Source of the DNA: an uncultured cyanobacterium
Lineage (GTDB): Bacteria > Cyanobacteriota > Cyanobacteriia > CAKZMO01
Reading direction: 5' to 3'
Length of the DNA: 64,000 nucleotides
Assembly (NCBI GenBank): GCA_963719515.1
Contig: CAVRCJ010000001.1
Coordinates: 223,153 to 287,152 of the forward strand
In this document: one piece after another, positions 1 through 64,000 of the stretch
Layout: every line of letters begins with the position of its first letter
Numbering within the stretch: position 1 is the first letter of the stretch
Made by a program: the position numbers and the translations under genes
Notes under the pieces: model-generated
What the model saw: only the letters and a program-made list of their open reading frames with translations
What the model was told of the DNA's origin: nothing
The model's database searches: none

Positions 1-985
1 CGACGTCAGCGCTTCCCGCTGATTGATCAAATAAATGCTGACTAGCGTAATTAAAACCCCTGCCCACTGGATTCCGCTGAGGCGCTCCCTTAAAAACAGG
101 TTGCCGAACGCCAGGGCAAAGATAGGCGTGAGGAACGTCAGCGAAGTAAAGCTGGTGAGGTCGCGGCTAGAGGCAAAGTAGAAAAACAAACCGTAAGCTG
201 CAGCGCTACCCAAGATAGAGGCGTAGCTGAGGGCCAGCCAGTCAGAGCCAGTGAGCTGCTGCCAAGGGGCTGCCTCACTCCACAGAGAGAGCCCCGCAAT
301 CACCACGCCCCCCAAAACCATGTGCCAGCCCGTAGCCATCACCGGGTCGCAGTGGCGGCAAACGTAGCGTACCATCACCGTCCCTACCGCCATAGACAGC
401 GCCGCCATGAGCATCAGCCACTCGCCGCTGCCCAACAGTTTCTCAAACAGCGGCCCCGCCGCCTCGCTCAAATGGCTCAGGGATAAATGACTTGAGGGGA
501 AGGCCTGCAGTACAGCGCCGTCTAGATGGCGAAGGGCCTCTAATCCAGACTCAAACCAGGCGTCAGGAAGCCCCAGCAGGCTAATTCCCAACACGCCCAA
601 CACAAGCCCCGCAGCCCCTACAACCCCAATCAGCTCTCCAAATAAAAATCGGGCCATCAGCGCCACGGCGATGGGCTGGGAGTCAATCATCACCGAGCCC
701 AGTCCGGCTCCCGTACGCACCAGGCCCAGCGCCAAAAAGCCCTGAAACAAAGCCCCGTCCACCAGCGCAAACAGCATTACCCACAGCCAGGCTCGCCAAC
801 CCGTCACCGCCGGGCGGCCCATGAGCCAGGCGACCAGCAGCACGAGCAGCCCAGCCGGTAGAAGGCGCAGGGTGGCCACGAATAGGGGAGCGGTGTGGGG
901 CAGGGCTCCCTTCATGGCTACCATTGCCGTTCCCCAGAGAAAGAATGGCGCGATGAGCAGCAGAGATTTGGCCTGTGAAAGCATA
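1..985 (-). CDS. DMT/EamA-family membrane transporter (partial, 3' end beyond window start)
   Basis: Reverse-strand open frame from the ATG at 985 (MLSQAKSLLLIAPFFLWGTAMVAMKG...) runs off the window. It is strongly hydrophobic with Gly/Ala/Leu-rich helices typical of 10-TM EamA transporters. It is absent from the ORF track because it is truncated by the window edge. Confidence 0.6.
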
Positions 986-1248
986 GGGTAGAGGCTAAGC
1001 GTATTGGGCTGACGTAGATGCTGAGCAGATAATGGACATAGAGCAGCGGGCTTTTGCCCGTCTAAATTCGAGCCTGAATGAGGCGGCTAACGCAGAGCAT
1101 TCATTATCTCTCAACTGTAATGAATTGTTAAGTGCCGAGGAAATCCGAGACGTCACTCTACCTGAGGCCATCGCTAAAACTAGTCTATTGAGGCACACTA
1201 GAGTACTAAGCTGTTTTGTCCGCCGGGATACTCAATAGATAGTTCACT

Positions 1249-2067
1249 ATGATTTGGCCGTTTACGCCCCGATTCCGCAAGCAAGTTGCTCGAATTGAAG
1301 TTACTGGAGCGATCGCAGGATCAACGCGCAAGCGCGTCCTTGAAGCCTTAGAAGAAGTCAAAGACCGCAAATTTCCGGCGCTGCTGCTGCGCATTGACAG
1401 CCCCGGCGGCACCGTCGGAGACTCCCAGGAAATCTACTCCGCCCTAAAGCGCCTGCAGGAGAGCGTTAAGGTGGTCGCGAGCTTCGGCAATATCTCCGCC
1501 TCGGGCGGGGTCTACATCGGCATGGGCGCTCAGCACATCGTGGCCAACCCGGGCACCATCACCGGCAGCATTGGGGTCATTTTGCGGGGCAACAACCTCG
1601 AAGAGCTGCTGGATAAAGTAGGGGTGTCCTTTAAAGTTATCAAATCTGGTCCTTACAAAGATATTTTGGCCTTCGACCGCGAGCTAACGCCGCCGGAGCA
1701 GGATATCCTGCAAGAGCTGATCGACACGAGCTACCTGCAGTTCGTAGATACGGTTGCTGAGGCCCGAGGACTGAGCGTCGAGGCCGTCAAGGCGTTTGCG
1801 GATGGCCGAATCTTTACCGGACAGCAGGCTGTAGAGCTAGGCGTGGTTGACCGTTTGGGCACTGAAGAGGACGCACGGCGGTGGGCAGCGGAGCTAGCAG
1901 GGCTCGACCCAGAGAAGACGGAAGTTTATACTCTAGAAGAACCCAAATCTTTGGTCAGTCGGCTTCTGTCAAGAAATCAGCTGTATTCTGCCGCCTCGGT
2001 GGGTGTCAACTGGTTAGAGTTTGAGATTCAGACCAGCGGTCTACCGCTGTGGCTCTACCGTCCTTAG
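1249..2067 (+). CDS. sppA: signal peptide peptidase SppA (S49 family, 36K type)
   Basis: Motifs GGTVGDSQEIY and ASGGVYIGMGAQHIVANPGTITGSIGVI, and a 272 aa length, are typical of the short SppA form. Confidence 0.85.
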   Translation: MIWPFTPRFRKQVARIEVTGAIAGSTRKRVLEALEEVKDRKFPALLLRIDSPGGTVGDSQEIYSALKRLQESVKVVASFGNISASGGVYIGMGAQHIVANPGTITGSIGVILRGNNLEELLDKVGVSFKVIKSGPYKDILAFDRELTPPEQDILQELIDTSYLQFVDTVAEARGLSVEAVKAFADGRIFTGQQAVELGVVDRLGTEEDARRWAAELAGLDPEKTEVYTLEEPKSLVSRLLSRNQLYSAASVGVNWLEFEIQTSGLPLWLYRP

Positions 2068-2105
2068 GGGGACTGCCAGTAGTATTAAACTAACAGTCGT
2101 GGCGT

Positions 2106-2528
2106 ATGGAGAATAGGCGTGTGGAGTGGAAGGTCAAAGCAATTCGGGGGGCGACCACTGCCTCAGAGAACACGGTTGAGGCGATACGAGAGGCGGTTAC
2201 CGAACTCGTCACCTTGCTAGAGGCATACAATCAAATCGACGCTGACCAGATTATCAGCACCACCTTCTCGGTGACCCGAGACCTAGATGCGGCTTTTCCA
2301 GCAGCGATCGCCCGCGAGCGGTCCCACTGGCAAGACGTGCCTATGATCGACCTGCAGCAGATGCACGTCGAGGGTAGCCTAGAGCGCTGCATTCGAGTGC
2401 TGATCCACGTCAATAGACCCACCACCGCGCCTCCCGTTCACCACACCTATCTCCGGCAGGCCAGCGAGCTGCGCCCCGAGTGGAGTCTGGCCCAGCTGAC
2501 GATGGAGAGCAATCGCAGCTCTGTGTAG
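2106..2528 (+). CDS. aroH: chorismate mutase, AroH class
   Basis: The N-terminal KAIRGATTASENT motif (VRGIRGATT signature of monofunctional AroH chorismate mutases) and the small size support this. The C-terminal ~35 aa may be a readthrough extension. Confidence 0.7.
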   Translation: MENRRVEWKVKAIRGATTASENTVEAIREAVTELVTLLEAYNQIDADQIISTTFSVTRDLDAAFPAAIARERSHWQDVPMIDLQQMHVEGSLERCIRVLIHVNRPTTAPPVHHTYLRQASELRPEWSLAQLTMESNRSSV

Positions 2529-2774
2529 CGCTGTCGGGCCGGTCTGCTGTCACGAGGCGGCAGCGCATGGTCTAGCGTTCTGCCGCACGACGGCCTCATA
2601 AGAAAAACGACGATTAGACTGCTCCAATCGCCGAACTCACCTTAGACAACTACACTGGCCTGAACAATGCGTTAACCCGGTGGAGGGGGGTGCGGCCTGT
2701 CAGGCAAAGTTAGCAGACGCGCTCTGAACTCAATTCCCCGGAGCTTTACCTCAAAGGACGCGATCGCCGCCAAT

Positions 2775-3407
2775 TTGTTTCAGTCGGCGCTTCTTTTTCC
2801 TGCAGTTATTTTTCAGACTGCCAGAAACTGGTGGCAGAGCAGCCTGAGTGCAATCCCCGTGACTAAACAACTTCACATCCAGCCCGCCAACCTGTCCGCC
2901 GCCCAGCAGCTAGCACAGTTTGCCGAGCAGGCATTCCGTGACGCATTCGCCGACGACAGCTCGCCCGACGATATGGAGACGTACATCCGCGAGTCGTTCT
3001 CCCTTAGCCGCATCCAGTCCGAGCTGGCAGACGAGGCCAACCGATTTTTTGTGGCGGTTAGCCCTGACGACGCCCTGGTGGGCTACGCCAAGCTTCGAGC
3101 CGGAACGCTAGACCCGAGCGTGTCGGGCTCAAATCCAATCGAGCTTGAGCGGATCTACGTGGGCCAAAGCGCGATTGGCTGTGGGGTGGGTGCCGCGCTC
3201 ATGCAGGCGAGCCTCACTGCTGCTCGGCTAGACGGATACCGTACCCTGTGGCTGGGGGTATGGGAGCGAAACCACCGGGCGATCGCTTTCTATAAGCGGT
3301 GGGGATTTGAGGTCGTGGGGGACCATGTGTTTCGGCTCGGCTCAGAAGATCAAACGGACCTGGTCATGGAGCGGCCCGTGGCTCCTTCCGGCGACTGTAT
3401 TGTGTGA
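2775..3407 (+). CDS. GNAT family N-acetyltransferase (start codon uncertain)
   Basis: The C-terminal core RIYVGQSAIGCGVGAALM...YRTLWLGVWERNHRAIAFYKRWGFEVVG matches GNAT motifs A and B. The N-terminal 30-40 codons look like non-coding extension. Confidence 0.7.
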   Translation: MFQSALLFPAVIFQTARNWWQSSLSAIPVTKQLHIQPANLSAAQQLAQFAEQAFRDAFADDSSPDDMETYIRESFSLSRIQSELADEANRFFVAVSPDDALVGYAKLRAGTLDPSVSGSNPIELERIYVGQSAIGCGVGAALMQASLTAARLDGYRTLWLGVWERNHRAIAFYKRWGFEVVGDHVFRLGSEDQTDLVMERPVAPSGDCIV

Positions 3408-3486
3408 CACAACAGCGGAGCCGGTGCTCGCCCATACTGAAGGGCAACTTTTAAGGTCGTTGATCCTATCGCCCGAGTCAAGTCTA

Positions 3487-4161
3487 ATGCGGCTGCTGTT
3501 GGTTGAGGATGATGTTCAGCTTGCAGACTCGCTGACCGAAATTCTAGAGTCTCAGCACTATATTGTCGATACCGTCAAAGACGGTGAATCCGGCTGGTGC
3601 CAAATGCAGCTGATGGAGTATGACCTAACGCTGCTGGACGTCACCTTGCCCTGCCTAGACGGCATTCGGCTATGTCAGCGTATTCGGGGGCAGGGGTACG
3701 GGCTGCCGGTGCTGATGTTGACGGCCCGCGACACCAGCGAAGACAAGGTGCGGGGCCTGGACTCGGGGGCGGATGCCTACATGGTGAAGCCCTTTGACCT
3801 ATCCGAGCTGCTGGCGCAGATCAGGGCATTGCTGCGCCGGGGTGGCTCGCCCCTCGCGAAGCGGCTGACCTGGAAAGAGCTGACGCTGGATCCAAGCACC
3901 TACGACGTGAGCTACGGCAGGCGGCCACTGCGGTTGACGCCCAAGGAGTTCTCTATCCTAGAGCTGTTGATGCGCAACGGACGGCGCGTTCTGAGTCGGG
4001 CCTTTGTTTTACAGTCGTTGTGGTCGATGCAAAGCCCGCCGGATGAGGAAACGATCAAGGCCCACATTAAGAGTTTGCGCTACAAGCTCAAGTCAGTGGG
4101 GGCACCTAAGGCATTGATTGAAACGGTCCACGGGGTAGGCTACCGGCTGCAGCAGCCCTAA
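3487..4161 (+). CDS. OmpR-family two-component response regulator
   Basis: MRLLLVEDD receiver start, D in LTLLDVTLP, ...LTARD..., and C-terminal winged helix (LTPKEFSILELLMRNGRRVLSR...VHGVGYRL). The ORF-track start at 3307 is an upstream extension, so the internal ATG at 3487 was chosen. Confidence 0.85.
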   Translation: MRLLLVEDDVQLADSLTEILESQHYIVDTVKDGESGWCQMQLMEYDLTLLDVTLPCLDGIRLCQRIRGQGYGLPVLMLTARDTSEDKVRGLDSGADAYMVKPFDLSELLAQIRALLRRGGSPLAKRLTWKELTLDPSTYDVSYGRRPLRLTPKEFSILELLMRNGRRVLSRAFVLQSLWSMQSPPDEETIKAHIKSLRYKLKSVGAPKALIETVHGVGYRLQQP

Positions 4162-4914
4162 TCGATCTGCGGCAGCGTCACCTGGAAGGTGGTGCCCTGC
4201 CCCACGGCGCTGCGATACGTCAGCGTCCCGTGGTGGAGCCGCAGGCAGGCGTTGACCACCGACAGCCCCAACCCCGTTCCCCCAACCTCACCCACGTTTC
4301 TCCCTCGGTAAAAGGCCTGGTAAAGGCGATCGCGATCGCGCTTGGGGATGCCAATGCCCTGGTCCTGCACTTCAAAGATAATTTGGTGGGACTGACGGGT
4401 GAGGGTGAGGGTCACCTGGGGGACAGGGCCAGAATACTTCACGGCGTTGGAGAGCAGGTTGGTCAAAATCGCCCGCAGCAGCTAGGGGTCAAGGTAGGCT
4501 TTGGCGTCACCGCTCGGTGATTTGGGCGGTGGGGCTGGTTTGGGCGCGGAGGGCGGCTTCAAAGCTGGGGCGATCGCCGTTGGTGATGACGGGAGCCCAT
4601 TCGAGGGCCTGGATGCCGGGGTAGGTGGCCAAAGCGCGCTGCACAAAGGCGTTGAAGCGATCGCGGGGAATGGGCTCTGGCGAGACGCGGTAGAAGTCGC
4701 CGAGGGCCAGCAGTACGTCGGTGTAGCGGTTGAGGCTGCGCTGCAGGGCGGTGGTGAGGCTGTCGGTTTGGCGCTGGAACTGGAGGCGATCGTGGGCCTG
4801 CTCCCAGCGGGCGACGGCCAGGCTGGCGGCGATCGATAGGCTGGTGCCGAGGAGGAGGGAGAAGGCGATTGGGGGGGTGAGGCGATGGAGGTATCGCAAG
4901 GGCGATCGCGGCAT
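4158..4914 (-). pseudogene. sensor histidine kinase remnant (CHASE-like N-terminal fragment plus HATPase_c C-terminal fragment, joined over an internal stop)
   Basis: ORF 4507-4914 encodes a TM segment plus YPGIQALEWAPVI (CHASE-like). ORF 4158-4466 encodes only the ATP-binding N-box/G-boxes (LLSNAVKYSG...DQGIGIP...GGTGLGLSVV). HisKA/H-box and linker are missing, and a TAG lies between the fragments. It is convergent with, and overlaps by 4 bp, the response regulator gene. Confidence 0.55.
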
Positions 4915-5019
4915 GGCGAGTAGCGATGGAGATATCGCGGGGGCGTTGGGTGTTGGGCGATCGGGGCGGTTGGGGCGATCGAGGTGTTGGGGCGGGTTTG
5001 GCTGGGAGGTTTTGGGATG

Positions 5020-5080
5020 TTCAGATATGTTACTGCTAAACCCGCCTGTACGGTGGGGAGGGGCGGTTGGGGAATTGGGA
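5020..5080. repeat. REP-like sequence copy (gctaaacccgcc[t/c]gtacggtg...)
   Basis: Same ~35 bp motif as at 5862-5900 and 6130-6170. It lies immediately 3' of the RAYT gene. Confidence 0.5.
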
Positions 5081-5082
5081 AA

Positions 5083-5628
5083 TTAGGGGCGGCGGGATTT
5101 TTGTTGCCATGCGGTGGGGTTGGCCTGGATATAGCGTTGGATGTTTTGCATGGCGATCGTGTCGCGAATGATGCGTTCGTAGAAGTTGCGCTGCCAGACG
5201 GAGAGTCCTGGCGTTTGGCGGATTTGGTTGATGCGTCGGGTGGAGAATGTCTTGAAGCCGCGAATGATTTCGGAAATGCTGTGACGCTTTGGGCGATTCT
5301 CCTGCGGAGATGCTGCGCAAACGCCTTTTGAAGGGGGCAGATCCATGCTGGACGGGTCGTGGTCGAGAATCAAGATACCATGCATGTGGTCGGGCATGAT
5401 GATGAATTCGTCGAGGGTTAGATGCCGATGGTGTTTTGGTAGTTTCATCCAGTGGCCTCGGGCGGTTCGTCCGATCTGGTTGAGCTGCATTTCGCCGTTG
5501 ATGACTTTGCCAAAGAGGCGATCGCGCCGGTAGGCGCAGATGGTAATGAAGTAGGCTCCGGCGGAGGTGTAGTCGTAGCCTTTGAGGCGGATTGAGCGGC
5601 GGTGGTGTCTTTGGGGGTCGTATTTCAT
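5083..5628 (-). CDS. REP-associated tyrosine transposase (RAYT, IS200-like TnpA_REP)
   Basis: MKYDPQRHHRRSIRLKGYDYTSAGAYFITICAYRRDRLFG..., HUH motif PDHMHGILIL, and catalytic Y in QRNFYERIIRD. The ORF-track frame extends 107 codons further upstream into the repeat array, so it was trimmed to the ATG at 5628. Confidence 0.75.
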   Translation of the reverse strand: MKYDPQRHHRRSIRLKGYDYTSAGAYFITICAYRRDRLFGKVINGEMQLNQIGRTARGHWMKLPKHHRHLTLDEFIIMPDHMHGILILDHDPSSMDLPPSKGVCAASPQENRPKRHSISEIIRGFKTFSTRRINQIRQTPGLSVWQRNFYERIIRDTIAMQNIQRYIQANPTAWQQKSRRP

Positions 5629-5689
5629 GAGTTGGCGTTTGGATGCATCCGTTTGCAGGATGCCCAAATGGCGCGAATCGCGAGAGGGG

Positions 5690-6245
5690 AGGATGGGCGA
5701 TGAGAATTTCGGAGGGGCGAGATGGGCGATCGCGTGGTGCGTGGATGGGGGATGGGAATTTCGGAGGGGCGAAAGGGGCGATCGCGCGGTACGTGGATGG
5801 GCGATGAAAATTTCGGAGGGGCGGGTTTGGCAGTAACGTTTTGGGCTGTTCCGATAGTTGCGGCTAAACCCGCCCGTACGGTGTGTGGAGGGGCGTTTGG
5901 GGGGATGAATTCGTGGGGCGATCGCGCGCAGCGAATTTATCGTATTCATTGCAGAATGATGGAGGGGCGATAAAAGTTTCGTCGGGGTGGGATGGCGATC
6001 GCGTGGCGCATGGATGGGCGAGGGGAATTTTGGAAGGGCGAGAGGGGCGATCGCGCGGCGTATGGATGGGCGATGAGAATTTCGGAGGGGCGGGTTTTGC
6101 AGTAACGTTTTGGGCTGTTCCGATAGTTGCGGCTAAACCCGCCCGTACGGTGTGTGGAGGGGCGTTTGAGGGGATAAATTCATGGGGCGGTCGCGTCGAT
6201 GCATCATGGAATTTGGCGTTCGTGTAGCGAATGCGCAGCATTATC
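5690..6245. repeat. two tandem ~270-bp repeat units, each with ~60-bp sub-repeats (gggcgatcgcg..gtggatggg...tttcggaggggcg) and a terminal REP-like motif
   Basis: Direct comparison of 5693-5960 with 5985-6240 shows near-identical blocks, including ggtttggcagtaacgttttgggctgttccgatagttgcggctaaacccgcccgtacggtgtgtggaggggcgtttg. Confidence 0.7.
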
Positions 6246-6262
6246 GCGTAGCATTTATCGCA

Positions 6263-6631
6263 TCAGGGCATTTTTGATTTGGAAGATGGCATCGGATGAG
6301 GGGGCGAGGCTTCCGTTGATCCAGCGGTTGATGTTGTAGGCGGCGGCGCGAAGATGATGATGAAGGTGGCGTGGGGGATGAGGCGACGTAGGGTGCGGCA
6401 GTGGGCGTCGGCGTCGTTGCGTTTGCGGAAGCGGGCGACGGTGATGCGCTGGGCGTTTGGCAGCAGGCGGATGATGCACCAGGGGTGGAGCTGCTGGCGG
6501 TAGGATTCTGCGGCGAGGCGAGATGTTGGTACCATGGGGGAATATTCCCCGCTTTTGCGGGGTTTGAGAGATGGCAACTGCCCGAAACTTGCCGGTGGGA
6601 GACAGTTGCCTTTGTGTTGCATAAGTCTCAT
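6263..6631 (-). CDS. hypothetical protein (weak; frame ambiguity with overlapping 6255-6635 ORF)
   Basis: Two overlapping reverse ORFs with no recognisable motifs. It is divergent from the XRE gene. Confidence 0.2.
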   Translation of the reverse strand: MRLMQHKGNCLPPASFGQLPSLKPRKSGEYSPMVPTSRLAAESYRQQLHPWCIIRLLPNAQRITVARFRKRNDADAHCRTLRRLIPHATFIIIFAPPPTTSTAGSTEASPPHPMPSSKSKMP

Positions 6632-6633
6632 TC

Positions 6634-6653
6634 AAATACGAGTATTCGTATTT
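6634..6653. promoter_or_regulatory. 8-4-8 inverted repeat AAATACGAgtatTCGTATTT, candidate operator
   Basis: Perfect palindrome arms 12 bp upstream of the XRE-family gene start. This is a typical autoregulatory operator position. Confidence 0.35.
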
Positions 6654-6664
6654 GTCAAGGCGGT

Positions 6665-6877
6665 ATGGGTAAGATTCGCTTGCGGATTAAGGCGCTGGTT
6701 AAGGAGCGGGGATGGACGATGAAGGAGGTTGCGAGGCGGGCGGACATTCCTTACACGACGGTTGCGACCTACGCCAATTCTCCGGGTATGGCGACGGTGG
6801 ATTATACCGCGCTGCATAAGCTGGCTCGGGTGTTCGAGATTTCTGTTGAGGAGCTGGTGGAGATTGTGGAGGAGTAA
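6665..6877 (+). CDS. XRE-family helix-turn-helix transcriptional regulator (70 aa)
   Basis: MGKIRLRIKALVKERGWTMKEVARRADIPYTTVATYANSP...LHKLARVFEISVEELVEIV matches the HTH_XRE pattern. The internal ATG at 6665 is preferred over the 158-aa ORF-track frame. Confidence 0.7.
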   Translation: MGKIRLRIKALVKERGWTMKEVARRADIPYTTVATYANSPGMATVDYTALHKLARVFEISVEELVEIVEE

Positions 6878-6907
6878 GCGGCAGTTCTATCTGAGAATGG
6901 CTGTAAA

Positions 6908-8272
6908 TTGCTGATTTGCCGGATGAGTTGGGGCCTGTGGAGCCGTAGGGGTGAGGGAGGCGATTGCCTGAACGAACCTATCACGCGAGGTTGCCGAATA
7001 TCAGGAGATATAGTGAGTCGATCAATTCCTCAAATTGTGTCTGATTGGAAAAGAACTCTCCTCCTAGACATACAGCCCAGCTACAAGGTATGGCAGCAGC
7101 GCTTCATGCATCAACGTCTTGTCATAGCGATCACGTTAACGCTGGGAATTTATATCGTCCTCACTCTATTGCGCCTTATTACTGCTTCTACATCCCTTGC
7201 TCCTACTCCTGGTTGGCTTTCTATGGCACTTTTGGTGCAGCTCTCACTGTTGTTTTGCTTGTTATTACTACGCTTTCCTTTAGGCCGTCAACACCCCGAA
7301 CTAATATTTCTAGCCGCGTCTTTGACGGTCACGCTGTTGGAACAAATATGGGCTACACTTAACGGCTTTGCTTATGCTGGGCTACGCTCTTGGACGCTAG
7401 TTTTTCTTGTTCAGAGCACACTTATACCCATACGCTGGCCGCTTCATCTATTGTCTCAATCAATAGTGCTTATATACTTTTATGCCGTCAATATGGCACT
7501 CGATTTGCCCCTGGCCAACGACACTTTAGAGTGGAACTCTCGCCAAACTATTTATATATTCTGCTTTTGTGGAATATCTACTCTATCAGTATATTTTTAC
7601 GATCGTCTTCGGTGGAACGAGTTTAAGACCCAGCAAGTGCTAAAAGCGCAAAAAAATCGCTCTGAGCAGCTACTGTTCAATATCTTGCCTCAGGTGATAG
7701 CAGAAGAAAATATAAGCTCAGATAGCTTTGCGGAAGCTACAGTGCTATTTGCAGATATTGTGGGTTTTGCTCAGAAGGCACCGAGTATATTACCTCACAA
7801 AACTGTAGATCTACTCAATCAAATATTTTCTATCTTCGATCAGCTCGCAGTACAGTATAAGCTAGAGACAGTTAAGGCTATCGGTAATGCGTATATCGTC
7901 GTAGGAGGCATCACCGCCGACAATTCAAATCATGCCGAGATGATTGCAGATATGGCATTGGCCATGCGGAAGGCATTTGTAAAACTAAGTCGTGAGCAAG
8001 GATATACCTTGAAACTTCGTATTGGCATCAATACTGGCCCTGTCTTTGCCACTATTATAGGGCGTAGCCGTTTTGTCTATGACATTTCAGGAGACACTGT
8101 TGACATTGCTAACTACATGGAGTCTAAAGGAGAGCCAGGAGCTATTCAGGTAACTGAAGCGGTATTGCTCTGTCTAGGCAACAATCGCTACCGTGTAGAG
8201 GAACGTGGACTAGTATATGTTGAAGAAGTAAAAGAAAATGTGCTTACCTACTGGCTCACAGGTAAAGTTTAG
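6908..8272 (+). CDS. membrane-anchored class III adenylate/guanylate cyclase (N-terminal multi-TM domain plus CHD catalytic domain); start uncertain
   Basis: Catalytic domain motifs VLFADIVGFAQKAP, KAIGNAYIVVGGI and GINTGPVFATIIGRSRFVYDISGDTVDIANYMES. ~6 hydrophobic helices upstream. The region is visibly AT-richer than its flanks. Confidence 0.8.
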   Translation: MLICRMSWGLWSRRGEGGDCLNEPITRGCRISGDIVSRSIPQIVSDWKRTLLLDIQPSYKVWQQRFMHQRLVIAITLTLGIYIVLTLLRLITASTSLAPTPGWLSMALLVQLSLLFCLLLLRFPLGRQHPELIFLAASLTVTLLEQIWATLNGFAYAGLRSWTLVFLVQSTLIPIRWPLHLLSQSIVLIYFYAVNMALDLPLANDTLEWNSRQTIYIFCFCGISTLSVYFYDRLRWNEFKTQQVLKAQKNRSEQLLFNILPQVIAEENISSDSFAEATVLFADIVGFAQKAPSILPHKTVDLLNQIFSIFDQLAVQYKLETVKAIGNAYIVVGGITADNSNHAEMIADMALAMRKAFVKLSREQGYTLKLRIGINTGPVFATIIGRSRFVYDISGDTVDIANYMESKGEPGAIQVTEAVLLCLGNNRYRVEERGLVYVEEVKENVLTYWLTGKV

Positions 8273-8318
8273 AAATCAAAAACTTTTCTGAACACTATTA
8301 CCTTTCATCTCAGCAAGT

Positions 8319-9056
8319 CTAGCTTTTGTATCTGGCTTCCCAAAAAGCAGTGTATTCATACGCCCACCACCGTCTTGGTGGGGATACGTGAGAGTTGATT
8401 TCTTGATAAGCTTTACCATTGTTTCTAGCATAGGAGGCCATGTGCTGGGCATAATTCAGGAGTGCTGAATATTCCTTAAGTGGGCTAGCGAGGTTGAGAA
8501 TTAAAGTCGATATACGATTCAAGTCCGCCAAATCGTGCTTGTAGGTATAAGAAAGAGCTTGACCTAGTTCTTGAGCCGCTTGAGCCGGCTGACTGTACGC
8601 CAACGCTCCCCACCGCTGCACCTGAATATACTCTTGTGATGTCAGTTCACTGCTATGAAGCTGTTCCTCAACATAATCGAGAGTAAACTCTGCTAATTCT
8701 CGAATACGATCGCTACCAAATTGGGGATCGGCTTCTAAGATATGCAATAGTGCTTGTCGCAAGCGTGGCTTCATTTCATAGAGGTCGTATCCCACGGATT
8801 CACAAAGACCCGATGCCACCAACAGATCGGTTACCGACTCCCATGGAATTGGCTCTAGTTCTCCTTGAAACTCATCTCGGATATTACCCCAAATCCGATA
8901 GAGTAAGTCAGGCGTCAATGATATGGGAAATGCTGCATGGCAAGCCAGCCTTAAGCAAGCTTCACCGTAGCGTTCAGCAAAAGTCTGAATGTACGTCTGC
9001 GAATCTTCGGATGTTGAAATCTCATCATTTTTATACCGAACAGAGTTGCGTATCAC
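8319..9056 (-). CDS. hypothetical protein, third gene of the MoxR-vWA operon (4-bp ATGA overlap with vWA gene)
   Basis: No recognisable motif. It is translationally coupled to the vWA gene. It is AT-richer than the upstream operon genes. Confidence 0.45.
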   Translation of the reverse strand: MIRNSVRYKNDEISTSEDSQTYIQTFAERYGEACLRLACHAAFPISLTPDLLYRIWGNIRDEFQGELEPIPWESVTDLLVASGLCESVGYDLYEMKPRLRQALLHILEADPQFGSDRIRELAEFTLDYVEEQLHSSELTSQEYIQVQRWGALAYSQPAQAAQELGQALSYTYKHDLADLNRISTLILNLASPLKEYSALLNYAQHMASYARNNGKAYQEINSHVSPPRRWWAYEYTAFWEARYKS

Positions 9057-10486
9057 GGATCTAATTTTGTCTTGCTTTTGCGACCACGTAGAACATCAAT
9101 CGCTGAGCTTAACCCAGCACGATTGCATCCAAACATAGGAATCATCTGAGCAACTTCCGCTGCCGTTGTGCCGGTCCATCGCTGCTTTGGCATCGGGTTG
9201 AGCCAGGCAGCATAGCGCACTCGCTGAAACAAAATGTCAAGGAAGGTTTGGGTTTCTTCAATGCGATATGGGCTATAACCTCGGCGAGCTGCCCCTGCAT
9301 CGCTAATAATTAACGTACTCAACTGCCGCAAGGGTAGTTGGTCAAAGACATCATCTAAAGATTCCTCTTCTAAACAAATGGCGTCATGATAAAGGTATCC
9401 TACTGGACAATTGTGAAAGTAATAGACGTGAGTCATTCTAAAACGTCCACCGCGCTGAGCTGTAGTCACCAAGCGTTCTGTCAGTTTATGAGATGGTATC
9501 ATCGAGCCGCCCTGGTCTACCAACAACAGTAATGTGGCGCGATTAGTTCGGGGCGGCATCAACACCGGACTAAGAAAGATTCCCTGTTGGCCCACCTGCT
9601 GAATCGTTGCCGCCACATCAAGCTCAGTCGGTGTCCCCTCCCGCACAGGCCGGGAGAGATGGCGCCAAATCTGCTTCATTTGACGCTGAGTAATAGGAAA
9701 ATATTGCCTCATTGTCAGAAAGCGAGTTGGCCTATGCTGAATCAAGCGCTGGTTGATCTGAGCTGCTTCAATTTCATCATCAATCGCCTGTGTTCCTCGA
9801 GAGAACTTGCTTGGCCGGGGCCGATATGGCTTTGCAGACGGTCTCTTCAGTCGCTGCTTAATCAGCGATGCCGTTATAAGTGATCCTACTGAAACAGCAA
9901 TAAAGCTAATTAGGAGCGGCAATGCGGGAACATCGGAAACGGGCCGACCTACCGGTATACCTGGTGCAGGAGCCTCGACGGTCGTCGATTGCTCTCGGTT
10001 TGCCTGCCAAAGTATCATCCCGACTCCTGCCCCAACTGCGAGAGATGTTGCAAAAAAAATTGAAGTCGAGCGAATAGAAAAATCATTGGGTGGTAGAACC
10101 GGCATCTGCGAAACTGCAGCCTGCTCAACTTCAAGTGGCATTAGCTGCTCAATGTGATATATCAGCTGCCGCTTTTCCTCCTCTGTCTTCGCCCACAGCG
10201 TCTCACACAGCCGCAGCAAAGCATCGCGATCGCCCACCCCAAACCCCTTACTCATCGCCTTTAGCGCCAGCTGATACTCATCAATCCCCAGCGGCATCCC
10301 GCTATCCCGCAGTCGAGTAAATAGCTCCAGCAGTGGCAAAGCATCAACATTCTCTGACTCCCCTCTCCCAAGGTTGGGAGAGGGGCTGGGGGTGAGGGCC
10401 TCAAAAGGTTTTTGAATGCGGACCATTGCCAAGTCTCCAATTAGCGTCAGCGCGATCGCCTCAAATACTTCACATGCTGCTCCCAA
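9053..10486 (-). CDS. von Willebrand factor A (vWA) domain protein with N-terminal region and TM segment
   Basis: MIDAS-like LLLLVDQGGSM, then ...LIISDAGAARG, in the C-terminal half. A hydrophobic segment FFATSLAVGAGVGMIL is present. The start overlaps the MoxR gene by 40 bp. Confidence 0.75.
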   Translation of the reverse strand: MGAACEVFEAIALTLIGDLAMVRIQKPFEALTPSPSPNLGRGESENVDALPLLELFTRLRDSGMPLGIDEYQLALKAMSKGFGVGDRDALLRLCETLWAKTEEEKRQLIYHIEQLMPLEVEQAAVSQMPVLPPNDFSIRSTSIFFATSLAVGAGVGMILWQANREQSTTVEAPAPGIPVGRPVSDVPALPLLISFIAVSVGSLITASLIKQRLKRPSAKPYRPRPSKFSRGTQAIDDEIEAAQINQRLIQHRPTRFLTMRQYFPITQRQMKQIWRHLSRPVREGTPTELDVAATIQQVGQQGIFLSPVLMPPRTNRATLLLLVDQGGSMIPSHKLTERLVTTAQRGGRFRMTHVYYFHNCPVGYLYHDAICLEEESLDDVFDQLPLRQLSTLIISDAGAARRGYSPYRIEETQTFLDILFQRVRYAAWLNPMPKQRWTGTTAAEVAQMIPMFGCNRAGLSSAIDVLRGRKSKTKLDP

Positions 10487-11394
10487 TTCTTCAGCAGCAC
10501 CCCCGCAAACGGCACCTGCCCCTCCAGCTTCGCTAGCGCCTCATCCTGCGGATACCGCTCCAGCACCCGGAACCAATCCAGCAGCTCGCTCGTGCTCACC
10601 TTCTTCCCCGCCGTATTCCCCATCTCGCCCCGCAGCGCCTCAAACCGCTGCACCGCCTTGTCCGCCACCTCCGGCGCAGCATCAGGATATGTGGCCCGAA
10701 CAATCTGAGTCAGGCGATCGCTATTCGGAAATTCAATGTAGTGGAACAGACACCGCCGCAAAAACGCATCCGGCAAATCCTTCTCATCGTTGCTGGTGAT
10801 GAACACAATCGGGGCCTTATCCTCATCCGCCCTTATCTCCTCCCCCGTCTCATCAACCACAAACCGCCGCTCGTCCAGCTCCAGCAGCAGATCATTGGGG
10901 AAATCAATATCCGCCTTGTCAATCTCATCAATCAGCACAATCGTCCGCCGGTCATTCTGAAACGCCTTCCCCAGCGCCCCCATCCGCACATAGCGCGATG
11001 GATCCTTAGCCCGGTACACTGCCTCCGGGTCAATATTCTGATTCGCCAGTTGCGCATCCCGCAGCCGCCCCACCGCATCGTAGGTATACAGCCCGTCCCG
11101 CGCCCGACTAGTGGATTTGATGTACCACTCCTCCATTGGCAGCCCCAGCTCGTGCTTCACCGCCCAGGCCAGCTGGGTCTTGCCGCACCCCGGCTCCCCC
11201 TTCAGCAGCAGCGGACGCTCCAAGAAAATCGCCAGATTCACCGCCTCCACCAGCGCCTCATTCGCCAAATACGGCACCAGCCGCCGCCCCGTCTTAGGGT
11301 CGCGATCGCCTAGCTTCGGCTGCTTTTGCCCTGTAAACTGCAACTCTAAATCGAATACCAACTTGAAGACTCCATCCGCCAGTCGTAGCCGCAC
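10447..11394 (-). CDS. MoxR-like AAA+ ATPase
   Basis: Walker A LLLKGEPGCGKTQLA, Walker B IVLIDEIDKA, and sensor region ...FITSNDEKDLPDAFLRRC. The GTG start and ~315 aa length are typical of MoxR/CbbQ/NorQ-family ATPases that partner vWA proteins. Confidence 0.85.
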   Translation of the reverse strand: MRLRLADGVFKLVFDLELQFTGQKQPKLGDRDPKTGRRLVPYLANEALVEAVNLAIFLERPLLLKGEPGCGKTQLAWAVKHELGLPMEEWYIKSTSRARDGLYTYDAVGRLRDAQLANQNIDPEAVYRAKDPSRYVRMGALGKAFQNDRRTIVLIDEIDKADIDFPNDLLLELDERRFVVDETGEEIRADEDKAPIVFITSNDEKDLPDAFLRRCLFHYIEFPNSDRLTQIVRATYPDAAPEVADKAVQRFEALRGEMGNTAGKKVSTSELLDWFRVLERYPQDEALAKLEGQVPFAGVLLKNWEQHVKYLRRSR

Positions 11395-11650
11395 CGCTTA
11401 CAGATTTCAAAGAAGACCCACTCCGGAACCCCCTCGTCTGACAGCTCGTACATTTCCCCAATTGTCGCATCTGTGTCGCGGGTCATCTCCGCTGGCAGGT
11501 GGTGAAACTGGCCGCCTATCCATTGATCTAGCTCTTCTTCAGAGAATTCCTTATTTTGCGGAGATTTGTATGGGTAGTAATTCGTGGTATCGGCGTCGAG
11601 CTTCTCAGTAAAGGGAATATTGCGCTGAGCCGTGACGGCCTCGTTGTCGA

Positions 11651-12715
11651 TTAAGACATTAGCAGCTTGTGCTCGTTGCCCTGTTTGGTTCGCATCCCTT
11701 CTGCCTCATTGGCCAGCGGCAGCCAAAACTCCTGAATCAGCTTATTCAGCAGCTCCTCCGACAGGCAGTCTACGTCGTAGATTGCCAAAATCAAATCCTG
11801 CGTCTTCCACCACCGTAAGGCTCTCTTAGCGATCTCCTTCGGCTTCGTGTTGCGATCGCACTTCAGCTCCATCGCCAGCTCTGCCCACAGCCCCCTCACG
11901 TCACTGCGTCGCCCCACCCGGTCTAGGCTCACCCGCAGCTTCTTCCCAGACATACTAGTGGGCACATACTGCTGCAACAGCCGGTTCACCAGCCACTGCT
12001 GTCCGTACCGCTCCGTCGGCCCGTGAATTAGGTAGGCTCCAATGGGCTTTTTCTGCACCAGCTTGCGGAAGAGCTTCGCCTGGGGCCGATAGCCCAACTG
12101 CATTAGCGCCTCTTTGAGCTGGTTGCGGTCTACGGGTTGCCAAATGCGGTTTAGCTCTTCGATGGCGATCGCCGCCCCCACCCCGTCCCGCAGCGCGTGG
12201 CTCACCACCGCAAACACCTTGCCGGTTTGCGGGTTCACCACAGGAGCACCGCTAAACCCACCCCGAACGCTGTCATCCTCAAACTTCAGCTCCCATGCCT
12301 GGATGGGGTTATTGGGCGGATGCGCCGTGATTTGAAAGGGCTCCGCCAGCGTCCCGGGTAGCTTCTGCGTCCGGTGATTCTGCGCAGAGGAGACAAACGC
12401 CTGGTAGCCTTCTACAACAACCTTACTGCCTATAGGTCCCGGCTCGCCCATGGCAAACAGCGTCTCGTCATCCTCCACTAAACCCTCTACCTTGATCACC
12501 GCCAAGTCCAGACCCAAATCATCCCCCGTCACCACAACGGTACCCGGCAGTCCATTCACGCAAATCGTCTCCGCCCCCACGTCGCGAATCACATGGGCGC
12601 AGGTGACAATACAGGCAAACTCTCCAACTCGGCGCACAATAAAGCCACTGCCGTAGTCGCGGTTCCGGTCTGCACTACTAGCGATTAAAACAACGGGGTC
12701 AGCGATCGCCACCAT
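11651..12715 (-). CDS. trypsin-like serine peptidase fused to a C-terminal degenerate P-loop (inactive STAND-like) domain
   Basis: N-terminal catalytic triad context: TCAHV (His), DLAVIKV (Asp), GGFSGAPVV (Ser). The C-terminal half has IGAYLIHGPTERYGQQWLVNRL, which resembles a Walker A lacking the Lys. Confidence 0.7.
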   Translation of the reverse strand: MVAIADPVVLIASSADRNRDYGSGFIVRRVGEFACIVTCAHVIRDVGAETICVNGLPGTVVVTGDDLGLDLAVIKVEGLVEDDETLFAMGEPGPIGSKVVVEGYQAFVSSAQNHRTQKLPGTLAEPFQITAHPPNNPIQAWELKFEDDSVRGGFSGAPVVNPQTGKVFAVVSHALRDGVGAAIAIEELNRIWQPVDRNQLKEALMQLGYRPQAKLFRKLVQKKPIGAYLIHGPTERYGQQWLVNRLLQQYVPTSMSGKKLRVSLDRVGRRSDVRGLWAELAMELKCDRNTKPKEIAKRALRWWKTQDLILAIYDVDCLSEELLNKLIQEFWLPLANEAEGMRTKQGNEHKLLMS

Positions 12716-13049
12716 CGGCAGTATCTCTTGGCTTGGGCATCGGTTTAGGCTTCAGCACCAGTTTAACGGTCAAATTCGCTGTGGATTTGGCTTTTGTAAT
12801 GTAGATGTTACCTTCTCCCTCAAAGCTCAGCCCCAGCTCCACCTCCGCTTGGTCAATCTCCACGTCCCGGTTTAACTCTTGGCAGGCCGACACAATAGGC
12901 CGACAGGCTTTCACAATCAGGGGCCGCACTTCCTCAAACGTCGCCCCCACTTTCTGAGCAAACCGCCCAGACACCTCGCGCACCTGATCACCCTGCACAT
13001 CAACCTCAACTAAAAGGCCGTCCTGAAACTCAACCAGCTGCGTTGCCAT
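12699..13049 (-). CDS. small protein co-transcribed with the trypsin-like peptidase (trypsin-co-occurring-domain-like, family uncertain)
   Basis: MATQLVEFQDGLLVEVDV...EVELGLSFEGEGNIYITKAKSTANLTVKL. Overlaps the peptidase gene start by 17 bp. An AT-rich promoter-like stretch lies upstream (13050-13100). The ATG at 13049 was chosen over the ORF-track extension. Confidence 0.4.
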   Translation of the reverse strand: MATQLVEFQDGLLVEVDVQGDQVREVSGRFAQKVGATFEEVRPLIVKACRPIVSACQELNRDVEIDQAEVELGLSFEGEGNIYITKAKSTANLTVKLVLKPKPMPKPRDTADGGDR

Positions 13050-13159
13050 GCAATTAGTTCCTAGCAAAGTAATTAGTATACTTCTCTCAAAGAGAGTTTT
13101 TCGATGATAGCGCCGTCCTAAAATGAGCCGTCGATAAGGAAAATGAGGATGCCGTCGCT

Positions 13160-13410
13160 CTGAGGCGGCGGCCCGCGCCAACTATCACGACGGTGCGCTG
13201 CGATCGCATGCATGTGGGCGATCGCACGCTGCTCATCGGCAACGCGATCCATGCGGCTTCCCCCGCCATCGGCCAAGGCTGCAATGCCTCGCTGCAGGAC
13301 GTGATGGTCTTCGCCCAATGTTTAGGCGCTATGACAACGAATTGGAGCCAGCGATCACCCTTACTCTGAAGTTCTCAGGCAAACTCAGGACTGGATTGAG
13401 CGGGTTTAGG
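13160..13410 (+). pseudogene. C-terminal fragment of a paralogous FAD-dependent monooxygenase (copy of 46860-47316 region)
   Basis: The nucleotide stretch ...accatcacgacggtgcgctgcgatcgcatgcatgtgggcgatcgc...ggctgcaa.gcctcgct.caggacg..atggt.ttcgc... aligns with 46870-47040. It translates to TITTVRCDRMHVGDRTLLIGNAIHAASPAIGQGCNASLQDVMVFAQ. No 5' part is present. Confidence 0.6.
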
Positions 13411-13683
13411 TGACGGGATAGGCAACAAAGGCGGGTTTATGGCTTTGTCAATGGGAAAAACTATTCCGTCTGCCCCTCCGCCACAGGCGATCGCGGCGCT
13501 GACCAATACGACATCCGCGTGATGGACAATGGGGCTCACAGCGGCCCAAGGGCAGTCCGATTGCCAGGGCACTCACCAAGCCCAGGCGCTAGCGCAGCAG
13601 CTGGGCGGCCAGTTCCAGCGCCGCGATCGCTATCCCAAGGGCGTCTGCTGTGAACTTGTCTGGCCTGCTAGCCTCACCTAGGC

Positions 13684-14475
13684 TTGGCGGTACAACTGGC
13701 TTGGTTTTCCGTCAAGCAGGCCCGCGTCGTCCGCAAGGCGTCGGGCTACTTTGTCATGCTGTCGCTAGAGGCTGATGTAGACATCCCTGATGTTCCCTTT
13801 CACGGCCACCCGGTGGGAATCGATGTAGGTCTCGAATACTTCCTCTCGACTTCTGACGGCGAGCAGGTCAAGCGACCCCGCTTTTTCGACGAGCTGCACC
13901 GCAAGCTGAAATCGCTGCAGCGTAGACTCAAGACTAAGCGCAAGGGGAGCAACAACTGGCTGAAGCTGCAAAAGAAGATATCGAGAGTGCATCAGCGCAT
14001 CGCCGACACCCGCAAGGACTGGCACTACAAGCTAGCGCATCATCTGTGTGATGGCGCAGGTGCTGTTTTTGTCGAAGACCTCGACTTCCGCATCATGGCG
14101 AAAGGGATGCTGGGCAAACACATCCTTGACGCTGGCCTAGGGCAGTTCACCAATCAGGTGCTTCCTTGGGTGTGCTGGAAGCGTGATGTCTACTACGGCA
14201 AGGTGGACCCGAGGGGCACTTCTCAGGAGTGCCCAGACTGCGGCGCTGAGGTGCGCAAAGGTCTGAGCACTCGAATATCGCACTGCCGCTCTTGCGGTTC
14301 AGTCAAGCCGCGAGATGTGGCGGCAGCGCAAGTGATTAGTACCCGTGGGCAACGGGGAATAGAAACTGCCTGTGGAGTCGAGGCGGCGGGGGCTGGGGTA
14401 ACTCAGTCTAGCTGGCTGGCAGCGAAGCAGGAACTCTTTGGGGTAACCCAGGGAATCTCCCTGCATACCCGATAG
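13684..14475 (+). mobile_element. TnpB (IS200/IS605-family OrfB) C-terminal fragment, 5'-truncated
   Basis: RuvC-like segments GIDVGLEYFLSTSDGEQV and AVFVEDLDF, and zinc finger CPDCG...CRSCG. It lacks the ~130 aa N-terminal part expected for full TnpB, and no tnpA is adjacent. Confidence 0.65.
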
Positions 14476-14622
14476 GGTTGCTGGGAGAGGATGTCAAGCA
14501 CACCCATTCTGACACCGCCAAACCGATCTTTATTATTAGGAATTAAAACCTCAAAGCCGGACCAAATAGACTTCTGAAGGATCTATCCTGGACTCGGAGC
14601 GTTAACCCTGGCGAAATCTGAG

Positions 14623-17195
14623 TTGAACAACCCCAGACCCACTACTTCAGAACTCCCTCTTCTAGAGACCAAGCTTTACCTCCCGCAATGGTCTGCTGAC
14701 TTAGTATCGCGCCCAAGACTCATTGATCGCATTCACCCGCAGCGCAAATTAACCCTGGTCTGCGCCCCAGCAGGTTTTGGCAAAACGACACTGCTAGCAG
14801 AATGGGCAGCAGCCGTACCAACAGGGCCCGTTGCCTGGGTTTCCTTAGACCAGAGTGACAACGATCCGGCTGTTTGCTGGACCTATCTGATCACTGCTCT
14901 GCATAAAATTCGGCCCAGCCTAGGTGAGCGATCGCTCGCGTTACTGCAATCACCACAGTCCCCTCCAATTGAGCCGGTCTTGATGACGCTGCTCAATGAA
15001 CTTACTGCAGTTGAAGAGTCTGTTGTCTTGATCCTTGATGATTACCATGTGATCTCAACCCAGGCCATTCATGACGGGGTCGGTTTTTTTCTCAGTCATT
15101 TGCCGCCCCAAGTGCATCTAATTATTGCCAGCCGCGCTGACCCGCCTCTGTCTCTGGCGCGTTTAAGATCCCACAAAGAATTGACCGAGCTTAGGGTAAG
15201 CGATTCGCGGTTCACCCCGGCGAAGCTGCCGCTTTTTTGAACCAGGTGATGGGATTGGAGATTTCGGCAGCAGAAGTTTCCGCCTTGGAGCAGCGGACCG
15301 AAGGCTGGATTGTAGGACTACAGCTCGCGGCGCTGTCCCTACAAGGGCATGAGGACGCTGCTGGTTTTGTGGCGGCTTTTTCGGGAGACGATCGCTACAT
15401 TGTGGACTATCTGCTGGAAGAAGTTTTGCAGCGGCAGCCCGATCGCGTTCGTCACTTTTTGCTGCAAACAGCCATTTTGGAACGTTTGAGCGGTTCTCTA
15501 TGTGATGCCGTTACCGGCCAAGCCGGTGGACAGGAAATGCTGGAAGCGCTAGAGCGTGGCAACCTGTTTATCATTCCGCTGGATAACAAGCGCCAGTGGT
15601 ACCGATACCATCACTTGTTTGCCGATGTTCTTCAGGCCCATGCCCTGATGGAGTGGCCAGAACAGATACCCAGCCTGCACGGACGAGCAAGTGACTGGTG
15701 TGAGCAGAACGGCTTGTTCTTTGATGCAATTCGTCATGTCTTGGCCGCCCAGGACTTTGAGCGAGCAGCAGGTCTAATAGAGCAGGTGTGGCCTACCATG
15801 CGTCGGCGTCAGCGAGAAGCCACTGTACTGAGCTGGATCAGGTCACTCCCTGACTCCCTGATTCGCAACCGGCCCGTCCTCAGCGTTGCCTACGCCCTAG
15901 TGCTGCTGAACGATGGCCAGCTAGACGCGGTTGAATCCCATCTGCAGGACGCAGAACGATGCCTGGGAGCGGACACAGCCGTAGATTCACAGGAGCCGCT
16001 AGCGGTTGGGAGCGCTGTAATGGACGACGCACAGTTGCGGTCTTTACCCGCCTCCATTGCCAATGCCCGCGCCTATCGGGCTCAAGCGCTGAAGGATGTG
16101 CCCAGCACTGTGGCTTACGCTCAGCAGGCCCTCGAACTGTTGCCAGAAAATGAGGAATACGAGCGCGGCACAACCGCAGCCCTGCTTGGGCTCGCCTACT
16201 GGACCAGCGGCAGGCCAGAAGCCGGCTACCGTTCCTTTGCTAAGGGTCTGGCAATTTTCAAGCAGATGGGCCTCCCCCAGATGGCCATTGGCGGCACCTT
16301 GATCTTGGCACAGATGAGTATGGCCCAGGGGCGTCTCCACCGGGCAGCTAATATTAGTGAGCAGTCCTTACAGCTGGCGATAGAGCAGGGCGGCCCGGTG
16401 CTGCCGGGCACGCCAGAACTGTATTTGGCCTTGAGTGAAGTGCGCTACGAACAAGGCGATCTGGCGGCTGTCAGTCAGCTACTGCTGAGCGGTGAAACGC
16501 TACGTCAGCAGGCTTCGCTATCGGGGGCTGCCTATCTTTGGTGGGCGGTACAGGCACGATTAAAAGCCGCCGAGGGCGATCTGGAGACTGCCCTCGACCA
16601 GCTTCATGAGGCCGAGCGGCTCTACGCCCGAACGCCTATTCCAATCCCAGATGTGCGCCCGATTGAGGCTTTAAGGGTACGGTGGTGGCTGCGGCAGGGA
16701 AGATTGGCCGAAGCGCTGGGCTGGGTGCGGGAGTGCGGTTTGTTGGCGTCCGACCCGCCGAGCTATCTACACGAATATGAACACCTGACTCTGGCCAGCG
16801 TTGAGATCGCTCAGTACAGGCGTAATGGCACACAGGATGGACAGACGGCGAGGGAATGCATCAGGACTACGATGATTGATTGCTGTCCGCCGCTGAAGCC
16901 CAAGAGCGCACTGCCAGCATGATCGAAATTCTGGTGGTTCTGGCTCTCGGCGAGTAGCGGCTCAGGGTGATCTCCCGGCGGCATGGCCAAAGACCGGCCT
17001 TCGGCCATCGCATCGCTAGAACGGGCCTTGCTCCTGGCTGAACCGGAGGGACATGTTCGCATCTTTGTAGAACATGGAGCACTGATGGTGCTACTGCTGC
17101 GGGAGGGGAGTCGCACCACTCACGCATCGCTCCATGGATGTTTCAGCAGCTATTCGACGCCCTTAAACCGGGGCCGCTCCAAGAAGAGGTACTGA
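14623..17195 (+). pseudogene. MalT-like (LuxR-family, STAND ATPase) transcriptional regulator with multiple frameshifts and C-terminal decay
   Basis: Walker A VCAPAGFGKTTLLAEWAA, and Walker B VLILDDYHV. A single-base deletion near 15220 (expected ...TPAEAAAFLNQVMG reads TPAKLPLF*). A second cluster of frameshifts lies at 16930-16990 (LAEPEGHVRIFVEHG is in another frame). No LuxR HTH is found at the C-terminus. Confidence 0.65.
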
Positions 17196-19889
17196 TGGCT
17201 GCTGGAGACCTGCTTCGAGCAACCCTGAATCGTTCTCCCTCTCAGTCAAATGAGAAACTGTCTCTTCCTCCGACGTCACCAAACACTGAGAAGTTCCTGG
17301 CTCGAAAATAGCTGTGAGCTGGTCTGTGGGCTTTGAGCAACAGTGGTATGGACACCAAGTGGATTGCAGCAAACTTAATGTCACGAATCGTTGTTGAGCT
17401 GCTTGGCGAATCGAGTGAGCTAGATTTGATTCAGCGAGTACTCTCTCGGATCATTTTGACAAGACTTGCTCAAATTCTCACGTCTAATCCCACCATGGGG
17501 GTACAATGGTTTCCTGAGTACCGTTTGTATCTTTGAGCTGTTAATGCGAACCGCGGTCGAGAGCAGGTGAGAGCACTTTGATGAATCAACTATGCAATCA
17601 GCTCATAAATCTGTCACCCACTTGAACAGTACTAGATTTGTATCAAGGGACATTTTGATTGTCGTTGGAGCGTGGCTTGGGGACTTGTGGATCGCGCCAA
17701 GGAGTACGGTGAACGCTGTTGATCTGTCCAGTGGTTGATCAGGTAGTGCTTGATGGAATTGTCGATTAAGGTACGTAATTTGGGACTGCCGCTGGTCTCG
17801 AAAGTCACGCTGACCAAATCCTATGAACAGTAATATTTCCAGAACATCCAAAATGAAGAATGACGATGAATTCTACAGAAACAGATGCTCATAATGAAAA
17901 TGAAAAGCGAAGCTCTCGGCGCTGTGGATGTTTTATCTTCAATACGATATTTTTGCAGATCCATGAATTGATCCAGTGGATTTATGGAACAAATGATGAT
18001 GGGACACTTCAATGGAATTCAAATCACAGAACAACTGTCGCTGTTTGGTGGTCTGGTGGCAGAAGGTGCCATTGCTATGGGTGCTTCTCCTCCACTGTTC
18101 GCTGGATGGTGGTAAATCGTTGGGCTAACATCATCGACCGCTGTGATGACCCTTGTGTTTGAAATCAATAATGGTACTACTGATTTAGACGATACCTTTT
18201 GACTACTCCAGAGAAATCTGCTGCTTCGTCCTTCATTGTCTTGGTCGGCATGGTGGTGGCGAAGTCTGATACGAAGTGTGATGAATGAGTCAGGAAGCAT
18301 TAGCTTTCAAAATAAAATGCCGATATTTAGACACAATAGGAGAAATTAAATGTGATTAAAGGAAGAACTTGTTGTTGTGGGTAAAAGTTCAATTTGAGTT
18401 AATTAAGTGCCCACAATGATGGGTATGTGCCATTGCAGCCTATGTTGAAAAAGTTGGCGTGAGCACTCTCGTATTTGTCAAGGTCGTAAGATTTCAGATT
18501 TAATAAGGTAGGTGTGATCAAATATCTATCTATAAAGCTGAATCTCAGCATAAGATCGATTGCTGTTTTTGCTTGGCTGCGGTTCTGCATGGAGAGGTGT
18601 TGTCAGAAAATGATTCATTTCCTTTGGCGGTCAACTGCATAGACGGGGATATTGGACTTGAAAAGATAGTTTTCATGAAATTGTTTGGGAAATGCTGCCA
18701 AACTTGCACACTGTACAGCAATTCTGATTCAGCATCGATTCAAATCATAAGTGCAATGATCGACCGCCTCAATCTTCCCGTTCGCAATGTTCTGGCACAA
18801 GGTGACAACCAACGTCACGTCAACCCAGGAGTTGAACCATGACTCAAGCGGCCCAATTTTGGGACAAGGTTGCAAAAAGTATTCCAAACAGCTGATTGCT
18901 GATGAGCTGGAATTTATCAGAAAAGCTAGTGGTTACTGTGACTACTCTTCGGCCCCATATGGAAGTGTTGGAATCGGCTGCGGTACGGGTCAATGGCGAT
19001 CCTCCACGCCCCCTATTTGAAGTATATCGGCGCCGTTGATTTCTTCTGCCAATATGATTGTGATTGCCCAGGGCAAGGCCAAGCACATCGATAATGTGAC
19101 CTTTCTGAACAAGCCACCATTGAAAGATCTCGAATAGTCCTGGTTGGAGTCTAGATGCGGCGTCAGGTTTCAGCATTTTGCATCTTCTAAAAAACAAAAA
19201 GAAAGAACGTATCGCTCAGGTGATCAAGTTACTCAGGTGGTCTCTTCGTCACGAGTACTGTCCGCAATGGGGGACACCATGGAGCTGGCTCAAGCTCATC
19301 GTGCTAATTGGCTCAATTCCTCGGAATCTTCCGTTCGCTTCAGGTTATTACTGTGCAAGCACTGGCTGACAACTCTTATCAGGCTGCATTCTAAATGGGA
19401 TGACCAATGGAACCGAACAAGGGCAAGGGAGTGTTCATTGTGGCCAGAAACCTGAACAAACTATGAACGAAACTGAATCAACAAAGCGTCTAGTCTCTAC
19501 ACCAAGAGGGTTCAATTTAGCCATGCTGTTAAAGACAGCAATCTCAACATTAGAACGCTGGAAGCCGCTCCTGAGTGTCGACATGCTTCTACGCACTGAC
19601 GATGTATCTGCCCCTCAATGGAAGAACAAATTTAGCCGCTCTTGGTCAGCTCTGCAATGATCATCTGCTGTTGAGTCAGGCCGCGCGCCTCTCTTACTCT
19701 ATTCATCTTAGCTACTTGTTAAAATTCTCACCGGCCGGGGTAGGAATAGGAGCCTTCAGTCTTGCAACTTCTCAGAAAAGACTGCCTCAGTCAGCCCATG
19801 CTCCGGTGTCGATATTTCTGACGGCATGATCCAGCCTACTTAGGTTAAAATAATTCCTGAAAAATCGCTGACGATACTTTCTACTCTGA

Positions 19890-20030
19890 CAGATGCGGGG
19901 CAGATTAGGCGCTGACCCTTTGCCGATGAGTCCTTCGACGCGGTCATTTTTCCGCCCATGTTTTGGAGCAGATATGGCCGAACCCGTAGAAACGCTGCGT
20001 GAGATGATTGAATTCTGAAACCAGGGGCTC
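19890..20030 (+). pseudogene. class I SAM-dependent methyltransferase fragment (frameshifted)
   Basis: PFADESFDAVIFPP (Methyltransf_11-type motif) then a frameshift; AEPVETLREMIEF continues in another frame. No full-length gene is present. Confidence 0.35.
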
Positions 20031-21566
20031 TCAGCTGATTGGCTCTAGTAACCGAAAAGGCCTAGGTCAAGTTCTTACGTCCGCACTGGCACAATCGAGG
20101 CTACAACCTCAACGAGCTAGCCTCTCTTCGACAAGCGACAGGGCTCGAGCTGTCAACGCCTTCGACTATGGCACTGGCTGGTCGAGATGTATGCGCCTGC
20201 TGCGGTTGGGTCAAAAGAAAGAAATCGAGAGAGACCTTGGAGGTGAACTGCAGTATGTGGGCTAGATCATCAGTGACCGCATCTCCAATGTTTTGAAGGC
20301 AAGCCCTTGGAGGCCTGAGGGTCGACCTGCAGGTGGCGCTGTCCTTTTGCCGCAGCATGAAGCAGTGGCGCTCGATGCGCTGCTGGGCTATCAGTTGCGA
20401 TTGAGGCACTACGGGATCGTCGCGAGGTCTTCACTCAGGGAGGCTTACGTCGATGCCCACGTGCTGAAGTCGGCCCTCATGCCGCTGATCTACGAGGGGC
20501 GGCTGACCGGCATCTGTATCTGGAGAAAGATCTGGTGGAGGGGGCTTTACGGCGATGGCTCCATGGTAGAGCGTAATTCATTGAGCTTAGGGACGATGTC
20601 GTGTGGTATTGGGAACATCGCGACTTTCCCAGCCGAACGACGCCCTGTTCGGGTTGAGCTAGAGCAGCCGGCGTATAGCGCAACGCTGTATCGCTCTGCC
20701 AGCTGCGCTGACGGCGTTTCTCGGCTCAGGCAATTATTGTTCGCAATGAGGAGCGGCAGGTGATTGAGTGCATCAACTATGGCGATACTGGTCAGTTAGC
20801 GCAACCTCAGCCGGGCAGCAGCGCAGCAGCCGTCTTGGGCTTTGCCTGTGAGCAAGCTCAGTCAAGCTCTGATGCGTCCCAGTGATAGCTTTACAGCGCG
20901 GATAGAAAGTTTGGGTTTAGCCTCGAAAAAGACCTTTAAGTCCCTCTCTTACCATAATTTCAAGCTGCCCAACGCTATCCATTGCCTACCATAGATAGTT
21001 TTTCGCATCATATCAGCGCGAAAAATTCTGAAGCGATTATAGACCACGACCATCGCAGCCGCCACCATCAAAGCCACGGCCATCGTAGCCGCTACTCCCG
21101 TCGCAGCTACTTCCACCATCGATGCTACCTCCACCGTCAATGCTGCTTCCAGAATCAGAGCCGCCGTCCAAAAAGCCACCAACATACAGAGAAGGCGAGT
21201 ATCCCTCGTTCTAGCTGTTCGGCGCGTTGATAGATTACGGCTGGAAAGAACTTTGCGAGAAAGACAAAAAGTATTAAGACAGCGATGAGCAAAATAATCG
21301 GATGAGTTCCTCTTTTTAAGAAGAAGGTTTACTAAAATGCGAATAAGGCTTGAGATCTGAGTGACTGACAAAAGATGATGCGGCAGAGGCTGAAACGATG
21401 AGCCGGTGGGGATTGAGGGATAGCTAAGTGGAGTCGAGCGTTCGAAGATTTAGATTCCACTGAAAACCGTTAGAACCTGTGAAAAAACTCCGCCTCTACA
21501 ATGCCTTGAGCCAGTGGCTACGTCAAGCCTGCCCGTGGAGCACAAAACACATCTGGTAGGCTGCCT

Positions 21567-22670
21567 GTGGATGGTGGTGGCATTATTCAAAGCGGCGAGG
21601 CGAACTTGACCCGCTGGCTGTCCTACCTGCCGTGCCGAGGAAAGTATGCCCGAAGTAAGCAACGGCGGCTATCGAGATGGCTGAACAATAGGCGCATCAA
21701 AGTGCACAAGCTCTACATGCCACTGATTCGCGCTGCTCTAGCGGACTGGGAGGAAAGCTGTCTATATCTGAGCCTTGATACCGCGCTGTTCTGGGACGAA
21801 TACTGCTTGGTGCGTGTCGCTGTCGTCTACCGCGGGCGGGCACTGCCCTTAGCTTGGCGAGTGCTGCATCATAAGAGCGCATCGGTGTCGTTCGACGCCT
21901 ACCGAGGGATGCTACATCAGGCCGCTGCTGTCTGCCGAGCGGTAAAGGTGATTTTTCTTGCAGACCGAGGCTTTGTGCAAAGCGAGCTGATGCGCGCCTC
22001 GCTCGCGCCACTGGCGATGGCACTACCGCATTCGGCTCGAAGAAGGACACCTGGGTATGGCGAAATGGCAAGGGCTGGCGGCAGCTCAAGGACTTCCACT
22101 CGCTCGGGGTGAGGCTTTCTGCTTCCACAACGTCCGCTTACACAAACAGCAGCGCTATGGCCCAGTCCACATTGCCTTTGGCTGCAACAGCGTCAACGGT
22201 GAGTTTTGGGCTATCATCAGCGATGAACCTACCACCCTGCAAACCTTTCGTGAGTACGGTCTGCGCTTCGATATCGAGGAATCCTTCTTGGACGACGAAT
22301 CCAACGGCTGGAATGTCCAAAAGTCCCACATTCGCTCTGCCCAGGCCTTCGAGACCATGGTTCATCCTAGCGCTAGCAACGCTTTACGCGACTGCCCAAG
22401 GCACTGAAGTGGTCAGTGCAGGAAAGCGTCGCTGGATTGACCTCATCGGTCCCGAGGCAACAGCTACTTCGCATCGGCTGTGAGTGGGTCAAAGCAGCTC
22501 TCGAAGACGGTTGGCGACTGATTCGCTCTGTCATCTTCTCTTCCGGTTACGACCCTGACCCCGTCATGCCATCGCGAAAGCAGCACCGCATACGAGCCGA
22601 GCGCCTTGAGTTTAAGGTACAAACGTACCGCTATCCCCCGACTAACTTTTGTCAGTCACTCAGGGCTTGA
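21567..22670 (+). mobile_element. IS4-superfamily (DDE) transposase, broken into at least 3 frames
   Basis: ORFs 21567-22112, 22057-22407 and 22416-22670 are consecutive pieces (..VIFLADRGF.., ..FREYGLRFDIEESFLDDESNGW..). The N-terminal part is paralogous to 29037-29603. Confidence 0.55.
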
Positions 22671-22734
22671 GATATAGCATAACGGCTCAAATCAGCGGCG
22701 GCGATCTAACTTAAACCTAACACCAGAAGTGGTG

Positions 22735-22800
22735 AGCCACAAATAAACGGTGTGGAGGTTCGCCCCGCCGGGGGGCGAACCTCCTGTTAGCGTCGTTCAG
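22735..22800. repeat. small palindromic element (taaacggtgt.g.ggttcgcccc ... cgtcgtt.a.ttatgg) with a perfect 12-bp-stem hairpin gaggttcgccccGCCGGggggcgaacctc
   Basis: A second copy with the same ends lies at 61640-61700. Confidence 0.45.
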
Positions 22801-25800
22801 TTATGGCCTTCTACTTAATGAGCATGTTGGGTTAGAGCGCAAGCGGAATCGTACGAATTGAAGCCAATGAGCCTCTTCTAAATATCTATTGTATTGGTTT
22901 AGTTGCTTAAGACAGACCGGTTGGCTCAAAGCCTCACGTTGTGTAGGCAACTGAACGCGCAGATGGCTTTGGAGTTGATCTGTAGGACATAAACGTATAA
23001 CCATAGGTGTCGTTAAATTGTTCAACAGTGTAATTTTCTCCTCTGTTTCACGAATTATGGCTTCAGTGATTGGGGCGACTTCGTGCTGCTGTATCGCTTG
23101 TGGAGCGGTTCATAAGATTGATTGATGAGGGCGACTGGCAGCGGGTGGGAGAAAGCACGCTAAAGCGAGACCGATGGCCGGGTCTATTCTCCATCTCGCC
23201 GCCGATCGTTGAGTAGGCGTTTTGCCGACAGGCGATCACAGGCTCGGCGCATCATCAGAAACGAGCCGAGCTCTGAGATGACGGCAATGCCGCTGTTGGC
23301 AAGCAGCGATCGCCAGCATTCGAGCGCGGCTCAAAGCCCAGATTGTAGATGGCCTCTCCGACCAAAGCAGGTTGATTGACCCCGCCGGCCAATTGAGTTC
23401 GCCCATGTCTTCGGAGATGGGAAGAATCACGGCGCCAGGCTACGGGTTGGGCTGGGTTTTGAGTTCATCGATAAAAACCGGCGAGGTATCCGACCGCCCT
23501 ACGGGGGCTGATAACGCTGGGCCAGCAGCAGGGCACAGCGCCACTGCCTGACCCCAGGTCAGCGATCGTGGGCGGGCGGCAGCGTCGTAAGGCCATCTAA
23601 AATGCGGCGCGAGAAGGTGGAATTGCTGGGCCTTGGTAAGGGAGATCGTGGCGCAAGTCAACGGAAGTGGTAACGTATTGGGTCTGGTTGTCCGTGCTCA
23701 CGCCAATTGTTGCGATCGCCAATAGCAAGCGGCTTTGGTGTATAAACGCCCCCGACTCACCTCCAGATAGAACAGACCTCAACGTCGATCCTCCGCCGCA
23801 ACCAGCGGCTCGACCGAACCGTCACGAAACAGCGACGTGGGGGTCCGAAGACCCCCAGCGTTATTCGCCTCAGCAAATCCTCCGCCAAGCACAGTCCGCC
23901 CGCCCCAACATTTTCGCGGTAGACCGATAGCCCTGGTCGCGATCGCTGATGACCTTGACCTCAATCGTGTTCTGTTGGCTGTTACGCCCCAGAAGCGCAG
24001 GTCACCAACCCCTCGGCCTGGCGGTTTGGCGAGGCCCCTCCCTGACTTTGGGATCAGCGTATCGCCGAGGAACCAGCGGGCGGCGCGAAAGCGATGGCTG
24101 CCGCCAGGCACCAGCTCAACGGTGGAGGCCTGGGGGCCAGCCAGCCGCCGACGTTAGGCCGGGTCAAGATGCCTCTTCGTATTGGAAGCCTTCGCCGTAG
24201 GGGTATCGAGCAGGGCATTGGAGTGCAGCACGATGCGGGTACGATGGCGTGATCACAAATGGTGATATCGACGCCGAAAGTCCGGGTCATACTGCACAGG
24301 GACGAGGGCGGGGGGATGGGCCGAGTGGGCGGATTCGAAGATAGCTCTGGCCTGCTTCTGGGCATAAAGAAGAGGGACGATCCAGCTTGGCGAGGTCAAG
24401 AGCCCAGCGCTGCCCTCGAACGACATCTATGCTGCTGGCGACGGTGCCCTCGAGACGCTGCCCTGGGTCGATTCGCACCGTATTTTGACGCCATTGCAGG
24501 GTTCACCCAACTGCTGCTGCGCGCGCTGGAGGAGCGGGACCTCGAGATCAGACGGAAGGGTCAAACCGCAGCAGTGAACGATATCAGTCCGGAGCCCTGG
24601 GTGATGCTGCTATGATCGCACAATCATCTGGCGGACCCACGGGCTTCCCTGGGGAGATCGCAGCAGTCGGTGCTCGTTCGGGCGGAAGCTTCATCAGGGT
24701 CTCCCCGTAAGGGCGCAGGCCGAACGCGGAAAGAACGACCCGCGTTCGGCGTACAGCTTTCCCAAGCCCGCCTCATCGGCGGCATCGCCGTCAGACAGGG
24801 TACGTCTGCCGACCTGAGTTCGGTAGCGAGGGCCTTTAGCTTACCTCAGAATGTACCGGTGATGGCCTATTTAACCGAGCCGCTTGTCCCGATTGTTCGC
24901 CAAGGACCCGGCAGAGGATATGCCCAGAAATCCCGTTGCGCCAAAAATGATGAAGTCTCGCTCGGAGGTGATTGCCGATTAAATATCCTCTGTTCTCTGC
25001 GGTGATCTTTAATCTGTCGTAATCGAGAAAACTATTCCACTGGGAAGGGTGGGCAAAGATCTGTTCAGCACTTGGAAGCCCCCACTCCCAGCCTCTTCCC
25101 CGAATGCTGAGGGAAGGGAACGAGCTCCCCTCTCCCTTTCTGAGCGTGGCTGGAGGCCGTAGTGGGAGAGGGGGCCGGGGGAGAGGGCGAGGATTGCGCC
25201 AACCACATACGTGGGCAGTGCCCACCCCTACACCTTATTCTGCCAGCCTAGAATCTTCTCACAATCCCATCCCACCTTTTCTGGCCATGACTCGAACTCA
25301 AAGCCGCACAGTTCAACTGCAACGGAAGCTGCGGGCGGCTTTGGGCAGATTCTGACCCGGCAACTGTTGCGAAGGCAGTCAAAACGGGTTTCGCAGATCA
25401 TCCGTCTGCAATCTCGTCATCTGAGCTCAAAACCCTCCAGGTAGGGGGCCAGCGCGGGTAAGGTAATCGCTGTTCAGACATTGATTTGGCAGATGCTGAC
25501 GGATGCGAAGCCCCTGGATGCTGCTGTGCAGCAGCTCAAAATTGCGCTCGATGTTTCCATCAACAACGCTGGCATGGCCTCATAGGTCCGACGGACGAAC
25601 TGCCTGCTGACCGGTGGGAAATGATGCTGCAGGTCATGATGATCTCTATGCGCCTGAAGGAGCCGCTTTGCTGCCGACAGCATGTAGAGTTTAGGGCATA
25701 TCGTTGATCTTCTTGGCGGTATGGATTGCAGCGCCTGGGCTGAGCGCTTATGCTCAGAGCAATACGGCTGCGAGGCTTCAGCGAGGGCTGCGCCACTAGC

Positions 25801-26099
25801 TTGCCCCCTACAAGGTGCGGGTCACTCCACTGTCTATCCTTCTCCTTCAGCTGGACGCCGCCGCTGGACAGTCCTCGCGTTTGGGCAGACTTGCTAAATC
25901 CGACGTCACGCGGCCCCGGGGGCGCTGACGACGCACCCACTGGATTATGGCTGCTATGGTTCGAGCGGGTCGAGTGCAATCAGAATGAGGTGTTTCTAGA
26001 TAAATTTGCCTTAGTCGGCCATTGGGTGAAGTCGTCATTCTCCTGTTGTCTCTAGGCTTATCAGGGCGGGTCGTTCCTTTGAGCCAAGCCTGATCATGG

Positions 26100-26900
26100 T
26101 GTCAGACTGGTCCACCCACCGGTGTTGCCAGGCTTCCTCGACTATTCCCGAGACTCTTCAAGCGAAATATCATAGCGATCGCTCAGCAGCTTGGGAATGC
26201 GATCGCAGTCGCGATTGGGATTCAGGGGTGGCTGCTGGGCGTAGGCCGGTAGGGCAATGTGACACAGAAAAGGCGAGGGTTTGGCCTCGAGCTGAAAGGG
26301 TTCGAGGTTTAAGGCTGCTGTGAGTTGAGGAAAAACAGCAGGGCCTCGCTGAGATTGGCGTCGCTGAGGTTGGCGTTGGTGAGCAGGGCGCAGTTGAGGT
26401 CGGCGTCGCTGAGGTTGGCATGGCTAAAGTCAGTATCGCTGAGGTTGGCGTATCTGAGGTCGGCCCCGCTGAGGTTGGCGTATCTCAGCGTCGCCCCGCT
26501 AAATCAGCTCCGTTGAGGTTAGCGCCAATTAGGTTGACGCCGTTGAGGTCGGCCGCCTAGGTTAGCGCCGATCAGGGCAGTTCCATTGAGGGTGGCGCTG
26601 CTCAGGGCGGCCCGCTAAGGTCGGCATTGATCAAGGTGGCGCCGCTGAAGTTAGCCCCGTTGAGGTTGACCCCGCTGAAGTCGCTGCCGCCTGATCAGCG
26701 CCGCAGAAGTGGCGGTGAGGCTGAGGTCTGGGGTGTCTGCTTTGGCAGTGCGAAGCTTAAGCAACAGAAGGGCGACACCGGCAACCGCCGCAATCATCCC
26801 CAGATCACCGAGCAGGCTAGCACGGTGAAGTTGAACCAGAGCTTCGCGGGGAGACTGGTGACCATCCGGCTGCAGTCTGCGCTCAGGAGCCCCCCCCACA
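26100..26900 (-). pseudogene. pentapeptide-repeat protein, frameshifted
   Basis: The reverse strand of the 15-bp periodic repeats (gctgaggttggcgtc = DANLS) encodes A(D/N)LSx pentapeptides. The N-terminal hydrophobic segment is in ORF 26651-26908. No continuous frame exists. Confidence 0.45.
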
Positions 26901-27053
26901 TCATCCACAGCAGCGCTGGAGCGGCGATCGCGTTAATCACCCATCGCTTTCTGGGCCTGACGGGTTGCCGCTGCTTAGATTGCTCCTGCATTTTGAGCCT
27001 CCCTCGATGCTGAGCCCATTGTTACGCGCCTAGATCTGGGAAGGCTCCAATCT

Positions 27054-27771
27054 TTATGCGGGCTTAAGTACTTCGTCGCGATAGCGCTGCACGACTTCAA
27101 CAGCCTGCTTAACGCCATCCTCGGCCCGAACTGCCGCCCCGATCGCCTTGGCTTGCTGTTGCATTTTGGCATCCGAAACCGCCACTGCGATCGCTGTTGC
27201 CAATCGGTCTGCGGTGAGCTGAGACTTGGGAACGGGCGCCGGACTGGTGCCCAGTCGATGCACCCGGTCGCCCCAAAACGGCTGGTCTCCAAAGAATGGA
27301 ACGACGACCGACGGAACGCCCGCTTTGAGGGCTGCGGCGGTGGTTCCCGCACCGCCGTGGTGGACGATCGCCGCCATTTGGGGGAATAGCCAATCGTGGG
27401 GGGCGGAATCGAGCAAAAACACCTGGTCGGGCAAATCCGTCTGAGAGATCCCACCCCAGCCTGTGAGTAAAACGCCCCGCTGCCCTGTCAGCTTGAGCGC
27501 TTCTAAAACCACCTGGGTGAACTGGGCTGGGTTCTCGCCGCTCATGCTGCCAAAGCCGACGTAGACCGGCGGGGATGGCCTGGACATCGCCAGCGATCGC
27601 GGTAAACTCCAGGCCATAGCGCTGCACCATCGCCTGAAAGGTATCGTGGGTCGCGAGTTTGACCTGGTGTCCAGCCTGCTGCAGGCCCAGGCCTAGGGCG
27701 ATAAAAGGCTGAACATCTCCCCGCGATCCAGTGGTCAAGATGGTGATCTTCATAGGGCAAGCTGTCATCAC
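27054..27771 (-). pseudogene. GT1-family (UDP-glycosyltransferase/MGT-like) glycosyltransferase, frameshifted and internally shortened
   Basis: The N-terminal MKITILTTGSRGDVQPFIALGLGLQQAGHQV and the C-terminal PSPG-like region (HDWLFPQMAAIVHHGGAGTTAAALKAGVPSVVVPFFGDQPFW) sit in two overlapping frames. Total length (~240 aa) is far short of GT1. Confidence 0.55.
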
Positions 27772-28639
27772 GCTGAAACCTTAAAGCGGGTAGCGCTGCC
27801 CACTAACCCACCGCACGTCCTCTATAAGCGTTATTACTGCTCTCGCATTCGCCGAAGTGCAATAGTAATCGTCCTGATGGTATGTGAGGATACTCTTCTA
27901 TGGAAAGAGCAAGCAGCAGTTATGCCCATGGTACAACCAGATCATTTGGAGGCCATACTGTGGTGCAACTCATCAAGCGGGTGATTTCGGTTGGAGCAGC
28001 GGCAGTAATTGGCGCGTTGGGTATGGCCTGCTCGGGCGAGCGCAAGCTGGAGGCCTGCCGATTTATTGAAATTGAACCCGCCGAAAGGAATTCGATCCGC
28101 GAAACTATAACGGAGCGGGCAATTCGCGAGGGCTGGGAACTGGAGGCGCTTTGCGAGATTCGCTGATTGATTTTAAGGGAAGCTGGCTTTTGAATCAGCT
28201 AGGGGTAGATATCAAAAGCGCGTATGACGAAGCTGATCCCAAGTAGGGCGCTGCGACACTCGCCCGAAATGGGCTATCTATTAAATCGATGAGGCTTCGG
28301 GCAGGCGTAATCCGAAAATTCGGCGACCTCACGCACTGTAGACGATGAATTTCGGCTAAGAAGGGAAACACCTGGAATTTTGATGATTGGCGGTATCAGG
28401 GTGCAGACTGCAGCTGCCTTAGAGGTGCAGAAATCTCGAAGGAGGCTTAAGCGGCTCATCGTGAGAAGCCGACCACCCTGAGAACTCGATTGGCAGTCTA
28501 AAGCGGCTCGCTTGCGCCTCGAGGCACAGGCTTTAGGTGGACTTTGGGGCGGCGGGCGATCAGCGTTGGCAGTCACACTCGCCTGTAGCAGCACCGTCCT
28601 ATATTTCTCGACCAAGCTGCAGAAAACTCAGTCCCCTAT

Positions 28640-29603
28640 CGCCATGCCAGTCGAGCTTTGAGCGTTGACCGCTGTGAACAAGGATCATGCCAACGATCAG
28701 CGCGATCAGATAGGCCGTGTCCAACAGCATGAATAGACACGTCAGGGCTTGAGCATCCCTCAGACCGGAAGCGACAACATTGAAGGCCGCCGACTTGTAG
28801 TCTTTGAAGTACGGCTCTATGCCGCCAAAGCGCTTGCCGTAGAGCGCGAAGGTTTGCAGGGAGGGGGGCGTGCTGATAGACCGCCCGGGCTCGCTGGCGT
28901 TGGGAAGGTGGCCTGTGACGAGGTGCGCCTCAATGTCCTCTAAGACAGTGACATTGTGTAATAGATAAGCTTGCTGCTCTGGGGGGATCGATATTGCACC
29001 GAACGAGTCGCTCCGGTGGCGAGGCGGACCTGCATGTCACACTTGACCCCAACCGCCCACTGCCACTGGCGCTCCTCGGCCGGACCAGCAGTTCTCTGTG
29101 GGCAAAGCTCGGTCAGCCGACAGCGTCACCCCGCAACCGGAGGGCACCAGCGCTTTGGCTGCCTCGAGAACGGGTTTGTCGTCCTTGAAGGCGACACTAG
29201 CACTCTTGTGCTCTAGCACCACCTGAGCCAAGGCAAACGAGCGCCCACCCCACACCAGACAGACTTCCACCAAACAGAACTGCTCCCACAGCATGCTGGT
29301 GTCTAAAGTTAGGGTAATCTCGCTGCCGTCAAATGCTTGCAGAGCATGGCGTAGGAGCGGTACGTAGAAGCGCTCAGCGCTGATGTGCTGGTTGTGAACC
29401 AAGTAGCTTAGGCGCTCCATGTGTGCTCTAGCCTCGCAGTTTCGATGGCTCAGGTAGGTGACCCATTTCCCCAGACAGGCGCTTTGAGATTGCAGGATAG
29501 CAGCGACTGCTTCTGCAACGCCTTGCAGGTGACGCTCGTCTTTTGGGTTGACCCATTGACGTAGTTGGTCCATCAGCTGACGATAAAGCAGGGGTGTTTC
29601 CAT
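28640..29603 (-). mobile_element. IS4-superfamily transposase relic (N-terminal ORF 29037-29603 plus frameshifted C-terminal remnant 28640-28960)
   Basis: N-terminal LTLDTSMLWEQFCLVEVCLVWGGRSFALAQVVLEHKSASVAF parallels 21700-21900. The C-terminal remnant encodes ...YGKRFGGIEPYFKDYKS... Confidence 0.5.
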
Positions 29604-30004
29604 TGATTTAGCTTTGAGTTGGGGAACTTAAGCTTCTCATGGAACACCCCTACCGTTAACCCCTGTCCTAGGCTGAGACTTTATGTATACCAATACTTTC
29701 AGGACTTCCCTGCACCACTAAGCTGCAGCTGCGAAGGGCGTCGAACCTCGCCCGCGGATGGATCGCTGGCTAATGAAGGACACCCGCTCAAGCGGCGTTA
29801 AGATACTCCGGATAGGCGTTTCAAGAACCGGATGACGGCAGCGGGCAACCTCCATCACTCGATTTCCAGCCTTGCTCAAGGGGGAACCGGTAGCGGCATT
29901 AGACGGGAGGCTCCGCTGTGCCCACGGCGGCGGCACTGTGGGCGTGATTCCGGCGTTTCTCGACCATTGGACCAGCTGGAATCAGGACGCTGAGTTTTCG
30001 GTGA

Positions 30005-30554
30005 TTGCGGTTTGCCCTCTCGCTGCTGAGCCGGGCTACTCGGGCGCAGGGTGAAGTGGAGCTGGTTCCTCAGGTTTCGGTTGAGGATTTGGTCGTTGAG
30101 CAGCTGGCCTGGCGCTCGGGCGAAAATCCAGACGGGCTGTCTGTCTGGTCGGCTGTATGGCGAGCCGTTAGGGATAGCGATCGCGGCTCGTTTGGCGGGG
30201 AATTACGGGGGTCGTGGCCGAAGGTTAAGGCCAGTGGGTTATCGCGATCGCAGCTGGCGCGGGTCGTTGATTATATGCAGGCGAATTTGGCGCGGGATTT
30301 ATCGGTTTTCGATTTGGCGGCTTTGACAGGGATGAGTGAGTCTCCTTTGCTCGCTCTTTCAAGCGATTGGCGGGGGTGTCGCCCTATCGATATTTGTTGC
30401 GGCTGCGGGAGGACGGGCGAAGGTGCTGTTGGCGGGGCGATCGGTTTCGATTAGCGCTGTTGCTCTGGATTGTGGGTTTGCGAATCAGACGCGTTTGACA
30501 AAGGTTTTTCGGCGGGTGATGGGGGTGACGCCTGGAGTTTATCGAAGGCGGTGA
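30005..30554 (+). pseudogene. AraC-family regulator C-terminal HTH fragment (frameshifted)
   Basis: LSRSQLARVVDYMQANLARDLSVFDLAALTGMSESP (first HTH), and ...VALDCGFANQTRLTKVFRRVMGVTPGVYRR (second HTH) in another frame. A ~35-bp piece (cagacgggctgtctgtctgg) recurs at 37800. Confidence 0.5.
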
Positions 30555-30585
30555 TTTAGAGGATGTCAAATCTGCGCACTGTAGA

Positions 30586-30669
30586 GGTAACAGTCACGCT
30601 CACCGGGCGCAGACAACCTTTGCGGCACGACCGAAGTTTTGGGTCGTTCCGGTGACGCGGTTGTTAGAC
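30586..30669. repeat. attC-like imperfect palindrome (GGTAAC-agTCACGCTCACCG ... CGGTGACGCGG-ttGTTAGAC)
   Basis: Outer cores are reverse complements (..TAAC / GTTAGAC) with inner inverted repeats. It sits exactly at the high-GC to AT-rich transition. Confidence 0.45.
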
Positions 30670-31790
30670 TCTTGGTGGGTTGCAGGTAATTAGCTGGTAA
30701 TCAACGATTCATGGTTTTCCCAGTTTTACCTCTAGTTTCTGTGCGAGCTCTGCTGCATCTGTAGCTTTTAGCTTTCCAATATCGAAATATTGCTTACTGC
30801 CGAACATCCTCCTGAACTTGCTTGACAAGATTAGTGGGATGCATATCATCCAATATAAATACCCTTACTGGATACCAAGATTCTCCAATTTCTTGGCGAC
30901 ATTTTATCGCAATCTGAATCATATCTTTTTCTAATCGGCTGACATTCGCTCCACAACAGACTCGCTTCATCTTCGTCTTCAGATTCCGAATCTACGACTG
31001 CTCGATTCGCGATACTTGTTCGACACATTTGTTGCGATATGCCCCAAAGTACAACTACGACGATGATTATAGGCTCCAGTTTGTGCTGGACAAGTGTATA
31101 TCTTTGTGTTCAGTACATATCAAACTTCCCTGTGCAGTTTACGACATCCAAGCGATACCTCCAAGACGGCAGCAAGCTATTTTCATCAAATATTGCGCCC
31201 AAATCTGAACTGCATCAATCAGATTTTTCGGCAGATAAGGCAACTGAATTGCTTGAAGAAATTGTTCAAAACTAACAAATGTAAAAGCAATACCCCTTCT
31301 TTAGCCTTGATTTCAACGTCCCGTAAAACCGGGTAGTTTGCTCGATGTTGCTGCTCAAAGTTGCCTAAAGCTATAAGTATTCTCTCTCCTTGCCTTGCTT
31401 CCGATATCTGTCGATGGGCTGGAAGACGTTCTTCCCCGAATCGCTGCCAAGCTTTGTCTCGATCAAAGTGAGAACGATCTTGAAAATTTCACCATCTGGC
31501 ACGCTGTCTTTCCCACGGCGCTGTTGAATGAACTTTACACCTACCGTTCCTGAAAAGCTTTCACCGATAGTAATCCTCGTGCTCCGAGAGAAATTTCGGA
31601 TTCTCTTGGTTCAGCATCTTAGAATTAAAAGACAGTGATTTGTTGTTTGATTTTCTCTCTGCCAGTAAGTTCGGAACAGACGTATGCTTCGACCCCGTCG
31701 TTTGTCGTTGTTAAGTTGACTAGAATGTCGATTCTACTTTCAAGCTCCTAGCTGATTTCTTAAATTGTACGCAGTCGTTGATTTAAGAGG

Positions 31791-31872
31791 GCTAACGTTC
31801 GGGTCACGGTTATCAGGATCTTTACGTCTTATCAAGCGGGTATGGTAATCTACTGCACCCGAATTGTTATGC
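31791..31872. repeat. attC-like imperfect palindrome (GCTAACgttcGGGT ... ACCCgaattGTTATGC)
   Basis: Same architecture as the sites at 30586, 47675, 50549, 53042 and 54290. Confidence 0.45.
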
Positions 31873-31884
31873 GGCGTCGTTGAC

Positions 31885-31930
31885 AAAGTGCGGGGTAGGG
31901 GAATCGAACCCCTCAGCGTTGCTCTTGGAT
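31885..31930 (-). other. tRNA 3'-half-like sequence (T-arm AGGGG-TTCGATT-CCCCT plus acceptor 3' strand ACCCCGC-A), not a complete tRNA
   Basis: GGTTCGATTCC T-loop consensus on the reverse strand. No matching D-arm or anticodon arm could be folded upstream. Confidence 0.35.
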
Positions 31931-32039
31931 GAGGCACTCTTCCGAACCTACACCGCTCCCAGTACATCTGGGTAGTCATCACGACCTCCGCAGCACCGCT
32001 CCCCGCATGAACCGACCGACGTATAGACAACAGGTGCAA

Positions 32040-32628
32040 TCATAAGCCCCTCCTTAATGTTGGTGAACAACGGAACCATTCGTGCACTGTTGAGCAGCCC
32101 TTAAGTACTCCAGAAGTACCCGTATCACCAAGATTTTGGGAAGGCTTGAGTACCAACCACCCCCATGATGTTGTAATTCTAGCTTTCCAACTGGACTCGA
32201 CACAACTGTTGTAGATGTATTTAAATGCTTTATTTCTTCTTGCAATTCTCTCAAACCACCTCTCAGCGGTCAGTGCTCCCGCCCCACTGATGCGGTGCTG
32301 TCGACAAGGGTTCCCACATCCCGTTGTCCGGGTTTGCGTACCATTCGTTGAGAATGAGAATTGCTCCGAACGATAAACCCAACCCAACTCCAGCAGCAAG
32401 TCTCGAGCAAAGGAAAGCGACCCACTGTGGGATCTCGTTTTTGTCCTCAGAGACCTTCTCCAGAAATACTGCTGCTCTCGAGAAAGTTGCCCAAATTCCC
32501 CCGAAAATAGTTAAATGTTCACTCTGAGTAAGGATACCTCCAGACGGAAAGCGAAGCGTGATGATGATGAAGGGAATGAAGATGATGAGCCCCTCGACAG
32601 CATACAGAATTTCTTTGGGTTGTCTCAT
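32040..32628 (-). CDS. hypothetical small membrane protein (AT-rich putative cassette gene)
   Basis: 121 aa with 3 hydrophobic segments. It is the only long ORF in AT-rich block 30700-32750 and is transcribed away from the attI-like site. Confidence 0.4.
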
Positions 32629-32790
32629 CTTCCTCCTCGTGCCTCCTCCATAAATTTTCTATTCATTTTTGTAGGATCTCTTGATGAGAAACTCTGAAAT
32701 ATCAGCGTCCCAATGACCTGAGTTAACATAACGCTATATGCAAAAATAATAACCACTTAGCTATTATCTCAACTGGAAGAAAGCGGCATA

Positions 32791-33020
32791 ACTATATATT
32801 CAACGTCAGATCTGACGGATAACACCCTGCTTCCCAGATCTTATCAGGCATATCTGACGGATAACACCCTACTTTCCGTGATTATTCACCGCATCTGACG
32901 TCTAACTCCGGGAATCTAGGGTGTTATCCGTCGCTCTTGTCTGATAACCATGGGTTCTAGGGTATTATCCGTCACTTTTGTCAGATAACACCCCATTTAG
33001 CGGTGTTATCCCGTGATTAG
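32791..33020. repeat. attI-like array: six copies of (C)TGACGGATAACACCC(T) in direct and inverted orientation, directly upstream of the integrase-remnant start
   Basis: Homologous arrays occur at 54431-54660 (6 copies) and, degenerate, at 35450-35520. The conserved left border is caactatatattcaacgtcagatctgacgg. Confidence 0.6.
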
Positions 33021-33022
33021 CC

Positions 33023-33103
33023 ATGTCGTCATCCCAGCCTCCTCGCCTGCTCGACCAAGTAAAGCAGGTGCTTCGTACAAAGCAATTGCAGCCTCACAAC
33101 TGA
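33023..33103 (+). pseudogene. integron-integrase-like tyrosine recombinase, N-terminal 27-codon remnant
   Basis: MSSSQPPRLLDQVKQVLRTKQLQPHN* compares with the IntI/XerC N-terminal ..LLDQVRE.IR.KHYS.RTE. A stop follows, and no recombinase catalytic domain is downstream. Confidence 0.5.
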
Positions 33104-33159
33104 GGAGTCCTACATCCACTACATCCACGAATTCATCCTATTGCACGGCGATCGCCCCA

Positions 33160-33365
33160 CAGCAGAACTCCAGAACAAGCCAGCAGAACTGCCGAGTCGG
33201 TCTACAGAACTCCCAAGCAGCTCAACAGAACTCCCGAGCAGCATTTTAGAACTCCTGAGCAGGTCAGCAGAACTAGCGAGCAGCACTACTCAACTCATTA
33301 GCAGCTCAACAGAACTCCAAAGCAACAATTTAGAACTGCTAAGCAGGTCAACAGCACTCCTGAGC
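33160..33365. repeat. ~10 tandem 21-bp repeats (cagaactcc.gagcag.....)
   Basis: Visible periodicity. Homologous array at 54836-55045 is in a different reading frame, so it is not protein-coding. Confidence 0.6.
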
Positions 33366-33513
33366 CGCGATCGCCCCCCCAAAGCGATCGCCCTCCCAAA
33401 GCAGAAAACCATCCCCACCCTCTTGCCAAGCCGCGCACAAATGTCCTACCTTATGGAGCTATGAGCCACAACCCATGGTTCTAGTCTCCCAAAGATTCGG
33501 TCTGGGCGGAGCC

Positions 33514-33535
33514 GCATGTTGTATGCGCAACATGC
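33514..33535. other. conserved hairpin GCATGTTG-n6/7-CAACATGC in module leader
   Basis: The stem is identical and the loops differ (tatgcg / ttgatcc / tgacac) in the three module copies (33514, 35689, 55157). Confidence 0.5.
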
Positions 33536-33674
33536 AGCCCCTAAGCCCCCACGACAGACACTGGCTGTCGGGAACGGCCTGGAGTAATGATATTACCCGG
33601 CCATCCCAAAACCAAAAACGTCGCGGATGTCCGGTCGGCGGGGGGCTCCAATTAACTCAAAAACGGAGTCCCTC

Positions 33675-34022
33675 ATGACAACTCAATATCATTCGCTGCC
33701 TCCCAAGGCGGCACAGTTCGCAGCGCCCCAAAACCCCGCTGCGGAACCCGCAGCGCTGCGGTTAGACTCCCCCATGGAAGCCGAACCCGCTATCTCCACG
33801 CTGATTGAACCCTCCCCAGCGCCGGGCTGCGAGCATTTGCGCCACATCATCATCGGCTCCCCCGAAGGCGTGCGCCAAGCCATCAACCGGCTGCACGTGC
33901 TGCAGTACGTCGAGTGGCGGCTGTGGACCCCGCTGATTGCCATCGGCGAAAAAGGCGTCCACATCACCCCCACCCAAGGCCAAGTGCTCAGCTACCTCAT
34001 CCAGCAGCGGCCTATTCAATAG
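33675..34022 (+). CDS. conserved hypothetical protein, module copy 1 (115 aa)
   Basis: MTTQYHSLPP...CEHLRHIIIGSPEGVRQAINRLHVLQYVEWRLWTPLIAIGEKGVHITPTQGQVLSYLIQQRPIQ. A GGAG ribosome-binding site lies 7 bp upstream. Paralogues are at 35851-36198 and 55317-55691. Confidence 0.6.
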   Translation: MTTQYHSLPPKAAQFAAPQNPAAEPAALRLDSPMEAEPAISTLIEPSPAPGCEHLRHIIIGSPEGVRQAINRLHVLQYVEWRLWTPLIAIGEKGVHITPTQGQVLSYLIQQRPIQ

Positions 34023-34119
34023 CTAGCCCCAGTACTTCACAAAATACTCTGACTGCGATTTAGGGAGGGGAGGAAAGGGGGTAGAGTCAGGCTACCTAAA
34101 ATCGAACTTTAGCCATGTC

Positions 34120-34536
34120 TCAATCCCCTTCTTCAGTTAGAAATTCTTCAGGAGAAAGTGCGGAAACCAGGGACTTTGTAAAATCTGAACCATTTCGGGT
34201 GATGATCGCCGCTGCCCCGCTTGCTGTAGCGGCTGCGCTAGTGACCGCGTCCTCAAAGTCCACCATGGTACTTTTAAGGGCCGTATGAATTACCGATTCT
34301 GTGATGCTAGCCACTTCAAGAATTTGCGCGATCGCCGAGAGAAGCCGGATAGCCTCTTCCCTGCCGACTTTACGGCGCAGGATATAGAACATATTCGTGA
34401 CTGCATGGCCAGCAACCATTCCCTCGTTACCGGGTACAGTTGCCCAGGTCAAAGCCTTCGCAGATTCAACCACGAAAGGTTGACGTTCCATCAACACATC
34501 CAGCAGAACATCACTATCAAAAAGAACTCGCTTCAA
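34120..34536 (-). CDS. PIN-domain (VapC-like) toxin
   Basis: MKRVLFDSDVLLDVL..., ...D..TSAAATASGAAAIITRNGSDFTKS; acidic residues at PIN positions. Confidence 0.7.
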   Translation of the reverse strand: MKRVLFDSDVLLDVLMERQPFVVESAKALTWATVPGNEGMVAGHAVTNMFYILRRKVGREEAIRLLSAIAQILEVASITESVIHTALKSTMVDFEDAVTSAAATASGAAAIITRNGSDFTKSLVSALSPEEFLTEEGD

Positions 34537-34790
34537 CCGTATTTCTTCTCTAGATAATCAATGTATGATGCTTGAGAATCTTGATCATCAAGTGGAACAG
34601 CGCCAACTAGACTCTGTACTAAGGGATGTAGCTCAGCCTTCCACGATGAATCAGGCTCAGGAACTTCTCGCGAAATGGAGTGGGGTTTCCTGAGCGACTC
34701 AAGCAAGCGAATCGCTACCTGCAAGCGCTCTTCTTGAGATAGCTGGCTTGCCGCTGCTAAGACTTCCTGGGCCGTCATATTTTCCTCCAA
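34533..34790 (-). CDS. putative antitoxin / addiction-module component
   Basis: An 85 aa protein (MTAQEVLAAASQLSQEERLQVAIRLLESL) encoded immediately upstream of, and overlapping by 4 bp, the PIN gene. Confidence 0.5.
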   Translation of the reverse strand: MEENMTAQEVLAAASQLSQEERLQVAIRLLESLRKPHSISREVPEPDSSWKAELHPLVQSLVGAVPLDDQDSQASYIDYLEKKYG

Positions 34791-35443
34791 GAACGATTGG
34801 CGGCTAGCTCTCGTACGGTTATTGGCGAGTAGGTCTTAATCGGCGTGAAGAGTTCGTGTTTACCAAGCTGTGCAAAGAGCGGGCCATCTGCGCTGAAGGA
34901 TGATGACTTTGTAAGGGTATCGAGGCGGAAGTCGCGCCGCTGAAATTTGCCCTTACCCAAGTAGCCCCACTCGGCAAAGGTAATTGGCTGACCAGAATGC
35001 GTGCGCATTGTCAGCGCGTCACCATGTACGAGGTTTTGCGATAGCACATAGGACGTAGCCCAATAGAGATCGTCCTCGTCATTTAGACTCAGGTACTCGG
35101 CAAAGATCGATACCATATTGGCGCGGCACTCAGCGATATTGTCCGCCAGTAGCTCAATTCCATAGGTACACATCAGCGCGAGCAGCGCGTAGTGCCGTCG
35201 CTCAAAGTCAGACTTACCATACTTGAGCTCTACAGCGGCGAGCTTGCGCTGAACCACCTGCACCAGAAAGTTGCCGCTGCCGCACGCCGGCTCTAGAAAG
35301 CGAGAGTCAATGCGCTCTGTCTCGTCTTTTACTAGGTCCAGCATTGCTTCCACCATCCACGGTGGCGTAAACACCTCTCCGTGGTCGGCAACACGCTGCT
35401 TGGACTTGACGTAGTTCATAGGCTGACGCTCTGCTGTAGTCAT
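34775..35443 (-). CDS. N6-adenine DNA methyltransferase-like protein, apparently truncated (N-terminal half only)
   Basis: Motif X-like VFTPPWMVEAMLDLV and motif I LEPACGSGNFLV. No (N/D)PP(Y/F) motif was seen within the 222 aa. Confidence 0.45.
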   Translation of the reverse strand: MTTAERQPMNYVKSKQRVADHGEVFTPPWMVEAMLDLVKDETERIDSRFLEPACGSGNFLVQVVQRKLAAVELKYGKSDFERRHYALLALMCTYGIELLADNIAECRANMVSIFAEYLSLNDEDDLYWATSYVLSQNLVHGDALTMRTHSGQPITFAEWGYLGKGKFQRRDFRLDTLTKSSSFSADGPLFAQLGKHELFTPIKTYSPITVRELAANRSWRKI

Positions 35444-35850
35444 TGTGGGCTAACTATATAACCAACACCTATTCAATAACACTCTACTTTCCCAAATCTT
35501 ATCAAGCAATTCTGCTAAGTAGTACTATTATATCTTTTGCGATCGCCCCCCAAAAGCGATCGCCCCACACCACACCACAAAAAACCGCCCCACCCTCTTG
35601 CCAACCCGCGCACAAATGTCCTACCTTATGGAGCTATGAGCCACAACCCACGGTTCTAGTCTCCCAAAGATTCGGTCTGGGCGGAGCCGCATGTTGTTGA
35701 TCCCAACATGCAGCCCCTAAGCCCCCACGATAGGAGTTGGCTATCGGGAACGGCCTGGAGTAATGATATTACCCGGCCATCCCAAAACCAAAAACGTCGC
35801 GGATGTCCGGTCGGCGGGGGACTCCAATTAACTCAAAAACGGAGTCCCTC

Positions 35851-36198
35851 ATGACAACTCAATATCATTCGCTGCCCCCCGAGGCGGCACAGTTCGCAGC
35901 GCCCCAAAACCCCGCCGCGAACCCATCCACGCTGCGGCTAGACTCCCCCATGGAAGCCGAGCCCGCTATCCCCACCCTCATCGAGCCCTCCCCAGCGCCG
36001 GGGTGTGAGCACCTACGGCACATCATCATCGGCTCCCCCGAAGGCGTGCGCCAAGCCATCAACCGGCTGCACGTGCTGCAGTACGTCGAATGGCGGCTGT
36101 GGACCCCGCTAATTGCCATCGGCGAAAAAGGCGTCCACATCACCCCCACCCACGGCCAAGTGCTCAGCTACCTCATCCAGCAGCGGCCCATCCGATAG
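35851..36198 (+). CDS. conserved hypothetical protein, module copy 2
   Basis: About 85 percent identical to copy 1. It follows the same leader and hairpin (35689-35711) and a degenerate attI-like stretch (35450-35520). There is no integrase remnant and no 21-bp repeats. Confidence 0.6.
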   Translation: MTTQYHSLPPEAAQFAAPQNPAANPSTLRLDSPMEAEPAIPTLIEPSPAPGCEHLRHIIIGSPEGVRQAINRLHVLQYVEWRLWTPLIAIGEKGVHITPTHGQVLSYLIQQRPIR

Positions 36199-36282
36199 CC
36201 GTCGGAACGACCCGCGATCGCCCCCAGAGCCGCCCACCTGGCCTCTAGGCGGCGATCGCCACCCCATCTCCTGCTCTGATAT

Positions 36283-37650
36283 CTATAGGGTTGCCAATAT
36301 CTGCCGCGCCTGTTCAGGGCTAGGGAGCCTGTAGCTGCTCAAAGACTTCTCTTTTTCCCACAGCCACTTTTCTCCCGCCGTCAGCACGACCTTAGCTGCA
36401 ATCTGCCAATCGCTAGGTATCTCCAAGCGATTGCCCTGCTCCCAAAGCGCCCGAAACGTTGTCAACCCATTCATATCCATAATCAGCTTCAGCGCAGCGG
36501 CCCCTACCGCACCAAAGTTGTGTGTATCGAAGCCATAGAACAACCCATCATAGTGAAGAAAGACCGCATCTTTACCCGCCCCCTGAGGCCGTCTGGCATG
36601 AACGCCCCGTTGGACGGTCAGTGGATCAGTTCCCCACAGTTTTGGCTGAGACAGATCCCACTCTGAGCGATCGCTCATCGCCGAGTAATGAATGTAGGCC
36701 GGGCCATCGGGCCAGCCCCGCACCGCATTCCCGATTGTCAGCACGGTCAGGTGCTCGCGCAAAAAGCCCTCTACCTCTGCAAGGCTCTCCCCACGCTGAT
36801 TCACAGATATCTGAATATATTGCTTCAGGGCCTGGCAAAGTTCTGTAGACGACCGACTGTAGGCTAGCCAGACTAGCGGCTGACGGGCAGACTTGCTTGC
36901 CTCCAGCAGCTGAATCGCATGCTCTCCAAAGATTGTGCGGACACGGCCATACATCGATAAGATCGTTTCAATGCGATCGCGCTGCCGGCGATCAAACACC
37001 GCCGTGTCTTCCCGCAGCTCTGGCATGATGCCAGCCCCTTCTAGCTCCGGTCGTTTCACCTCTACAAACACCCGGGTCTCTGCCTGCAGCGGCACTACAG
37101 CTTCTCCCTGGTCCATGTCACTTCCCAAATGCATATGAGCCATCTGGATGCCTAAAATGGGCTGATACTGCTCTTCTAGTCTCTGCAGGGCCGTCTGTTC
37201 TCCTTCCCAACCCGCTTTAACGCTATGCAGCGTATTTAGCCCTGGCGTGAAAATGACCTGCTCCCCATTGTCCTGGGTTCCAAAATTCAAGTGGTTTCTA
37301 ATAAACTGCAGCGGCTGAGGCTGAGCCATCACCCGCTCAAAGAAGACTGCTGCCCCGTTCTGGTCAGGAATCGAAAAGTGCCCGCAGTACCCCTCGTCGT
37401 AGCTAGCCGTAAAAGCCATTTCCCGCAGCTCTGGCTTCTCCATATCAGCCTGCCTGACTTGAATATCCGCAGGCAGGTCCGCACCAAACAGCTTTTCTAG
37501 ATTACTGAGCGTTGGTTTAAGCGCAAACAGCTGGTCTTTGGAAAGGCCCAGGTTGAGCAGAGCCGTTATCTCCTCAACCTCTGTATTGCGATCTTCCGCT
37601 GGCCGAGGCGTTGCTTGATGACGAAATTCTTTATTCATGGGCGTTTGCAA
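36283..37650 (-). CDS. hypothetical protein (455 aa, no recognisable motifs)
   Basis: A long uninterrupted ORF with coding-like composition. Confidence 0.45.
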   Translation of the reverse strand: MQTPMNKEFRHQATPRPAEDRNTEVEEITALLNLGLSKDQLFALKPTLSNLEKLFGADLPADIQVRQADMEKPELREMAFTASYDEGYCGHFSIPDQNGAAVFFERVMAQPQPLQFIRNHLNFGTQDNGEQVIFTPGLNTLHSVKAGWEGEQTALQRLEEQYQPILGIQMAHMHLGSDMDQGEAVVPLQAETRVFVEVKRPELEGAGIMPELREDTAVFDRRQRDRIETILSMYGRVRTIFGEHAIQLLEASKSARQPLVWLAYSRSSTELCQALKQYIQISVNQRGESLAEVEGFLREHLTVLTIGNAVRGWPDGPAYIHYSAMSDRSEWDLSQPKLWGTDPLTVQRGVHARRPQGAGKDAVFLHYDGLFYGFDTHNFGAVGAAALKLIMDMNGLTTFRALWEQGNRLEIPSDWQIAAKVVLTAGEKWLWEKEKSLSSYRLPSPEQARQILATL

Positions 37651-38058
37651 GCACCGGACGTTGGGTGATATCTAGCGCTCACTACTATACTCCACAGTCC
37701 GGGTGAATTTTGCTTGTCAGGTGGCAGGGCTAGGCGATGGCAGCGGGCAGACTTCCATCGCCTGAACCACTCTCTGCTCAAGGGCAATTGGCTGGCTCTA
37801 GCGCTCAGGGCAGAAATTCAGACGGGCTGTCTGTCTGGCCGACTGCATGGCGGGACAAAAAATACGGAAGTAACCCTGTCGCTCACGCCCTTTCGAGCAG
37901 CCAGCTAGCCATTTTTTCCATCACTCTGCTAGTGACCTCTTCTCTGTCCTGCAACAGTTGATGGCCTGTCGTGTCCTCGACCCAGAAGCCTTCCGTTAGG
38001 GGGGGGAGCATGTCAGGTTTGCAAGCAGGACGGAGAGGATAGAGGCACTTAGCCCAAG

Positions 38059-38840
38059 GTGCCAGACGATGACTCCCGAGGCTGCTTGCGCTTGAGCGCC
38101 AACGTCTCCTACGCCCAAGCAGCAGATGACGTGGAATACCTCATAGGGGTTCGAGTTGCTGCTAAGACTCAGCAGCGCATCGTGCAACGCCAGGCGTTTT
38201 GCCCTCCTGCAAGGCAGCAGCTTAAAGAAGTTAGCGTCGACGGCGGGAAAGTGCGGCTGAGAATAGCGCTAGGAGAGCCTTGCAGATGGAAAGACTACAA
38301 AGCAGTTGACACTGATGAGGGTGTTGTCGTGGCCAGCTACCGGGACAACGCTACCCTGACGCAGTGGGTCAGCAACCGCTCTCAGCGCCTTTGACGGCTC
38401 TAGGCAACGGGCATGACGGGGTATGAAATATCGTCAGCCAGATGAGCACCTCAGACCAAAGGCGTGAGATTCTCGACTGGTATCACCTGGTGGAAAACCT
38501 GCACAAGGTGGGCGGCTCTGTCAGACGGCTCAACCGAGCCGAGGCCCTGCTATGGCAAGGAAAGGTAGATGAGGCTATAGCACTATTCGTTGGCCTTAAG
38601 CGCCGGGAGGCAAAGAACTTCTACAACTACTTGTGCAAGCATCGCCACCGCATCATCAACTATCACTACTACCAGCAAGAGCAGATTTGCTCTATTGGTT
38701 CTGGGGCTGTTGAGTCAGCTATCAAGCAGGTAGGCCGCAGAGTCAAGATCTCAGGAGCGCAATGGAACGAAGAGAACGTCCCTCAGGCGCTGGCGCATAG
38801 GCGCGCTTATCTCAACGGCCTGATTGGTTTACAAAGGTGA
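38059..38840 (+). mobile_element. ISKra4-like transposase fragments (two ORFs, internal and C-terminal pieces)
   Basis: ...VSVDGGKVRLRIALGEPCRWKDYKAV..., ...ILDWYHLVENLHKV...; 5' part is missing. Confidence 0.45.
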
Positions 38841-38854
38841 CATGCTCCCAACAA

Positions 38855-39259
38855 TCAACCTGTCACTAAGCCAAATACAAAGCTGCCAAGGGCCAAGAAA
38901 AATCCAATCCCCCAAGCAAAACTTCGAAAAGGCGTTATCCCAGCCGCATAGAGCAAAAGATGAAGCAGTCGGGTGATAAAGAAAACGACTGCAGCGGCCT
39001 GCGTCCATACGTTTGAAACACCTGCCACCGCGGCAATCAGAATCAGCGGAGCAAACAAAGACAGACCTTCAACATGATTCCGAACGGTTCGAGTCAGGCG
39101 ACCATGTAAAGGTGTCGCTCCCTTAAAGTTGTGATCCTGCTCCCGGTTAGATAAAGCATACTTGGCGCCCACTGCTTTATCGAGAGCAATCTGTTGAGCA
39201 AAAATGGTCAGCCATAAAGTTGCAGCAGCACCAAGCAGGGCCCAAAGTTCAATAGTCAT
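38855..39259 (-). CDS. MAPEG-family membrane protein
   Basis: 134 aa, 4 hydrophobic helices, ..HGRLTRTVRNHVEGLSLFAPLIL.. pattern. Confidence 0.55.
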   Translation of the reverse strand: MTIELWALLGAAATLWLTIFAQQIALDKAVGAKYALSNREQDHNFKGATPLHGRLTRTVRNHVEGLSLFAPLILIAAVAGVSNVWTQAAAVVFFITRLLHLLLYAAGITPFRSFAWGIGFFLALGSFVFGLVTG

Positions 39260-39398
39260 GATTTTTCCTTGAAAACGGCAGCTAGTTGTGTTGCGGAACT
39301 AGAGTTTTGATACCTTGAGACATTTCGCGGAGATACCAAAAGGATAGGGATACTTTGGAGAAGAAATACTATTCCTTTGGTTATTCAAATACGTGACT

Positions 39399-39596
39399 CT
39401 AGCCGAATATCTGACCACCCACGGCATAGCCCCCTTCAGCCGTTTCCTGAATATGAACATTGATAAACTGCTTGATATCTCCCTTACCAGACTCCTTCGC
39501 CACAGTATTCAATGCTTCAGTAAAAAGCTCAACAATTTTGGCTTTTTCTGCTTTGTTCCAAGCTTTTTGAGGAACAGTCAATCTGATCGTAGGCAT
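39399..39596 (-). CDS. 4-oxalocrotonate tautomerase-family protein
   Basis: MPTIRLTVPQ... start (catalytic Pro1); 65 aa. Confidence 0.65.
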   Translation of the reverse strand: MPTIRLTVPQKAWNKAEKAKIVELFTEALNTVAKESGKGDIKQFINVHIQETAEGGYAVGGQIFG

Positions 39597-39719
39597 GATT
39601 CGATTTCCTTAAGATGATTTGATGACATTGGGCAACAAGCTCTGTGATAGATGGCCATAGCCATTAATCAACAGTTGTTGCAACAGAAGCTGTACAAGCT
39701 TCAGATGTGATTCAGCAGT

Positions 39720-40199
39720 TTAGGAAGCGATCGCTTCGACTGGAAACTGAACTTCCACCACCATTTCTCCCTTATGGCCAGGCTCCGGTGGCACAATAAA
39801 GACCTCTCGACCTGGTCCAGTTAGTCTGTATTGATGGTTTTCTGCCCAGGTACCAATGGCGCTGTAAGAGAGATGGCCATTTTCAGGGCCCCCAAATCGC
39901 ATAGCCGTCACCGCCGTGGAAACGGCAGGTAATTCTCGGACCTTCATCACGGCATCTTGGGAGATGGTAACGGTGAGATCGAGACTTTGATTGAGCGAGA
40001 AACCAAACTCCAAGTCCTAGTTAGACTCTTCATACAGCTCTCCATGGATCACCGCCGCAAAACGCCCCAATGCTTTAGCTTCAACCTGCTCGGCCACCGC
40101 CTGTCTCATTTGGGAGATGGCAGCGAGGGCTTCAGTCAAGTCGCTGCAGGTGCGCCGCAGTGAGAGAAATGGTTGGGCAGGCAGGCTTTTCAAGACCAC
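39720..40199 (-). pseudogene. GyrI-like small-molecule-binding domain protein, split into two frames
   Basis: ORF 40017-40199 (N-terminal half) and 39720-40013 (GPGREVFIVPPEP...EMVVEVQFPV) are separated by a frameshift. Confidence 0.45.
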
Positions 40200-40411
40200 A
40201 TCGTCATCTTGAAATCGATATTACGGCTCGGACTCGGTTCAGCAATTACGAGCGGTTGGGGGTGCCGGAACTTTGGCGCTTTGACGGCACTGGCTTGGAA
40301 ATCTATGTGCTGCAGGAGGGGCGCTACACTCGCTCAGGCGAGAGCGCTCAGTTCCCTGGCTTTGCCCTGCCGCAGGTGATTCCAGAGTCTGTAGCGCAGA
40401 GTAAGACGTAG
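40160..40411 (+). pseudogene. Uma2-family endonuclease C-terminal fragment
   Basis: ...FSNYERLGVPELWRFDGTGLEIYVLQEGRY... matches the C-terminus of the intact Uma2 gene at 45126. Confidence 0.45.
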
Positions 40412-40625
40412 GGTAGGATGGCGACGATAAAGGCGTTTCGGCAGTGGGTAAATGCGAAGTGCTGACTGCCAGTTTAAAGGGGCACGGCGTGAGCGATGGT
40501 GTGCGGCTGGGGGCGAGGGACGAAGTCGTTCAGTAGTTATGGCCCTAACACAAAAAATCTGAAGAAATCTGGGAATGGACTGGATTGAGGGTGTAGCTTT
40601 AGAGATATCGTACCCTCGTCCTCTT

Positions 40626-41045
40626 ATGTCAACCAACGACACGCCTCAGTCGAATCGCTCTGTTCAGGTTGGCGGCAGCGTCACCGGCAGCGCCATCACG
40701 ACCGGAGACAACAACACAGTCTCAGTTCAGTTTCAGCCCGCCTCGCTGCCTCAACCAGAGACGGTTAATATTCAGGCAGAACTCAAGGCATTGCAGGCCA
40801 TTCTAGTCAGCCTAGATGACCCGATTGCCACTGGCGTGGCTCAGAAGCTGGAAGTGGAGGCGAGCAAGCCCAAGCCGGACAAAAGCGTTGTGGAGACGAC
40901 GCTAGAAACTGGGTTGACCTATGCCAAGAACCTATCGGGGTTTGCCGAGGCGATGTCTAAGCTGCAGCCCCACGTTGAGGCAACGGCGAGCTGGCTAGGA
41001 AAGCATGGCTATAAGCTGCTGCCTTTAGTTGGCCTGGCCCTTTAG
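40626..41045 (+). CDS. hypothetical protein sharing an N-terminal Gly/Ser-rich motif with the downstream NACHT-WD40 protein
   Basis: SVQVGGSVTGSAITTGDNNTVSV compares with the N-terminal SAVGSAIVSGSGNTVYV of the NACHT-WD40 protein. Ends 36 bp before that gene. Confidence 0.45.
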   Translation: MSTNDTPQSNRSVQVGGSVTGSAITTGDNNTVSVQFQPASLPQPETVNIQAELKALQAILVSLDDPIATGVAQKLEVEASKPKPDKSVVETTLETGLTYAKNLSGFAEAMSKLQPHVEATASWLGKHGYKLLPLVGLAL

Positions 41046-41080
41046 CAGCTTGAGGTGATCCGTATTAACCGAAAATTTCC

Positions 41081-44000
41081 ATGACTGACCCGTCTGACCA
41101 GAGTATCCGCATTAACGAAAGCGCTGTGGGTAGCGCCATTGTGTCTGGCAGCGGCAACACCGTCTATGTCATCCATCAAGCGCAGGCGCGGCAGCAAGAC
41201 CCGGTGCAGTCTGATGGTGGTGCTGGGCGAGCGTCTACGCAAATTGGCCCTAACCCCTACAAAGGGCTATCCGCCTTTCAAGAGCAAGACGCCGATCGCT
41301 ACTTTGGCCGGGAGGCGCAGGTGGCGCGGCTCTGGCAGCGGTTTCGTGAGCTGTATGAACAAGCCAATCGAGAGGATGCGCCGCCGCGATTTTTGCCTAT
41401 TTTGGGGCCTTCGGGCTGCGGGAAGTCGTCTTTGGCGCGGGCGGGGCTGATACCGGAGCTGGCCCGGCAGGCGGGGCAGATCGCTAAGGAAACCCTGCGG
41501 GTGGCGGTGCTGGTGCCGGGAGAGTCGCCGCTGAAAGCCTTGGCCGGGGTGCTGGCGAGGCTGACGCAAGATGACCAGACGCCAGAGGTGATCAAGAAGC
41601 GCAGCTACGAAAAAGACCTACGAGAGTCTGCTGCTGAGGGACGGTATGACTTTTTGCAGGACGTTGCCGAAACGCTATCCGATATCCACGTGACGCCGCT
41701 GGTGGTGCTGGTGGACCAGTTTGAGGAAATCTACTCGCTATGTAAAGACGCCAGCGATCGCCATACCTTTATCGAAACGCTGCTGCAGGCGGCGAGCAGC
41801 GCCACGGGCTACGTCACCGTTGTCATTACCCTGCGCAGCGATTTTTTGGCCGAAACCCAGCGCCACCCGCAGCTGAACCAAATCATTGGCTCTGACCGCA
41901 GCGTGATTGTGCCTGCGATGTCGGAGGCGGAGCTGCGGCGGGCGATCGCCCAACCGGCGATTCAGGCGGGGCATCCGCTGGATGATGCCGTGGTGGATTT
42001 GTTGGTGAAGGATACGGAGGGGCGGGAGGGGGCGCTGCCGCTGCTGCAGTTTGCCCTGACGCGGATTTGGGAGGGGCTGGGAGACGGGAAGACGGCTGCG
42101 GAGACCTACCGGGAGATGGATGGGGTGGGCGGTGCCCTGGCGGGGAAGGCGCAGGAGATTTATGACCGGCTGCCGGAGGCGGAGCAGGCGATCGCCCGAC
42201 GGGTGTTTGTGGGACTGGTGCAGCTGGGGGAGGGGACGCGGGATACGCGGCGGCGGGCAGAGGTGGAAACGCTGATGACCAGTCGCGATAAGCCGGAGGC
42301 AGTGAAGCAGGTGATTGGTCAGTTTTCGTCGCCGGGGGCGCGGCTGGTGACGCTGTCGGGGGAGGAGGGCCAGGGCGTTGCTGAGGTGACCCATGAGGCG
42401 CTGTTTGACCATTGGCAATTGCTGAATGACTGGCTGGATGCTAACCGCGACGATATCCGCTTTCAGCGGCGACTGGAGGCAGCAGCGGGGTATTGGGAGA
42501 AGCAGGGAAGGCCGGATGGGCTGCTGTGGCGGCCTCCAGATTTGGATTTGCTGCGGGGTTTTGCGCAGAAGGCGCAGCTAGACATGACCCCGCTGGCGAC
42601 TGACTTCTATGAGGCGGCAGATGCGGCTGAGCGGCAAGAAAAGCGGCGGCGACGGTTGAACCTCTATGGGTTGAGGGCTGGCTTAGTTGTTATGACAGTC
42701 CTCACCAGCTTTGCTGGATTCAAAGTCAACCAGGCTGGGCGCAGGCAAATGCAATATTACGCTGAGAGGGCAGAGAATCTCGGCAGTTCTGACCCACTCC
42801 GTAGCCTTGTCAATGGCTTAGCCGCCATCCAGCTCAGTCGTTCAACCCTTCTTAAAGCCCCGTTTGTCTGGCAGTCTTCGCGTTTCACCTCAGCCATTCT
42901 AGATATACCCAACCGAACAAAGCGCTTTGGTTATGGAATGGGCCATTCATCTCGGGTTCGTTCAGTTGCCATCAGCACCGACGGCCAGACCATCGTCAGC
43001 GGTAGCGATGATGATACGGTGCGGCTGTGGGACCGGCAGGGCAACCCCATCGGCCAGCCCTTCAGCCATTCATCTCGGGTTAATTCAGTTGCCATCAGCA
43101 CCGATGGCCAGACCATCGTCAGCGGTAGCGTTGATGGGACGGTGCGGCTGTGGGACCGGCAGGGCAACCCCATCGGCCAGCCCTTCGAGGGCCATTCATC
43201 TTGGGTTAATTCAGTTGCCATCAGCACCGATGGACAGACCATCGTCAGCGGTAGCTTTGATAATACGGTGCGGCTATGGGATCGGCAGGGCAACCCCATC
43301 GGCCAGCCATTCGAGGGCCATTCATCTGAGGTTAATTCAGTTGCCATCAGCGCCGATGGCCAGACTATCGTCAGCGGTAGCCGTGATAGAACAGTGCGGC
43401 TGTGGGACCGGCAGGGCAACCCCATCGGCCAGCCCTTCGAGGGCCATTCATCTTCGGTTAATTCAGTTGCCATCAGCACCGATGGCCAGACCATCGTCAG
43501 CGGTAGCTCTGATAATACGGTGCGGCTGTGGGACCGGCAGGGCAACCCCATCGGCCAGCCTTTCAGGCATTTAGATTCGGTTTATTCAGTTGCCATCAGC
43601 AACGACGGCCAGACCATTGTCAGCGGTGGCCTTGATAGAACAGTGCGGTTGTGGGACCGGCAGGGTAACCCCATCGGCCAGCCTTTCGAGGGACATTCAT
43701 CTTTGGTTAATTCAGTTGCCATCAGCAATGACGGTCAGACCATTGTCAGTGGTAGCAGTGATGATACTGTGCGGCTGTGGAACCGGCAGGGTAACCCCAT
43801 CGACCGGCCTTTTGAAGGTCATTTAGATTCGGTTTTGTCAGTTGCCATCAGCAACGACGGTCAGACCGTCGTCAGCGGCAGCAGTGATAGAACGGTGCGG
43901 CTGTGGGACCGGCAGGGCAGCCCCATCGGTCAGCTGCTTGAGGGACATTCAGATTCAGTTAGTTCAGTTGCCATCAGCAACGACGGCCAGACCGTCGTCA

Positions 44001-44791
44001 GTGGTAGTGTGAATGGAACGGTACGGCTGTGGGACCGGCAGGGCAGCCCCATCGGCCAGCCTTTCAGCCATTCGGATTATGTTCATTCAGTTGCCATCAG
44101 CAACGACGGTCAGACTATCGTCAGCGGTAGCACTGACAGAACGGTACGGCTATGGGACCGGCAGGGCAATCCCATTAGCCAGCCTTTTGAAGGCCATTCA
44201 TCTTCGGTTTTGTCAGTCGCCATCAGCAACGACGGTCAGACTATCGTCAGCGGTAGCATTGATAATACGGTGCGGCTATGGGATCGGCAGGGTAGCCCCA
44301 TCGGCCAGCCTTTCAGTCATTCAGATTCGGTTTATTCAGTTGCCATCAGCAACGACGGTCGGACCATTGTCAGCGGTAGCTTTGATAGAACGGTACGGCT
44401 GTGGGACCGGCAGGGTAACCCCATCGGCCAGCCTTTTGAAGGCCATTTATCTCGGATTAGGTCAGTTGCCATCAGCACCGACGGCCAGACCATCGTCAGC
44501 GGTAGCATTGATAATACGGTGCGGCTGTGGGACCGGCAGGGTAACCCCATAGGCCAGCCGCTCAAGGGTCATTCATCTTCGGTTATGTCAGTCGCCATCA
44601 GCACCGACGGCCAGACCATTGTCAGCGGTAGCTTTGACAAGACGGTGCGGCTGTGGCCTATATGGCTATCAAGTGGCTGGATTCCCTACACCTGCGATCG
44701 CCTCAAAGGATACCTGTTAGTCGTTGGCCAAACCGACGATGACGCCGCCCGCGAAGCCCTCCGAGCCTGCCGCCGCTACGCCTGGAAATAG
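41081..44791 (+). CDS. NACHT-family STAND NTPase with 14 C-terminal WD40 repeats
   Basis: Walker A ILGPSGCGKSSLARAG, and Walker B LVVLVDQFEEIY. A long helical region is followed by 14 WD40 units of the GHSS.V.SVAIS.DGQTIVSGS.D.TVRLWDRQGNPIGQPF type. Confidence 0.85.
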   Translation: MTDPSDQSIRINESAVGSAIVSGSGNTVYVIHQAQARQQDPVQSDGGAGRASTQIGPNPYKGLSAFQEQDADRYFGREAQVARLWQRFRELYEQANREDAPPRFLPILGPSGCGKSSLARAGLIPELARQAGQIAKETLRVAVLVPGESPLKALAGVLARLTQDDQTPEVIKKRSYEKDLRESAAEGRYDFLQDVAETLSDIHVTPLVVLVDQFEEIYSLCKDASDRHTFIETLLQAASSATGYVTVVITLRSDFLAETQRHPQLNQIIGSDRSVIVPAMSEAELRRAIAQPAIQAGHPLDDAVVDLLVKDTEGREGALPLLQFALTRIWEGLGDGKTAAETYREMDGVGGALAGKAQEIYDRLPEAEQAIARRVFVGLVQLGEGTRDTRRRAEVETLMTSRDKPEAVKQVIGQFSSPGARLVTLSGEEGQGVAEVTHEALFDHWQLLNDWLDANRDDIRFQRRLEAAAGYWEKQGRPDGLLWRPPDLDLLRGFAQKAQLDMTPLATDFYEAADAAERQEKRRRRLNLYGLRAGLVVMTVLTSFAGFKVNQAGRRQMQYYAERAENLGSSDPLRSLVNGLAAIQLSRSTLLKAPFVWQSSRFTSAILDIPNRTKRFGYGMGHSSRVRSVAISTDGQTIVSGSDDDTVRLWDRQGNPIGQPFSHSSRVNSVAISTDGQTIVSGSVDGTVRLWDRQGNPIGQPFEGHSSWVNSVAISTDGQTIVSGSFDNTVRLWDRQGNPIGQPFEGHSSEVNSVAISADGQTIVSGSRDRTVRLWDRQGNPIGQPFEGHSSSVNSVAISTDGQTIVSGSSDNTVRLWDRQGNPIGQPFRHLDSVYSVAISNDGQTIVSGGLDRTVRLWDRQGNPIGQPFEGHSSLVNSVAISNDGQTIVSGSSDDTVRLWNRQGNPIDRPFEGHLDSVLSVAISNDGQTVVSGSSDRTVRLWDRQGSPIGQLLEGHSDSVSSVAISNDGQTVVSGSVNGTVRLWDRQGSPIGQPFSHSDYVHSVAISNDGQTIVSGSTDRTVRLWDRQGNPISQPFEGHSSSVLSVAISNDGQTIVSGSIDNTVRLWDRQGSPIGQPFSHSDSVYSVAISNDGRTIVSGSFDRTVRLWDRQGNPIGQPFEGHLSRIRSVAISTDGQTIVSGSIDNTVRLWDRQGNPIGQPLKGHSSSVMSVAISTDGQTIVSGSFDKTVRLWPIWLSSGWIPYTCDRLKGYLLVVGQTDDDAAREALRACRRYAWK
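42927..44650. repeat. 14 tandem 120-bp repeats (WD40-coding) with very high nucleotide identity
   Basis: Each repeat recurs almost base for base, and differences cluster at 4-5 codon positions per unit. Confidence 0.8.
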
Positions 44792-45125
44792 CGATGCGCC
44801 GATATGGGCAAACTGGCGATCGCGGCAACTACTTAATAAGAACACAGGACAGAATCAATCTCGCCTAACCCAAACGGTAAGCGCCTTGCGCCAAGGGCGA
44901 TCGCGATCGCTAAAATCTAAAGAAAGGTAAGGCCAAGCTTGCAGGCAAAATCAGTGCATTCCAGGGTCTAGACCCCATCGCTTGGCAGCAGCAAATTAGA
45001 GGTGAATGGGATGACACCAGACTATCTGATTGATACCAACATCCTAATTTTGCTGTTCAACAACCAGCTCACCGAACCAATCCCCGCCGGAGAGCTAGCC
45101 TACTCAATCATTTCTCCCCGCTCCT

Positions 45126-45701
45126 ATGGTTGCCACCCAAAACTCTCCCCAGCTCACCCCCAACGAATACCTCGCCTGGGAACCCCAACAGTCTCAAAAC
45201 TACGAATACATCGACGGCCAAGTCTACGCCATGGGCGGCGGTAGCGTTAACCACAGCCGCATCGCCGTCCGCCTCACCGCCCTCCTCGACAACCATCTAG
45301 CAACCACCGACTGCATCACCGGCAACTCAGACCTGAAAGTCAACATCGCCGAAACAGACAACTACACCTACCCCGACCTCAGCGTCACCTGCGACAAGCG
45401 AGACCAGGCCACTACGCAATACATCACCTATCCCTGCCTAATCATCGAAGTGCTCTCAGAGAGCACCGAAGCCTATGACCGAGGTGGAAAGTTCCGCCTC
45501 TACCGCAAAAATCCGGTTCTGCAAGATTATCTCTTGGTTAGCTCCACCCGCATCGAAATCGACCTTTATCATCAAAACGAAGCAGGCCAGTGGATTATCC
45601 TCAACTACCAGCCTGGCGACACTGTCGAACTCAAAAGTATCCAGCTCAGCTTCCCTATTGAGCAAATTTATCGTGATCTCGCCCTTGCCACAGATAAATG
45701 A
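45126..45701 (+). CDS. Uma2-family (DUF820) restriction-endonuclease-like protein
   Basis: ..NYEYIDGQVYAMGGGSVNHSRI.., ...YPDLSV.., ...LIIEVLSESTEAYDRGGKFRLY... matches the PD-(D/E)xK-like Uma2 pattern. Confidence 0.75.
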   Translation: MVATQNSPQLTPNEYLAWEPQQSQNYEYIDGQVYAMGGGSVNHSRIAVRLTALLDNHLATTDCITGNSDLKVNIAETDNYTYPDLSVTCDKRDQATTQYITYPCLIIEVLSESTEAYDRGGKFRLYRKNPVLQDYLLVSSTRIEIDLYHQNEAGQWIILNYQPGDTVELKSIQLSFPIEQIYRDLALATDK

Positions 45702-46040
45702 TACCGCTGGCGAAATATTTTGTAATCGAGTTGCACGCTTTCGAGGCCCCCTAACCCCCAATTCTGGGGGAACCGGAGCAGTGGCCATACTATTCGCGGC
45801 TATTGCCTTTAAGGAGTTCTAACCTCTCTGAAGTCCTCTCAATTGGGGGATTGAGGGGGCCTTCTCCGGGGCAGGAAATAGCCGAGATGTAACAAGACAT
45901 GAAATTCGCCAGCGGTATCAATAAATGATAGAAGAGGCTGCTTTACAAGTCTCCCTGTAGAATAGTGAAGCTTTTCAAACGCCCTCTAAGCGAATCTTGC
46001 CGAACTGAAGCGATTTTCGCCATCTTACTGGCTGAAGCAA

Positions 46041-47315
46041 ATGCAAAAGATCGTCATTGTCGGCGCTGGCCCAGCGGGACTCTTGCTCGCCCACTATCTT
46101 CTAGCGCGGGGCCGCTACCACATCGAGCTCTACGATCGCCGCCCCGATCCCAGGCAGGTCGACTTATCCAGCCAGCGCACCTACCCAATCTCGCTGCAGC
46201 TACGCGGCATGACGGCGATTCGCGCCATCCCTGGGCTAGAAGACCGGCTTACCGAGCGCGGCGTTTGGTCCCAGGGCTCACTGATGCACCGCAAATCCGG
46301 CGCGCCGCGAAAGATAAACCGCAAGACGCCGCTGCTGCTGATCGACCGCAACCAGCTGGTCTTGGCCTTGCTGCGATCGCTACTAGAAACTTACGACGAC
46401 GGCAGCGTAGCCATTCGGTTCGACTGTCCCTGCACCGCCGTCGACCTCAAGGCCCAGAGCGTCACCTTCCAGCCAGCAGGCCCTCCCGTCACGACCCGTT
46501 TCGATCGCCTCGTCGGGGCAGATGGGGTGCGATCGCAGGTGCGCGACGCGCTGGTAGCGGCGGGCAAACTGCAGTGCGAGCAGGCGCTAATCCCCGACGC
46601 CTACCGCTCCCTGTTTGTCCGTAGGACCAGTTCTGATAAAGCTTTGGCGGAAGACCGGGTTCACGCCTGGTTCATGGGGCAGGACACCCGGACGGTGATG
46701 GCCCCTCAGCTCGACGGCTGGCTGCACGGAACCTTTGTCTTTCCCCGCGATCGCGATCCTTTGGCATCTTTCGAGACCGCAGAGGCGGTCCTTGCCTACT
46801 TTCAAGCGGCCTGCCCCAGCCTAGGACAGCTGATGACCCTTGAGGAGGCCGACGCTCTTCGGCAGCGGCCCGCGTCAACCATCACGACGGTGCGCTGCGA
46901 TCGCATGCATGTGGGCGATCGCGCGCTGCTCATTGGCGACGCGGTCCACGCCGTTTCTCCTGCCATTGGACAGGGCTGCAACGCCTCGCTACAGGACGCC
47001 ATGGTGTTCGCACAGATGCTAGAGCGCTACGACGACGATTGGCGTCAGGCGCTACCGGCGTTTACCGCCCAGCGACTGCCTGATGTTCATGCGCTGCGGG
47101 AGCTGTCGGACTACAGCTTCCCTCGCTCGGCTCGCCTCAGGGTGGAGTTCATTTTGCGCCTCACGTTGGGAAAGCTGCTGCGCCGACGGCTCCCGCAGTT
47201 TGCTAAGCCGTGGCTGAAGCCGTTGCCCATGGAGCTAGTCATGGACAGCGACCTTTCTTACGCTACGGTTCTTGGGCGAACCCAGGGCTGGATTGAGCGG
47301 GTGAAGCGGGCTTAG
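46041..47315 (+). CDS. FAD-dependent monooxygenase (UbiH/KMO-like)
   Basis: N-terminal MQKIVIVGAGPAGLLLAHYL (GxGxxG) and C-terminal DRALLIGDAVHAVSPAIGQGCNASLQDA. Confidence 0.8.
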   Translation: MQKIVIVGAGPAGLLLAHYLLARGRYHIELYDRRPDPRQVDLSSQRTYPISLQLRGMTAIRAIPGLEDRLTERGVWSQGSLMHRKSGAPRKINRKTPLLLIDRNQLVLALLRSLLETYDDGSVAIRFDCPCTAVDLKAQSVTFQPAGPPVTTRFDRLVGADGVRSQVRDALVAAGKLQCEQALIPDAYRSLFVRRTSSDKALAEDRVHAWFMGQDTRTVMAPQLDGWLHGTFVFPRDRDPLASFETAEAVLAYFQAACPSLGQLMTLEEADALRQRPASTITTVRCDRMHVGDRALLIGDAVHAVSPAIGQGCNASLQDAMVFAQMLERYDDDWRQALPAFTAQRLPDVHALRELSDYSFPRSARLRVEFILRLTLGKLLRRRLPQFAKPWLKPLPMELVMDSDLSYATVLGRTQGWIERVKRA

Positions 47316-47422
47316 GCGAGGGGGGATGTGACCGACCATGGGTTGGCTACAGCTCGGGTCGCGTGAGCGTTACCGGGCCGCATGAAGTGATTGTGGTTTG
47401 CAGTGGCGGTCAGGTGGATTCT

Positions 47423-47680
47423 CTAGGCACGATGGATTTGGGATTTCCGCTGGGTTTGGATTCGGAACGCTCTGAATCTCGATGATGAATCGGTATCAAC
47501 TCGTAGAATGTATTCCGCTAGGGGTGGCTTGAGGTGAGATGCCTCGGTAGCGAGCTCCTGTTCTAGCTGTGGGGGCAAATCCAAAGTGATGTTCACGGCC
47601 ATGCTCTCCTGCGACAGCTCTATTCTATTACTGCGCAAATTTCTGCGGGCTGACCTATGCAGAAGGAGGCTACCGCACAA
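47423..47680 (-). CDS. small hypothetical protein (possible ribbon-helix-helix-like, weak)
   Basis: A likely internal start gives MAVNITLDLPPQLEQELATEASHL. It overlaps the attC-like site at 47675. Confidence 0.25.
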   Translation of the reverse strand: MCGSLLLHRSARRNLRSNRIELSQESMAVNITLDLPPQLEQELATEASHLKPPLAEYILRVDTDSSSRFRAFRIQTQRKSQIHRA

Positions 47681-47760
47681 CGGTGAAGTGCAGCGGCGGC
47701 AGGCAAGCTTGAACGCTCACCGATAACCTCTGTACCGTCCGCACCAACGAAGTGTTAGGT
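47675..47760. repeat. attC-like imperfect palindrome (GCACAACggtgaagtgcaGCGGCGG ... CCGTCCGCaccaacgaagtGTTAGGT)
   Basis: Clear sequence similarity to site at 50549 (CTAACgttgaagctgaGCGGCGG ... CCGTCCGCTC..GTTAGGC). Confidence 0.5.
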
Positions 47761-47765
47761 GGCTG

Positions 47766-48119
47766 CTATTGATCTCGGTAACTTTTCGCATAATACAGAC
47801 AACCAATAAGACTACTTGCTCCTTCTGCAGCTGCTAAACACTCATAGCCTGTTTCATCCTGCGTAAAGTGTAGTTCAACTTTATTGACAAAGGTTCGCAA
47901 ACCAAGCAGAGCTTCTTCAATCTTTTCTTTAGTAATACTCAATAATGGTTCTGGATGATCTTGAAAACAAGTTTTTAGATCTGTATGAGCAACCCGACGG
48001 TTCCTATGCTTTCTTGCAAAGTCGCAGCTATTCTTTATGATCTCTAGCGTTTCTACCAACTCTGCTTTCAGTTGAACCAATGATATAGCAATCCTGTTTG
48101 ATTTATGGAAAGGAGCCAT
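47766..48119 (-). CDS. hypothetical protein (117 aa), 5' end abuts/overlaps the IS630 element
   Basis: The ORF-track frame 47766-48293 runs into the IS630 transposase gene in another frame. An internal ATG at 48119 gives MAPFHKSNRIAISLVQLKAE... Confidence 0.3.
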   Translation of the reverse strand: MAPFHKSNRIAISLVQLKAELVETLEIIKNSCDFARKHRNRRVAHTDLKTCFQDHPEPLLSITKEKIEEALLGLRTFVNKVELHFTQDETGYECLAAAEGASSLIGCLYYAKSYRDQ

Positions 48120-49160
48120 ACCTGTGCAGTTTGGGGAAATCGAAAGTATCCAACCTGAAGAACTGCTCAAACAGGGCTTTGAGTGCCGGAAACGATGGAC
48201 ACAACCCAGACATCCGCCTAAGCCAGGTCTTGCCTTGAAGCCAAGCATCTTCAATCGGGTTCTGAGTCGGGTCATTGGGGGCAAAACGAACACAGTGAAT
48301 CTTCCATTCTTCTTGCGTAAGCCCCTCGTTCACCTGGGCTAGATACTCCTTAAGCTCGCCAGAGCGATGATAGCTGGCCCCATCCCAAAGAATGAGTAAC
48401 CGCTGGTGGGGAAACTGAGCTTGTAAAGACTTCAGGTAAGCAATGGTACAAGCGGTGTTGCCCTTCTCATGCGCTTCGATAAATAACCGCTTGCTCACTA
48501 GGTCCACTGCCCCGTAGTAGGTTTGGCGCTCTCGCTCATTGACAACCGGCACTACCACCCGCTCATCAGTTCGCCCCCAAACATATCCTTGTAGGTCACC
48601 GCTCAGAAGGTGACACTCATCAAAGAACAGCACCCTCAGCTGCCCTTTGGCAATCGCCTCGCGGTAGAGCGCCAGCAGAGCGCAGATTTCGGCTTTTTTG
48701 CTGCCACCGCCTTAGCGTCCGCCTTGGGGTTGACCTTGCCGCTCTTCTTCCAGCTGATGCCAGCAGCCTCAAACAGGTCGTAGTAGCTTTGCTTCGACTC
48801 GTAGGCCACATCGTACACCTCAGCCAAGTGGTGCTCCAATTCGCTCAACTCCCAAATCGCCTTTTGCTGTAACCAGCTCAGCACCGCTGCCTTCTGCTGG
48901 GTCTCTAGATAGCTTTTTCGGCCCTTGTGCTGGGGCTTAAAGCCAGCTACGCCCCAGCTTTCGTAAGCTTGTTTCCAGTTGCTCACGGCTCCCATCGATA
49001 CATCGAGTATCCCGACGATCGCCTCATACCTATAGCCTTGGTAGAACAGCTTCACCGCTAGTGCCTTTTTCACTTGCCTGCCATCTCGTTGTTGACGGAT
49101 GAAGGCTTTGAGCTCCTCCACTGCAGCAGTTTTATTAGGTTTAGCGGGTGTCGTTAGCAT
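48103..49160 (-). mobile_element. IS630-family transposase (two ORFs joined by a putative -1 frameshift at A_AAA_AAG)
   Basis: N-terminal HTH ORF 48636-49160, and C-terminal DDE ORF 48103-48633 (FFDECHLL, LILWDGASYH, NDPTQNPIEDAW). The slippery heptamer aaaaaag at ~48690 puts ..AAKK/AEICALLALYREAIAKGQLRVLFFDECH in frame. Confidence 0.7.
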
Positions 49161-49310
49161 TGCTCAGGGCCTCTCAGTATCAGCGCTTTAGTCTCCTCCG
49201 TAATTATACTGGCCCTACTTCACGAATCACCTCGGATTGCTATAGGTCAACACTATCTAGTATTCTCGCTAAGGTTAAATTTTCTTTGTTGCCAGCTTTT
49301 GAAGAATCAG

Positions 49311-49541
49311 TTAAACGGCTAATTGACAAATTGACAAGATGATGTCATTCAAGAATACAGACTGACAAATACCAAAAAAAGTGGGGGCAGACTCATTTAG
49401 CAAATCAACTATTTCTTCATCTTCATATAATTGAGAAAACAAGAGCCATTTTAGATGTAGTTCTCCAAGCTCTTCCGAAATAGCTTGAAGCAATTCGTCT
49501 ATTTTCTGTGTCATTTTCTCAGCCTTTCGTCTTAAGATCAT
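49311..49541 (-). CDS. small hypothetical protein coupled (ATGA overlap) to the T5orf172-domain gene
   Basis: 76 aa, AT-rich, no motif. Confidence 0.35.
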   Translation of the reverse strand: MILRRKAEKMTQKIDELLQAISEELGELHLKWLLFSQLYEDEEIVDLLNESAPTFFGICQSVFLNDIILSICQLAV

Positions 49542-50395
49542 AGACCCATTTGTCGAATGTAATTTTGATCAGGATAAACATCTGGCTGTCCCATCCTTAC
49601 AACTCTATAAAATGCTTCATGAACTATTGCTGGAGGTTTATCATCAAAGCAATCACCAAAAGGAATTGGAAATCCATCAGGGTGTATTTCAATATCTTCC
49701 ATGAAGCCAATCATTTTGCCATACTGCCAACAATCAATGATACTAATTATTGAGAGTTCAGGCTCAAAGAGAGATAGTTGTTCGGAGCTAGATGTAAGCT
49801 TTGGTGAACCAATGATAACAACTCTATCGCCAGGATATGTGATTGTGACTTCACTGAGAGAGCCTGGAATGCAAGAATCATTTGCTAACTTAATTAAGCT
49901 TGAAGGATCATCTTCAGATCTAGTCGTAAGTAGTATATGATCTCGAGCCTTGCAACCCCAAAAATTAATAGGTTTAGGTTTATCAGCCAACCAATTTTCA
50001 TATCTAAACAGGAGAATAATTCCTTTTGAATAGCAAGTCCATCGGAATGTAGTGTTTACATCCAACCTATGAATTCCTGCATGAATTGAGGTTGCGCTTT
50101 TGTCAAATTCTTCATAGACAACTTCTTCGACAGCCGATATTGCTTCTTGCAGAGGTATCACAAAAAATTCTCGATTAGCCTTATATCGATACTTCTTTAA
50201 TTTTTGATGAATTAATTTTTCAGCTAAAACACAATCAGGGACATCTCTTTCGTAACAAATGCTAAATTGTTCAGGCAATCCTGTTGTAAACAACTCTTTT
50301 ACCCTTTCCCGCACATTCCGCTCTGTTCTCCCGATCTTAAGCATGTTCTCAGGTAGTACAGAATTTTGCAGAATGTAAACAGAACCCGCAGACAT
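49538..50395 (-). CDS. T5orf172 / GIY-YIG-like nuclease domain protein with unknown ~180 aa C-terminal domain
   Basis: N-terminal GSVYILQNSVLPENMLKIGRTERNVRERVKEL matches the T5orf172 pattern (YIL.N...KIG.T.R....R..EL). Confidence 0.55.
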   Translation of the reverse strand: MSAGSVYILQNSVLPENMLKIGRTERNVRERVKELFTTGLPEQFSICYERDVPDCVLAEKLIHQKLKKYRYKANREFFVIPLQEAISAVEEVVYEEFDKSATSIHAGIHRLDVNTTFRWTCYSKGIILLFRYENWLADKPKPINFWGCKARDHILLTTRSEDDPSSLIKLANDSCIPGSLSEVTITYPGDRVVIIGSPKLTSSSEQLSLFEPELSIISIIDCWQYGKMIGFMEDIEIHPDGFPIPFGDCFDDKPPAIVHEAFYRVVRMGQPDVYPDQNYIRQMGL

Positions 50396-50548
50396 TGAAT
50401 GCAGCCTCTTTTATGAACTGTGCTGGAGAACTCAGAGATACATCAATATATTTCCCAATTGAACGGATTCAGGAACAAGTCTTCAAATTATTCAACGTTT
50501 AAAGCTTACAGACAAGTTTCAAGGATGCCCTTGCCGAGGATTGAAGCC

Positions 50549-50633
50549 ACCTAACGTTGAAGCTGAGCGGCGGCCAATATTTTTGCACCGAGCCTGGATT
50601 GTAGATTCCGTCCGCTCCTGCATGAGGTTAGGC
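50549..50633. repeat. attC-like imperfect palindrome (ACCTAACgttgaagctGAGCGGCGG ... CCGTCCGCTCctgcatgagGTTAGGC)
   Basis: Outer cores are reverse complements fitting RYYYAAC / GTTRRRY. It lies downstream of the dynamin-like GTPase gene. Confidence 0.5.
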
Positions 50634-50790
50634 TGCCGAATTGGATATGTTGTCGGTGTCCGCATCAGGGACTATGTTAGGCTAAAAACACTTGCTTCAA
50701 GAACTCATAAGCATGTTGCGTTCTCAAAAATCTATCGATGCGGTAGTAAGAGCTACTGTAGGGAACGCAACCTACAAGATTGGCAGGCGC

Positions 50791-52680
50791 TTATGATCTA
50801 AGATCATTTGCACGACAACGAAGCCCTTCTACTGCATCAATAATTGTCTTTTGCACCTCACTGCTACCAACACGGATTGCTAGAGCAACAAGGTTTTGGT
50901 ATTTGTCAAGCCAGCCTTCCCATTCTTTGACATATCCCTCATAAGCATCCTCGTAGTCATGTAGAAGTTTACCTGCATGGCTTTGTTTGGCAAAATTAAT
51001 ATGTTGGTTGGATATATCTACAGCTGCTTTGCTACACCTATCGAGAGCCTCTAGCTTTTGCTGCGCTGCATCTTTGAGTATGGTATTACTTTGTGTAAGA
51101 TTAGTTGCATTACCAGAATCAAAGTCTAATTCGACTTCTCCGAGAGGCATTTGAATCGTAGCCTTCTCAAACATCGGTAATCCGATACTGCGATGCAGCC
51201 ACTCAAAGGGGAGTACTTTCTCAAGAAAAACACGGTGCTTTTGGGGCCTGAGATAAGAAATTAAGTTGTCGTCAAACTCGTAGTCAGTCCTATTACTTGG
51301 AATTTCAGGAATTGAAACCTCATCACGAATACCGAACCGCTCTTCAATCTCTTCAACCCTCACTTTCACTCGAGCAGCAACTGCGTCTGTCCTCTTTTCG
51401 AACACGATTCTCACACCTTCTTCGAGATTGGCCAAGTAGTTCTCTACTTTCTTATTAACAACTTGAGTCCCATACTCCTGAATATGCTGGAATAGCCGAT
51501 TCATGTAGCTCGCAGGTAGTTCCGATGGATTTGGGAAGGGTAAAGCAAGGTCACGAGGTTGAATTTTGGGGTACTGAAGGGCTTTGACAACCCCTTCATA
51601 TAGATGCAATTCCTTTATTTCTTTTGCATGTGCAGGGAGTTCCACTTGTGACAACTGAATGAGTCGTTCACACAACTTGAGAAGTACTTCTCGATCCTTT
51701 CTACATAGGACACCCAATGCGGAAAGAGAGTCAGCGACGCGCTCAAATGAGCCAGCCGCAGCAAAAACTCTGCTGTTGCCTGAGATGACTACAAAATCAC
51801 GAAGAATCTGAGTGAACTCGTACTTATCCTGCCACTTATTTAGAACTGAGCGGGCGGAGACTGCATATATACGAGCATCATTTGCATTTGCCCCACGATT
51901 TTGAAGCTTTTGAACAAATTTACGTTTCAGCTTCTCAAAATACTCAAGTGATGGATCTTCATCAGCCTTATTCACTATAAATATCGTAGACTTTAGGCGA
52001 TTTTGAAAGCAATCCGCCAATCCATCGAGACCTCCACTGCCTCTGATTTCAACCGAGTCAGAGTTGTTAAGGAGCACCAATGCGAGATCAGCTTTCTGTG
52101 TCGAGTATCTTTCAGCGAGTAACTGCTGGCGTTTGTTGCCCAAAGTGAATCCTGGAACATCTGCAAGATCGATACGCCGTAGGATATCTGTGGGAACACC
52201 CACAGTCACACCTTTGAGACGCTTAATATTATCACGGTTATACTCCTCATCAAGAAGGCTACGGAGATGCCTTTTTAGTTCAGAAGGATCAAGCCCTTCC
52301 AAGTGTATGGCGTGCTGTGGAATTTCTGAGGTTACTTTGAGCTCGTGCTCTCTAGAGAAACTAACTACTGCGGGAAAAGTTGTGCATGCCTCAACAGGTC
52401 CTTCGGGAAGCAAATTGTAGCCAAGTATTGCATTGATGAAGCTAGACTTACCGCCACCTCTGCCTCCAACAATTGCGACTAAAATCCGGCCATCAGCAAC
52501 ACGCTGAGCAGCTTCCTTTAAATCAGAAACGATTATGTCAGCTGCTGCTAATGTTGCCTTTGGCAAGCCCTCTGGAAGAATACTGCGGAAGAGTTCCTCG
52601 ATTTCGTGGGTTGCTGATTCAATTGTGCCAATAGCGCGCTCTTCTCTTTCTCTTTCTGTAAACTTTTGTGGTTGAGACAT
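50791..52680 (-). CDS. dynamin-like large GTPase
   Basis: G1 VGGRGGGKSSFINAILG, G3 LADVPGF, G4 IVNKADE, and a ~400 aa helical C-terminal region; AT-rich. Confidence 0.7.
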   Translation of the reverse strand: MSQPQKFTEREREERAIGTIESATHEIEELFRSILPEGLPKATLAAADIIVSDLKEAAQRVADGRILVAIVGGRGGGKSSFINAILGYNLLPEGPVEACTTFPAVVSFSREHELKVTSEIPQHAIHLEGLDPSELKRHLRSLLDEEYNRDNIKRLKGVTVGVPTDILRRIDLADVPGFTLGNKRQQLLAERYSTQKADLALVLLNNSDSVEIRGSGGLDGLADCFQNRLKSTIFIVNKADEDPSLEYFEKLKRKFVQKLQNRGANANDARIYAVSARSVLNKWQDKYEFTQILRDFVVISGNSRVFAAAGSFERVADSLSALGVLCRKDREVLLKLCERLIQLSQVELPAHAKEIKELHLYEGVVKALQYPKIQPRDLALPFPNPSELPASYMNRLFQHIQEYGTQVVNKKVENYLANLEEGVRIVFEKRTDAVAARVKVRVEEIEERFGIRDEVSIPEIPSNRTDYEFDDNLISYLRPQKHRVFLEKVLPFEWLHRSIGLPMFEKATIQMPLGEVELDFDSGNATNLTQSNTILKDAAQQKLEALDRCSKAAVDISNQHINFAKQSHAGKLLHDYEDAYEGYVKEWEGWLDKYQNLVALAIRVGSSEVQKTIIDAVEGLRCRANDLRS

Positions 52681-53041
52681 AATGAATGGATTTACTACAT
52701 TCTGTAGCTAGACAGCTAATTTCTAATATGATCTAAATTTTAGGCTCACAAAGTAACACACTGTTACCCTAAGATCGGTCTCTATTAGGTTCTCGTTGGC
52801 GAAAAAACGCTAGATCTAGATGCATCCAGTGATTTAACATAAGCAGCCTGGGGTAAATAAACCAAGGTAGAAATGGCTGGAACCCCTGTTCTGACGTCAT
52901 CCCTACCTCGAATTAATTATCCGTACCTACTTACTGGAATCTTAACATTATCGGATAGTGGTATAAACGTTCTATAAAGAACCCACGCGCAGCTTTGTTT
53001 ACTCAGTCTCTGCAAATACAAAGTGGAAGGACTTTCATTCT

Positions 53042-53128
53042 GCATAACGTTCCGGTTGAGCGGCACAGAGCGACCTAAACGATAGACGAAAAAACTCTCA
53101 ACTGTCCGCTCCAACCGGGTTGTTATGC
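53042..53128. repeat. attC-like imperfect palindrome (GCATAACgttccggttGAGCGG ... CCGCTCcaaccgggttGTTATGC) overlapping the stop codon of the upstream gene
   Basis: The 7-bp outer cores are exact reverse complements. The stop codon of ORF 53123-54256 lies inside the GTTATGC core. Confidence 0.5.
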
Positions 53129-54256
53129 ATGGTTTCTACGTCTAATTTCGTCTATCAAACTCATTTTCGCTAGTTCTTCATAACTGTCTATTGAATGCAA
53201 AAATGCAATGTTCTTGTTATTAGATTTATCTATCAAATCCATAAGAGCATTAGCATTGTTCAACTGCCTTTCAGATAATGATTCAAAATCACCGACTATA
53301 TTTTCTCTTGTATTAGTATTTATATAGCTGAAAAGCTTGCCCATTAAACCAACAAAAACATCTGAAGCCTGAACAAACAAATTGCTTTGCGAATCAATAA
53401 AAGAATAATTTTTTATCTCTTGGTTATTATCGATGATCGTATATTTTGAAATAATTTCCGAAATACTCACCTCATTATCAAAAATGTGCCCTGAATTCTT
53501 AAATAAATATATAGGCCTTAGATAAAATTGCGAAAAATTCTCTATTAAGATATGGTCTTCTTCATCCATTATGAATGGAAGCGAGTTATTTTTCTTTGCT
53601 TCTTTAAGTATCTGACTAAGGGATTCTAATCCAAAATGAAATTCTTGCGTGTCAATGTATTCGTCAAATATTGAAGTTAGTTCTTTAATAAATTCTAAAA
53701 CTGATTCCTTTTTAAGGTTAGGATAACCAGAATTGTAAAACAGTTCAGTCACCAAGCCGATTTCAAGTCTCGCAAGTTTGTACAGATCATTCTTTAGATG
53801 ATTTGAGAAACCTATCCCTAACTGCATTGCTGTTTCTGAGTTTGCAATTGCAGAATCAACTATGTCAGCAATAGACCAGTAAAGAATATTTAGGCTCGAA
53901 TAGTGAATGTATAAATCATGCTCTAAGAGGCATCTCAAAAAGATATTCAGCTTTTCAGATTTTAAGCAATCGAGAAATTCACCCTTAGCAATGTGCTTGA
54001 GCTTTACTTCTACAATATTCTTTTGTAGGTTAAGCTTATCAAACAAAGGTTTAATGTCAGGTTGGTTTCCTTCATAAACCAAACCGCCTAAAACAAAATT
54101 TAAATTAAAAGAAGAATTGAAGTTTTCCCCCCTCACATAGAACTTTCTAATATTATTCGTTTCGTCATAATAAAAAATGAAAGAACCGTCAAAGTTTGCT
54201 GTCGGTGCAAGCATTTTAGCCATACTTCTAACATCGCTGACATCAAAATCGATCAT
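53123..54256 (-). CDS. hypothetical protein, DUF3800-like N-terminus (Abi-like, family uncertain)
   Basis: N-terminal FIFYYDETNNIRKFY resembles the DUF3800 IFYiDESG start. Very AT-rich and Asn/Ile/Lys-rich. Confidence 0.4.
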   Translation of the reverse strand: MIDFDVSDVRSMAKMLAPTANFDGSFIFYYDETNNIRKFYVRGENFNSSFNLNFVLGGLVYEGNQPDIKPLFDKLNLQKNIVEVKLKHIAKGEFLDCLKSEKLNIFLRCLLEHDLYIHYSSLNILYWSIADIVDSAIANSETAMQLGIGFSNHLKNDLYKLARLEIGLVTELFYNSGYPNLKKESVLEFIKELTSIFDEYIDTQEFHFGLESLSQILKEAKKNNSLPFIMDEEDHILIENFSQFYLRPIYLFKNSGHIFDNEVSISEIISKYTIIDNNQEIKNYSFIDSQSNLFVQASDVFVGLMGKLFSYINTNTRENIVGDFESLSERQLNNANALMDLIDKSNNKNIAFLHSIDSYEELAKMSLIDEIRRRNHA

Positions 54257-54289
54257 TTTCTATCTCTTTCCAATACCTTTCCATACGAC

Positions 54290-54345
54290 GCATAACGTCG
54301 AAGCTGAACCGGACCGCCGACTTGGCCGTCGCCGGACGGTTAAGA
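54290..54345. repeat. short attC-like palindrome (GCATAACgtcgaagctgaaCCGGaCCGCC ... GGCGGtCCGGacgGTTAAGA)
   Basis: The left half is alignable with the left half of the 50549 site. It lies between the first cassette ORF and the attI-like array. Confidence 0.35.
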
Positions 54346-54430
54346 GGCGGTGTCTGTTCCAGCGAAGTGTTGTGTTGGCGCTCTCGCTAACAGGGTTCCC
54401 GAGCGGCAACATATAGCCTGCGTCGACACA

Positions 54431-54660
54431 ACTATATATTCAACGTCAGATCTGACGGATAACACCCCACTTCCCAGATTTTATCAGGCATATCTGCTGG
54501 ATAACACCCTACTTCCCGTGATTATCCGCCGCATTTGACATCTAACCTCGGAAATTCAGGGTGTTATCCGTTACTTTTGCTAGATAACCCTGGTATCTAG
54601 AGTGTTATCCATCGCTTTTGCTGGATAACACCACCATATCGGGCGTTATCCAGGAGTTAA
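54431..54660. repeat. attI-like array: six GGATAACACCC-type repeats (direct and inverted), homologous to 32791-33020
   Basis: Shared left border caactatatattcaacgtcagatctgacggataacaccc. Confidence 0.6.
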
Positions 54661-54662
54661 TT

Positions 54663-54746
54663 ATGCCACCATCACAATCGCCCCGTCTGCTTGACCAGGT
54701 AAGACAAGTCCTTCGTACAAAGCGTTACAGCCTCAAAAAAGCCTGA
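54663..54746 (+). pseudogene. integron-integrase-like tyrosine recombinase N-terminal remnant (27 codons)
   Basis: MPPSQSPRLLDQVRQVLRTKRYSLKKA* is the best-preserved copy of the IntI-type N-terminal ..LRLKHYSLRTE. Confidence 0.5.
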
Positions 54747-54835
54747 GTCTTCGTAATTGCTGGCCAAAGGCCAATTCCTATTCATCTGCACAAGTTTGCT
54801 TCATTACGTGCAGCGATCGCCCCACAGCAGAACTC

Positions 54836-55045
54836 TCAAGCAATTCAGCAGAACTGCCGAGTCGGTTTACAGAACTGCTGAGCAGCATTTTAGAACTGCC
54901 GAGCAAGATCCCAGAACTGCTGAGCAAATTAGCAGCACTAGCCAGCAGCCCTGTTCAACTCAGCAGCAGCTCAACAGAACTCCAAAGCAGCAATTTAGAA
55001 CTGTTGAGCAAGTTAGCAGCACTCCCGAGCCGCGATCGCCCCCCT
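54836..55045. repeat. ~10 tandem 21-bp repeats (cagaactgc.gagca......), homologous to 33160-33365
   Basis: Periodicity visible. The reading frame differs from copy 1. Confidence 0.6.
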
Positions 55046-55316
55046 GGGCAAAAACCACCCCTACCCTCTTGCCAACCTGCGCACAAATGTCCTACCTTAT
55101 GGAGCTAAGAGCCGTCCACGGTTCTAGTCTCCCAAAGATTCGGTCTGGGCGGAGCCGCATGTTGTGACACCAACATGCAGCCCCTAAGCCCCCACGACAG
55201 GCATGGGCTGTCGGGACGCCTGGAGTACATGTTACCCGGTCATCCCACCTCCCAAAAACGTCGCGGATGTCCGGTCGGCGGGGGACTCCAACACAATTCA
55301 CAAAATGGAGTCCCTC

Positions 55317-55691
55317 ATGACAACTCAATATCTTTCGCTGCCCTGCGGGTCGGCACAGTTTGCAGCGGCCCAAAACCCCGCTGCGGACCAGTCAGCGCTG
55401 CGGCTAGACTCGCCCCTAGAAGCTGAACCTGCTATCCCCACGCTAGTCGAGCCTTCCCCAGCTCCGGGGTGCGTTGGCCCTTCAGGGCCAGTCGAAGACT
55501 CACACCTAAGGCACATCATCGTTGGCTCCCCCGAAGGCGTTCGCCACGCCATCAACCGGCTGCATGTGCTGCAGTACGTTGAGTGGCGTCTGTGGACACC
55601 CCTAATCGCCATCGGTGAGCAGGGCCTCCATATCACCCCCGCCCAAGGGCAAGTGCTCAGCTACCTCGTGCAGCAGCGCCCCATCCGATAG
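55317..55691 (+). CDS. conserved hypothetical protein, module copy 3 (124 aa, most divergent copy)
   Basis: ...SHLRHIIVGSPEGVRHAINRLHVLQYVEWRLWTPLIAIGEQGLHITPAQGQVLSYLVQQRPIR; same leader and hairpin (55157-55178). Confidence 0.6.
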   Translation: MTTQYLSLPCGSAQFAAAQNPAADQSALRLDSPLEAEPAIPTLVEPSPAPGCVGPSGPVEDSHLRHIIVGSPEGVRHAINRLHVLQYVEWRLWTPLIAIGEQGLHITPAQGQVLSYLVQQRPIR

Positions 55692-55818
55692 TCGCCCCTA
55701 AAGCGATCGCCCCCCAGGTGCTGACCATGAGGGGCGATCGCCTATTTCAACAAGCTGTGCCGCGAGCTAGTCTGGCACGCCAAACGTAGCTTTTGCCATC
55801 GCGACAGAGAAGAGTGGG

Positions 55819-58800
55819 TTACTCCACCCCCTCAATCCGGTTCTCCACCTCCTCATACAGCTCCTGCAGCCGCGCCAGGTTCTCATCACTGGTCTCCCAG
55901 TAGCCCCGGCCATTGGCCTCCAGCAGCGTCGTCACCATGCGGCGGAACGAGTTGGGGTTGAGGTCCATCAGCCGCTTCTGCATCGCCTCATCCTTAATAA
56001 AGGTGTCGTTGGCGTCCTCATAGACGAAGTTGTCCACCGCGTCCGCCGTCGCCGACCAGCCCATGGTGTTCACCATCCGCTTCGACAGCTCCCGCACGCC
56101 TTCGTAGCCGTGGTTGAGCATGCCCTCATACCACTTGGGGTTGAGCAGCTTGGTGCGGGCGTCTAGGCGCACCGTCTCCGACAGGGTGCGCACCTGGGCG
56201 TTGGCGGTGGTGGTGTCGGCAATGTAGGCGGCGGGCTTTTTGCCGTCTGCCCGCAGGCTAGCCACCACCTTGGTGGGGTCGGAGTCAAAGTAGTGGGAGA
56301 CGTCGGTGAGGGAGATTTCCGAGGAGTCCAGGTTTTGGAAGGTGGCGTCCACGGTTTTGAGGGCCGTCTCCAGCACGCCGCGAGACTCGTCCATCACGCC
56401 GGGGTTGTCGGAGTTGAAGGCGAAGGATTTGCGCTTTAGGTACATTTCCTGCAGCTCCTGCTCCTCTTCCCAGGTGCTGTTTTCCACCGCCAGGCTGATG
56501 TTAGCGGAGTAAGAGCCCGAGGCATTGGAGAAAACGCGGGTCGCGGCCTGACGCAGGTTGACCCCCATATCTTCCGCCTGCTTCAGTGCATGCTTGCGGA
56601 CAAAGTTCATCTCTAGGGGCTCCACGGCTTCTGCCGCCATCTTCACGCCCTTGTCCAGCAGCGCCATTTGGTTAATGAACAGGTCTCGGAACACCCCGGA
56701 GCAGTTGACCACCACGTCCACGCGGGGGCGACCCAGCTCCTCTAGGGGAATCAGCTCTAGCTTGTTCACCCGGCCCAGGGAGTCGGGCACGGGGCGCACG
56801 CCCACCAGCATCATCACCTGGGCCAAAGATTCGCCGTAGGTCTTGATGTTGTCGGTGCCCCAAAGGACGAAGGCAATGGTCTCGGGGTATTTGCCGTCGT
56901 TCTCTTGCTTTTGTCGCTCCAGCAGCCGCTCTACTACGACTTTGGCCGACTGTACCGCCGCCGTGGTGGGAATGGACTGCGGGTCTAGGGCGTGGATATT
57001 TTTGCCCGTAGGCAGCACCGCCGGGTTGCGGATGGGGTCGCCGCCGGGGCCGGGGAGCACGTAGCGCCCCTCTAAACCTTGCAGCAGAGCGCCCAGCTCG
57101 TTGTCGGCCACCACCTGCTTCAGGCAGAACTCCAGGAACTCCAGCAGCGGCTTCAGGTCGTCGGCGCTGACGTTGGGGTAGCCCGACTGGTGCAGAGACT
57201 CCATCCAAGGCGCTTTACGGCCCATATTAAGGAAGTTGAGCTTCGTCACCTTGGAGACCCGGCCCTCGGCGTCGGTCTGCTCTTTCACCATGGCGGCGAT
57301 CGCCTTGCGCACCGCTTCGCTGACGTCGTTGAGCAGCTGCACGTCGTCCAGCGCGCCGCGATCGCTGTTGAGGTAGATCTCTTCGATATCTCGGCCTAGA
57401 CTCTCGGCGATGATGCGGGGCATGCTCTTCATGCCTTCCTCCTGGCGGTCCAGCCCGGCGATGTTTACCAGGGTGGCGATCGCCTCTGTGGCGGTGGGGG
57501 GCTCGCCGATCACATGTAGGCCGCAGGGCAGCAGCCGCGACTCGATTTCCATCAGCTTGATGTACACCTTGCCCACCAGGGTGTCACGGTCTTCGCTAGA
57601 GAGCGTCTTGACGTCCTCCGGCAGCGTGATGTCCTTATCCAGGTTCACCAACCGGCTCTTTTCGACGATGGCGGCGGCGATCGCCTCTCCCCGTCCGGTG
57701 TCCTTGAGGGTTTGGTAGGAGCCGATGAGGTCGCTCAGCTCTTTGAGCCCCTTGTACAGGCCCGCGTTCTCCGCCGGGGGGGTCAGGTAGCTGATGGTCT
57801 CCGCATAGGAGCGCCGCTTGGCGATGGTGGCCTCGGAAGGGTTGTTGGCCGCGTAGTAGTAGAGGTTAGGGGTGCTGCCGATCAGGCTGTCGGGGTAGCA
57901 GTCCCCAGACATGCCCATCTGCTTACCGGGCATGAACTCCAGGGAGCCGTGGGTGCCAAAGTGCAGTACCGCGTCCGCCTTCCAGATTTTTTCTAGATAG
58001 GTGTAGTAGGCGGCGAAGCCGTGGTGAGGGCTGGCGGAGCGGGAGAACAGCAGCCGCATGGGGTCACCCTCGTAGCCGAAGGTGGGCTGCACGCCGATGA
58101 ACAGGTTGCCGAAATGCTTGCCGTAGACAAGCAGGTTTTGGCCATCGCTATTCAGGTTGCCGGGGGCCGGTCCCCAGTTCTCCTCTAGCTTTTTGGAGTA
58201 GGGCGTCAGCCGCTCATACTCGGGCACCGACATCCGGTAGGCCACGTTGAGCTCGGGGCTGTTGTACTGAGCCTGGGCGTCGTGAATGACCTCCAGCATC
58301 AGCGCTTCGGCAGACTCGGGCAGTTCGGGAACGTCGTAGCCGTTGTTCTTCAGGGCTTCCATCACCCGGTAGATGGAGCCGAATACGTCTAGGTAGGCGG
58401 CGGTGCCTACGTTGCCTTTGTCCGGCGGGAAGCTAAAGACCGTAATGGCTACCTTCTTTTGCAGCTTGGACAACCGCCGCAGGTTGGCCCACTTTAGGGC
58501 CCGCTGCGAAATCGCCTCCACGCGGTCCTGGAGGGCGATCGCCTTGCCGGTGCTGCCGTCGCGGCCCGACAGGATAATCGGCTCAATAGCGCCGTCTAGC
58601 TCGGGGATGGCGATCTGCAGCGCCACCTGAATAGGGTGCAGGCCGAGTTCGCTGCCCTCCCACTCTTCGGTAGTTTGAAACACCAGGGGCAGGGCCACCA
58701 TGTAGGGGCAGTCCAGCCGCTTCAGGGTGTCGATGGCTTTGGGGTGGTCCTGGCGGGCGGGGCCGCCCACGAGGGCGAAGCCGGTCAGGGAGACTACCGT

Positions 58801-59799
58801 GTCGACGATGGCCCGGTCTTTGAGGAGGGGATCGAAGAAGAAGGCCTCTACCGGCTTAGAGAAATCTAGGCCACCCGAGAACACGGGAATTACCTTGGCT
58901 CCCATGCACTCCAGCTCCTGCACCATGGCCACGTAGTGGGCATCGTCGCCGGTGACCAGGTGGGTGCGCTGCAGCACCAGGCCCACGCAGGGCGCTAGCG
59001 GGTCCTTGAGGTCATCGCCAATGTCGGGGCGAGACTGATGCCAGTTGAGGTACTCCTTGACGTCCTCAAACATGGTGGGGGCCAGGGGGTGCCAGATGCC
59101 GATGTCGGGGTAGGTGACGGGGTCTTGGTAGCCGATGGCGGAGCCGTCGGGGGCCTGGACATTGCCGTAGCGGTCCACCAGCATCAGCAAAAAGTTTTCT
59201 AGGTTCTCCGAGGAGCCCCCCAGCCAGTACTGGAAGCTGAGCATGAAGTTGCGGGCGTCCTGGGCCTTCTCCACAGGCAGGTACTTGAGCACCTTGGGCA
59301 GGGTGCGCAGCAGTTTGAGCATCGCGTCCTGGAAGCTGCTGCCCGAATTCTCCTTGCGCTTCTTCATAAAGGAGGCGATCGCGCTCTTAGACTGGCCCAG
59401 CTGCGCCATGGAGAAGCTGCCCAGCTTGTTGAGGCGCATCACCTGGGGCATGGAGGGAAAGACGATGGCGGCGTCGAGGCGATCGCGGTGGGGCTGCACG
59501 GCTTCGACCACCTTTTCGGCCAGATCTTCAATGAAAATCAGCGAGGCGATGAAGATATTGGCCTTGGCGACATCGTTCTGAAAGGCCTCGTAGTTCTCGG
59601 GGCTGCGCAGCTCTTCGAGGAGGTAGCCGCTGATCTCGATGGCGACGTTGGGATTGTTGAGGTTAATGGAGCGGACGGCTGCCGACAGGGCACTTTGGTA
59701 CTGCGGTTCCAGCACGACATAGACCACATTGATCAGAGCACGTCCCTTGAGATCATCTGGTGCGATATGTCTGACAGTGGGCTTGACGTGGGTAAACAT
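55819..59799 (-). CDS. chlH: magnesium chelatase H subunit (CobN/ChlH family)
   Basis: 1326 aa. The N-terminal [41 protein letters not shown] is typical of ChlH. Long CobN/Mg-chelatase-like body. Confidence 0.85.
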
Positions 59800-60247
59800 T
59801 CAGAAAGTCTCCTCATTACAGGTGCGTAGAATGCGATCGGCGTGAGCCGCTGACGGTTCGCTGAGAGGATGTCGATCACTCTGCTGCTGCTGCGCTAGCC
59901 GAAGCGTCAGCTCGGGCATTCACTTGTTGTTTGTATCAAAAATTCGATGTCAGAATCTCACACCTCGGTTCATCTGACACAATTTGATATAAAAAACGAG
60001 ACACTTTTTCAGAAAAATTAGCCTAATGCAATACAGGCGCTCACGAAATGTATCGTTCTGTGAAGCCCCTTGACGCCGTACCATAGCAAATATCCTGATG
60101 CATTAGGACATTTATGCGTTTTGCCTACACAACGTCTGTTTACACAACGTCAGGCCTTCAGCCGATTCTGGTGCCCTGAGCAACTGAACCAATGCAATAC
60201 ATCAGCAAGCAACCTCTTTCCACTGGTCCCCAACGCCTAAGCCCGCC

Positions 60248-61588
60248 ATGACTGCCGAAAACACCGCCCCTAGCCGCGATGCTTTTATTCCCTGCCGTCG
60301 CCAGGACCTGATTGACCTATGCCTAAAATCCGGCGAGCTAGACGATAGCGCATCTCAGCAGTTTCGAGAATTCTGCGCTCTGCTGTCGGCCCTCTACCAC
60401 TTTCGGTTCCACCGAGTCAGCGAAGAGATCAAGCGGGTCTACGCGCCCTTTGACCCCAATGTTGACGTTGACCCGTCGGTATTGGCCCAAGGCGCGGTCA
60501 AAGACTTCGCAGCGATGAGCGCGACCCTGATTGAGCAGGTGCGCCACTTATTGGAGAAGGCTAACTACAACGAGCTGTCTCAGGGTAGCCTGAGGCGATC
60601 GCTCCAGGCCAAGTCTCTCATAGACCTGCGCACCGAAGTCAACTTTGACGACTTTGCCCAACTGCTCTGCTACTACCGAGGCGACTCATCTACAACGGTG
60701 ACGACGGGGCGCTGGTTTTGGAAGCGGGAGCAGGTTGTTGAGCTGTTTGAGCGGGTTGTGCTTTTAATTCACTTCAAGGATGCAGCCTATTTTGAAGCGG
60801 GCGAGTCCGATAAAGATGCGGCCCTAAGGCGCTTTACCCCTGGCAAAGCCTACGTCTATTTCTACAAACGCATCCCCAAGCACGATATCGAGCTGCTGTT
60901 TCCCAACGTTCAGACCAAGATGACCTGGAAAGATATCGCCATGCTGAGCGTTCCGGCGCTGGGAGCGGCGGTTTCTATTCTCATTAAAGTGCTGCCGCAG
61001 CTTTTGATCGTCGTCAGCGCCATCATGCTGGCGGTGGGGCTCCCGGAAGCGCTGAACTACCTCAACACCAACGAGCGCGAGGTCTACAACCTCATGCCGG
61101 TTCTGATTGCCGTCGGGTCTCTGTGCGCTGCCCTCGGTGGGTTTGCCTACAAGCAGTACAGCTCTTATAAAACCAAAAAGCTCACGTTTCAAAAGACTGT
61201 GACCGACACCCTTTTCTTCCGCAATCTGGCCAATAACGCAGCGGTATTTCAATTGCTAATTGACCTGGCGGAAGAGGAAGAGTGCAAAGAAGTCATTTTG
61301 GTCTACTACCATTTGCTGACCAGCAGCTCGGCGCTGACAGCCGCTGAATTGGACCAGCGAATTGAGGCCTGGATGGCGGAAAACTTGAACGCTGACGTCA
61401 ATTTTGACGTGGCGGATGCGACTCAAAAGTTGACAGACCTGCGGCCTATTCCCGGCGAAGACCTGGAGAGCAGCGAGGTAGCGCTACTGCGATATGACGA
61501 ACAGAGCCGGTGTCATCTACTGCCGCTAGACCAAGCGCTGAGGGTGCTTGACAAACTTTGGGACGACGCCTTTCGCTATGCAATCTAA
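60248..61588 (+). CDS. conserved hypothetical membrane protein (DUF3754-like, uncertain)
   Basis: 446 aa with a central pair of TM helices (ILIKVLPQLLIVVSAIMLAVGL, LMPVLIAVGSLCAALGGFAY). Divergent from chlH. Confidence 0.5.
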   Translation: MTAENTAPSRDAFIPCRRQDLIDLCLKSGELDDSASQQFREFCALLSALYHFRFHRVSEEIKRVYAPFDPNVDVDPSVLAQGAVKDFAAMSATLIEQVRHLLEKANYNELSQGSLRRSLQAKSLIDLRTEVNFDDFAQLLCYYRGDSSTTVTTGRWFWKREQVVELFERVVLLIHFKDAAYFEAGESDKDAALRRFTPGKAYVYFYKRIPKHDIELLFPNVQTKMTWKDIAMLSVPALGAAVSILIKVLPQLLIVVSAIMLAVGLPEALNYLNTNEREVYNLMPVLIAVGSLCAALGGFAYKQYSSYKTKKLTFQKTVTDTLFFRNLANNAAVFQLLIDLAEEEECKEVILVYYHLLTSSSALTAAELDQRIEAWMAENLNADVNFDVADATQKLTDLRPIPGEDLESSEVALLRYDEQSRCHLLPLDQALRVLDKLWDDAFRYAI

Positions 61589-61639
61589 ACGATAAAGCTT
61601 AGATCTAGAGCCATGCCGCGAGCCGCCGCTGTCTTATGA

Positions 61640-61700
61640 GGTCGTAAGTGGCTAGCCATAAGTAAACGGTGTTGGGGTTCGCCCCCCACTGACCGTCGTT
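61640..61700. repeat. second copy of small palindromic element (ccataagtaaacggtgttggggttcgcccccc...cgtcgtttacttatgg)
   Basis: 14-bp terminal inverted repeats. Homologous to 22735-22800. Confidence 0.45.
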
Positions 61701-61846
61701 TACTTATGGACTCCTACTTGCAGCATTTTTCATGCTGGTGGAGTACGGGTGGTAGTGGCGCACCGCGCCACTACCACCCAAATCCGTACCTCACGCGACT
61801 GGAAATCGCTTTATTCGTATGAGGTCGTATAAAGCTGTCTGAATAA

Positions 61847-61894
61847 ACACAGCGCCGCAGAAAATGTTTAGTCTTCTGCGGCGCTGTGTTTTAG
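61847..61894. terminator. bidirectional rho-independent terminator (acacagcgccgcagaa-loop-ttctgcggcgctgtgt followed by T-run)
   Basis: Perfect 16-bp stem with TTTT on the plus strand and TTTATT on the minus strand. It lies between convergent genes 60248-61588 and 61922-62254. Confidence 0.55.
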
Positions 61895-61921
61895 AGGTGT
61901 GAAGAAGCTGCAGTGAGCTAA

Positions 61922-62254
61922 CTACGGAAGGACGTTCTCAAGAACTTCCTTAACGGATTTCTCGACCGACTGCGCTCCCCGTGAATTCTCAGGCGTATTG
62001 GTTTCGCCCTTAGCACCCTGCTGAGCAACGTTTAGGTCGCTAGCGCCAACGCTCTTCTGATCGCTACCATCGGGCAGTGGCTCGCTCTTCAGCGCATCTT
62101 TTGCCTTGTTGTAAACGCCGTCTAGCTGCGCCTCGCCTTCAGTAGGGCTGCTTCCGGAGCTAGCGGTAAGCGCAGCTGCGGGAGCAGCGCTGGAAAACAG
62201 CAGAACTCCGCAGGTAAAGACAGCAATAACAAAACGAATAAATTTCATCGCCAT
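61922..62254 (-). CDS. small secreted hypothetical protein (signal peptide)
   Basis: MAMKFIRFVIAVFTCGVLLFSSAAPAAA is a signal peptide. A low-complexity Ser/Gly/Glu-rich mature part follows. Confidence 0.4.
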   Translation of the reverse strand: MAMKFIRFVIAVFTCGVLLFSSAAPAAALTASSGSSPTEGEAQLDGVYNKAKDALKSEPLPDGSDQKSVGASDLNVAQQGAKGETNTPENSRGAQSVEKSVKEVLENVLP

Positions 62255-62549
62255 TTCCTCTATTTATGCTCAAAAAACTTTGTAGAGTTGTTGTCAAAAA
62301 TGATTGATGGTCTAGATAGACTACCGACGTTTAAAGCACGATAAAAATTTTCTAAAACAACCAATTCAATTTGAGGACAGTAGAAGTCTACAAAGGAATG
62401 CCCATCAGCGAATTAGATTTCGCTAACATCCAAATTTATATCGCATTTTAGTCACCTAGTATCGGTCTTACGAATGAATTTCAGAATATTAATTGATGTA
62501 AATTCTGAGCGTTTTAGCACCGATCTCGTCTATGTGTTGGGCTTAAGCG

Positions 62550-63971
62550 CTAACTCTCGACAGTCCGTTGCTCTAACCGCTTCCGAAGGCCGTCGACGAT
62601 GATTTCTAGGCCCACGGCGCGGGATGCCTTAAACAAAATGCGATCGCCCGGCTGCACTATTGCCCCCAAGCGGTTGGTCAAATCGGCGTGGTTATCGAAC
62701 GCCTCCGATGGAACAGCGCCAGCCCCAGCCGCTAAGGCCTGCTGCTCCGGCTCATCTGCCAAGATCAAGAGCCGGTCGATACCCAAGGCCCTAACCGTCT
62801 CCCCCACCCGCTTGTGCAGCGCCACGGAATAGTCGCCTAGCTCTTTCATGGTCCCCAAGACGGCGATGCGCCGGGCACCGGGGGTTTCTGAGAGTACGGT
62901 CAGAGCGGCGATCATCGATTCCGCCCCAGCGTTGTAGGTTTCGTCCAGCAGCAGCACGTCGTTGGGCAACTCGTAGCGCTGGGCGCGACCGGCGGGCAGC
63001 GCCACCGACAGCCCTGATTCTAAAGGTGCCCAGCTTAGGCCCAGAACCTGAGTCACCGCCAGCGCCGCTAGATAGTTGAGGGCGTTGTGGCGACCGGGCA
63101 GCGGCAGGGGCAGCCGTTTGTCCCCAACCTGAATGTGCTCACCGTTGAGAAACCCTCGCATATCTCCCTGCTCTAATCCGTAGGTCACCGTCTTCCCGGA
63201 CCAAACCGCTGTCGCCGTTTTCATCAGCCGCTCGTTGTCTGCGTTGAGCACCGCTACGCTATTGGGCGGCATCTCTGCCAACAGCTCACACTTTGCCTGG
63301 GCGATCGCCTCTTCAGAGCCCAGCCGCTCGATGTGCGCCGTCCCCACGTTGGTGATCACCGCCACGTCGGGCTGGGCCACTTGGCTGAGCAGCGCAATTT
63401 CCCCCCGGCCGCGCATCCCCATCTCCACTACGGCGTAGTCATGCTCGGGGGTCAATTCGAGCAAGGTCTTGGGGACGCCAATTTCGTTGTTGTAGTTGGC
63501 CCGGGTTTTGAGCACCTTACCCTGGGCTGCAAGCGCCGCCGCAATGATCTCCTTGGTGGTGGTTTTGCCCACCGACCCCGTCACCGCAATGATTTTCGCA
63601 GGACACTGCTGTCGCCACCAGCGGGCGATCGCTTGATACGCGGTCAGGGTATTGGGCACGACGATTTGGGGCAGGTCGCTATCCACCCTTCGGGACACGA
63701 TGGCGGCGATCGCTCCCTTTTCCCGAGCGGTTTCAATGAAGCGGTGCCCGTCGAAGGTCTCTCCCGTCAGGGCAATAAAGACCTCTCCTGGCGCGCCGGT
63801 GCGGCTGTCGGTGGAGAGGCCGATCGCCTGGGACTGTCCTATGGCGCTGGGATGTGCGATGCCGGGGTCTGTGGTGCTGAGATCTGTGGCGCTGGAAGCT
63901 AAAAAGCGATCGCCGTCGGGGAATGCAGCAGCAAGCACGTCGAGAAGTTGGGAGAGGCTAGCGGTGACCAT
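62550..63971 (-). CDS. murF: UDP-N-acetylmuramoyl-tripeptide--D-alanyl-D-alanine ligase
   Basis: ..IIAVTGSVGKTTTKE.. P-loop and ...GTAHIERLGSEEAIAQAKCEL... Mur ligase middle domain; 473 aa. Confidence 0.85.
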   Translation of the reverse strand: MVTASLSQLLDVLAAAFPDGDRFLASSATDLSTTDPGIAHPSAIGQSQAIGLSTDSRTGAPGEVFIALTGETFDGHRFIETAREKGAIAAIVSRRVDSDLPQIVVPNTLTAYQAIARWWRQQCPAKIIAVTGSVGKTTTKEIIAAALAAQGKVLKTRANYNNEIGVPKTLLELTPEHDYAVVEMGMRGRGEIALLSQVAQPDVAVITNVGTAHIERLGSEEAIAQAKCELLAEMPPNSVAVLNADNERLMKTATAVWSGKTVTYGLEQGDMRGFLNGEHIQVGDKRLPLPLPGRHNALNYLAALAVTQVLGLSWAPLESGLSVALPAGRAQRYELPNDVLLLDETYNAGAESMIAALTVLSETPGARRIAVLGTMKELGDYSVALHKRVGETVRALGIDRLLILADEPEQQALAAGAGAVPSEAFDNHADLTNRLGAIVQPGDRILFKASRAVGLEIIVDGLRKRLEQRTVES

Positions 63972-64000
63972 AGACCTGAACCAATACGGGCAGAGGCGAG

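Follow-up and report, generated by a model that had tools for sequence, protein, structure and literature searches.

Known RAYT systems and the locus

RAYTs of subclass 2.4 (Quentin et al. 2018, PMC6006769), which Bertels et al. 2017 (PMC5581495) call Group 4, are abundant in Cyanobacteria and Bacteroidetes and are accompanied by long REPs with three G-C pairs or a double foot (PMC6006769). They carry the motifs NH[IFV]H, WQ, and YIxNNP, and their REP feet read GT[AG]G ... C[TC]AC (PMC6006769). REP insertions within the gene are described for the subclass, and the HuH-Y spacing is enlarged and variable, with a median of 88 aa (PMC6006769). The 16-mers flanking Group 4 genes occur about 14 times per replicon, and the pattern described for RAYTs is a domesticated one, unlike that of an IS (PMC5581495). 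No biochemistry on subclass 2.4 was reported in the literature examined.

The locus described here lies in a 64-kb stretch of DNA (the window). It is probably a chromosomal single-copy RAYT of subclass 2.4/Group 4 with a cognate REP family, a reading to which we assign a probability of roughly 0.62. It resembles the subclass in its cyanobacterial host, the WQ motif, the HuH-Y spacing of 85 aa, the REPs flanking the gene, the lack of a conserved C-terminal extension, the long three-G-C or double-foot REP, and the apparently low copy number of the flanking repeat; the closest relatives of the protein also have an in-frame REP within the gene. It differs in the motifs DHMH and YIQANP, a shortened C-terminus, the absence of an in-gene REP (which is frequent, not obligatory, in subclass 2.4), REP feet of GTAC and GTNG/GGAG, and upstream REPs embedded in nested 269-bp/52-bp tandem repeats. 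Judged by these features, the window RAYT would be a slightly deviant member of subclass 2.4, and the locus is an ordinary example, known in kind, of a class already described.

Two further systems share part of this organization. E. coli TnpA_REP has the same set of HUH, Tyr, and Asn residues and gave the best superposition, and its REP/BIME elements likewise include gene-flanking hairpins, a foot tetranucleotide on an imperfect hairpin, and tandem REP clusters. However, the E. coli REPs are ~35 nt long, GTAG-tagged, and present in hundreds, whereas the window hairpin is ~65 nt long, has a large variable loop, and is apparently low-copy. In the REPIN-RAYT system of Pseudomonas (Bertels & Rainey 2011, PMC3116915), inverted short half-sites also form one long hairpin, and a single-copy, vertically inherited transposase also stands beside REPIN copies, but the REPIN populations there number in the hundreds and accompany Group 2/3 RAYTs; none such was seen in the window.

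Window context and features

The window has 54% G+C, the HIP1 octamer GCGATCGC occurs in it 75 times, and the nearest protein matches came from Elainellaceae, Leptolyngbyaceae, and Kovacikia. By these sequence measures, the window is cyanobacterial in character. The features of the locus and its neighbours are listed in Table 1. The RAYT cassette, a homologous block extending from about 4985 to 6260 with one REP 3' and two REPs 5' of the gene, stands in a G-rich stretch between a two-component pair and an XRE-type gene, where the plus-strand GC skew is +0.33 to +0.54. The promoter and terminator scan found neither a promoter-like site nor any terminator at the REPs, no Rfam family was matched by the RAYT locus or the whole window, and peptides translated from the REPs in six frames had no scoring match in the protein database.

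Table 1. Coordinates of the RAYT cassette and adjacent features (positions in the window)
Feature	Position	Strand	Remarks
Response regulator	3307-4161		Two-component pair
Histidine kinase remnants	4158-4914	minus	Two-component pair
G-rich short tandem repeats	4881-4994	plus	Periods of 17-20 and 41 nt; from the histidine-kinase gene start to REP A
REP A	4973-5072	plus	Hairpin GGGGCGGGTTTGGC-loop-GCTAAACCCGCCTGTACGG and G-rich tail; 3' of RAYT
RAYT CDS	5083-5628	minus	TnpA_REP-like HUH/Y1 nuclease (predicted); 181 aa, likely start MKYDP, intact
RAYT 5' leader	5629-5690	minus	Palindrome GGATGCATCC; conserved with the L001 orthologue
52-bp sub-repeat array 1	5691-5823	plus	2.6 copies, 88% matches, score 217
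Tandem duplication, 269-bp period	5725-5926 and 5994-6195	plus	Copies 92% identical
REP B	5802-5926	plus	Inverted repeat; 24-nt arms, 19-nt loop, ~45-nt conserved tail to HIP1 site
52-bp sub-repeat array 2	5994-6092	plus	1.9 copies, score 156
REP C	6071-6195	plus	Hairpin and tail; hairpin core 98% identical to that of REP B
Cassette outer edge	6196-6260	plus	AT-richer short repeats (GCGCAGCATTTATC, two copies); still alignable with the L001 outer flank
XRE-type gene	6665-6877

The RAYT gene and its product

The open reading frame at the locus spans 288 aa as a run-on through stop-free C-rich repeats. MKYDP is the start in all homologues except one, and a start at this point, giving the CDS in Table 1, is likely. 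The stop codon and the last codons fall in the tail of REP A, in which the C-terminus is cut short, and the distance from the stop codon to REP A is 11 nt.

The key residues of the protein are D80-H81-M82-H83, W145-Q146, and Y166-IQA-N170-P, and H81, H83, W145, Y166, and N170 were invariant across an alignment of about 113 relatives. The Pfam profile PF01797 (Y1_Tnp) gave a marginal match above its cut-off (25.0 versus 23 bits, over residues 113-169 only), and many of the 7943 homologues of the protein were annotated with PF01797. NCBIfam NF047646 (REP_Tyr_transpos) was the top model with 61.2 bits, under its cut-off of 80, and the TnpA_IS200 profile NF033573 was not matched (20.1 bits against a cut-off of 55). 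When solved structures were searched by sequence, E. coli TnpA_REP (4ER8) was the sole match (~18% identity, phmmer E-value of 0.02), and the alignment paired DHMH with EHMH and YIQANP with YIYINP.

The structure predicted from a 10-sequence alignment was too poor for use (pLDDT of 53). The AF2 model based on the alignment of ~113 sequences reached a pLDDT of 84.6 and was confident except for an insert at residues 95-110. All of the top 30 Foldseek matches in the PDB were Y1 transposases (E-values of 4e-7 to 1.4e-4); the best superposition was obtained with TnpA_REP (4er8_A; TMq of 0.57, rmsd of 3.2 Å), compared with rmsd values of 5-14 Å for the IS608, ISDra2, and IS200 chains. The comparison with the TnpA_REP family that the initial annotation had proposed was favourable in both the best NCBIfam model, although sub-threshold, and the best superposition.

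On profile, motif, and modelled fold, the gene is predicted to encode a nuclease of the HUH/Y1 superfamily. The presence of a RAYT at the locus, claimed earlier, was borne out, and the stretches DHMHGIL and WQRNFYERII are both present in the protein. NFYERI had been read as the motif of the Tyr transposase, but the catalytic Tyr motif is instead YIQANP (Y166).

Among the 113 closest relatives, NH[VIL]H was found in 93, together with WQ and mostly YIxNNP; the window protein keeps WQ, and it shares DHMH and YIQANP with an orthologue that is 81% identical and located in an Elainellaceae MAG (locus L001). The HuH-Y spacing among 103 relatives had a median of 93 and a range of 64-152. The peptide VGAG...KPAPT, encoded in-frame by a REP, was present in 43-63 of the 113 closest relatives, and the covariance model recognized no in-gene REP within 5083-5628 of the window. 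The 81% orthologue likewise has no recognizable in-gene REP, and its C-terminus, too, is truncated in the tail of the REP downstream.

Between the window RAYT and its 81% orthologue, dN/dS was 0.12 and dS was 0.65, and a syntenic response-regulator gene of the same two genomes had a dS of 0.67 and an omega of 0.10. By these substitution rates the RAYT gene is under purifying selection and thus functional, and its divergence, with a dS equal to that of the syntenic gene, has kept pace with that of the chromosome. No RAYT paralogue was found within the 64-kb window, the exact protein is known from a single contig, and plasmid matches were three, all distant. One copy in the window and on one contig, a genome-like dS, and few plasmid matches together point to the domesticated pattern rather than to an IS.

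REP hairpins

The motif GCTAAACCCGCCCGTACGGTG occurs three times on the plus strand, at 5035 (with one mismatch), 5863, and 6132, and had no match in any of 100 shuffles. These are the three REP-like copies that had been noted around the gene, and each proved to be a hairpin arm: the copies form the 3' arms of ~65-nt hairpins, whose 5' arms (GGGGCGGGTTTGGC) start at 4989, 5818, and 6087, about 45 nt upstream of the motif. The three hairpins share one orientation and the layout GGGGCGGGTTT-loop-AAACCCGCCC-GTACGG, in which two inverted half-sites GC(Y)AAACCCGCCC are separated by a variable loop of ~35 nt. The stem GGGCGGGTTT/AAACCCGCCC begins with GGG/CCC, which places three G-C pairs at its bottom.

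Folded as single-stranded DNA of the plus strand, the three REPs gave z-scores of -3.6 to -4.2 against shuffles (REP A, -11.1 kcal/mol and -3.55; REP B, -19.2 kcal/mol and -4.23; REP C, -4.06). Their covariance-model scores were 86.5 bits for REP A (4973-5061), 84.7 bits for REP B, and 85.7 bits for REP C. The REP foot is GTAC on the minus strand, where REP A reads 5'-GTAC-AGGCGGGTTTAGC..., and GTTG (REP A) or GGAG (REP B and REP C) on the plus strand. The canonical foot tetranucleotide GT[AG]G is absent from the three REPs of the window, and a GTAG foot is present at three homologue loci (L056, L057, and L058).

The covariance model (R1) was built from 17 cyanobacterial copies found by the 3' arm alone, and in these the 5' arm GGGGCGGGTTT was invariant or nearly so. 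The arm-to-arm distance was constant and the loop variable in copies from relatives, and no compensatory stem changes were found among the cyanobacterial copies, whose stem is invariant in sequence. Conservation of the stem as sequence, without compensatory change, fits recognition of both sequence and shape by a protein.

Homologues that are ~52-56% identical (from Kovacikia minuta and another assembly) share the GGGGCGGGTTT...AAACCCGCCC hairpin, carrying GTAGGGGCGGGTTT...AAACCCGCCCCTAC both upstream and in-frame inside the gene. An in-gene REP was seen in the relatives at L056, L057, and L058, and the in-gene palindrome of an Oculatella homologue is shortened. Going by these sequences, the REP stem GGGCGGGTTT is conserved even among RAYT homologues of only about 50% identity.

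Tandem repeats of the cassette

The RAYT start is separated from REP B by 190 nt and from REP C by 459 nt. Both REPs are 5' of the gene, at the ends of the two copies of the tandem duplication (269-bp period), and each copy consists of 52-bp sub-repeats followed by the REP hairpin and its tail. The initial annotation described two tandem upstream units of ~270 bp ending in a REP, which agrees with this period, and gave their sub-repeats as ~60 bp, which should be corrected to 52 bp. Each unit of array 1 carries the HIP1 octamer and the motif AATTTCGGAGGGGCG. Both arrays lead straight into the 5' arm of a hairpin, the last unit of array 1 running into REP B. The 52-bp units resemble the ~53-nt post-hairpin tail from GTACG to GCGATCGCGCG, and we conjecture from this resemblance that they may be hairpin-less REP units. 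A CRISPR-like array or an RNA gene was considered for the units and rejected, because they are contiguous, have no spacers, and match no RNA family.

Parts of the cassette outside the hairpins are also shared with the Elainellaceae MAG. The tail of REP B is conserved with the copies at L001 and on another contig of the MAG (L054), and blastn homology between the window and L001 extends through 5673. The G-rich repeats at 4881-4994 are expanded compared with the orthologous spacer in L054.

Copy number and dispersal of the REP family

The covariance model, run with filters off, found no additional REP copy in the 64-kb window, the next match scoring 8.6 bits. With zero extra REPs in ~63 kb, the number in a 6-Mb genome is bounded, roughly and at the 95% level, to about 290 at most. 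Two loose matches to the motif were rejected as family members: one at 12251 is coding sequence, and the other (13399-13440) consists of two direct GCGGGTTTA words without a hairpin in a paralogous block.

A scan of the query GCTAAACCCGCCNGTACGG against 185,579 species-representative genomes returned 54 stretches with the exact 19-mer, mostly a Bacteroidota variant, and the metagenome collection contained it at five loci, with tandem arrays. A near-identical REP arm is present in Saprospiraceae. One relative MAG has at least six REP copies on five contigs, with no RAYT in the flanks examined; at another relative locus, a copy lies 5 kb from the RAYT gene; a metagenome contig carries four tandem copies and half-sites; and a further relative MAG has a solo copy. 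Relatives hold both solo and tandem REPs at sites removed from any RAYT. As far as these searches indicate, the REP family in relatives is dispersed but low-copy, in agreement with the published figure of about 14 occurrences per replicon (PMC5581495), and low-copy dispersal in the source organism is plausible.

The initial annotation had taken the locus for the genome's REP generator and had named uniqueness of the motif to the locus as the observation that would count against this. Within the 64 kb, the motif is indeed confined to the locus, and relatives hold dispersed copies. A RAYT with its own REPs and the low-copy dispersal in relatives agree with the generator interpretation, but the lack of a copy beyond the locus in 64 kb does not; the interpretation was partly supported, being right in kind (a RAYT with REPs) and overstated in scope.

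The confinement of the REPs to the locus and the rarity of the exact 19-mer in the genome and metagenome collections are also what would be expected of a relic or retargeted RAYT, selected for a host function and no longer mobilizing REPs, with the hairpins as ancestral flanks. The 269-bp and 52-bp repeats would then be products of ordinary slippage or unequal crossover in a G-rich, HIP1-rich spacer, as their simple head-to-tail sub-repeats allow, and purifying selection does not require REP mobilization. We consider this explanation unlikely, as relatives carry solo and tandem REPs at several RAYT-free loci and as the comparison of cassettes described below points to continued change at the REPs.

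Comparison with relatives and alternative explanations

In the cassette at L001, two REPs stand in tandem upstream of the gene with a period of 166 bp, one REP stands downstream of it, and there is also a half-site; the cassette shares the layout REP-REP-gene-REP with the window. It is located between a SCO4226-like gene and acs, and the window cassette is located between His-kinase and XRE/cyclase genes. L054 of the same MAG is syntenic with the window over 3395-4912 and carries a solo REP (at 5018-5100 of L054), the positional orthologue of REP A; this solo REP is followed by an unrelated transporter gene and not a RAYT. In its loop and hairpin it resembles REP A, and in its tail REP B and REP C. 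The gene-flanking hairpin cores were 95-98% identical within a genome and 83-88% identical between genomes, and the synteny between the window and its relative ends exactly at a REP.

The comparison indicates, at the level of sequence, either REP turnover or concerted evolution, together with a rearrangement that had its breakpoint at a REP; the RAYT and host recombination would be equally compatible as agents of the turnover. Both the higher identity within than between genomes, which suggests ongoing copying or conversion, and the synteny break at a REP argue against a RAYT that no longer acts on its REPs.

The hybrid solo REP at the site corresponding to the window cassette, with the cassette itself elsewhere in the MAG, is the basis for supposing that the REP-RAYT-REP block is still mobile as a unit, either by RAYT action or by REP-REP recombination through a circle that leaves a hybrid solo REP behind. 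This seems quite unlikely to us; if true, the locus would be a still living transitional form linking autonomous IS200-type elements with fully domesticated RAYTs, and the 52-bp units without hairpins would be footprints of excision that mark the enzyme's cut sites.

The same observations, namely a cassette conserved as a block between different neighbours and a solo REP at an "empty" site, could also be explained by an autonomous IS200-like element whose left and right subterminal ends are the hairpins and which transposes as the whole REP-gene-REP unit. Members of IS200/IS605, such as IS608 and ISDra2 with their TnpA proteins, share with the locus the fold, the chemistry, a presumed ssDNA substrate, and hairpins that lie subterminally on both sides of the gene, directly oriented on one strand, like those of IS200/IS608. 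We regard this as improbable, as the IS200 HMM scored 20 bits against a cut-off of 55, the RAYT is present as one copy on one contig, its dS matches that of a neighbouring chromosomal gene, in keeping with vertical descent, and the family is essentially absent from plasmids; moreover, excision in IS200/IS605 is seamless and would leave no hairpin at an empty site, and solo hairpins without genes exist.

Enterobacterial REPs stabilize upstream mRNA, and REP A is 11 nt past the RAYT stop codon, but the idea that the hairpins are mainly RNA or DNA structural signals for their neighbours (a 3'-end stabilizer, an attenuator, or a protein-binding site) beside an incidental transposase is highly improbable, given that the REPs have no T-tract, terminator-like call, or Rfam match, that the stem is sequence-invariant rather than conserved in structure by compensatory changes, and that homologous genes contain this sequence in-frame.

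Proposed mechanism

E. coli TnpA_REP and the TnpA of IS608 suggest, by analogy, a mechanism for a subclass 2.4 RAYT with a cognate REP family, and from them we infer the catalysis and the substrate strand. The RAYT would bind the folded hairpin and its foot on single-stranded DNA. H81 and H83 would coordinate a metal ion, and Y166 would cut beside the hairpin, forming a 5'-phosphotyrosine intermediate; rejoining of the strands could then duplicate, remove, or move REP units. The REP is a long hairpin of the double-foot/REPIN type whose two feet read GTAC and a degenerate GTNG, and its family appears low-copy rather than a genome-wide flood.

We read the tandem REPs beside the gene, the 52-bp units that lack a hairpin, and the near-identical REPs of a genome as products of this RAYT activity or of recombination or slippage between REPs. 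We infer that the RAYT, and not host recombination, generates the REP copies; the homogeneity of REPs within a genome can equally result from gene conversion or slippage.

Significance of the locus

The locus opens no new question, and its use lies in being a clean, intact example of a little-studied cyanobacterial RAYT subclass. It allows an unusually informative comparison with the relative, in which the orthologous cassette stands elsewhere in the chromosome and a solo REP marks the "empty" site. Because the stem is conserved across ~50%-identical homologues and a near-identical arm is found in Saprospiraceae, the RAYT and its REP make a reasonable enzyme-hairpin pair for in-vitro study.

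An unrelated hairpin repeat of ~75 nt was observed at two dispersed sites in the window, and the REP flanking the RAYT is therefore not "the" repeat of the genome.

REP types and the RAYT clade

A variable insert in some homologues of the window RAYT (P0048, P0100, and P0110) encodes CRGEAFA...NASP. This peptide would correspond to a further REP type, GTAGGGGCGAAGCATTCGC..., translated in frame, and its occurrence in these proteins suggests that a single RAYT clade is associated with several REP types. The gene of a Saprospirales RAYT (L012:1832-2593, minus strand), whose product shares ~54% identity with the window protein, contains an in-frame double-foot REP, the sequence of which (GTAGGGGTGCCCCTTGCGGGTACCC ...) differs from that of the window REP.

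A short REP, 5'-GTACCGGCGGGTTTAGCCGCCG, was found in multiple copies in Bacteroidota genomes (L003:5560-6420, L012, L018, L020, L040, and further Saprospiraceae/Chitinophagales loci) as singles, inverted pairs, and tandems. Compared with the cyanobacterial REP arm GTACGGGCGGGTTTAGC, it has one mismatch over the first 17 nt. At L003, a RAYT with only ~24% identity to the window protein lies between copies of this short REP.

On a metagenome contig (L059:1252-1710), four full REPs in tandem with a 107-nt period precede half-site units that lack the hairpin (CCAAAYCCGCCCCTACGGGTTATC), two or three in number. The array parallels the window cassette, where full and partial units are also mixed.

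Strand asymmetry and the adjoining kinase

Strong strand asymmetry was observed over the entire cassette (window 4880-6260), including the coding region. The plus strand is G-rich (37-47% G) with numerous G3-G5 runs, and thus the RAYT coding strand is C-rich.

The histidine kinase gene adjoining REP A, the hairpin 3' of the RAYT gene, is broken, with a junction near 4466-4512. The syntenic contig of an Elainellaceae MAG encodes an intact orthologue of 636 aa (L054:3263-5173). Compared with it, the window gene lacks ~988 bp comprising the remainder of CHASE and HisKA, and ~10 nt at the junction are common to both blastn alignments against L054.

Other repeats

A second hairpin repeat of ~75 nt, CCAYAARTAAACGGTG...GGTTCGCCCC...CGTCGTT.A.TTATGG, is unrelated to the REP of the RAYT. 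No matching family was retrieved for it in the Rfam search, and it folded well as single-stranded DNA (z of -4.6 and -4.1). Its dispersed sites are listed in the table together with the remaining repeats of the window, among which the longest paralogous block is ~1.2 kb.

Coordinates of the broken kinase and of repeats other than the REPs (window positions unless a locus is named)
Feature	Position	Strand	Description
Histidine kinase	4158-4914	-	N-terminal CHASE (135 aa) and C-terminal HATPase_c (102 aa) fragments brought side by side
Second hairpin repeat, window	22735-22807; 61654-61712		Two dispersed sites
Second hairpin repeat, other cyanobacterial loci	L035:2-59; L001:14130-14196		
Tandem array	42816-44741		126-nt unit, at least 12 units
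15-nt repeats	26342-26682		Pentapeptide-type
Paralogous blocks, first set	32784-34025; 35532-36201; 54424-55694		
Paralogous blocks, second set	13144-13405; 46841-47302

Follow-up and report, generated by a model that had tools for sequence, protein, structure and literature searches.

The closest described relatives of the locus analyzed here are the iSTAND class of MoxR–vWA ternary conflict systems. In the passages that describe these systems, Kaur, Burroughs, Iyer and Aravind (eLife 2020; PMC7159879) place iSTAND as the third component, carrying N-terminal peptidase, TIR or EAD domains, together with a vWA protein that has a 4-helical N-domain and often transmembrane segments; the effectors vary. 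Kaur et al. (eLife 2021; PMC8195603) list an identical five-gene order in their source data, with vWA-L as a gene of its own behind vWA. Roles in anti-invader response or programmed cell death are predicted for iSTAND systems, and no experimental test of any member of the class was found in the literature searched. The five-gene iSTAND ternary operon class is already described, and our locus is a cyanobacterial copy of it that has lost the variable end module, which is present in all of its close relatives. Taking the evidence as a whole, we consider it likely that this is an iSTAND-class system in which the constant machinery is kept and the variable module is missing, leaving it, we expect, inert or dependent on a partner in trans.

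The window analyzed is a 64,000-nucleotide stretch of a contig from an uncultured cyanobacterium. It was compared with a sister haplotype from the same sample (L001), a second assembly (L003), and a short-read Logan assembly of the same haplotype as the window (L091). Its five minus-strand open reading frames are present as first annotated, with every domain call verified by profile searches, and run in the order Trypco1, Trypsin+iSTAND, MoxR, vWA, vWA-L. The features discussed are:

6900-10138, no strand: compositionally foreign block (GC3, nucleotide identity to L001, HIP1 octamer)
6908-8272, plus strand: membrane adenylate cyclase gene (PF00211, E 2e-49)
8319-9056, minus strand: stand-alone vWA-L (vWA-linker) module, 245 aa (profile search, position after vWA)
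9053-10426, minus strand: vWA protein, 457 aa, its CoxE-type vWA domain preceded by a helical N-terminal domain and two hydrophobic segments (VWA_CoxE)
10447-11361, minus strand: MoxR-clade AAA+ ATPase, start at TTG 11361, about 304 aa (AAA_5, Walker A/B)
11346-12715, minus strand: fusion of a trypsin-like peptidase and an inactive STAND (iSTAND) module, 456 aa when intact (Trypsin_2, iSTAND)
11657-11658, minus strand: one T absent (GTC in place of GTTC), breaking the peptidase–iSTAND frame (L001, L003, L091)
12699-13049, minus strand: Trypco1 (trypsin-co-occurring domain 1) gene, 116 aa (PF19493, NF041216)

The small partner protein noted earlier beside the peptidase proves to be Trypco1, exceeding the curated cut-offs of both models (PF19493, E 8e-13; NF041216, E 2e-15). 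Its likely start is ATG 13049, the mechanical reading frame reaching 13181, and a Trypco1 homolog lies directly upstream in 5/5 related loci with trypsin on the iSTAND protein and in none of the others. The peptidase matches Trypsin_2 (PF13365, E 7e-11), and its catalytic H/D/S residues (TCAHV, GLDLAV, GFSGAPV) are kept in all six sequences compared. The initial annotation had also pointed to a lysine-less Walker-A-like motif in the C-terminal half of this protein; that half is indeed iSTAND (PF19995, E 7e-30, and E 1.6e-31 for the full-length L001 version), and the motif, IHGPTERYGQ, is the iSTAND hallmark, a G-x5-GQ without lysine shared by 65/66 homologs. The MoxR-like ATPase is likewise borne out by matches to AAA_5 (E 5e-12), AAA (E 1.4e-8) and, weakly, bpMoxR, and by intact Walker A (GEPGCGKT) and Walker B (VLIDEIDKA) motifs. 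Its mechanical reading frame starts at GTG 11394 (315 aa); a start at TTG 11361 gives a 16-nt overlap with the iSTAND stop, in agreement with the overlap in relatives.

The vWA protein matches VWA_CoxE (E 1.2e-8) and, under that model's cut-off, SAV_2336_NTERM (E 6e-14). It probably starts at ATG 10426, just behind a GGAGA, and has 756 homologs, mostly of 440-490 aa and mostly cyanobacterial. Its helical N-terminal domain is conserved, and Kyte–Doolittle peaks at residues 121-140 and 166-190 predict two transmembrane segments. The MIDAS-like motif, previously called intact, keeps both of its aspartates (D324 and D396, counted on the 477-aa version), which are invariant among 121 homologs; in the SDAGAA stretch the aspartate is invariant. 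The middle residue of the loop, however, is aspartate in 107 of those 121 (DQDGSM, DxDGS) and glycine in the window only (DQGGSM, DxGGS), a substitution that might weaken metal or peptide binding.

With the peptidase frame restored, as argued below, Trypco1 and the peptidase overlap by 17 nt, iSTAND and MoxR by 16 nt given TTG 11361 as the MoxR start, and the vWA and third genes by 4 nt. The overlapping starts and stops claimed for the operon hold, given that start, at three junctions, but MoxR and vWA are separated by a gap of about 20 nt. Among the best 80 related GTDB loci, iSTAND, MoxR, vWA and vWA-L lie in this order on a single strand, with vWA-L next after vWA, in the 67 for which the upstream DNA reaches far enough. 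Neighboring genes in the related loci often overlap by 4 nt; all of these loci are cyanobacterial, and most are from filamentous organisms. The operon's assignment to the iSTAND class of MoxR–vWA ternary conflict systems, with a predicted role, is supported by these profile matches and by gene order, and the published ternary architecture with a peptidase, recognized from the start, agrees with what Kaur et al. list in their source data. Two further checks had been set beforehand. Homology to system components was found both for the third gene and for the C-terminal half of the peptidase, and conservation beside housekeeping genes is not universal: occurrence is patchy, an IS605/TnpB remnant adjoins the operon, and the locus is polymorphic within one sample. 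PADLOC recognized no system here; the trypsin domain alone matched LmuA and RT-protease models at the domain level.

The third gene had been described as a coupled protein of unknown function. The coupling is real—its GTG start and the vWA stop share the letters GTGA—but the product matches vWA-L, a family of 1691 clusters in our profile search, in which the domain is nearly always N-terminal, in proteins of 182-1623 aa. The 245-aa protein has no match among Pfam, NCBIfam or PADLOC models, and shares 44-64% identity with the N-terminal parts of the genes next after vWA in three related loci (L004, L005, L006). It matches the N-terminal vWA-L module, the identity with the authors' vWA-L being judged by position and architecture where no public model is available. 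Relatives range from 245 to 1022 aa (median 551) with variable C-terminal domains, and a hydrophobic, probably transmembrane, segment stands behind the module in 78/150 family representatives. The window protein has neither such a segment nor a variable domain and ends right behind the linker module: an AF2 model (pLDDT 86) gives a winged helix and helical bundle over residues 16-220 and a low-confidence tail (221-245), and homology to relatives stops near residues 213-222. A relic of an effector domain, sought throughout the window, was not found. The window vWA-L thus appears, by sequence comparison, to be a shortened version from which the variable input/output domain is gone, and the system is therefore expected to be inert or reliant on a partner in trans.

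The window was also compared with the sister haplotype. The two share 98.9% nucleotide identity from 13715 to 10138, inside the vWA gene; beyond this junction there is no nucleotide match, and amino-acid identity falls to about 55%. In L001 another cassette is attached at this very point; the recombination junction falls near 10138. GC3 is 0.43-0.45 in the foreign block as against 0.72-0.74 upstream, and the HIP1 octamer GCGATCGC does not occur in 6048-10225 but has seven copies in 10226-12702. Besides the vWA-L gene and the convergent adenylate cyclase gene, the block takes in the 3′ 80% of the vWA gene. The AT-richness that had marked the third protein as a possible swapped module is real, but it begins earlier, in the vWA gene near 10138, and the C-terminal part of vWA together with vWA-L behaves as an exchangeable cassette.

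Family literature and known MoxR–vWA pairs suggest the following steps for a complete system. A cytoplasmic trypsin–iSTAND protein would be kept inactive with its obligate partner Trypco1, while the metal-site loop of a membrane-anchored vWA protein would bind a peptide or partner. On perception of a trigger, a MoxR hexamer would remodel the vWA/vWA-L complex, spending ATP; trypsin proteolysis might then free or activate the variable module of vWA-L, or be the output itself. The opposite wiring is also possible, though we hold it only tentatively: the variable domain would be the sensor of an invader or envelope damage, MoxR would relay the signal, and the trypsin on iSTAND would be the effector, in which case the window copy lacks a sensor rather than an effector. 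Such a model was put forward for VMAP systems by Dore et al. 2024 (PMC10907252), and it suits the N-terminal position of STAND effectors, which is the trypsin's place on iSTAND. Among 77 vWA-L genes, many variable domains are ligand-binding and not toxic (FGE-sulfatase/C-lectin in 15/77, as well as periplasmic binding protein, CHASE2, GUN4 and WD40), but others are enzymatic or lytic and fit an effector role (CHAT caspase-like in 8/77, GH25 lysozyme, VanY). A candidate lead is that the modeled vWA-L may resemble the winged-helix/arm portion of STAND/NLR proteins; against it, Foldseek gave no significant match (best E 0.08), and hhalign to a MalT-like protein stayed at noise level (probability 0.2%).

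The expectation of an inert or trans-dependent copy also meets the view that the 245-aa vWA-L is a functional minimal adaptor or regulator, recruiting an effector encoded elsewhere or capping vWA. Other genomes also have short vWA-L genes standing alone, so the effector-less form might be a functional state and not decay: complete forms of 245 aa (L041), 302 aa (L036) and 317 aa (L084) occur, as do two in Nostoc (L087, 234 aa; L088, 243 aa) with the same loss, and the second assembly (L003) has the window's arrangement, with the cyclase gene downstream. The window frame is intact, its 4-nt overlap is typical of the family, and the fold is confident through residue 220. Short forms are rare, however (3/77 complete genes below 320 aa); the Nostoc loci are syntenic to one with a 688-aa CHASE2 version (L006), pointing to deletion; no family member matches the window protein over its last 25 residues; and in the sister haplotype, too, the gene is broken, there by an IS insertion. 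We regard this reading as unlikely.

A dead relic, in which the frameshift at 11657 is real and both peptidase–iSTAND and vWA-L are pseudogenes, seems more doubtful still. The deletion is present in the window, where the protein reads as a 354-aa frame (11651-12715), shorter than the peptidase first annotated as trypsin-like should be, followed by a frame-shifted tail (11349-11657). The T is present in L001, L003 and L091. The last of these shares the window's alleles at 6/6 sites separating window from L001 and is identical over 2857/2858 nt, the difference being the missing T. Because this same-haplotype short-read assembly carries the T, its absence is probably an assembly error; the frame then runs on to 11346 and the gene is probably intact, so that the gap of 257 nt apparent ahead of MoxR is an artefact. 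The tail is open for all 103 codons (GC3 0.63) and strongly conserved across the iSTAND family. Programmed frameshifting was unsupported, inspection finding no slippery heptamer. A second window-only single-T deletion, at 15218, splits a neighboring MalT-like gene; two such deletions could speak for a relic, as could the IS605/TnpB remnant and an IS200-like Y1 transposase ORF (5083-5949) about 2.4 kb beyond the operon's other end, but the two deletions suggest a consensus-calling artefact over independent mutations.

A housekeeping role as a MoxR–vWA chaperone pair of the CoxD/CoxE or RavA/ViaA kind, joined by a quality-control protease resembling HtrA and unconnected with conflict, which the CoxE-type vWA, the MoxR-like ATPase and weak NCBIfam matches to HtrA/DegP might recall, is very improbable, given HtrA scores of 12-30 bits where the cut-offs are 416-800 bits, no PDZ domain, no CO-dehydrogenase or other client genes nearby, iSTAND and Trypco1 specific to conflict-type systems, a last gene hypervariable between relatives, a cassette that differs between haplotypes of one sample, and IS elements at the operon and in the L001 vWA-L gene.

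Among known systems, one likeness is to STAND/NLR NTPases (MalT, Apaf-1, plant NLRs, bacterial Avs/NACHT), of which iSTAND is a degenerate module with an N-terminal effector-type domain; its NTPase is dead, with no Walker A lysine, and the two halves are here separate proteins with the MoxR–vWA pair between them, a likeness unsupported by Foldseek or profile comparison. CoxD–CoxE, RavA–ViaA and Mg-chelatase ChlI/ChlD share a MoxR-clade AAA+ ATPase beside a vWA with a metal-site loop, and are the source of the presumed ATP-driven remodeling of vWA-bound peptide. The window differs from them in having no client enzyme genes and in adding iSTAND, trypsin, Trypco1 and vWA-L, with a hypervariable last module and a patchy distribution. 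VMAP ternary systems (MoxR–vWA subsystem 1) share the MoxR–vWA core, a peptidase or signaling domain on the third component, Trypco1/2 partners and hypervariable C-terminal modules; their third component is VMAP-C where ours is iSTAND, and their MoxR has N-terminal WxhapG/PsWRxa motifs that the window MoxR, on an unsystematic look, apparently does not. iSTAND2 systems (PMC8195603) have the same gene order and separate vWA-L, whereas the window module is Pfam iSTAND, not iSTAND2, which is defined separately, and its vWA-L has no FtsK or other domains behind. Closest are the iSTAND ternary systems (MoxR–vWA subsystem 2; PMC7159879), with which the window shares a MoxR apparently lacking the extensions of the VMAP type, a vWA protein whose N-domain is helical and CoxE-like and which has transmembrane segments, a Trypco1 neighbor and a filamentous cyanobacterial host range. 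The variable module, present there, is wholly missing from the window copy; and the gene that should bear it is a separate vWA-L instead of a vWA fusion, an arrangement that those authors describe as a minority and that is the sole one seen among the best 80 cyanobacterial loci.

Most defining features of an iSTAND ternary system, though not the variable effector module, can be recognized in the operon at 8319–13181, which on these features would place the locus in the iSTAND MoxR–vWA ternary class as a truncated member. The operon consists of five ORFs, all on the minus strand, four of which were identified by profile searches:

Genes of the operon at 8319–13181, from upstream to downstream, with their profile matches
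Minus strand: Trypco1 gene (PF19493, E 8e-13; NF041216, E 2e-15)
Minus strand: trypsin-like peptidase fused to iSTAND (Trypsin_2 PF13365, E 7e-11; PF19995, E 7e-30)
Minus strand: MoxR-clade AAA+ ATPase (AAA_5, E 5e-12; AAA, E 1.4e-8; weak bpMoxR match)
Minus strand: CoxE-type vWA protein (VWA_CoxE PF05762, E 1.2e-8)
Minus strand: 245-aa ORF, with no match among Pfam, NCBIfam or PADLOC models

The initial annotation had read a MoxR ATPase, a vWA protein, a trypsin-like peptidase and a small partner protein at this locus, and the matches to Trypco1, Trypsin_2 with iSTAND, MoxR-type AAA_5 and VWA_CoxE bear it out. The lysine-less Walker A (IHGPTERYGQ) that it had pointed out in the C-terminal half of the peptidase proves to be a hallmark of iSTAND, the Walker-A-like form G-x5-GQ without lysine recurring in 65 of the 66 iSTAND homologues collected. 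By direct reading, the MoxR motifs are intact (Walker A GEPGCGKT, Walker B VLIDEIDKA); the trypsin catalytic H/D/S are kept in 6/6 trypsin-type sequences, and Trypco1 lies directly upstream in all five trypsin-type loci. For the class, a vWA protein with a CoxE-type 4-helical N-terminal domain, often with TM segments, is described; that of the window has a conserved ~75-aa region at its N-terminus (LPLLELFTRLR...LCETLW) as well as two hydrophobic segments.

A scan of species-representative genomes recovered 272 matching loci, all in Cyanobacteriota, mostly in Nostocales and Oscillatoriales and mostly in filamentous organisms. Among the best 80 of these, 67 had enough upstream DNA for gene order to be judged, and all 67 carry iSTAND, MoxR, vWA and vWA-L in this order on one strand, with frequent 4-nt overlaps. 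No variable effector domain linked to the vWA, either directly or via vWA-L, was found in the window copy. The system class, its gene order and the occurrence of vWA-L as a separate gene are already in the literature, and two components have Pfam models; the class is abundant in filamentous cyanobacteria, and its function is still a matter of prediction. A role in biological conflict, whether anti-phage or in programmed cell death, is so far a literature prediction only (Kaur et al., 2020; PMC7159879), and a literature search turned up no experiments on either iSTAND or VMAP systems. No system-specific model in PADLOC-DB 2.0 fits the operon components. At the domain level, the trypsin domain matches LmuA (E 1e-11) and RT-protease (E 9e-10), the P-loop matches IetA (E 4e-6), and vWA-L has only a noise-level match to AbiK (E 0.024); Trypco1 and the vWA have none in PADLOC. 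When the operon was scanned for promoters, terminators and repeats, nothing rose above shuffled expectation.

In the window as assembled, the peptidase–iSTAND gene is interrupted. Alignment with the sister haplotype (L001) and a second assembly of the window haplotype (L003), both from ENA sample ERZ25039505, shows a single T absent at 11657; after the stop at 11651, another frame remains open for 103 codons down to 11346, and this open tail is strongly conserved among iSTAND proteins. A short-read assembly (L091; 2858 nt, run ERR12040027) is identical to the window at 2857 of 2858 positions, the sole difference being the missing T, and shares the window alleles at all six sites separating the window from L001. 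Because L091 represents the same haplotype and differs by this one T only, the frameshift is most likely an error of the window consensus, and the gene would encode a 456-aa protein (PF19995 E 1.6e-31 for the full-length form, versus 7e-30 for the window version). The apparent 257-nt gap between the peptidase and MoxR genes would then not be intergenic. The neighboring MalT-like gene is also split, at 15218 (CCCC[T]GG), by the loss of one T in the window only, which fits the same explanation. Programmed frameshifting at 11657 was rejected, as the site has neither a slippery heptamer nor an RF2-like context and the extra T is present in three other assemblies. With the frame restored, Trypco1 and the peptidase overlap by 17 nt, and iSTAND and MoxR (TTG 11361) by 16 nt, as in relatives; MoxR and vWA (ATG 10426, behind GGAGA) are separated by ~20 nt, and vWA and the third gene overlap by 4 nt (GTGA).

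By its position and architecture, the third gene, which the initial annotation had left without a function, agrees with the vWA-L described by Kaur et al. (2021). In that work, vWA-L is an alpha-helical module between vWA and variable effectors, forms a separate gene adjoining vWA in some iSTAND/iSTAND2/TERNS3 systems, and follows the pattern “vWA-L+TM+effector” (PMC8195603). A word-index search with the third protein returned only 2 relatives and suggested an orphan, but this was overturned by an exhaustive profile search, which gathered 1691 clusters at E ≤ 1e-3 (1198 at E ≤ 1e-10), including proteins 64% identical. The matched domain almost always occupies residues ~6–190 of proteins 182–1623 aa long (median 577 aa among the best 150 of the 1691 family clusters), and a hydrophobic segment stands behind the conserved ~220-aa module in 78 of the 150 best family representatives. 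The window protein is 44–64% identical to the N-termini of genes directly after vWA in three related loci: L004 (636 aa) and L005 (639 aa), each with a C-terminal GUN4, and the Nostoc locus L006 (688 aa), with CHASE2. Variable domains among 77 complete genes include FGE-sulfatase (15), CHAT (8), AAA_35, GH25 lysozyme and receiver (4 each), CHASE2, periplasmic binding protein, GUN4 and VanY (3 each), and WD40 (2); in none of the 77 does a Pfam model cover the N-terminal module. No fused vWA+vWA-L protein was found among the matches listed in the homologue searches. That vWA-L so often forms a separate gene in cyanobacteria is a point of some value. The vWA-L family as a whole comprises 1691 sequence clusters, and it has no public profile model.

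The truncation lies at the variable end. Homology of the window vWA-L to its relatives stops at approximately residue 213–222; its last ~25 residues have no match in the family and are modeled with low confidence, and no hydrophobic segment was found in it. The window vWA protein does not extend past its vWA domain, and vWA-L stops at 245 aa without a further domain; 47 nt separate its stop codon from the end of an adenylate cyclase gene that converges on it. The noisier L003 assembly has the same short gene and then the cyclase. A tblastn search of the whole window with full-length relatives as queries gave no effector-domain relic beyond the vWA-L module, and a repeat scan found no flanking repeats at the truncation point. 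One weak 23-aa tblastn match, at 47540–47608, was rejected as a relic, as it sits in no matching ORF. Loss of the variable end appears also to have occurred in Nostoc, where two loci (L087 and L088) have vWA-L genes of 234 and 243 aa at a locus syntenic with L006. An IS breaks the vWA-L gene of L001; what is left of the gene codes for a hydrophobic segment, a second trypsin-like domain and, at the C-terminus, a region that we take, from its sequence, to be FHA-like. The truncation here and in Nostoc, together with the IS insertion in the sister haplotype, suggests that the variable end, repeatedly lost or broken, is costly to carry. Complete vWA-L genes in relatives range from 245 to 1022 aa (median 551), with only 3/77 below 320 aa; that the 245-aa protein is a functional minimal form seems to us unlikely, and we think it more probable that the window copy is inert or needs a partner supplied in trans.

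The initial annotation had also suspected that the third protein, being AT-richer, was a swapped module. Between 13715 and 10138, the window and L001 share 98.9% nucleotide identity; past 10138 the nucleotide match ceases, and protein identity is ~55%. This break falls inside the vWA gene, just behind the conserved N-terminal domain. Downstream of it, GC3 drops from 0.72–0.74 to 0.43–0.45, and the cyanobacterial HIP1 octamer GCGATCGC, with 77 copies in the window, 7 of them in 10226–12702, does not occur in 6048–10225; the alternative cassette of L001 is likewise GC-poor and nearly HIP1-free. The identity break, the drop in GC3 and the absence of HIP1 together indicate that a swapped module is real, but its unit is not the third gene alone: it starts inside the vWA gene and consists of the TM linker, vWA domain, vWA-L and variable end. 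Sample ERZ25039505 yields contigs of both cassette types; in run ERR12040027, L002 has the L001-type cassette and L091 has window-type alleles of the constant backbone. This natural pair of haplotypes places the swap point of the variable cassette within the vWA gene.

Several further features were recorded around the operon and elsewhere in the window:

Features of the neighborhood
4500–6700: strong GC skew (0.32–0.44), with 52-nt tandem repeats containing HIP1 at 5691–5823 and 5994–6092
5083–5949, minus strand: 288-aa ORF with an IS200-like Y1 transposase domain, inside the 4500–6700 stretch
6908–8272, plus strand: membrane-anchored class III adenylate/guanylate cyclase (PF00211, E 2e-49), convergent with vWA-L
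13684–14475, plus strand: truncated IS605-family TnpB (263 aa; OrfB_IS605 and Cas12f1-like TNB domain), between the operon and the MalT-like gene; present in fragments in L001 and L003
14623–17195, plus strand: MalT-like STAND regulator with AAA_16/NACHT-like P-loop and TPR_MalT (GerE in relatives), also beside the operon in L001 and L003; the window gene diverges from both from ~16840
17000–27000: ~10 kb whose ORFs are all short (≤181 aa), often in successive plus-strand frames; none of the ten searched has a Pfam match
41081–44791, plus strand: 1236-aa nSTAND1 NTPase (PF20703, E 3e-113) fused to ~14 WD40 repeats
50791–54256, minus strand: dynamin-family GTPase (629 aa) and DUF3800 protein (377 aa), upstream of the Mg-chelatase H subunit gene (55819–59799)

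The cyclase lies in the same GC-poor, HIP1-free block as the cassette (GC 0.445) and may have arrived together with it; cNMP cyclases are frequent modules of ternary systems. The 4500–6700 stretch may be a REP/RAYT-like element, and the ORFs of 17000–27000 could be small genes, decayed genes or genes fragmented by indels. The nSTAND1–WD40 protein is a further predicted member of a conflict system; in the iSTAND literature, proteins of this kind are linked to EAD/trypsin partners. In the Nostoc loci L006, L087 and L088, which have non-trypsin iSTAND operons, iSTAND comes after a conserved ~225-aa protein that matches no Pfam model, and a Peptidase_C14 (caspase-like) gene is found just downstream; in L087, a UPF0175/DUF3368 pair takes the place of the lost CHASE2 region.

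As to mechanism, sequence comparison shows the components, their order and tight gene coupling, a predicted membrane anchoring of the vWA protein and, in relatives, a variable module behind vWA-L. By analogy with studied MoxR–vWA pairs and from comparative work, the metal site of the vWA would hold a peptide of a partner, the MoxR hexamer would spend ATP remodeling the complex once a trigger is perceived, and the trypsin domain, paired with Trypco1, would then cleave. The initial annotation had described an intact MIDAS-like motif, and this stands insofar as both metal-site aspartates, the vWA criterion of Kaur et al., are kept: D324 and D396, which lie where strands 1 and 4 end, do not vary among 121 homologues. 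However, where the family loop reads D-Q-D-G-S-M, that of the window reads DQGGS, its middle residue being D in 107/121 homologues and G in the window alone, and the canonical DxSxS motif is not the pattern of this vWA family. Two wirings have been modeled. In that of Kaur et al., iSTAND senses the trigger and the variable module is the released effector (PMC7159879, PMC8195603); in that of Dore et al. (2024), the variable module is the sensor and the N-terminal peptidase the effector (PMC10907252). Because the domain census includes ligand-binding as well as lytic domains, both remain candidates, and under either one the window copy is without its variable module.

A more elaborate role for vWA-L is also conceivable. 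AlphaFold2, run on an 85-sequence alignment, gave a mostly helical model (pLDDT 86, pTM 0.80) with helices at 16–81, a beta-hairpin at 85–95 and then a six-helix bundle at 97–220; the helices at 16–81 and the hairpin may be read as a winged-helix-like unit. A Foldseek search of the PDB with vWA-L found nothing significant (best E 0.08), with only small winged-helix domains reaching reasonable probabilities; a PDB profile search was empty, and hhalign of the vWA-L family against that of the neighboring MalT-like protein stayed at noise level. A single-sequence AlphaFold2 model of the iSTAND module was discarded as unusable (pLDDT 44). The modeled resemblance to a STAND winged-helix/arm is thus a lead, not a result. 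Extended further, it would make iSTAND and vWA-L one STAND module divided between two proteins, with a MoxR–vWA motor and swapped recognition cassettes, a reading that we regard as quite improbable. vWA-L would then be no passive linker but the winged-helix/arm half of an NLR-like module, bearing a variable, often extracytoplasmic, ligand-binding domain; the iSTAND half would combine a dead NTPase domain with an N-terminal executioner such as trypsin, and the lost nucleotide switch would be supplied in trans by the MoxR–vWA motor. The vWA domain, vWA-L and variable domain would be swapped together as one cassette, always joined at the same point behind the vWA N-domain, generating population-level polymorphism of recognition modules; one sample does hold two cassettes on an otherwise 98.9% identical backbone. 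The confident vWA-L model offers a testable structural lead towards STAND/NLR-like architecture.

Set against a truncated iSTAND ternary system, a housekeeping role of the CoxD/CoxE-like or HtrA-like kind is not supported: the peptidase does match HtrA models, but far below their cut-offs, the last gene of the operon is hypervariable, and the immediate neighbors are the MalT-like regulator, the IS605/TnpB remnant and the adenylate cyclase, with the IS200-like Y1 transposase ORF ~2.4 kb further on. With no client enzyme gene (e.g., for CO dehydrogenase) among its neighbors, the window operon differs from chaperones of the CoxD–CoxE type, which are linked to the genes of their client enzymes.

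Follow-up and report, generated by a model that had tools for sequence, protein, structure and literature searches.

Organization of the locus

The window, by which we mean the whole 64,000-nt stretch of cyanobacterial DNA analysed here, carries at 30585-33170 a low-GC block, a repeat array and the stub of an integrase gene, referred to together as unit A. Two further units, B and C, lie to its right. The features of the locus are listed below; the arrow in a sequence motif marks the crossover.

30005-30554, plus strand: frameshifted gene of an AraC-family regulator; chromosomal flank outside the integron, marking the outer end of the array
30585-30669, minus strand: attC closing cassette A2 and ending the array (R1/R2 model matches, fold, homology)
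30591-31795, minus strand: cassette A2, 1205 nt, body with 42% GC, short broken ORFs only
31790-31872, minus strand: attC of cassette A1, a divergent, weak site (model matches and junction complementarity)
31796-32791, minus strand: cassette A1, the first one, adjoining attI; 996 nt, 48% GC, delimited by the G↓TTATGC junction and the R' box of attC-A1
32263-32628, minus strand: cassette A1 gene, encoding a 121-aa hydrophobic protein of a rare family
32790-33170: integron platform of unit A, composed of attI core, array and intI stub
32790-32809, minus strand: attI core CTGACGTTGAATATATAG↓TT, identical in units A and B
32807-33011, no strand assigned: attI repeat array, 205 nt, five 41-42-nt units carrying GGATAACACCC
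33023-33170, plus strand: intI remnant, residues 1-22 in one frame and about 20-49 in another; PF13495 match
33163-33365, plus strand: tandem repeat with a 21-nt unit (TRF) and a heptad-like ORF (33141-33464), part of a conserved module 3' of intI
33405-34022, plus strand: conserved leader of about 240 nt and small gene (115-131 aa), the right-hand part of the repeated platform module
34026-35453, minus strand: unit C, with a truncated attI and the junction GTTATATAG↓TTAGCC at 35453/35452
47671-54758, minus strand: unit B (the 54.4 kb unit), four attC-closed cassettes

The GC profile bears out the AT-rich block described from the raw sequence, as the segment 30592-32791 has 45.5% GC against 57% in both the left flank and the right-hand module; the single cassettes range from 42 to 48% against the 57% of the flanks. 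In the left flank the AraC-like sequence (57% GC) is spread over three overlapping frames, and its last 72 aa match HTH_18 (E 7e-12) and HTH_AraC. Its stop codon (30552-30554) is 30 nt from the last R' box, in agreement with the palindrome that had been placed exactly at the composition boundary with a decayed AraC gene. The sole near relative that was retrieved (L031) is the same strain, with 99.1% identity.

The intI remnant

The original prediction included an integrase N-terminal remnant at 33023-33103. The frame from the ATG at 33023 to the stop at 33103 encodes MSSSQPPRLLDQVKQVLRTKQLQPHN, and past a frameshift the intI reading resumes to about 33170 with TTEESYIHYIHEFILLHGDRP. The 49 rejoined residues match Pfam PF13495 (Phage_int_SAM_4, E 3e-6) and can be aligned to the first 49 residues of intact integron integrases from cyanobacteria; everything from residue 50 onward, catalytic domain included, is deleted. 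A tblastn search of the whole window with the intact IntI proteins P0004 and P0039 returned only this piece and 54663-54758, with no C-terminal part, and a protein search with the 49-aa remnant had another remnant, of 46 aa, as its sole match. The intI gene of unit A is destroyed. A duplication of the platform after inactivation of the integrase was also considered and was rejected as unprovable. Read against the fuller remnant in L033, units A and B lost intI by different deletions.

The same attI region that lies before this remnant precedes intact integrases of 322-323 aa in Halomicronema (L029) and in an Elainellaceae MAG (L030), and P0004, an intact homologue, has 52.9% identity to IntI1 across 99% of its length. 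It also precedes frameshifted or truncated intI genes which retain both the patch ALERKYPNA..W.WQFVFP, specific to IntI, and the catalytic HxxR, GYDIRTVQELLGH and Y motifs.

The attI core and its repeat array

Alignment of the attI-like arrays, which had been proposed as a way to find the recombination point, places the crossover at G↓TT, so that it would lie between 32792 (G, minus strand) and 32791. The core shows 0-5 mismatches in 15 attI sites of other genomes, with the consensus CTGACGTTGAATAYATAG↓TTRRSY kept in 15 such sites, and conservation of core and array stops at GTT; past it only R'-type bases recur (typically TTAGCC), after which the sequences are unrelated. The junction heptamers at these sites and in the two window copies are GTTATGC, GTTGTGT, GTTAGCC and similar ones. 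Within the window, units A and B share 86% identity rightward of the core (32790 and 54430, respectively) and are unrelated leftward of it.

Six repeats had been noticed at 32791-33020. The motif GGATAACACCC does occur six times between 32817 and 33011, in both orientations, as three exact copies and three with one mismatch, within five units of 41-42 nt. Each is built as an imperfect dyad from half-sites of the TGACGGATAACACCC type, which gives the array about 10 GATAAC/GTTATC cores spaced by about 20 nt in alternating orientation. The half-sites are predicted IntI-binding sites. Of the three array copies originally reported in the window, two are full arrays and the third (35451) is an attI truncated so that most of its array is gone. 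The attC models described below gave sub-threshold matches inside the arrays. A promoter consensus scan near the array found weak sigma-70-like sites only (9-10 of 12 positions) and identified no Pc, and a literature search for the array motif returned unrelated primer sequences only.

Array and core can be aligned over 17 sites from more than 12 cyanobacterial genomes, the whole 230-nt region included, and the architecture of the array is conserved column by column in the 17 sites, among them those that precede an intact intI. At the level of sequence, the attI of unit A is demonstrably homologous to that of complete cyanobacterial integrons.

The same repeats might instead be REP/BIME palindromes spread by a RAYT transposase and unrelated to any integrase, in which case the attC hairpins would be further extragenic palindromes. 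What speaks for this comes from a Thiomargarita MAG, in which the identical 11-mer forms perfect hairpins, GGGATAACACCCC-N5-GGGGTGTTATCCC, arranged in tandem intergenic clusters with a period of 44-52 nt that flank and interrupt a RAYT-like ORF (L027, 5470-6243). These loci do fit what is expected of REP/BIME elements; the window does not, since there the motif is confined to two attI arrays, the only other cluster of GGATAACACCC in the 64 kb being the near-identical array at 54457-54651, and both arrays keep a constant distance from the intI start. The fixed architecture and the position between G↓TT and the intI ATG in more than 12 cyanobacterial genomes also argue against it, and in the Thiomargarita loci no IntI and no attC of unit A's family was found. 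Moreover, in L035, where the integrase belongs to another clade (61% identical), this place is occupied by different repeats, as would be expected for integrase-specific sites. We therefore regard the REP origin as very unlikely, and an attI array remains the preferred reading.

The attC sites of unit A

A naive scan of the window for AAC..GTT pairs with a stem (RYYYAAC..GTTRRRY) found 14 candidates against 9.6 in shuffled sequences, that is, no excess, and because the shuffles were not beaten it was replaced by homology and covariance models. An automatic cassette chain walker was too strict and missed bulged sites, yet it yielded the Egbenema attC that seeded the family. Two family-specific models were built in this analysis, R1 from 6 sites and R2 from 20 sites, all of other genomes. 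The family is made of an R box, an unpaired spacer and an L stem in which the R''-L'' arm has two single-base bulges; its positions are 88% paired against 24-50% in slid controls, with double changes at 14 pairs. Outside the window the attC model also detects the canonical attC of aadA5, from a class 1 integron, as well as 3 attCs in the complete integron L030 and 5 in the Kovacikia plasmid L035.

In the window, R1 gave exactly six matches above noise, all on the minus strand and each with an attI on one side and the end of an AT-rich block on the other, and R2 recovered the same six attCs with E-values from 1.6e-11 to 2e-3. Two of them are the attC-like palindromes proposed for unit A, which models derived from other genomes thus recognise at the positions first given, on the strand predicted from the orientation of attI. 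The site closing cassette A2 (30582-30676 in the matches) scored 49.9 bits with R1 (E 1e-9) and 47.5 bits with R2 (E 6e-10). Its R'' box is GTCTAAC (30669-30663) and its R' box GTTACCT (30591-30585), in which G 30591 and T 30590 flank the crossover. Homologous attCs occur in loci of Egbenema, Phormidium, Coleofasciculaceae and Leptolyngbyaceae. The site closing cassette A1 (31786-31879 in the matches), with R'' GCATAAC (31872-31866) and R' GTTAGCC (31796-31790), is weaker: it was found on the correct strand with 19.2 bits by R1 (E 0.03) and 23.8 bits by R2 (E 0.001), close to the 20.3 bits that the model gives the functional aadA5 attC. The folding check on the palindromes was passed by attC-A2, whose DNA fold beats shuffles (z -2.4 to -2.8), and not by attC-A1 (z about 0), in which pairing is limited to the R box and a 7-bp stem around an unstructured 47-nt centre. 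Both sites are members of a conserved, structurally covarying attC family.

An explanation that needs no recombination takes the array as a set of operators or iterons through which a host DNA-binding protein regulates the divergent genes, and the palindromes as ordinary intrinsic terminators, attC-like by chance. Phased repeats between divergent genes are indeed typical of operators, and the naive stem scan, with its count near that of the shuffles, leaves room for chance. Terminators, however, are not expected to share 80-90 nt of homology and covarying stems across cyanobacterial families, nor to match cassette starts; the palindromes are without T-runs and are not called by a terminator scan. 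Besides, regulation and recombination are compatible, as the attI region of class 1 integrons also carries promoters. We consider an operator with chance terminators extremely improbable and keep to the assignment of these palindromes as attCs.

Cassettes and junctions

The attI junction and the R' boxes divide the AT-rich block into two cassettes. The first heptamer of cassette A1 (GTTATGC) is complementary to its own R'' at 7 of 7 positions and that of A2 at 6 of 7. Taken together, the six cassettes in units A and B have starts complementary to their own R'' at 22 of the 24 variable positions, a total reached by the cognate order alone: 6 of 720 permutations attain it, all of them ties among identical heptamers. 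The cassette junctions follow the R''/R' complementarity rule.

One clear ORF had been read at 32040-32628 in cassette A1. This does not hold, the interval being made of two overlapping frames, the ORF 32263-32628 (121 aa) and a second one at 32040-32399. The 121-aa protein has 21 homologue clusters, of 130-176 aa, that match its residues 2-111, and its C-terminus is probably damaged. Two homologues adjoin restriction-modification (RM) or Shedu-like defence genes. When relatives of the gene were sought in other integrons, no attC was found on the short contig L036, and another context was a defence island. A fragment resembling a T-arm and acceptor (GGGGTTCGATTCCCCTACCCCGC) lies in cassette A1 on the minus strand, at about 31885-31910. 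Cassette A2 has no ORF longer than 80 aa and no Pfam matches; because only short broken ORFs are present, its cargo gene looks decayed. Genes run with their cassettes on the minus strand, which holds for the sole intact ORF of unit A as well as for the cargo ORFs of unit B.

We also weighed a genomic island, brought to a tRNA or tmRNA by a tyrosine integrase of phage or ICE type, with the palindromes as att remnants or terminators. A tyrosine-recombinase remnant at one edge, the tRNA-like fragment inside and the low GC would all suit it. Nevertheless neither a tRNA nor a tmRNA gene was detected with ARAGORN, the one Rfam match is 17 nt long and at chance level (E 2.4), the block has no flanking direct repeats, the remnant aligns with integron integrases, and its relatives have the IntI-specific domain. 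Two successive units, each closed by an attC with an R'' matching the start of that unit, are not expected of an island either. The locus thus lacks the features of a tRNA-targeting island, and such an origin is extremely unlikely; the two units are read as integron cassettes.

Units B and C and the downstream module

Three paralogous copies of the platform are found in the window, at 32.8, 35.5 and 54.4 kb, with different cargo behind each. The likeness of unit A to the 54.4 kb unit, noticed from the raw sequence, extends to the same core, a near-identical array, an intI remnant and minus-strand cassettes closed by attCs. Unit B has its attI crossover between 54432 and 54431, its array at 54447-54651 and its intI remnant at 54663-54758 (plus strand). 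Its four attCs, all on the minus strand, scored with R2 22.7 bits (54380-54286), 44.9 bits (53135-53038), 47.3 bits (50640-50545) and 53.6 bits (47767-47671), with junction-to-R'' matches of 7/7, 7/7, 6/7 and 7/7 in this order. The cargo comprises DUF3800, a dynamin-like GTPase, T5orf172, an IS630-type transposase and a HEPN AbiU2 protein. Unit C carries a 222-aa N6-MTase-like gene, an antitoxin and a PIN toxin, and neither R1 nor R2 matched an attC in it (34026-35453).

To the right of intI, the 21-nt tandem repeat is also found downstream of intI remnants in L011 and L025. The module of leader and small gene is present in three copies in the window, with proteins 77-94% identical. The small-gene family counts 36 proteins, and those with a source name all come from Elainellaceae or unclassified cyanobacterial MAGs; leader and gene had no Pfam or Rfam match and no recognised domain. 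Rfam searches of the window at gathering thresholds and of 30400-36400 at a relaxed E-value gave nothing meaningful.

Discussion

The evidence from attI, attC and junctions leads us to conclude that 30585-33170 is very probably a decayed sedentary chromosomal integron of a cyanobacterium, the family probably being Elainellaceae. What an integron-like unit would predict for attI, attC and the cassette rule was tested in each case and borne out. Unit A shows an attI that adjoins the intI start, with a G↓TTRRRY crossover and divergent DNA beyond it, palindromic attCs recognised by an attC covariance model (here the family models built in this analysis), and a cassette organization in which R'' is complementary to the cassette's own 5' TTRRRY end. 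Of the integrase, which in a complete integron is intact and has the IntI-specific additional domain, it has only residues 1-49, frameshifted. It also falls under the definition of a CALIN, a cluster of attC sites without integron integrase with at least 2 attC within 4 kb, having two attCs 1.2 kb apart and no functional intI in the 64-kb window. The element is accordingly a pseudo-integron, that is, a CALIN with an attI and an intI remnant. Since the 64 kb hold no intact integrase, no integron activity is claimed.

By what is established for integrons, each cassette would have arrived as a circle, IntI recombining the double-stranded attI, cut at G↓TT, with the folded bottom strand of an attC, which here would be the plus strand of the window. 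The repeats of the GGATAACACCC type would serve as integrase-binding sites that assemble the attI synapse, comparable to L, R, DR1 and DR2 of attI1. Exchange of cassettes today could take place only if an intact IntI were made elsewhere in the genome; otherwise the unit would be a frozen array.

The element is of a known kind and has undergone a common kind of decay, and we see it as real yet fairly ordinary; mildly novel are the multi-repeat attI that spans genera and the presence of three platform copies inside 25 kb. In annotation terms, integron cassettes make up about 2.2 kb here and about 6.8 kb at the 54-kb unit, some with defence-type genes; these stretches are not anomalous AT-rich DNA. 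A reading of the raw sequence alone had correctly spotted the integron, and its predicted recombination points are now placed exactly. The analysis leaves as by-products a cyanobacterial attC covariance model, a consensus at base level for a multi-repeat attI from intact and decayed integrons of more than 10 genera, and a case in which one genome has several platform copies, each with different cargo. The attI sites beyond classes 1-3 and Vibrio are poorly described, and for this reason the conserved array lends itself to experiments on binding and recombination.

A more far-reaching reading, which we consider rather unlikely, is that the attI of this clade is a new, unusually elaborate type, with five tandem dyads that resemble tyrosine-recombinase core sites (11-nt arms, 7-nt spacer) and are kept base for base in many genera, also beside decayed intI genes. 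The duplicated orphan platforms, with their small conserved downstream gene, might then be several independent docking sites served in trans by one surviving integrase, as a distributed integron, and the REP-like arrays of the identical palindrome in Thiomargarita could hint at a recognition module common to both systems or at horizontal exchange between them.

Comparison with known systems

The IntI1 binding sites in attI1 of class 1 integrons are L, R, DR1 and DR2. As in attI1, the crossover of unit A is at the G↓TT of a GTTRRRY-type core, at the edge farthest from intI, and extra repeats that resemble integrase sites and contain GTTA lie between core and intI. The array, in contrast, has about 10 half-sites in five 41-42-nt dyads over 205 nt, where attI1 has four sites over about 65 nt; its repeat sequence, unlike that of attI1, is conserved exactly across many genera, and its half-sites are predicted binding sites.

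With the superintegron of Vibrio cholerae and its VCRs, the locus has in common that the attCs form a sequence family, here shared by several cyanobacterial genera, that the cassettes are AT-rich relative to the host, and that toxin-antitoxin or defence-type cargo is present (units B and C). It differs in its tiny arrays of 2 and 4 cassettes, in the lack of a working integrase in cis and in the divergent attC-A1. Among complete cyanobacterial integrons, L029 and L030 share the attI core and array of unit A, and L030 and the Kovacikia minuta plasmid pB (L035) share its attC family, whereas all three have an intact intI of 320-323 aa and L035 has other attI repeats.

Pseudo-integrons and CALINs with an adjacent intI pseudogene have been described (Nemergut 2008, PMC2426708; Cury 2016, PMC4889954). 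Like pseudo-integrons, including the chromosomal integrons of Xanthomonas, unit A combines an attC array with a recognisable attI beside an intI inactivated by deletion or frameshift. It departs from those described in the extreme reduction of intI to 49 of 322 codons, in the three paralogous platforms in 25 kb, two of them in tandem and each with different cargo, and in the same small downstream gene in every platform copy here. Finally, 95% of CALINs have no intI pseudogene (PMC4889954), and unlike most of them unit A keeps both the intI pseudogene and the attI attached.

Composition and Gene Content of Unit A

The composition of the window is cyanobacterial-looking, with frequent GCGATCGC (HIP1) motifs and a GC content of ~54-57%. 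The AT-rich block of the original prediction was evident in the GC profile as a drop to 45.5% over 30592-32791, compared to 57% both in the AraC-type pseudogene on the left and in the module on the right; the AraC stop codon is 30 nt away from the end of the cassette array. The unit comprises:

32792|32791, minus strand: attI crossover
32791-31796, minus strand: cassette A1, 996 nt
31795-30591, minus strand: cassette A2, 1205 nt

The single ORF once proposed at 32040-32628 resolved into ORF 32263-32628 and an overlapping ORF in another frame. The former encodes the cassette A1 product, a hydrophobic protein of 121 aa whose family is rare (21 clusters; homologues of 130-176 aa); two homologues adjoin RM or Shedu-type defence genes. 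Cassette A2 contains only broken ORFs, without a match in a Pfam search.

At ~31885-31910 (minus strand), cassette A1 carries a look-alike of the T-arm and acceptor 3' strand of tRNA/tmRNA, GGGGTTCGATTCCCCTACCCCGC; ARAGORN called no gene there and the best Rfam hit was a 17-nt cyano_tmRNA match (E 2.4). A tRNA-targeted island fails as an explanation of the unit, as neither tRNA/tmRNA (ARAGORN, Rfam) nor flanking direct repeats were found. Other AT-rich blocks of the window (7000-10000, 17000-20000 and 39000-40000; 43-50% GC) gave no attC-model match and no attI core, and are not integron units of the unit A/B family.

Repeat Array and attI Site

Six occurrences of the motif GGATAACACCC, none with more than one mismatch, lie in both orientations at 32817-33011, just before the integrase remnant as had been claimed, in an array of five 41-42-nt units (32807-33011). 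Elsewhere in the window the motif is clustered only once more, in a near-identical array at 54457-54651, in keeping with the layout proposed for the 54.4-kb unit (unit B). Copies A (32790-34025) and B (54430-55694) share 86% identity, starting abruptly at AACTATATATTC, to the left of which their DNA is unrelated. On the minus strand copy A reads ...TATAG|TTATGC at the junction and copy B ...TATAG|TTGTGT, both fitting the G|TTRRRY pattern of integron crossovers. Three attI-like copies had been expected: arrays A and B align and define the G|TT junction, but copy C keeps only the first ~70 nt.

We searched for the exact pattern of two GGATAACACCC 29-33 nt apart, taking one genome per species, and obtained 28 loci. 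Fifteen were cyanobacterial (Egbenema, Nodosilinea, Phormidium, Kovacikia, Coleofasciculaceae, Leptolyngbyaceae, Elainellaceae), all with a constant array architecture and, at loci with available flanking sequence that still codes, with the array directly upstream of an integron-integrase frame. The core CTGACGTTGAATAYATAG|TT is present in 15 attI sites from other genomes, and the full 230-nt attI region could be aligned column by column in 17 sites. Beyond the GTT of the core only R'-type bases recur (typically TTAGCC), followed by unrelated sequence. The same core and array lie upstream of two intact integrases, P0004 (Halomicronema, L029) and P0039 (Elainellaceae, L030). By sequence comparison, the repeat array with its core is the predicted attI site, as first proposed.

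The identical 11-mer was also found in loci of a Thiomargarita sp. MAG (L003-L005, L008, L014, L016, L020, L021, L023, L024, L026, L027). There its copies pair as perfect hairpins, GGGATAACACCCC-TCGCA-GGGGTGTTATCCC, which are clustered in tandem in intergenic DNA with a period of 44-52 nt, between toxin-antitoxin pairs; in L027 the clusters (e.g., 5333-5447, 5826-5940, 6183-6423) flank and interrupt a RAYT-like ORF (5470-6243). Half-site, 7-nt gap and tandem layout are all alike in the Thiomargarita and cyanobacterial arrays. On these loci, in which many copies of the hairpin surround a RAYT-like ORF, rests the alternative that the array consists of REP/BIME palindromes rather than an integron attI. 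We consider this very improbable: the cyanobacterial motif is fixed at one position relative to intI, and a search of the Thiomargarita loci yielded neither an intI nor an attC of the unit A/B family.

With regard to the attI reading, a more distant integrase (61% identical) is encoded on Kovacikia minuta CCNUW1 plasmid pB (L035), where the attI position carries another set of direct repeats (CAGCCTAAGATCCCAAA twice), as predicted for integrase-specific binding sites. This contrast suggests that the attI repeats co-vary with the integrase clade. A literature search found no description of a multi-repeat attI.

Integrase Remnants and Intact Relatives

The ATG at 33023 starts a 26-codon ORF, MSSSQPPRLLDQVKQVLRTKQLQPHN*, and past a frameshift reading resumes as TTEESYIHYIHEFILLHGDRP. 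Once rejoined, the 49 residues match Pfam Phage_int_SAM_4 (E 3e-6) and can be aligned to residues 1-49 of intact integron integrases from cyanobacteria, confirming the N-terminal remnant. One further integrase-like sequence, a shorter remnant, lies at 54663-54758; the window contains no others. Frames behind the arrays of the cyanobacterial loci are mostly broken; the one in L009 retains the IntI-specific patch (ALERKYPNA..W.WQFVFP) and the catalytic motifs. Many intact homologues are annotated as 'integron integrase', and P0004 is 52.9% identical to IntI1 across 99% of its length. Unit A misses the definition of a complete integron on its integrase only.

attC Sites

Two palindromes were located in unit A where the original prediction had placed them, attC-A1 (31790-31872) and the stronger attC-A2 (30669-30585), both on the minus strand. 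The latter is homologous to cassette-side sites at six other loci, in the correct orientation in 6/6. In their consensus fold, the R box (TAAC/GTTA) is separated by a spacer of ~6 unpaired nt from an L stem whose R''-L'' arm carries two single-base bulges; compensatory changes were seen in eight pairs. A covariance model built from these six non-window sites (R1) had six matches in the window, all on the minus strand.

R1 matches in the window (all minus strand)
30582-30676: attC, unit A, 49.9 bits (E 1e-9)
50545-50640: attC, unit B, 44.9 bits
47671-47767: attC, unit B, 40.4 bits
53038-53135: attC, unit B, 37.1 bits
31786-31879: attC, unit A, 19.2 bits (E 0.03)
54286-54380: attC, unit B, 15 bits

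R1 also matched the complete integron L030 at three new sites, the integron of the Kovacikia plasmid at five and, in a class 1 integron, the canonical aadA5 attC between aadA5 and qacEdelta1 (20.3 bits). When 20 non-window sites were aligned to the model, they were 88% paired compared to 24-50% with slid partners, with double changes in 14 pairs; these pairing figures lean toward the structure because the alignment was fitted to the model. A second model (R2), made from these twenty sites, recovered the same six window sites, the four strong ones with E values of 1.6e-11 to 3e-9, 31786-31879 at 23.8 bits (E 0.001) and 54286-54382 at 22.7 bits (E 0.002); the next-best matches fell inside the attI arrays. 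AttC-A1 is a weak site, with pairing limited to the R box and a 7-bp stem, and a fold no better than shuffles. Both models thus match the two palindromes, strongly at 30582-30676 and weakly at 31786-31879, and on these models both are predicted attC sites.

Cassette Junctions

A genuine cassette begins with bases (TTRRRY) contributed by its own attC, and its start is therefore expected to be complementary to R''.

Cassette starts and R'' of their own attC
A1: start GTTATGC, R'' GCATAAC, 7/7
A2: start GTTAGCC, R'' GTCTAAC, 6/7
B1: start GTTGTGT, R'' ACACAAC, 7/7
B2: start GTTATGC, R'' GCATAAC, 7/7
B3: start GTTATGC, R'' GCCTAAC, 6/7
B4: start GTTAGGT, R'' ACCTAAC, 7/7

Over the six cassettes of units A and B, 22/24 variable positions were complementary. 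This total was reached by the cognate order only (6/720 permutations, all ties among identical heptamers; permutation mean 14.8). A reading of the array as an operator and of the palindromes as terminators fails, since R'' matches the cassette starts in this permutation test and the stems covary across genomes.

Repeated Platform Module and Units B and C

The platform module (attI, intI remnant, 21-nt tandem repeat, conserved ~240-nt leader and small gene) occurs three times in the window. The truncated copy C (35451; junction G|TTAGCC) lies directly downstream of the copy A small gene, with an MTase-like gene and a PIN toxin-antitoxin pair in between.

Module components and cargo
33163-33365, 54813-55044 (also L011 1110-1433, L025 6804-7103): 21-nt tandem repeat, consensus CAGAACTCCCGAGCAGCTCAA
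33405-33645, 35581-35820, 55051-55284: ~240-nt leader upstream of the small gene
33627-34022, 35803-36198, 55203-55691: small gene, 115-131 aa, no Pfam domain
34026-35453: unit C cargo behind the truncated attI (222-aa N6-adenine-MTase-like gene, Unstab_antitox antitoxin, PIN_3 toxin)
53123-54256, minus strand: unit B, DUF3800
50791-52680, minus strand: unit B, 629-aa dynamin-like GTPase
49538-50395, minus strand: unit B, T5orf172/GIY-YIG-like protein
47766-48293, minus strand: unit B, HEPN AbiU2

The 21-nt repeat reads as a heptad-like ORF (ELxSxST...) and its position between intI and leader is conserved in related genomes. In the leader, stems are kept and loops differ between copies (GCATGTTG-loop-CAACATGC), with a compensatory change in one stem (CGACAG..CTGTCG vs CGATAG..CTATCG); it has no Rfam match and may be a structured RNA. 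The small gene forms the right-hand end of every module, similarity ending at its stop codon. Its family counts 36 proteins only, with Elainellaceae and unclassified cyanobacterial MAGs as the only named sources. In L011 the gene lies downstream of intI, in L030 a weak relative stands behind the intact intI, and it could be an integron-associated accessory gene.

The covariance-model scan of unit C (34026-35453) found no recognisable attC closing the cargo; GGCTAAA at 34113-34107 comes close to an R'' and may be what is left of such a site. The four cassettes of unit B (47671-54430, minus strand) carry defence-type cargo; the first (54431-54296) is 136 nt long without a gene, and the last contains an inserted IS630-type transposase split in two ORFs (48103-49160). 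A metagenome contig 99.1% identical to the window has the same arrangement, and a second contig of that sample (L033) carries one more full module, whose intI keeps 46 N-terminal and ~20 C-terminal codons. Compared with this intI, copy B lacks additional sequence and the deletion in copy A is a different one with its end at a HIP1 site, so the copies decayed at least partly independently.

Relation to Known Integrons

Unit A is very probably a decayed integron. The integron-like unit first noted from the sequence is real, well located and correctly interpreted, with attI, attC and junction rule all in support. On a cyanobacterial plasmid, a complete integron (L035 7780-7870) combines an annotated integrase with five attCs that belong to the family seen in units A and B. 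Cyanobacteria are among the bacteria with documented integrons (PMC2426708, PMC4889954). Of the intI genes surveyed, nearly one third are pseudogenes, more than one intI is present in 20% of the bacteria that carry integrons, and pseudo-integrons arising via intragenomic duplication have been described (PMC2426708). Clusters of attC without integrase (CALIN) are common, with a recognisable intI pseudogene nearby in 5% only (PMC4889954). Since cyanobacterial integrons, pseudo-integrons and CALIN are all documented, unit A belongs to a known type of element, and what remains of interest is its conserved attI architecture and the presence of several platforms.

Follow-up and report, generated by a model that had tools for sequence, protein, structure and literature searches.

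A structured leader RNA with switch-like architecture and an unannotated small-protein gene, linked in one clade to decayed integron integrases, in a cyanobacterial genome

The cyanobacterial glutamine riboswitch (glnA RNA motif) precedes genes of small regulatory proteins, gifB among them. Plasmid replication origins and parC-type partition sites carry iteron or centromere-like arrays of direct repeats. Decay of chromosomal integrons has also been described: intI pseudogenes, or 'pseudo-integrons', are documented (PMC2426708), as are integrase-less cassette clusters (PMC4889954), and several decayed integron copies per genome have been found in other bacteria (PMC2426708; PMC4889954). The repeated element presented here has likenesses to each of these systems. 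Its intI pseudogenes and multiple decayed integron copies per genome are of a kind already known. What is new, and all of it computational, is an undescribed structured leader with predicted switch architecture and an unannotated protein family.

The window, i.e. the whole stretch of 64,000 nucleotides analysed, is of cyanobacterial origin, with GCGATCGC (HIP1) sites throughout and, at 55819-59799, a gene for magnesium-chelatase H. Three homologous stretches, at 33405-34025, 35580-36201 and 55051-55694, emerge from repeat finding and from a MAFFT alignment of the three. Common to these are about 255 nt of promoter and leader, and then an open reading frame (ORF) of 115, 115 and 124 codons in copies 1, 2 and 3, respectively (Table 1). 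Leaders are 95% identical between copies 1 and 2 and 88% between copies 1 and 3, and the ORFs 92% and 83%; copies 1 and 2 are closer than the figure of about 85 percent first given for them. The parts originally described are all in place by repeat finding, alignment, tblastn and TRF, but the module of four shared parts needs revision. Leader and ORF are indeed in all three copies and the integrase N-terminus in copies 1 and 3, but the 21-bp array is not common property. It is one of the extra parts of copies 1 and 3 alone, together with an attI-like region of about 235 bp, which has some seven GGATAACACC sites, and the integrase N-terminus. Copy 2 has neither the repeats nor, by tblastn, an integrase remnant; of the attI-like region only the far end has left a weak trace, and the leader follows directly. 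Copies 1 and 3 have an identical remnant/array junction, GCGATCGCCCCACAGCAGAACTC, which argues that both stem from one already deleted ancestor; the three copies would be duplicates of a composite that had already decayed.

Table 1. Positions of the parts of the three copies, numbered from the first letter of the window
Feature	Position	Strand	Evidence and remarks
attI-like region, copy 1 (context, outside the coordinates first noted)	32786..33020	+	~7 GGATAACACC(C) sites, direct and inverted, 41-42 bp apart
attI-like trace, copy 2, distal end, degenerate, ~65 bp	35451..35516	+	nhmmer E 0.03; visual alignment
attI-like region, copy 3 (context)	54424..54660	+	
Integrase N-terminal remnant, copy 1	33023..33155	+	tblastn; MSSSQPPRLLDQVKQVLRTK, frameshift, LTTEESYIHYIHEFILLHGDRP; ends at HIP1 site where 21-bp array begins
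Integrase N-terminal remnant, copy 3, more decayed than copy 1	54663..54755	+	tblastn (match from 54663 to 54737)
Ten 21-bp tandem repeats, copy 1	33163..33372	.	TRF; core AGAACTCCTGAGCAG(C/G)T + 4-5 variable bases
Ten 21-bp repeats, copy 3	54828..55037	.	TRF; unit-by-unit orthologous to copy 1
Putative promoter, copy 1	33423..33452	+	TTGCCA, 18 nt, TACCTT; conserved GCACAAATG in spacer
Structured 5' leader RNA, copy 1	33453..33674	+	Covariance model (CM) R1 match 33453-33680, 200.7 bits
Long-range ON-helix, 5' strand, copy 1: AGUCUCCCAAAGAUUCGG	33483..33500	+	
Invariant 8-bp-stem hairpin, copy 1: GCAUGUUG/CAACAUGC, variable loop	33514..33535	+	
Shared strand, copy 1: CCGG..GGGGGGCUCC	33631..33649	+	Partner is 33483-33500 (ON) or the GGAG arm (OFF)
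RBS-sequestering hairpin, copy 1: GGGGGGCUCC, 15-nt C/A-rich loop, GGAGUCCCUC	33640..33674	+	-18.1 kcal/mol; ends one base 5' of AUG
Small-protein gene, copy 1, 115 aa	33675..34022	+	
Leader RNA, copy 2	35628..35850	+	CM R1 201.4 bits
Small-protein gene, copy 2, 115 aa	35851..36198	+	Identical to P0001
Leader RNA, copy 3	55099..55316	+	CM R1 196.5 bits
Small-protein gene, copy 3, 124 aa	55317..55691	+	Identical to P0006

Which of these parts belong together? Copy 1 was split into its parts and each was searched for in all related loci. Leader and ORF are always found together, in more than 30 related loci, with the leader present wherever upstream sequence exists (blastn, nhmmer and CM); the divergent members L014 and L026 carry it as well. 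The combination of attI-like region, integrase remnant and array is found outside the window in a single locus, L008. Elsewhere the promoter adjoins unrelated genes, e.g. those of a glycogen-debranching-type enzyme, mannitol dehydrogenase, a DUF928/CHAT pair, a type III CRISPR locus or flavodiiron proteins, and distant homologues from Leptothoe and a JGI metagenome lineage stand alone. In a neighbour-joining tree, window copies 1-3 and L008 form one clade, L022 falls in the sister clade, and the other clades show no trace of the integrase linkage. Locus L277 lies outside the tree; it is counted with the linked clade on the strength of its protein P0003, which has 92% identity to copy 1 and the INRLHVLQYVEWRLW motif of that clade. 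The physical link to integron-type integrase remnants, part of the original prediction, is real and repeated (three times in the window, and in L008, L021, L022 and L277), but it is limited to one paralogue clade. The 'constant placement' next to attI-like repeats is not borne out: of some 14 separate loci outside the window that have 600 nt or more of upstream sequence, L008 alone shows GGATAACACCC sites, and most adjoin unrelated housekeeping genes. Nor does the gene always accompany repeat arrays; homologues without neighbouring repeats, named beforehand as the case that would speak against the prediction, were found. The core of the module is thus probably an autonomous gene unit, consisting of a promoter, a switch-like leader of about 220 nt and a small protein, with an integron linkage that is clade-specific.

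Of 17 aligned loci, 16 conserve a -35 box TTGCCA and a -10 box TAnnnT. These point to a sigma-70-type promoter, with transcription probably starting near 33455-33460 in copy 1; a consensus promoter scanner scores the window copies below threshold. The leader of about 220 nt has a minimum free energy of -86.1 kcal/mol in copy 1 (z = -3.69 against shuffles) and is more conserved than the ORF behind it (88-95% identity compared with an ORF dS of 0.27-0.56, window copies). Alignment of 17-19 leaders shows serial hairpins with compensatory changes, and the hairpin that precedes the AUG has the GGAG ribosome-binding site (RBS) as its 3' arm. The GGAG had been predicted and does lie 6 nt 5' of the ATG; however, it is not free, as it forms the 3' arm of a 10-bp hairpin. 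The predicted invariant 8-bp stem with a differing loop can be confirmed without change. In copy 1, GCATGTTG (33514-33521) pairs with CAACATGC (33528-33535), and all three copies have the identical stem, with loops TATGCG, TTGATCC and TGACAC. Across the family, 10 of the 12 pairs of this helix show changes on both sides.

The covariance analysis proposed in the original prediction was carried out and upholds a conserved leader with a covariation-supported multi-helix fold. In the RNAalifold structure, 95% of the cells are paired (35-46% with slid partners) and 18 pairs are changed on both sides. Paired cells amount to 95-95.5%, compared with 35-47% when partners are slid, and both-side-changed pairs to 18-28 (all pair counts); none of 500 shuffles matches the observed pairing values. 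These figures come from sequences that are mostly close relatives (effective number 2.4), so that the covariation rests largely on five or six divergent members. A central domain of about 140 nt contains four or more hairpins, and its junction nucleotides are conserved across paralogues. A structured sensor domain with covariation, as expected of a riboswitch, is therefore present, and the CM also detects distant members. Rfam gives no matches at gathering thresholds in the whole window, and only chance-level ones at E up to 10 in 32700-34100.

Does this conservation pertain to RNA or to DNA? G-U pairs are frequent in the leader, and because they would be C-A mismatches on the opposite strand, the structure is assigned to the plus-strand RNA. 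A DNA-level function can nevertheless be envisaged: the leader could be the site at which a small mobile unit, carrying promoter, leader and ORF along together, recombines or transposes. Genomes of close relatives have several gene copies each, up to about nine per metagenome-assembled genome (MAG) and often at contig ends, homology is sharp from the -35 box to the stop codon, and some gene copies are pseudogenes, all of which speaks for such a unit. Apart from the G-U pairs, this is opposed by the exchange of whole helices for other complementary sequences in distant members. The paralogues are also old (dS 0.6-1.2), and some are found at one and the same place in more than one genome or sample (L016 and L022; L025/28/29; L030-32), and terminal repeats or target duplications were not seen. 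A DNA-level explanation of the leader is thus very improbable.

Prominent in the leader is a strand that has two possible partners. Together with the CCGG in front of it, the 5' arm of the RBS hairpin, UCUUUGGGGGACU, could also pair with the invariant 5' segment AGUCUCCCAAAGAUUCGG. This long-range helix comprises 17 pairs (columns 37-55 with 202-220), with 92% of cells paired in a model-based alignment of 21 sequences and five pairs changed on both sides; column pair 49/209, for example, is G-C in 13 sequences and A-U in seven. The CM was built with the anti-sequestor columns unpaired, and hence the alignment was not fitted to this helix. In the same 21 sequences, seven of nine pairs of the RBS hairpin are changed on both sides, and its stem is near-perfect and G+C-rich, of 9-12 bp in most members. 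Calculated energies for most members are -17 to -21 kcal/mol for the long-range duplex and -16 to -21 kcal/mol for the hairpin. The CM finds the same design upstream of homologues that are only 35-40% identical and outside the training set (L034-36, 48 bits, E 3e-12; Leptothoe L033, 43 bits, E 1e-10). In these homologues both helices are rebuilt with other letters; L034 has ACCCAAAAAUUUAG:CUAAAUUUUUGGGU, which is fully compensated, and GGGUUUUCCU..AGGAAAACCC. The leader thus has two mutually exclusive helices with one strand in common, one of them over the RBS, and compensatory changes in both.

A model of translational control can be drawn from these alternatives. In the OFF fold, GGGGGACU(CC) would pair with GGAGUCCC, and the RBS would be buried in a stable hairpin that ends at the AUG. 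In the ON fold, the same strand would join the 17-pair helix with AGUCUCCCAAAGAUUCGG, which would close the multi-hairpin central domain and leave the RBS free. The hairpin is not followed by a U-run, which argues for an action on translation and not on termination. An RNA thermometer was considered and rejected, as the near-perfect stem is too stable at -16 to -21 kcal/mol. When folds are forced, ON and OFF are within about 3 kcal/mol of one another in 11 of 21 members (values for L014 and L026 are unreliable, as these pair in a shifted register). In window copies 1-3, a 3x3 internal loop interrupts the ON helix, and OFF is the more stable fold by 10-12 kcal/mol; it may be that they are locked off, or that they switch in another way. 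The modelled folds lead us to regard the leader as a riboswitch-like, bistable element of translational control whose family is absent from Rfam, and we infer that it does switch. It adds a well-delimited structured RNA outside Rfam, with a clear two-state design.

What might set the balance? Candidates for the signal, which the central domain would read, are a metabolite, a protein (perhaps the one that the gene itself encodes) and folding kinetics. The neighbouring genes offer no hint as to a ligand. A small-molecule ligand is a possible though somewhat doubtful agent, the encoded or another protein is a rather unlikely one, and the remaining probability falls to purely kinetic or constitutive folding. 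In a specific form of protein control, the leader would be an autoregulatory operator, as in ribosomal-protein leaders: the small protein would bind its own leader and stabilize the hairpin that hides the RBS, and no small molecule would be sensed. Leader and protein are kept together family-wide, down to 35-40% protein identity, and the loops differ between paralogues while the stems are kept, which could provide paralogue-specific recognition. The protein, however, has no recognizable RNA-binding fold, and the conservation of junction nucleotides across paralogues suits a common ligand better than paralogue-specific binding. Autoregulation is thus unlikely.

Likeness to translational riboswitches is found in the long structured 5' UTR before a small cyanobacterial protein gene, and in the conserved multi-helix domain with mutually exclusive helices that hide or free the RBS. 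There are differences as well. The leader has no Rfam match, also when E values up to 10 are admitted; its sensor domain is larger (the central domain of about 140 nt) and is closed by the anti-sequestor helix itself; and the leader is confined to Leptolyngbya-like cyanobacteria. A more far-reaching proposal, offered tentatively and with the odds clearly against it, is that of a new riboswitch class. The multi-hairpin domain would bind a metabolite, its closing helix would serve as the anti-sequestor, and translation would be gated for an orphan small-protein family that has expanded to many Leptolyngbya-like paralogues. In one lineage a chromosomal integron would have recruited the unit as its fixed partner, perhaps along with the 21-bp array. 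If this is true, integron-proximal expression would be coupled to the same signal as the leader.

The ORF is a real gene under purifying selection, with dN/dS between paralogues mostly 0.1-0.25 (0.12-0.26 for the gene of copy 1) and lower in the C-terminal core. An in-frame upstream ATG (33627) was rejected as the true start, as it is not conserved in other loci. Close relatives of the protein are few: only 36 clusters among 5.8 billion proteins, and the few with a source name are from Elainellaceae or unclassified cyanobacterial MAGs. The family grows to 153 representatives of 46-185 aa when 1.8 billion cluster representatives are searched with a profile; these share the C-terminal core LRHILIGSPxGVxxTIHxLHxLxYxExxxWSPLIxIPxxGIxITPxQGEVMSYL. 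The source-named hits of this search are all a 'hypothetical protein' of filamentous cyanobacteria (Oculatella, Leptothoe, Leptolyngbya and Moorena). By these searches the family is unannotated, of 115-130 aa, and apparently found only in filamentous cyanobacteria. That the protein belongs to no characterized family, as originally stated, agrees with HMM and structure searches. Neither it nor its distant homologues have a match in Pfam, NCBIfam, PADLOC or PHROGs, searches of PDB sequences and of folds found no match for the protein, and profile and database searches showed no similarity to any recombination or DNA-binding family. A first structure model, based on 34 close sequences, reached a pLDDT of 52 and was poor; in the protein model just one helix is assigned, and no known fold matches it. 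Is it a binding protein? The conserved core is compact, the tail is disordered and a catalytic motif is lacking, from which one may guess at a small binding or adaptor protein. The gene ties a structured RNA element to a wholly unannotated, conserved cyanobacterial protein family.

In the linked clade, the integron platform can be followed through several stages of decay. The attI-like region of copy 1 is 80% identical to 54424-54660 and 86% identical to positions 512-728 of L008. At the L008 locus the attI-like sites come first; an intI with an internal deletion but with its stop codon is next, then the 21-bp array, and after it the -35 box and the gene. Its integrase consists of the N-terminal 51 residues joined to the C-terminal 39, followed by the stop codon, and the array begins about 55 bp past this stop. 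The N and C remnants match the integron integrase model TIGR02249 best (E 5e-30, compared with 1e-9 for XerC/D). L022 retains only 'FILFHGDRHP', 250 bp upstream of the leader, L277 has the last three repeat units only, and in L021 the last 25 codons of the gene are fused to an integrase fragment, with nothing in between. A concatenated N+C integrase query returned mostly short, internally deleted proteins; an intact intI followed by the small-protein gene was not found. The layout of L008 suggests an ancestral order of attI-like sites, intI, array, promoter, leader and gene, as far as can be judged from remnants.

In one clade, then, an integron-type platform is positioned immediately upstream, with intI transcribed toward the gene. 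Independent deletions in different copies have destroyed the integrase, while the gene stayed under purifying selection; the integrase has been lost on at least four separate occasions and the gene kept. Because array and gene follow the intI stop codon in L008, the gene is the downstream neighbour of the integrase, which it has outlived. The original suggestion that it 'replaced the integrase gene' finds no support in the same locus, where intI keeps its C-terminus and stop codon, with array and gene behind it. The inference of an integron part is thereby corrected to that of a stable downstream neighbour outlasting a repeatedly decaying integrase.

Could small protein, leader and array still be a functional integron-like part, e.g. 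a regulator or accessory recombination factor in the position of the integrase? The linkage to intI remnants has the same strand and order in all clade members with known upstream sequence (the window three times, L008 and L277), remnants occur in L021 and L022 also, and the array is found only between intI and the gene. On the other hand, at least 11 loci and all distant homologues have unrelated neighbours and no integrase, attI-like region or array, the gene stands behind the intI stop codon and not in its place, purifying selection keeps the gene after intI loss, and the protein lacks similarity to recombination or DNA-binding families. No indication of a recombination role was found for the small protein. 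A functional integron-like part is hence quite improbable, and the role of an integron component replacing the integrase is not supported; the preferred reading remains the autonomous gene unit.

The array has a period of 21, with 10-15 units that contain a conserved 15-bp core, AGAACTCCTGAGCAG, and a variable spacer of 4-6 nt. It looks like a non-coding, phased array of binding-site-like sequences. Reading it as a heptad-repeat coding sequence was rejected: no frame is common to the copies, copy 1, copy 3 and L008 do not agree in their longest open frame, and variation is in the spacer and not at every third base. With iteron or centromere-like arrays it shares phased direct repeats with a conserved core, i.e. 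10-15 repeats of 21 bp (two helical turns) with a 15-bp core and variable spacer, just upstream of a promoter. Unlike those arrays, it has no replication or partition gene nearby and is absent from most gene copies, and from this absence the gene does not need the array. A DnaA-box reading of GGATAACACC was rejected by eye, with six of nine positions fitting. Viral contigs scanned for the 21-bp core and the GGATAACACCC site gave single matches, one per contig and no arrays, which were judged to be chance.

Several features are those of decayed chromosomal integrons: the best match of the remnant to an integron integrase model, multiple binding-site-like repeats upstream of the integrase start, several decayed copies per genome, and accessory, low-GC, toxin-antitoxin-type genes on the other side. 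The region for the IntI-specific additional domain, however, is deleted in every copy, which makes membership unprovable, although the remnants still match TIGR02249 best. Neither a 21-bp repeat array nor a conserved gene under switch control behind intI has a place in the integron platform as described. No attC sites came to light, and a generic repeat search found no repeated family in 17000-32800. The decay series is unusually complete for the erosion of a chromosomal integron platform, from N+C remnant to N-terminal remnant, array alone, fusion and finally nothing. Cassette-like neighbour genes are also present, among them a PIN and antitoxin pair, a truncated methyltransferase and a DUF3800 gene.

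The attI-like regions of copies 1 and 3 of the module, stretches of repeat sites upstream of the integrase remnant, contain three direct copies of ATCTGACGGATAACACC followed by inverted copies, and the sites are regularly spaced at 41-42 bp (four helical turns). These regions have more sites than classical attI, for which four are described. Positions 49000-54400 of the window, which lie on the cassette side of the attI-like site of copy 3, have a GC content of 34-44%, compared with 52-63% in the flanking kilobases; the stretch, which carries three of the genes listed in the table, looks like imported DNA. Between copies 1 and 2 (34120-35443) are three minus-strand genes, whose content is typical of a cassette or island.

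Of the two alternative leader folds, the ON helix is the long-range helix that would free the ribosome-binding site and the OFF fold the hairpin that would hide it. One strand of the ON helix is UCGGCGGGGGG in place of UCUUUGGGGG in the three window copies and in the related locus L277, and this variant creates a 3x3 internal loop in the helix. Computed folding energies favour the OFF fold by 10-12 kcal/mol with the UCGGCGGGGGG variant. Regulation may be different in the integrase-linked clade.

Related loci elsewhere include altered or miscalled copies. In L016, the 5' half of the leader is replaced by unrelated sequence and the small open reading frame is frameshifted; an open reading frame on the minus strand at 324-995, within region 324-1600 of this locus, resembles by eye a group II intron reverse transcriptase. 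In L021 (5947-6097), the 3'-terminal ~25 codons of the small open reading frame are directly fused to an integrase N-terminal fragment, just downstream of an open reading frame judged by eye to be smpB-like. This fusion is a deletion product that keeps the order integrase, then gene. In L034 (5001-5078), as well as in L035 and L036, the database gene call begins within the leader. The covariance model, built on the leader alignment, locates the ribosome-binding-site hairpin of L034 and places its AUG at 5073, so the protein is ~104 aa and not 128.

A protein cluster search with a 91 aa query, in which the integrase N-terminus was joined to the integrase C-terminus, matched over 120 clusters, whose proteins (P0254-P0373) are 74-160 aa long. 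Nearly all of these proteins have hits to both PF13495 and PF00589, and the named matches represent several phyla. 'Mini' integron-type integrases with an internal deletion seem to be common in metagenomes.

The window has other repeats. A 174-nt stretch at 13144-13317 is 86% identical to 46841-47014, which is part of a 424-aa open reading frame (46041-47315). It looks like a duplicated piece of a gene, 33.7 kb from the other copy. Three sets of tandem repeats, one containing HIP1, a short site found throughout the window, are included in the table.

Features of the window, with positions and strand where assigned
Feature	Position	Strand	Location or character
attI-like region	32786-33020		copy 1
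attI-like region	54424-54660		copy 3
ON-helix strand	33631-33649		copy 1
ON-helix strand	35807-35825		copy 2
ON-helix strand	55273-55291		copy 3
PIN-domain toxin	34120-34536	minus	between copies 1 and 2
Antitoxin-like gene	34533-34790	minus	between copies 1 and 2
N6 DNA methyltransferase, truncated	34775-35443	minus	between copies 1 and 2
T5orf172-domain gene	49538-50395		low-GC stretch
Dynamin-like GTPase	50791-52680		low-GC stretch
DUF3800 gene	53123-54256		low-GC stretch
52-bp tandem repeats	5691-6092		non-coding, HIP1-containing
15-bp tandem repeats	26342-26682		pentapeptide-like (by eye)
126-bp tandem repeats	42940-44656		inside 1236-aa ORF 41081-44791
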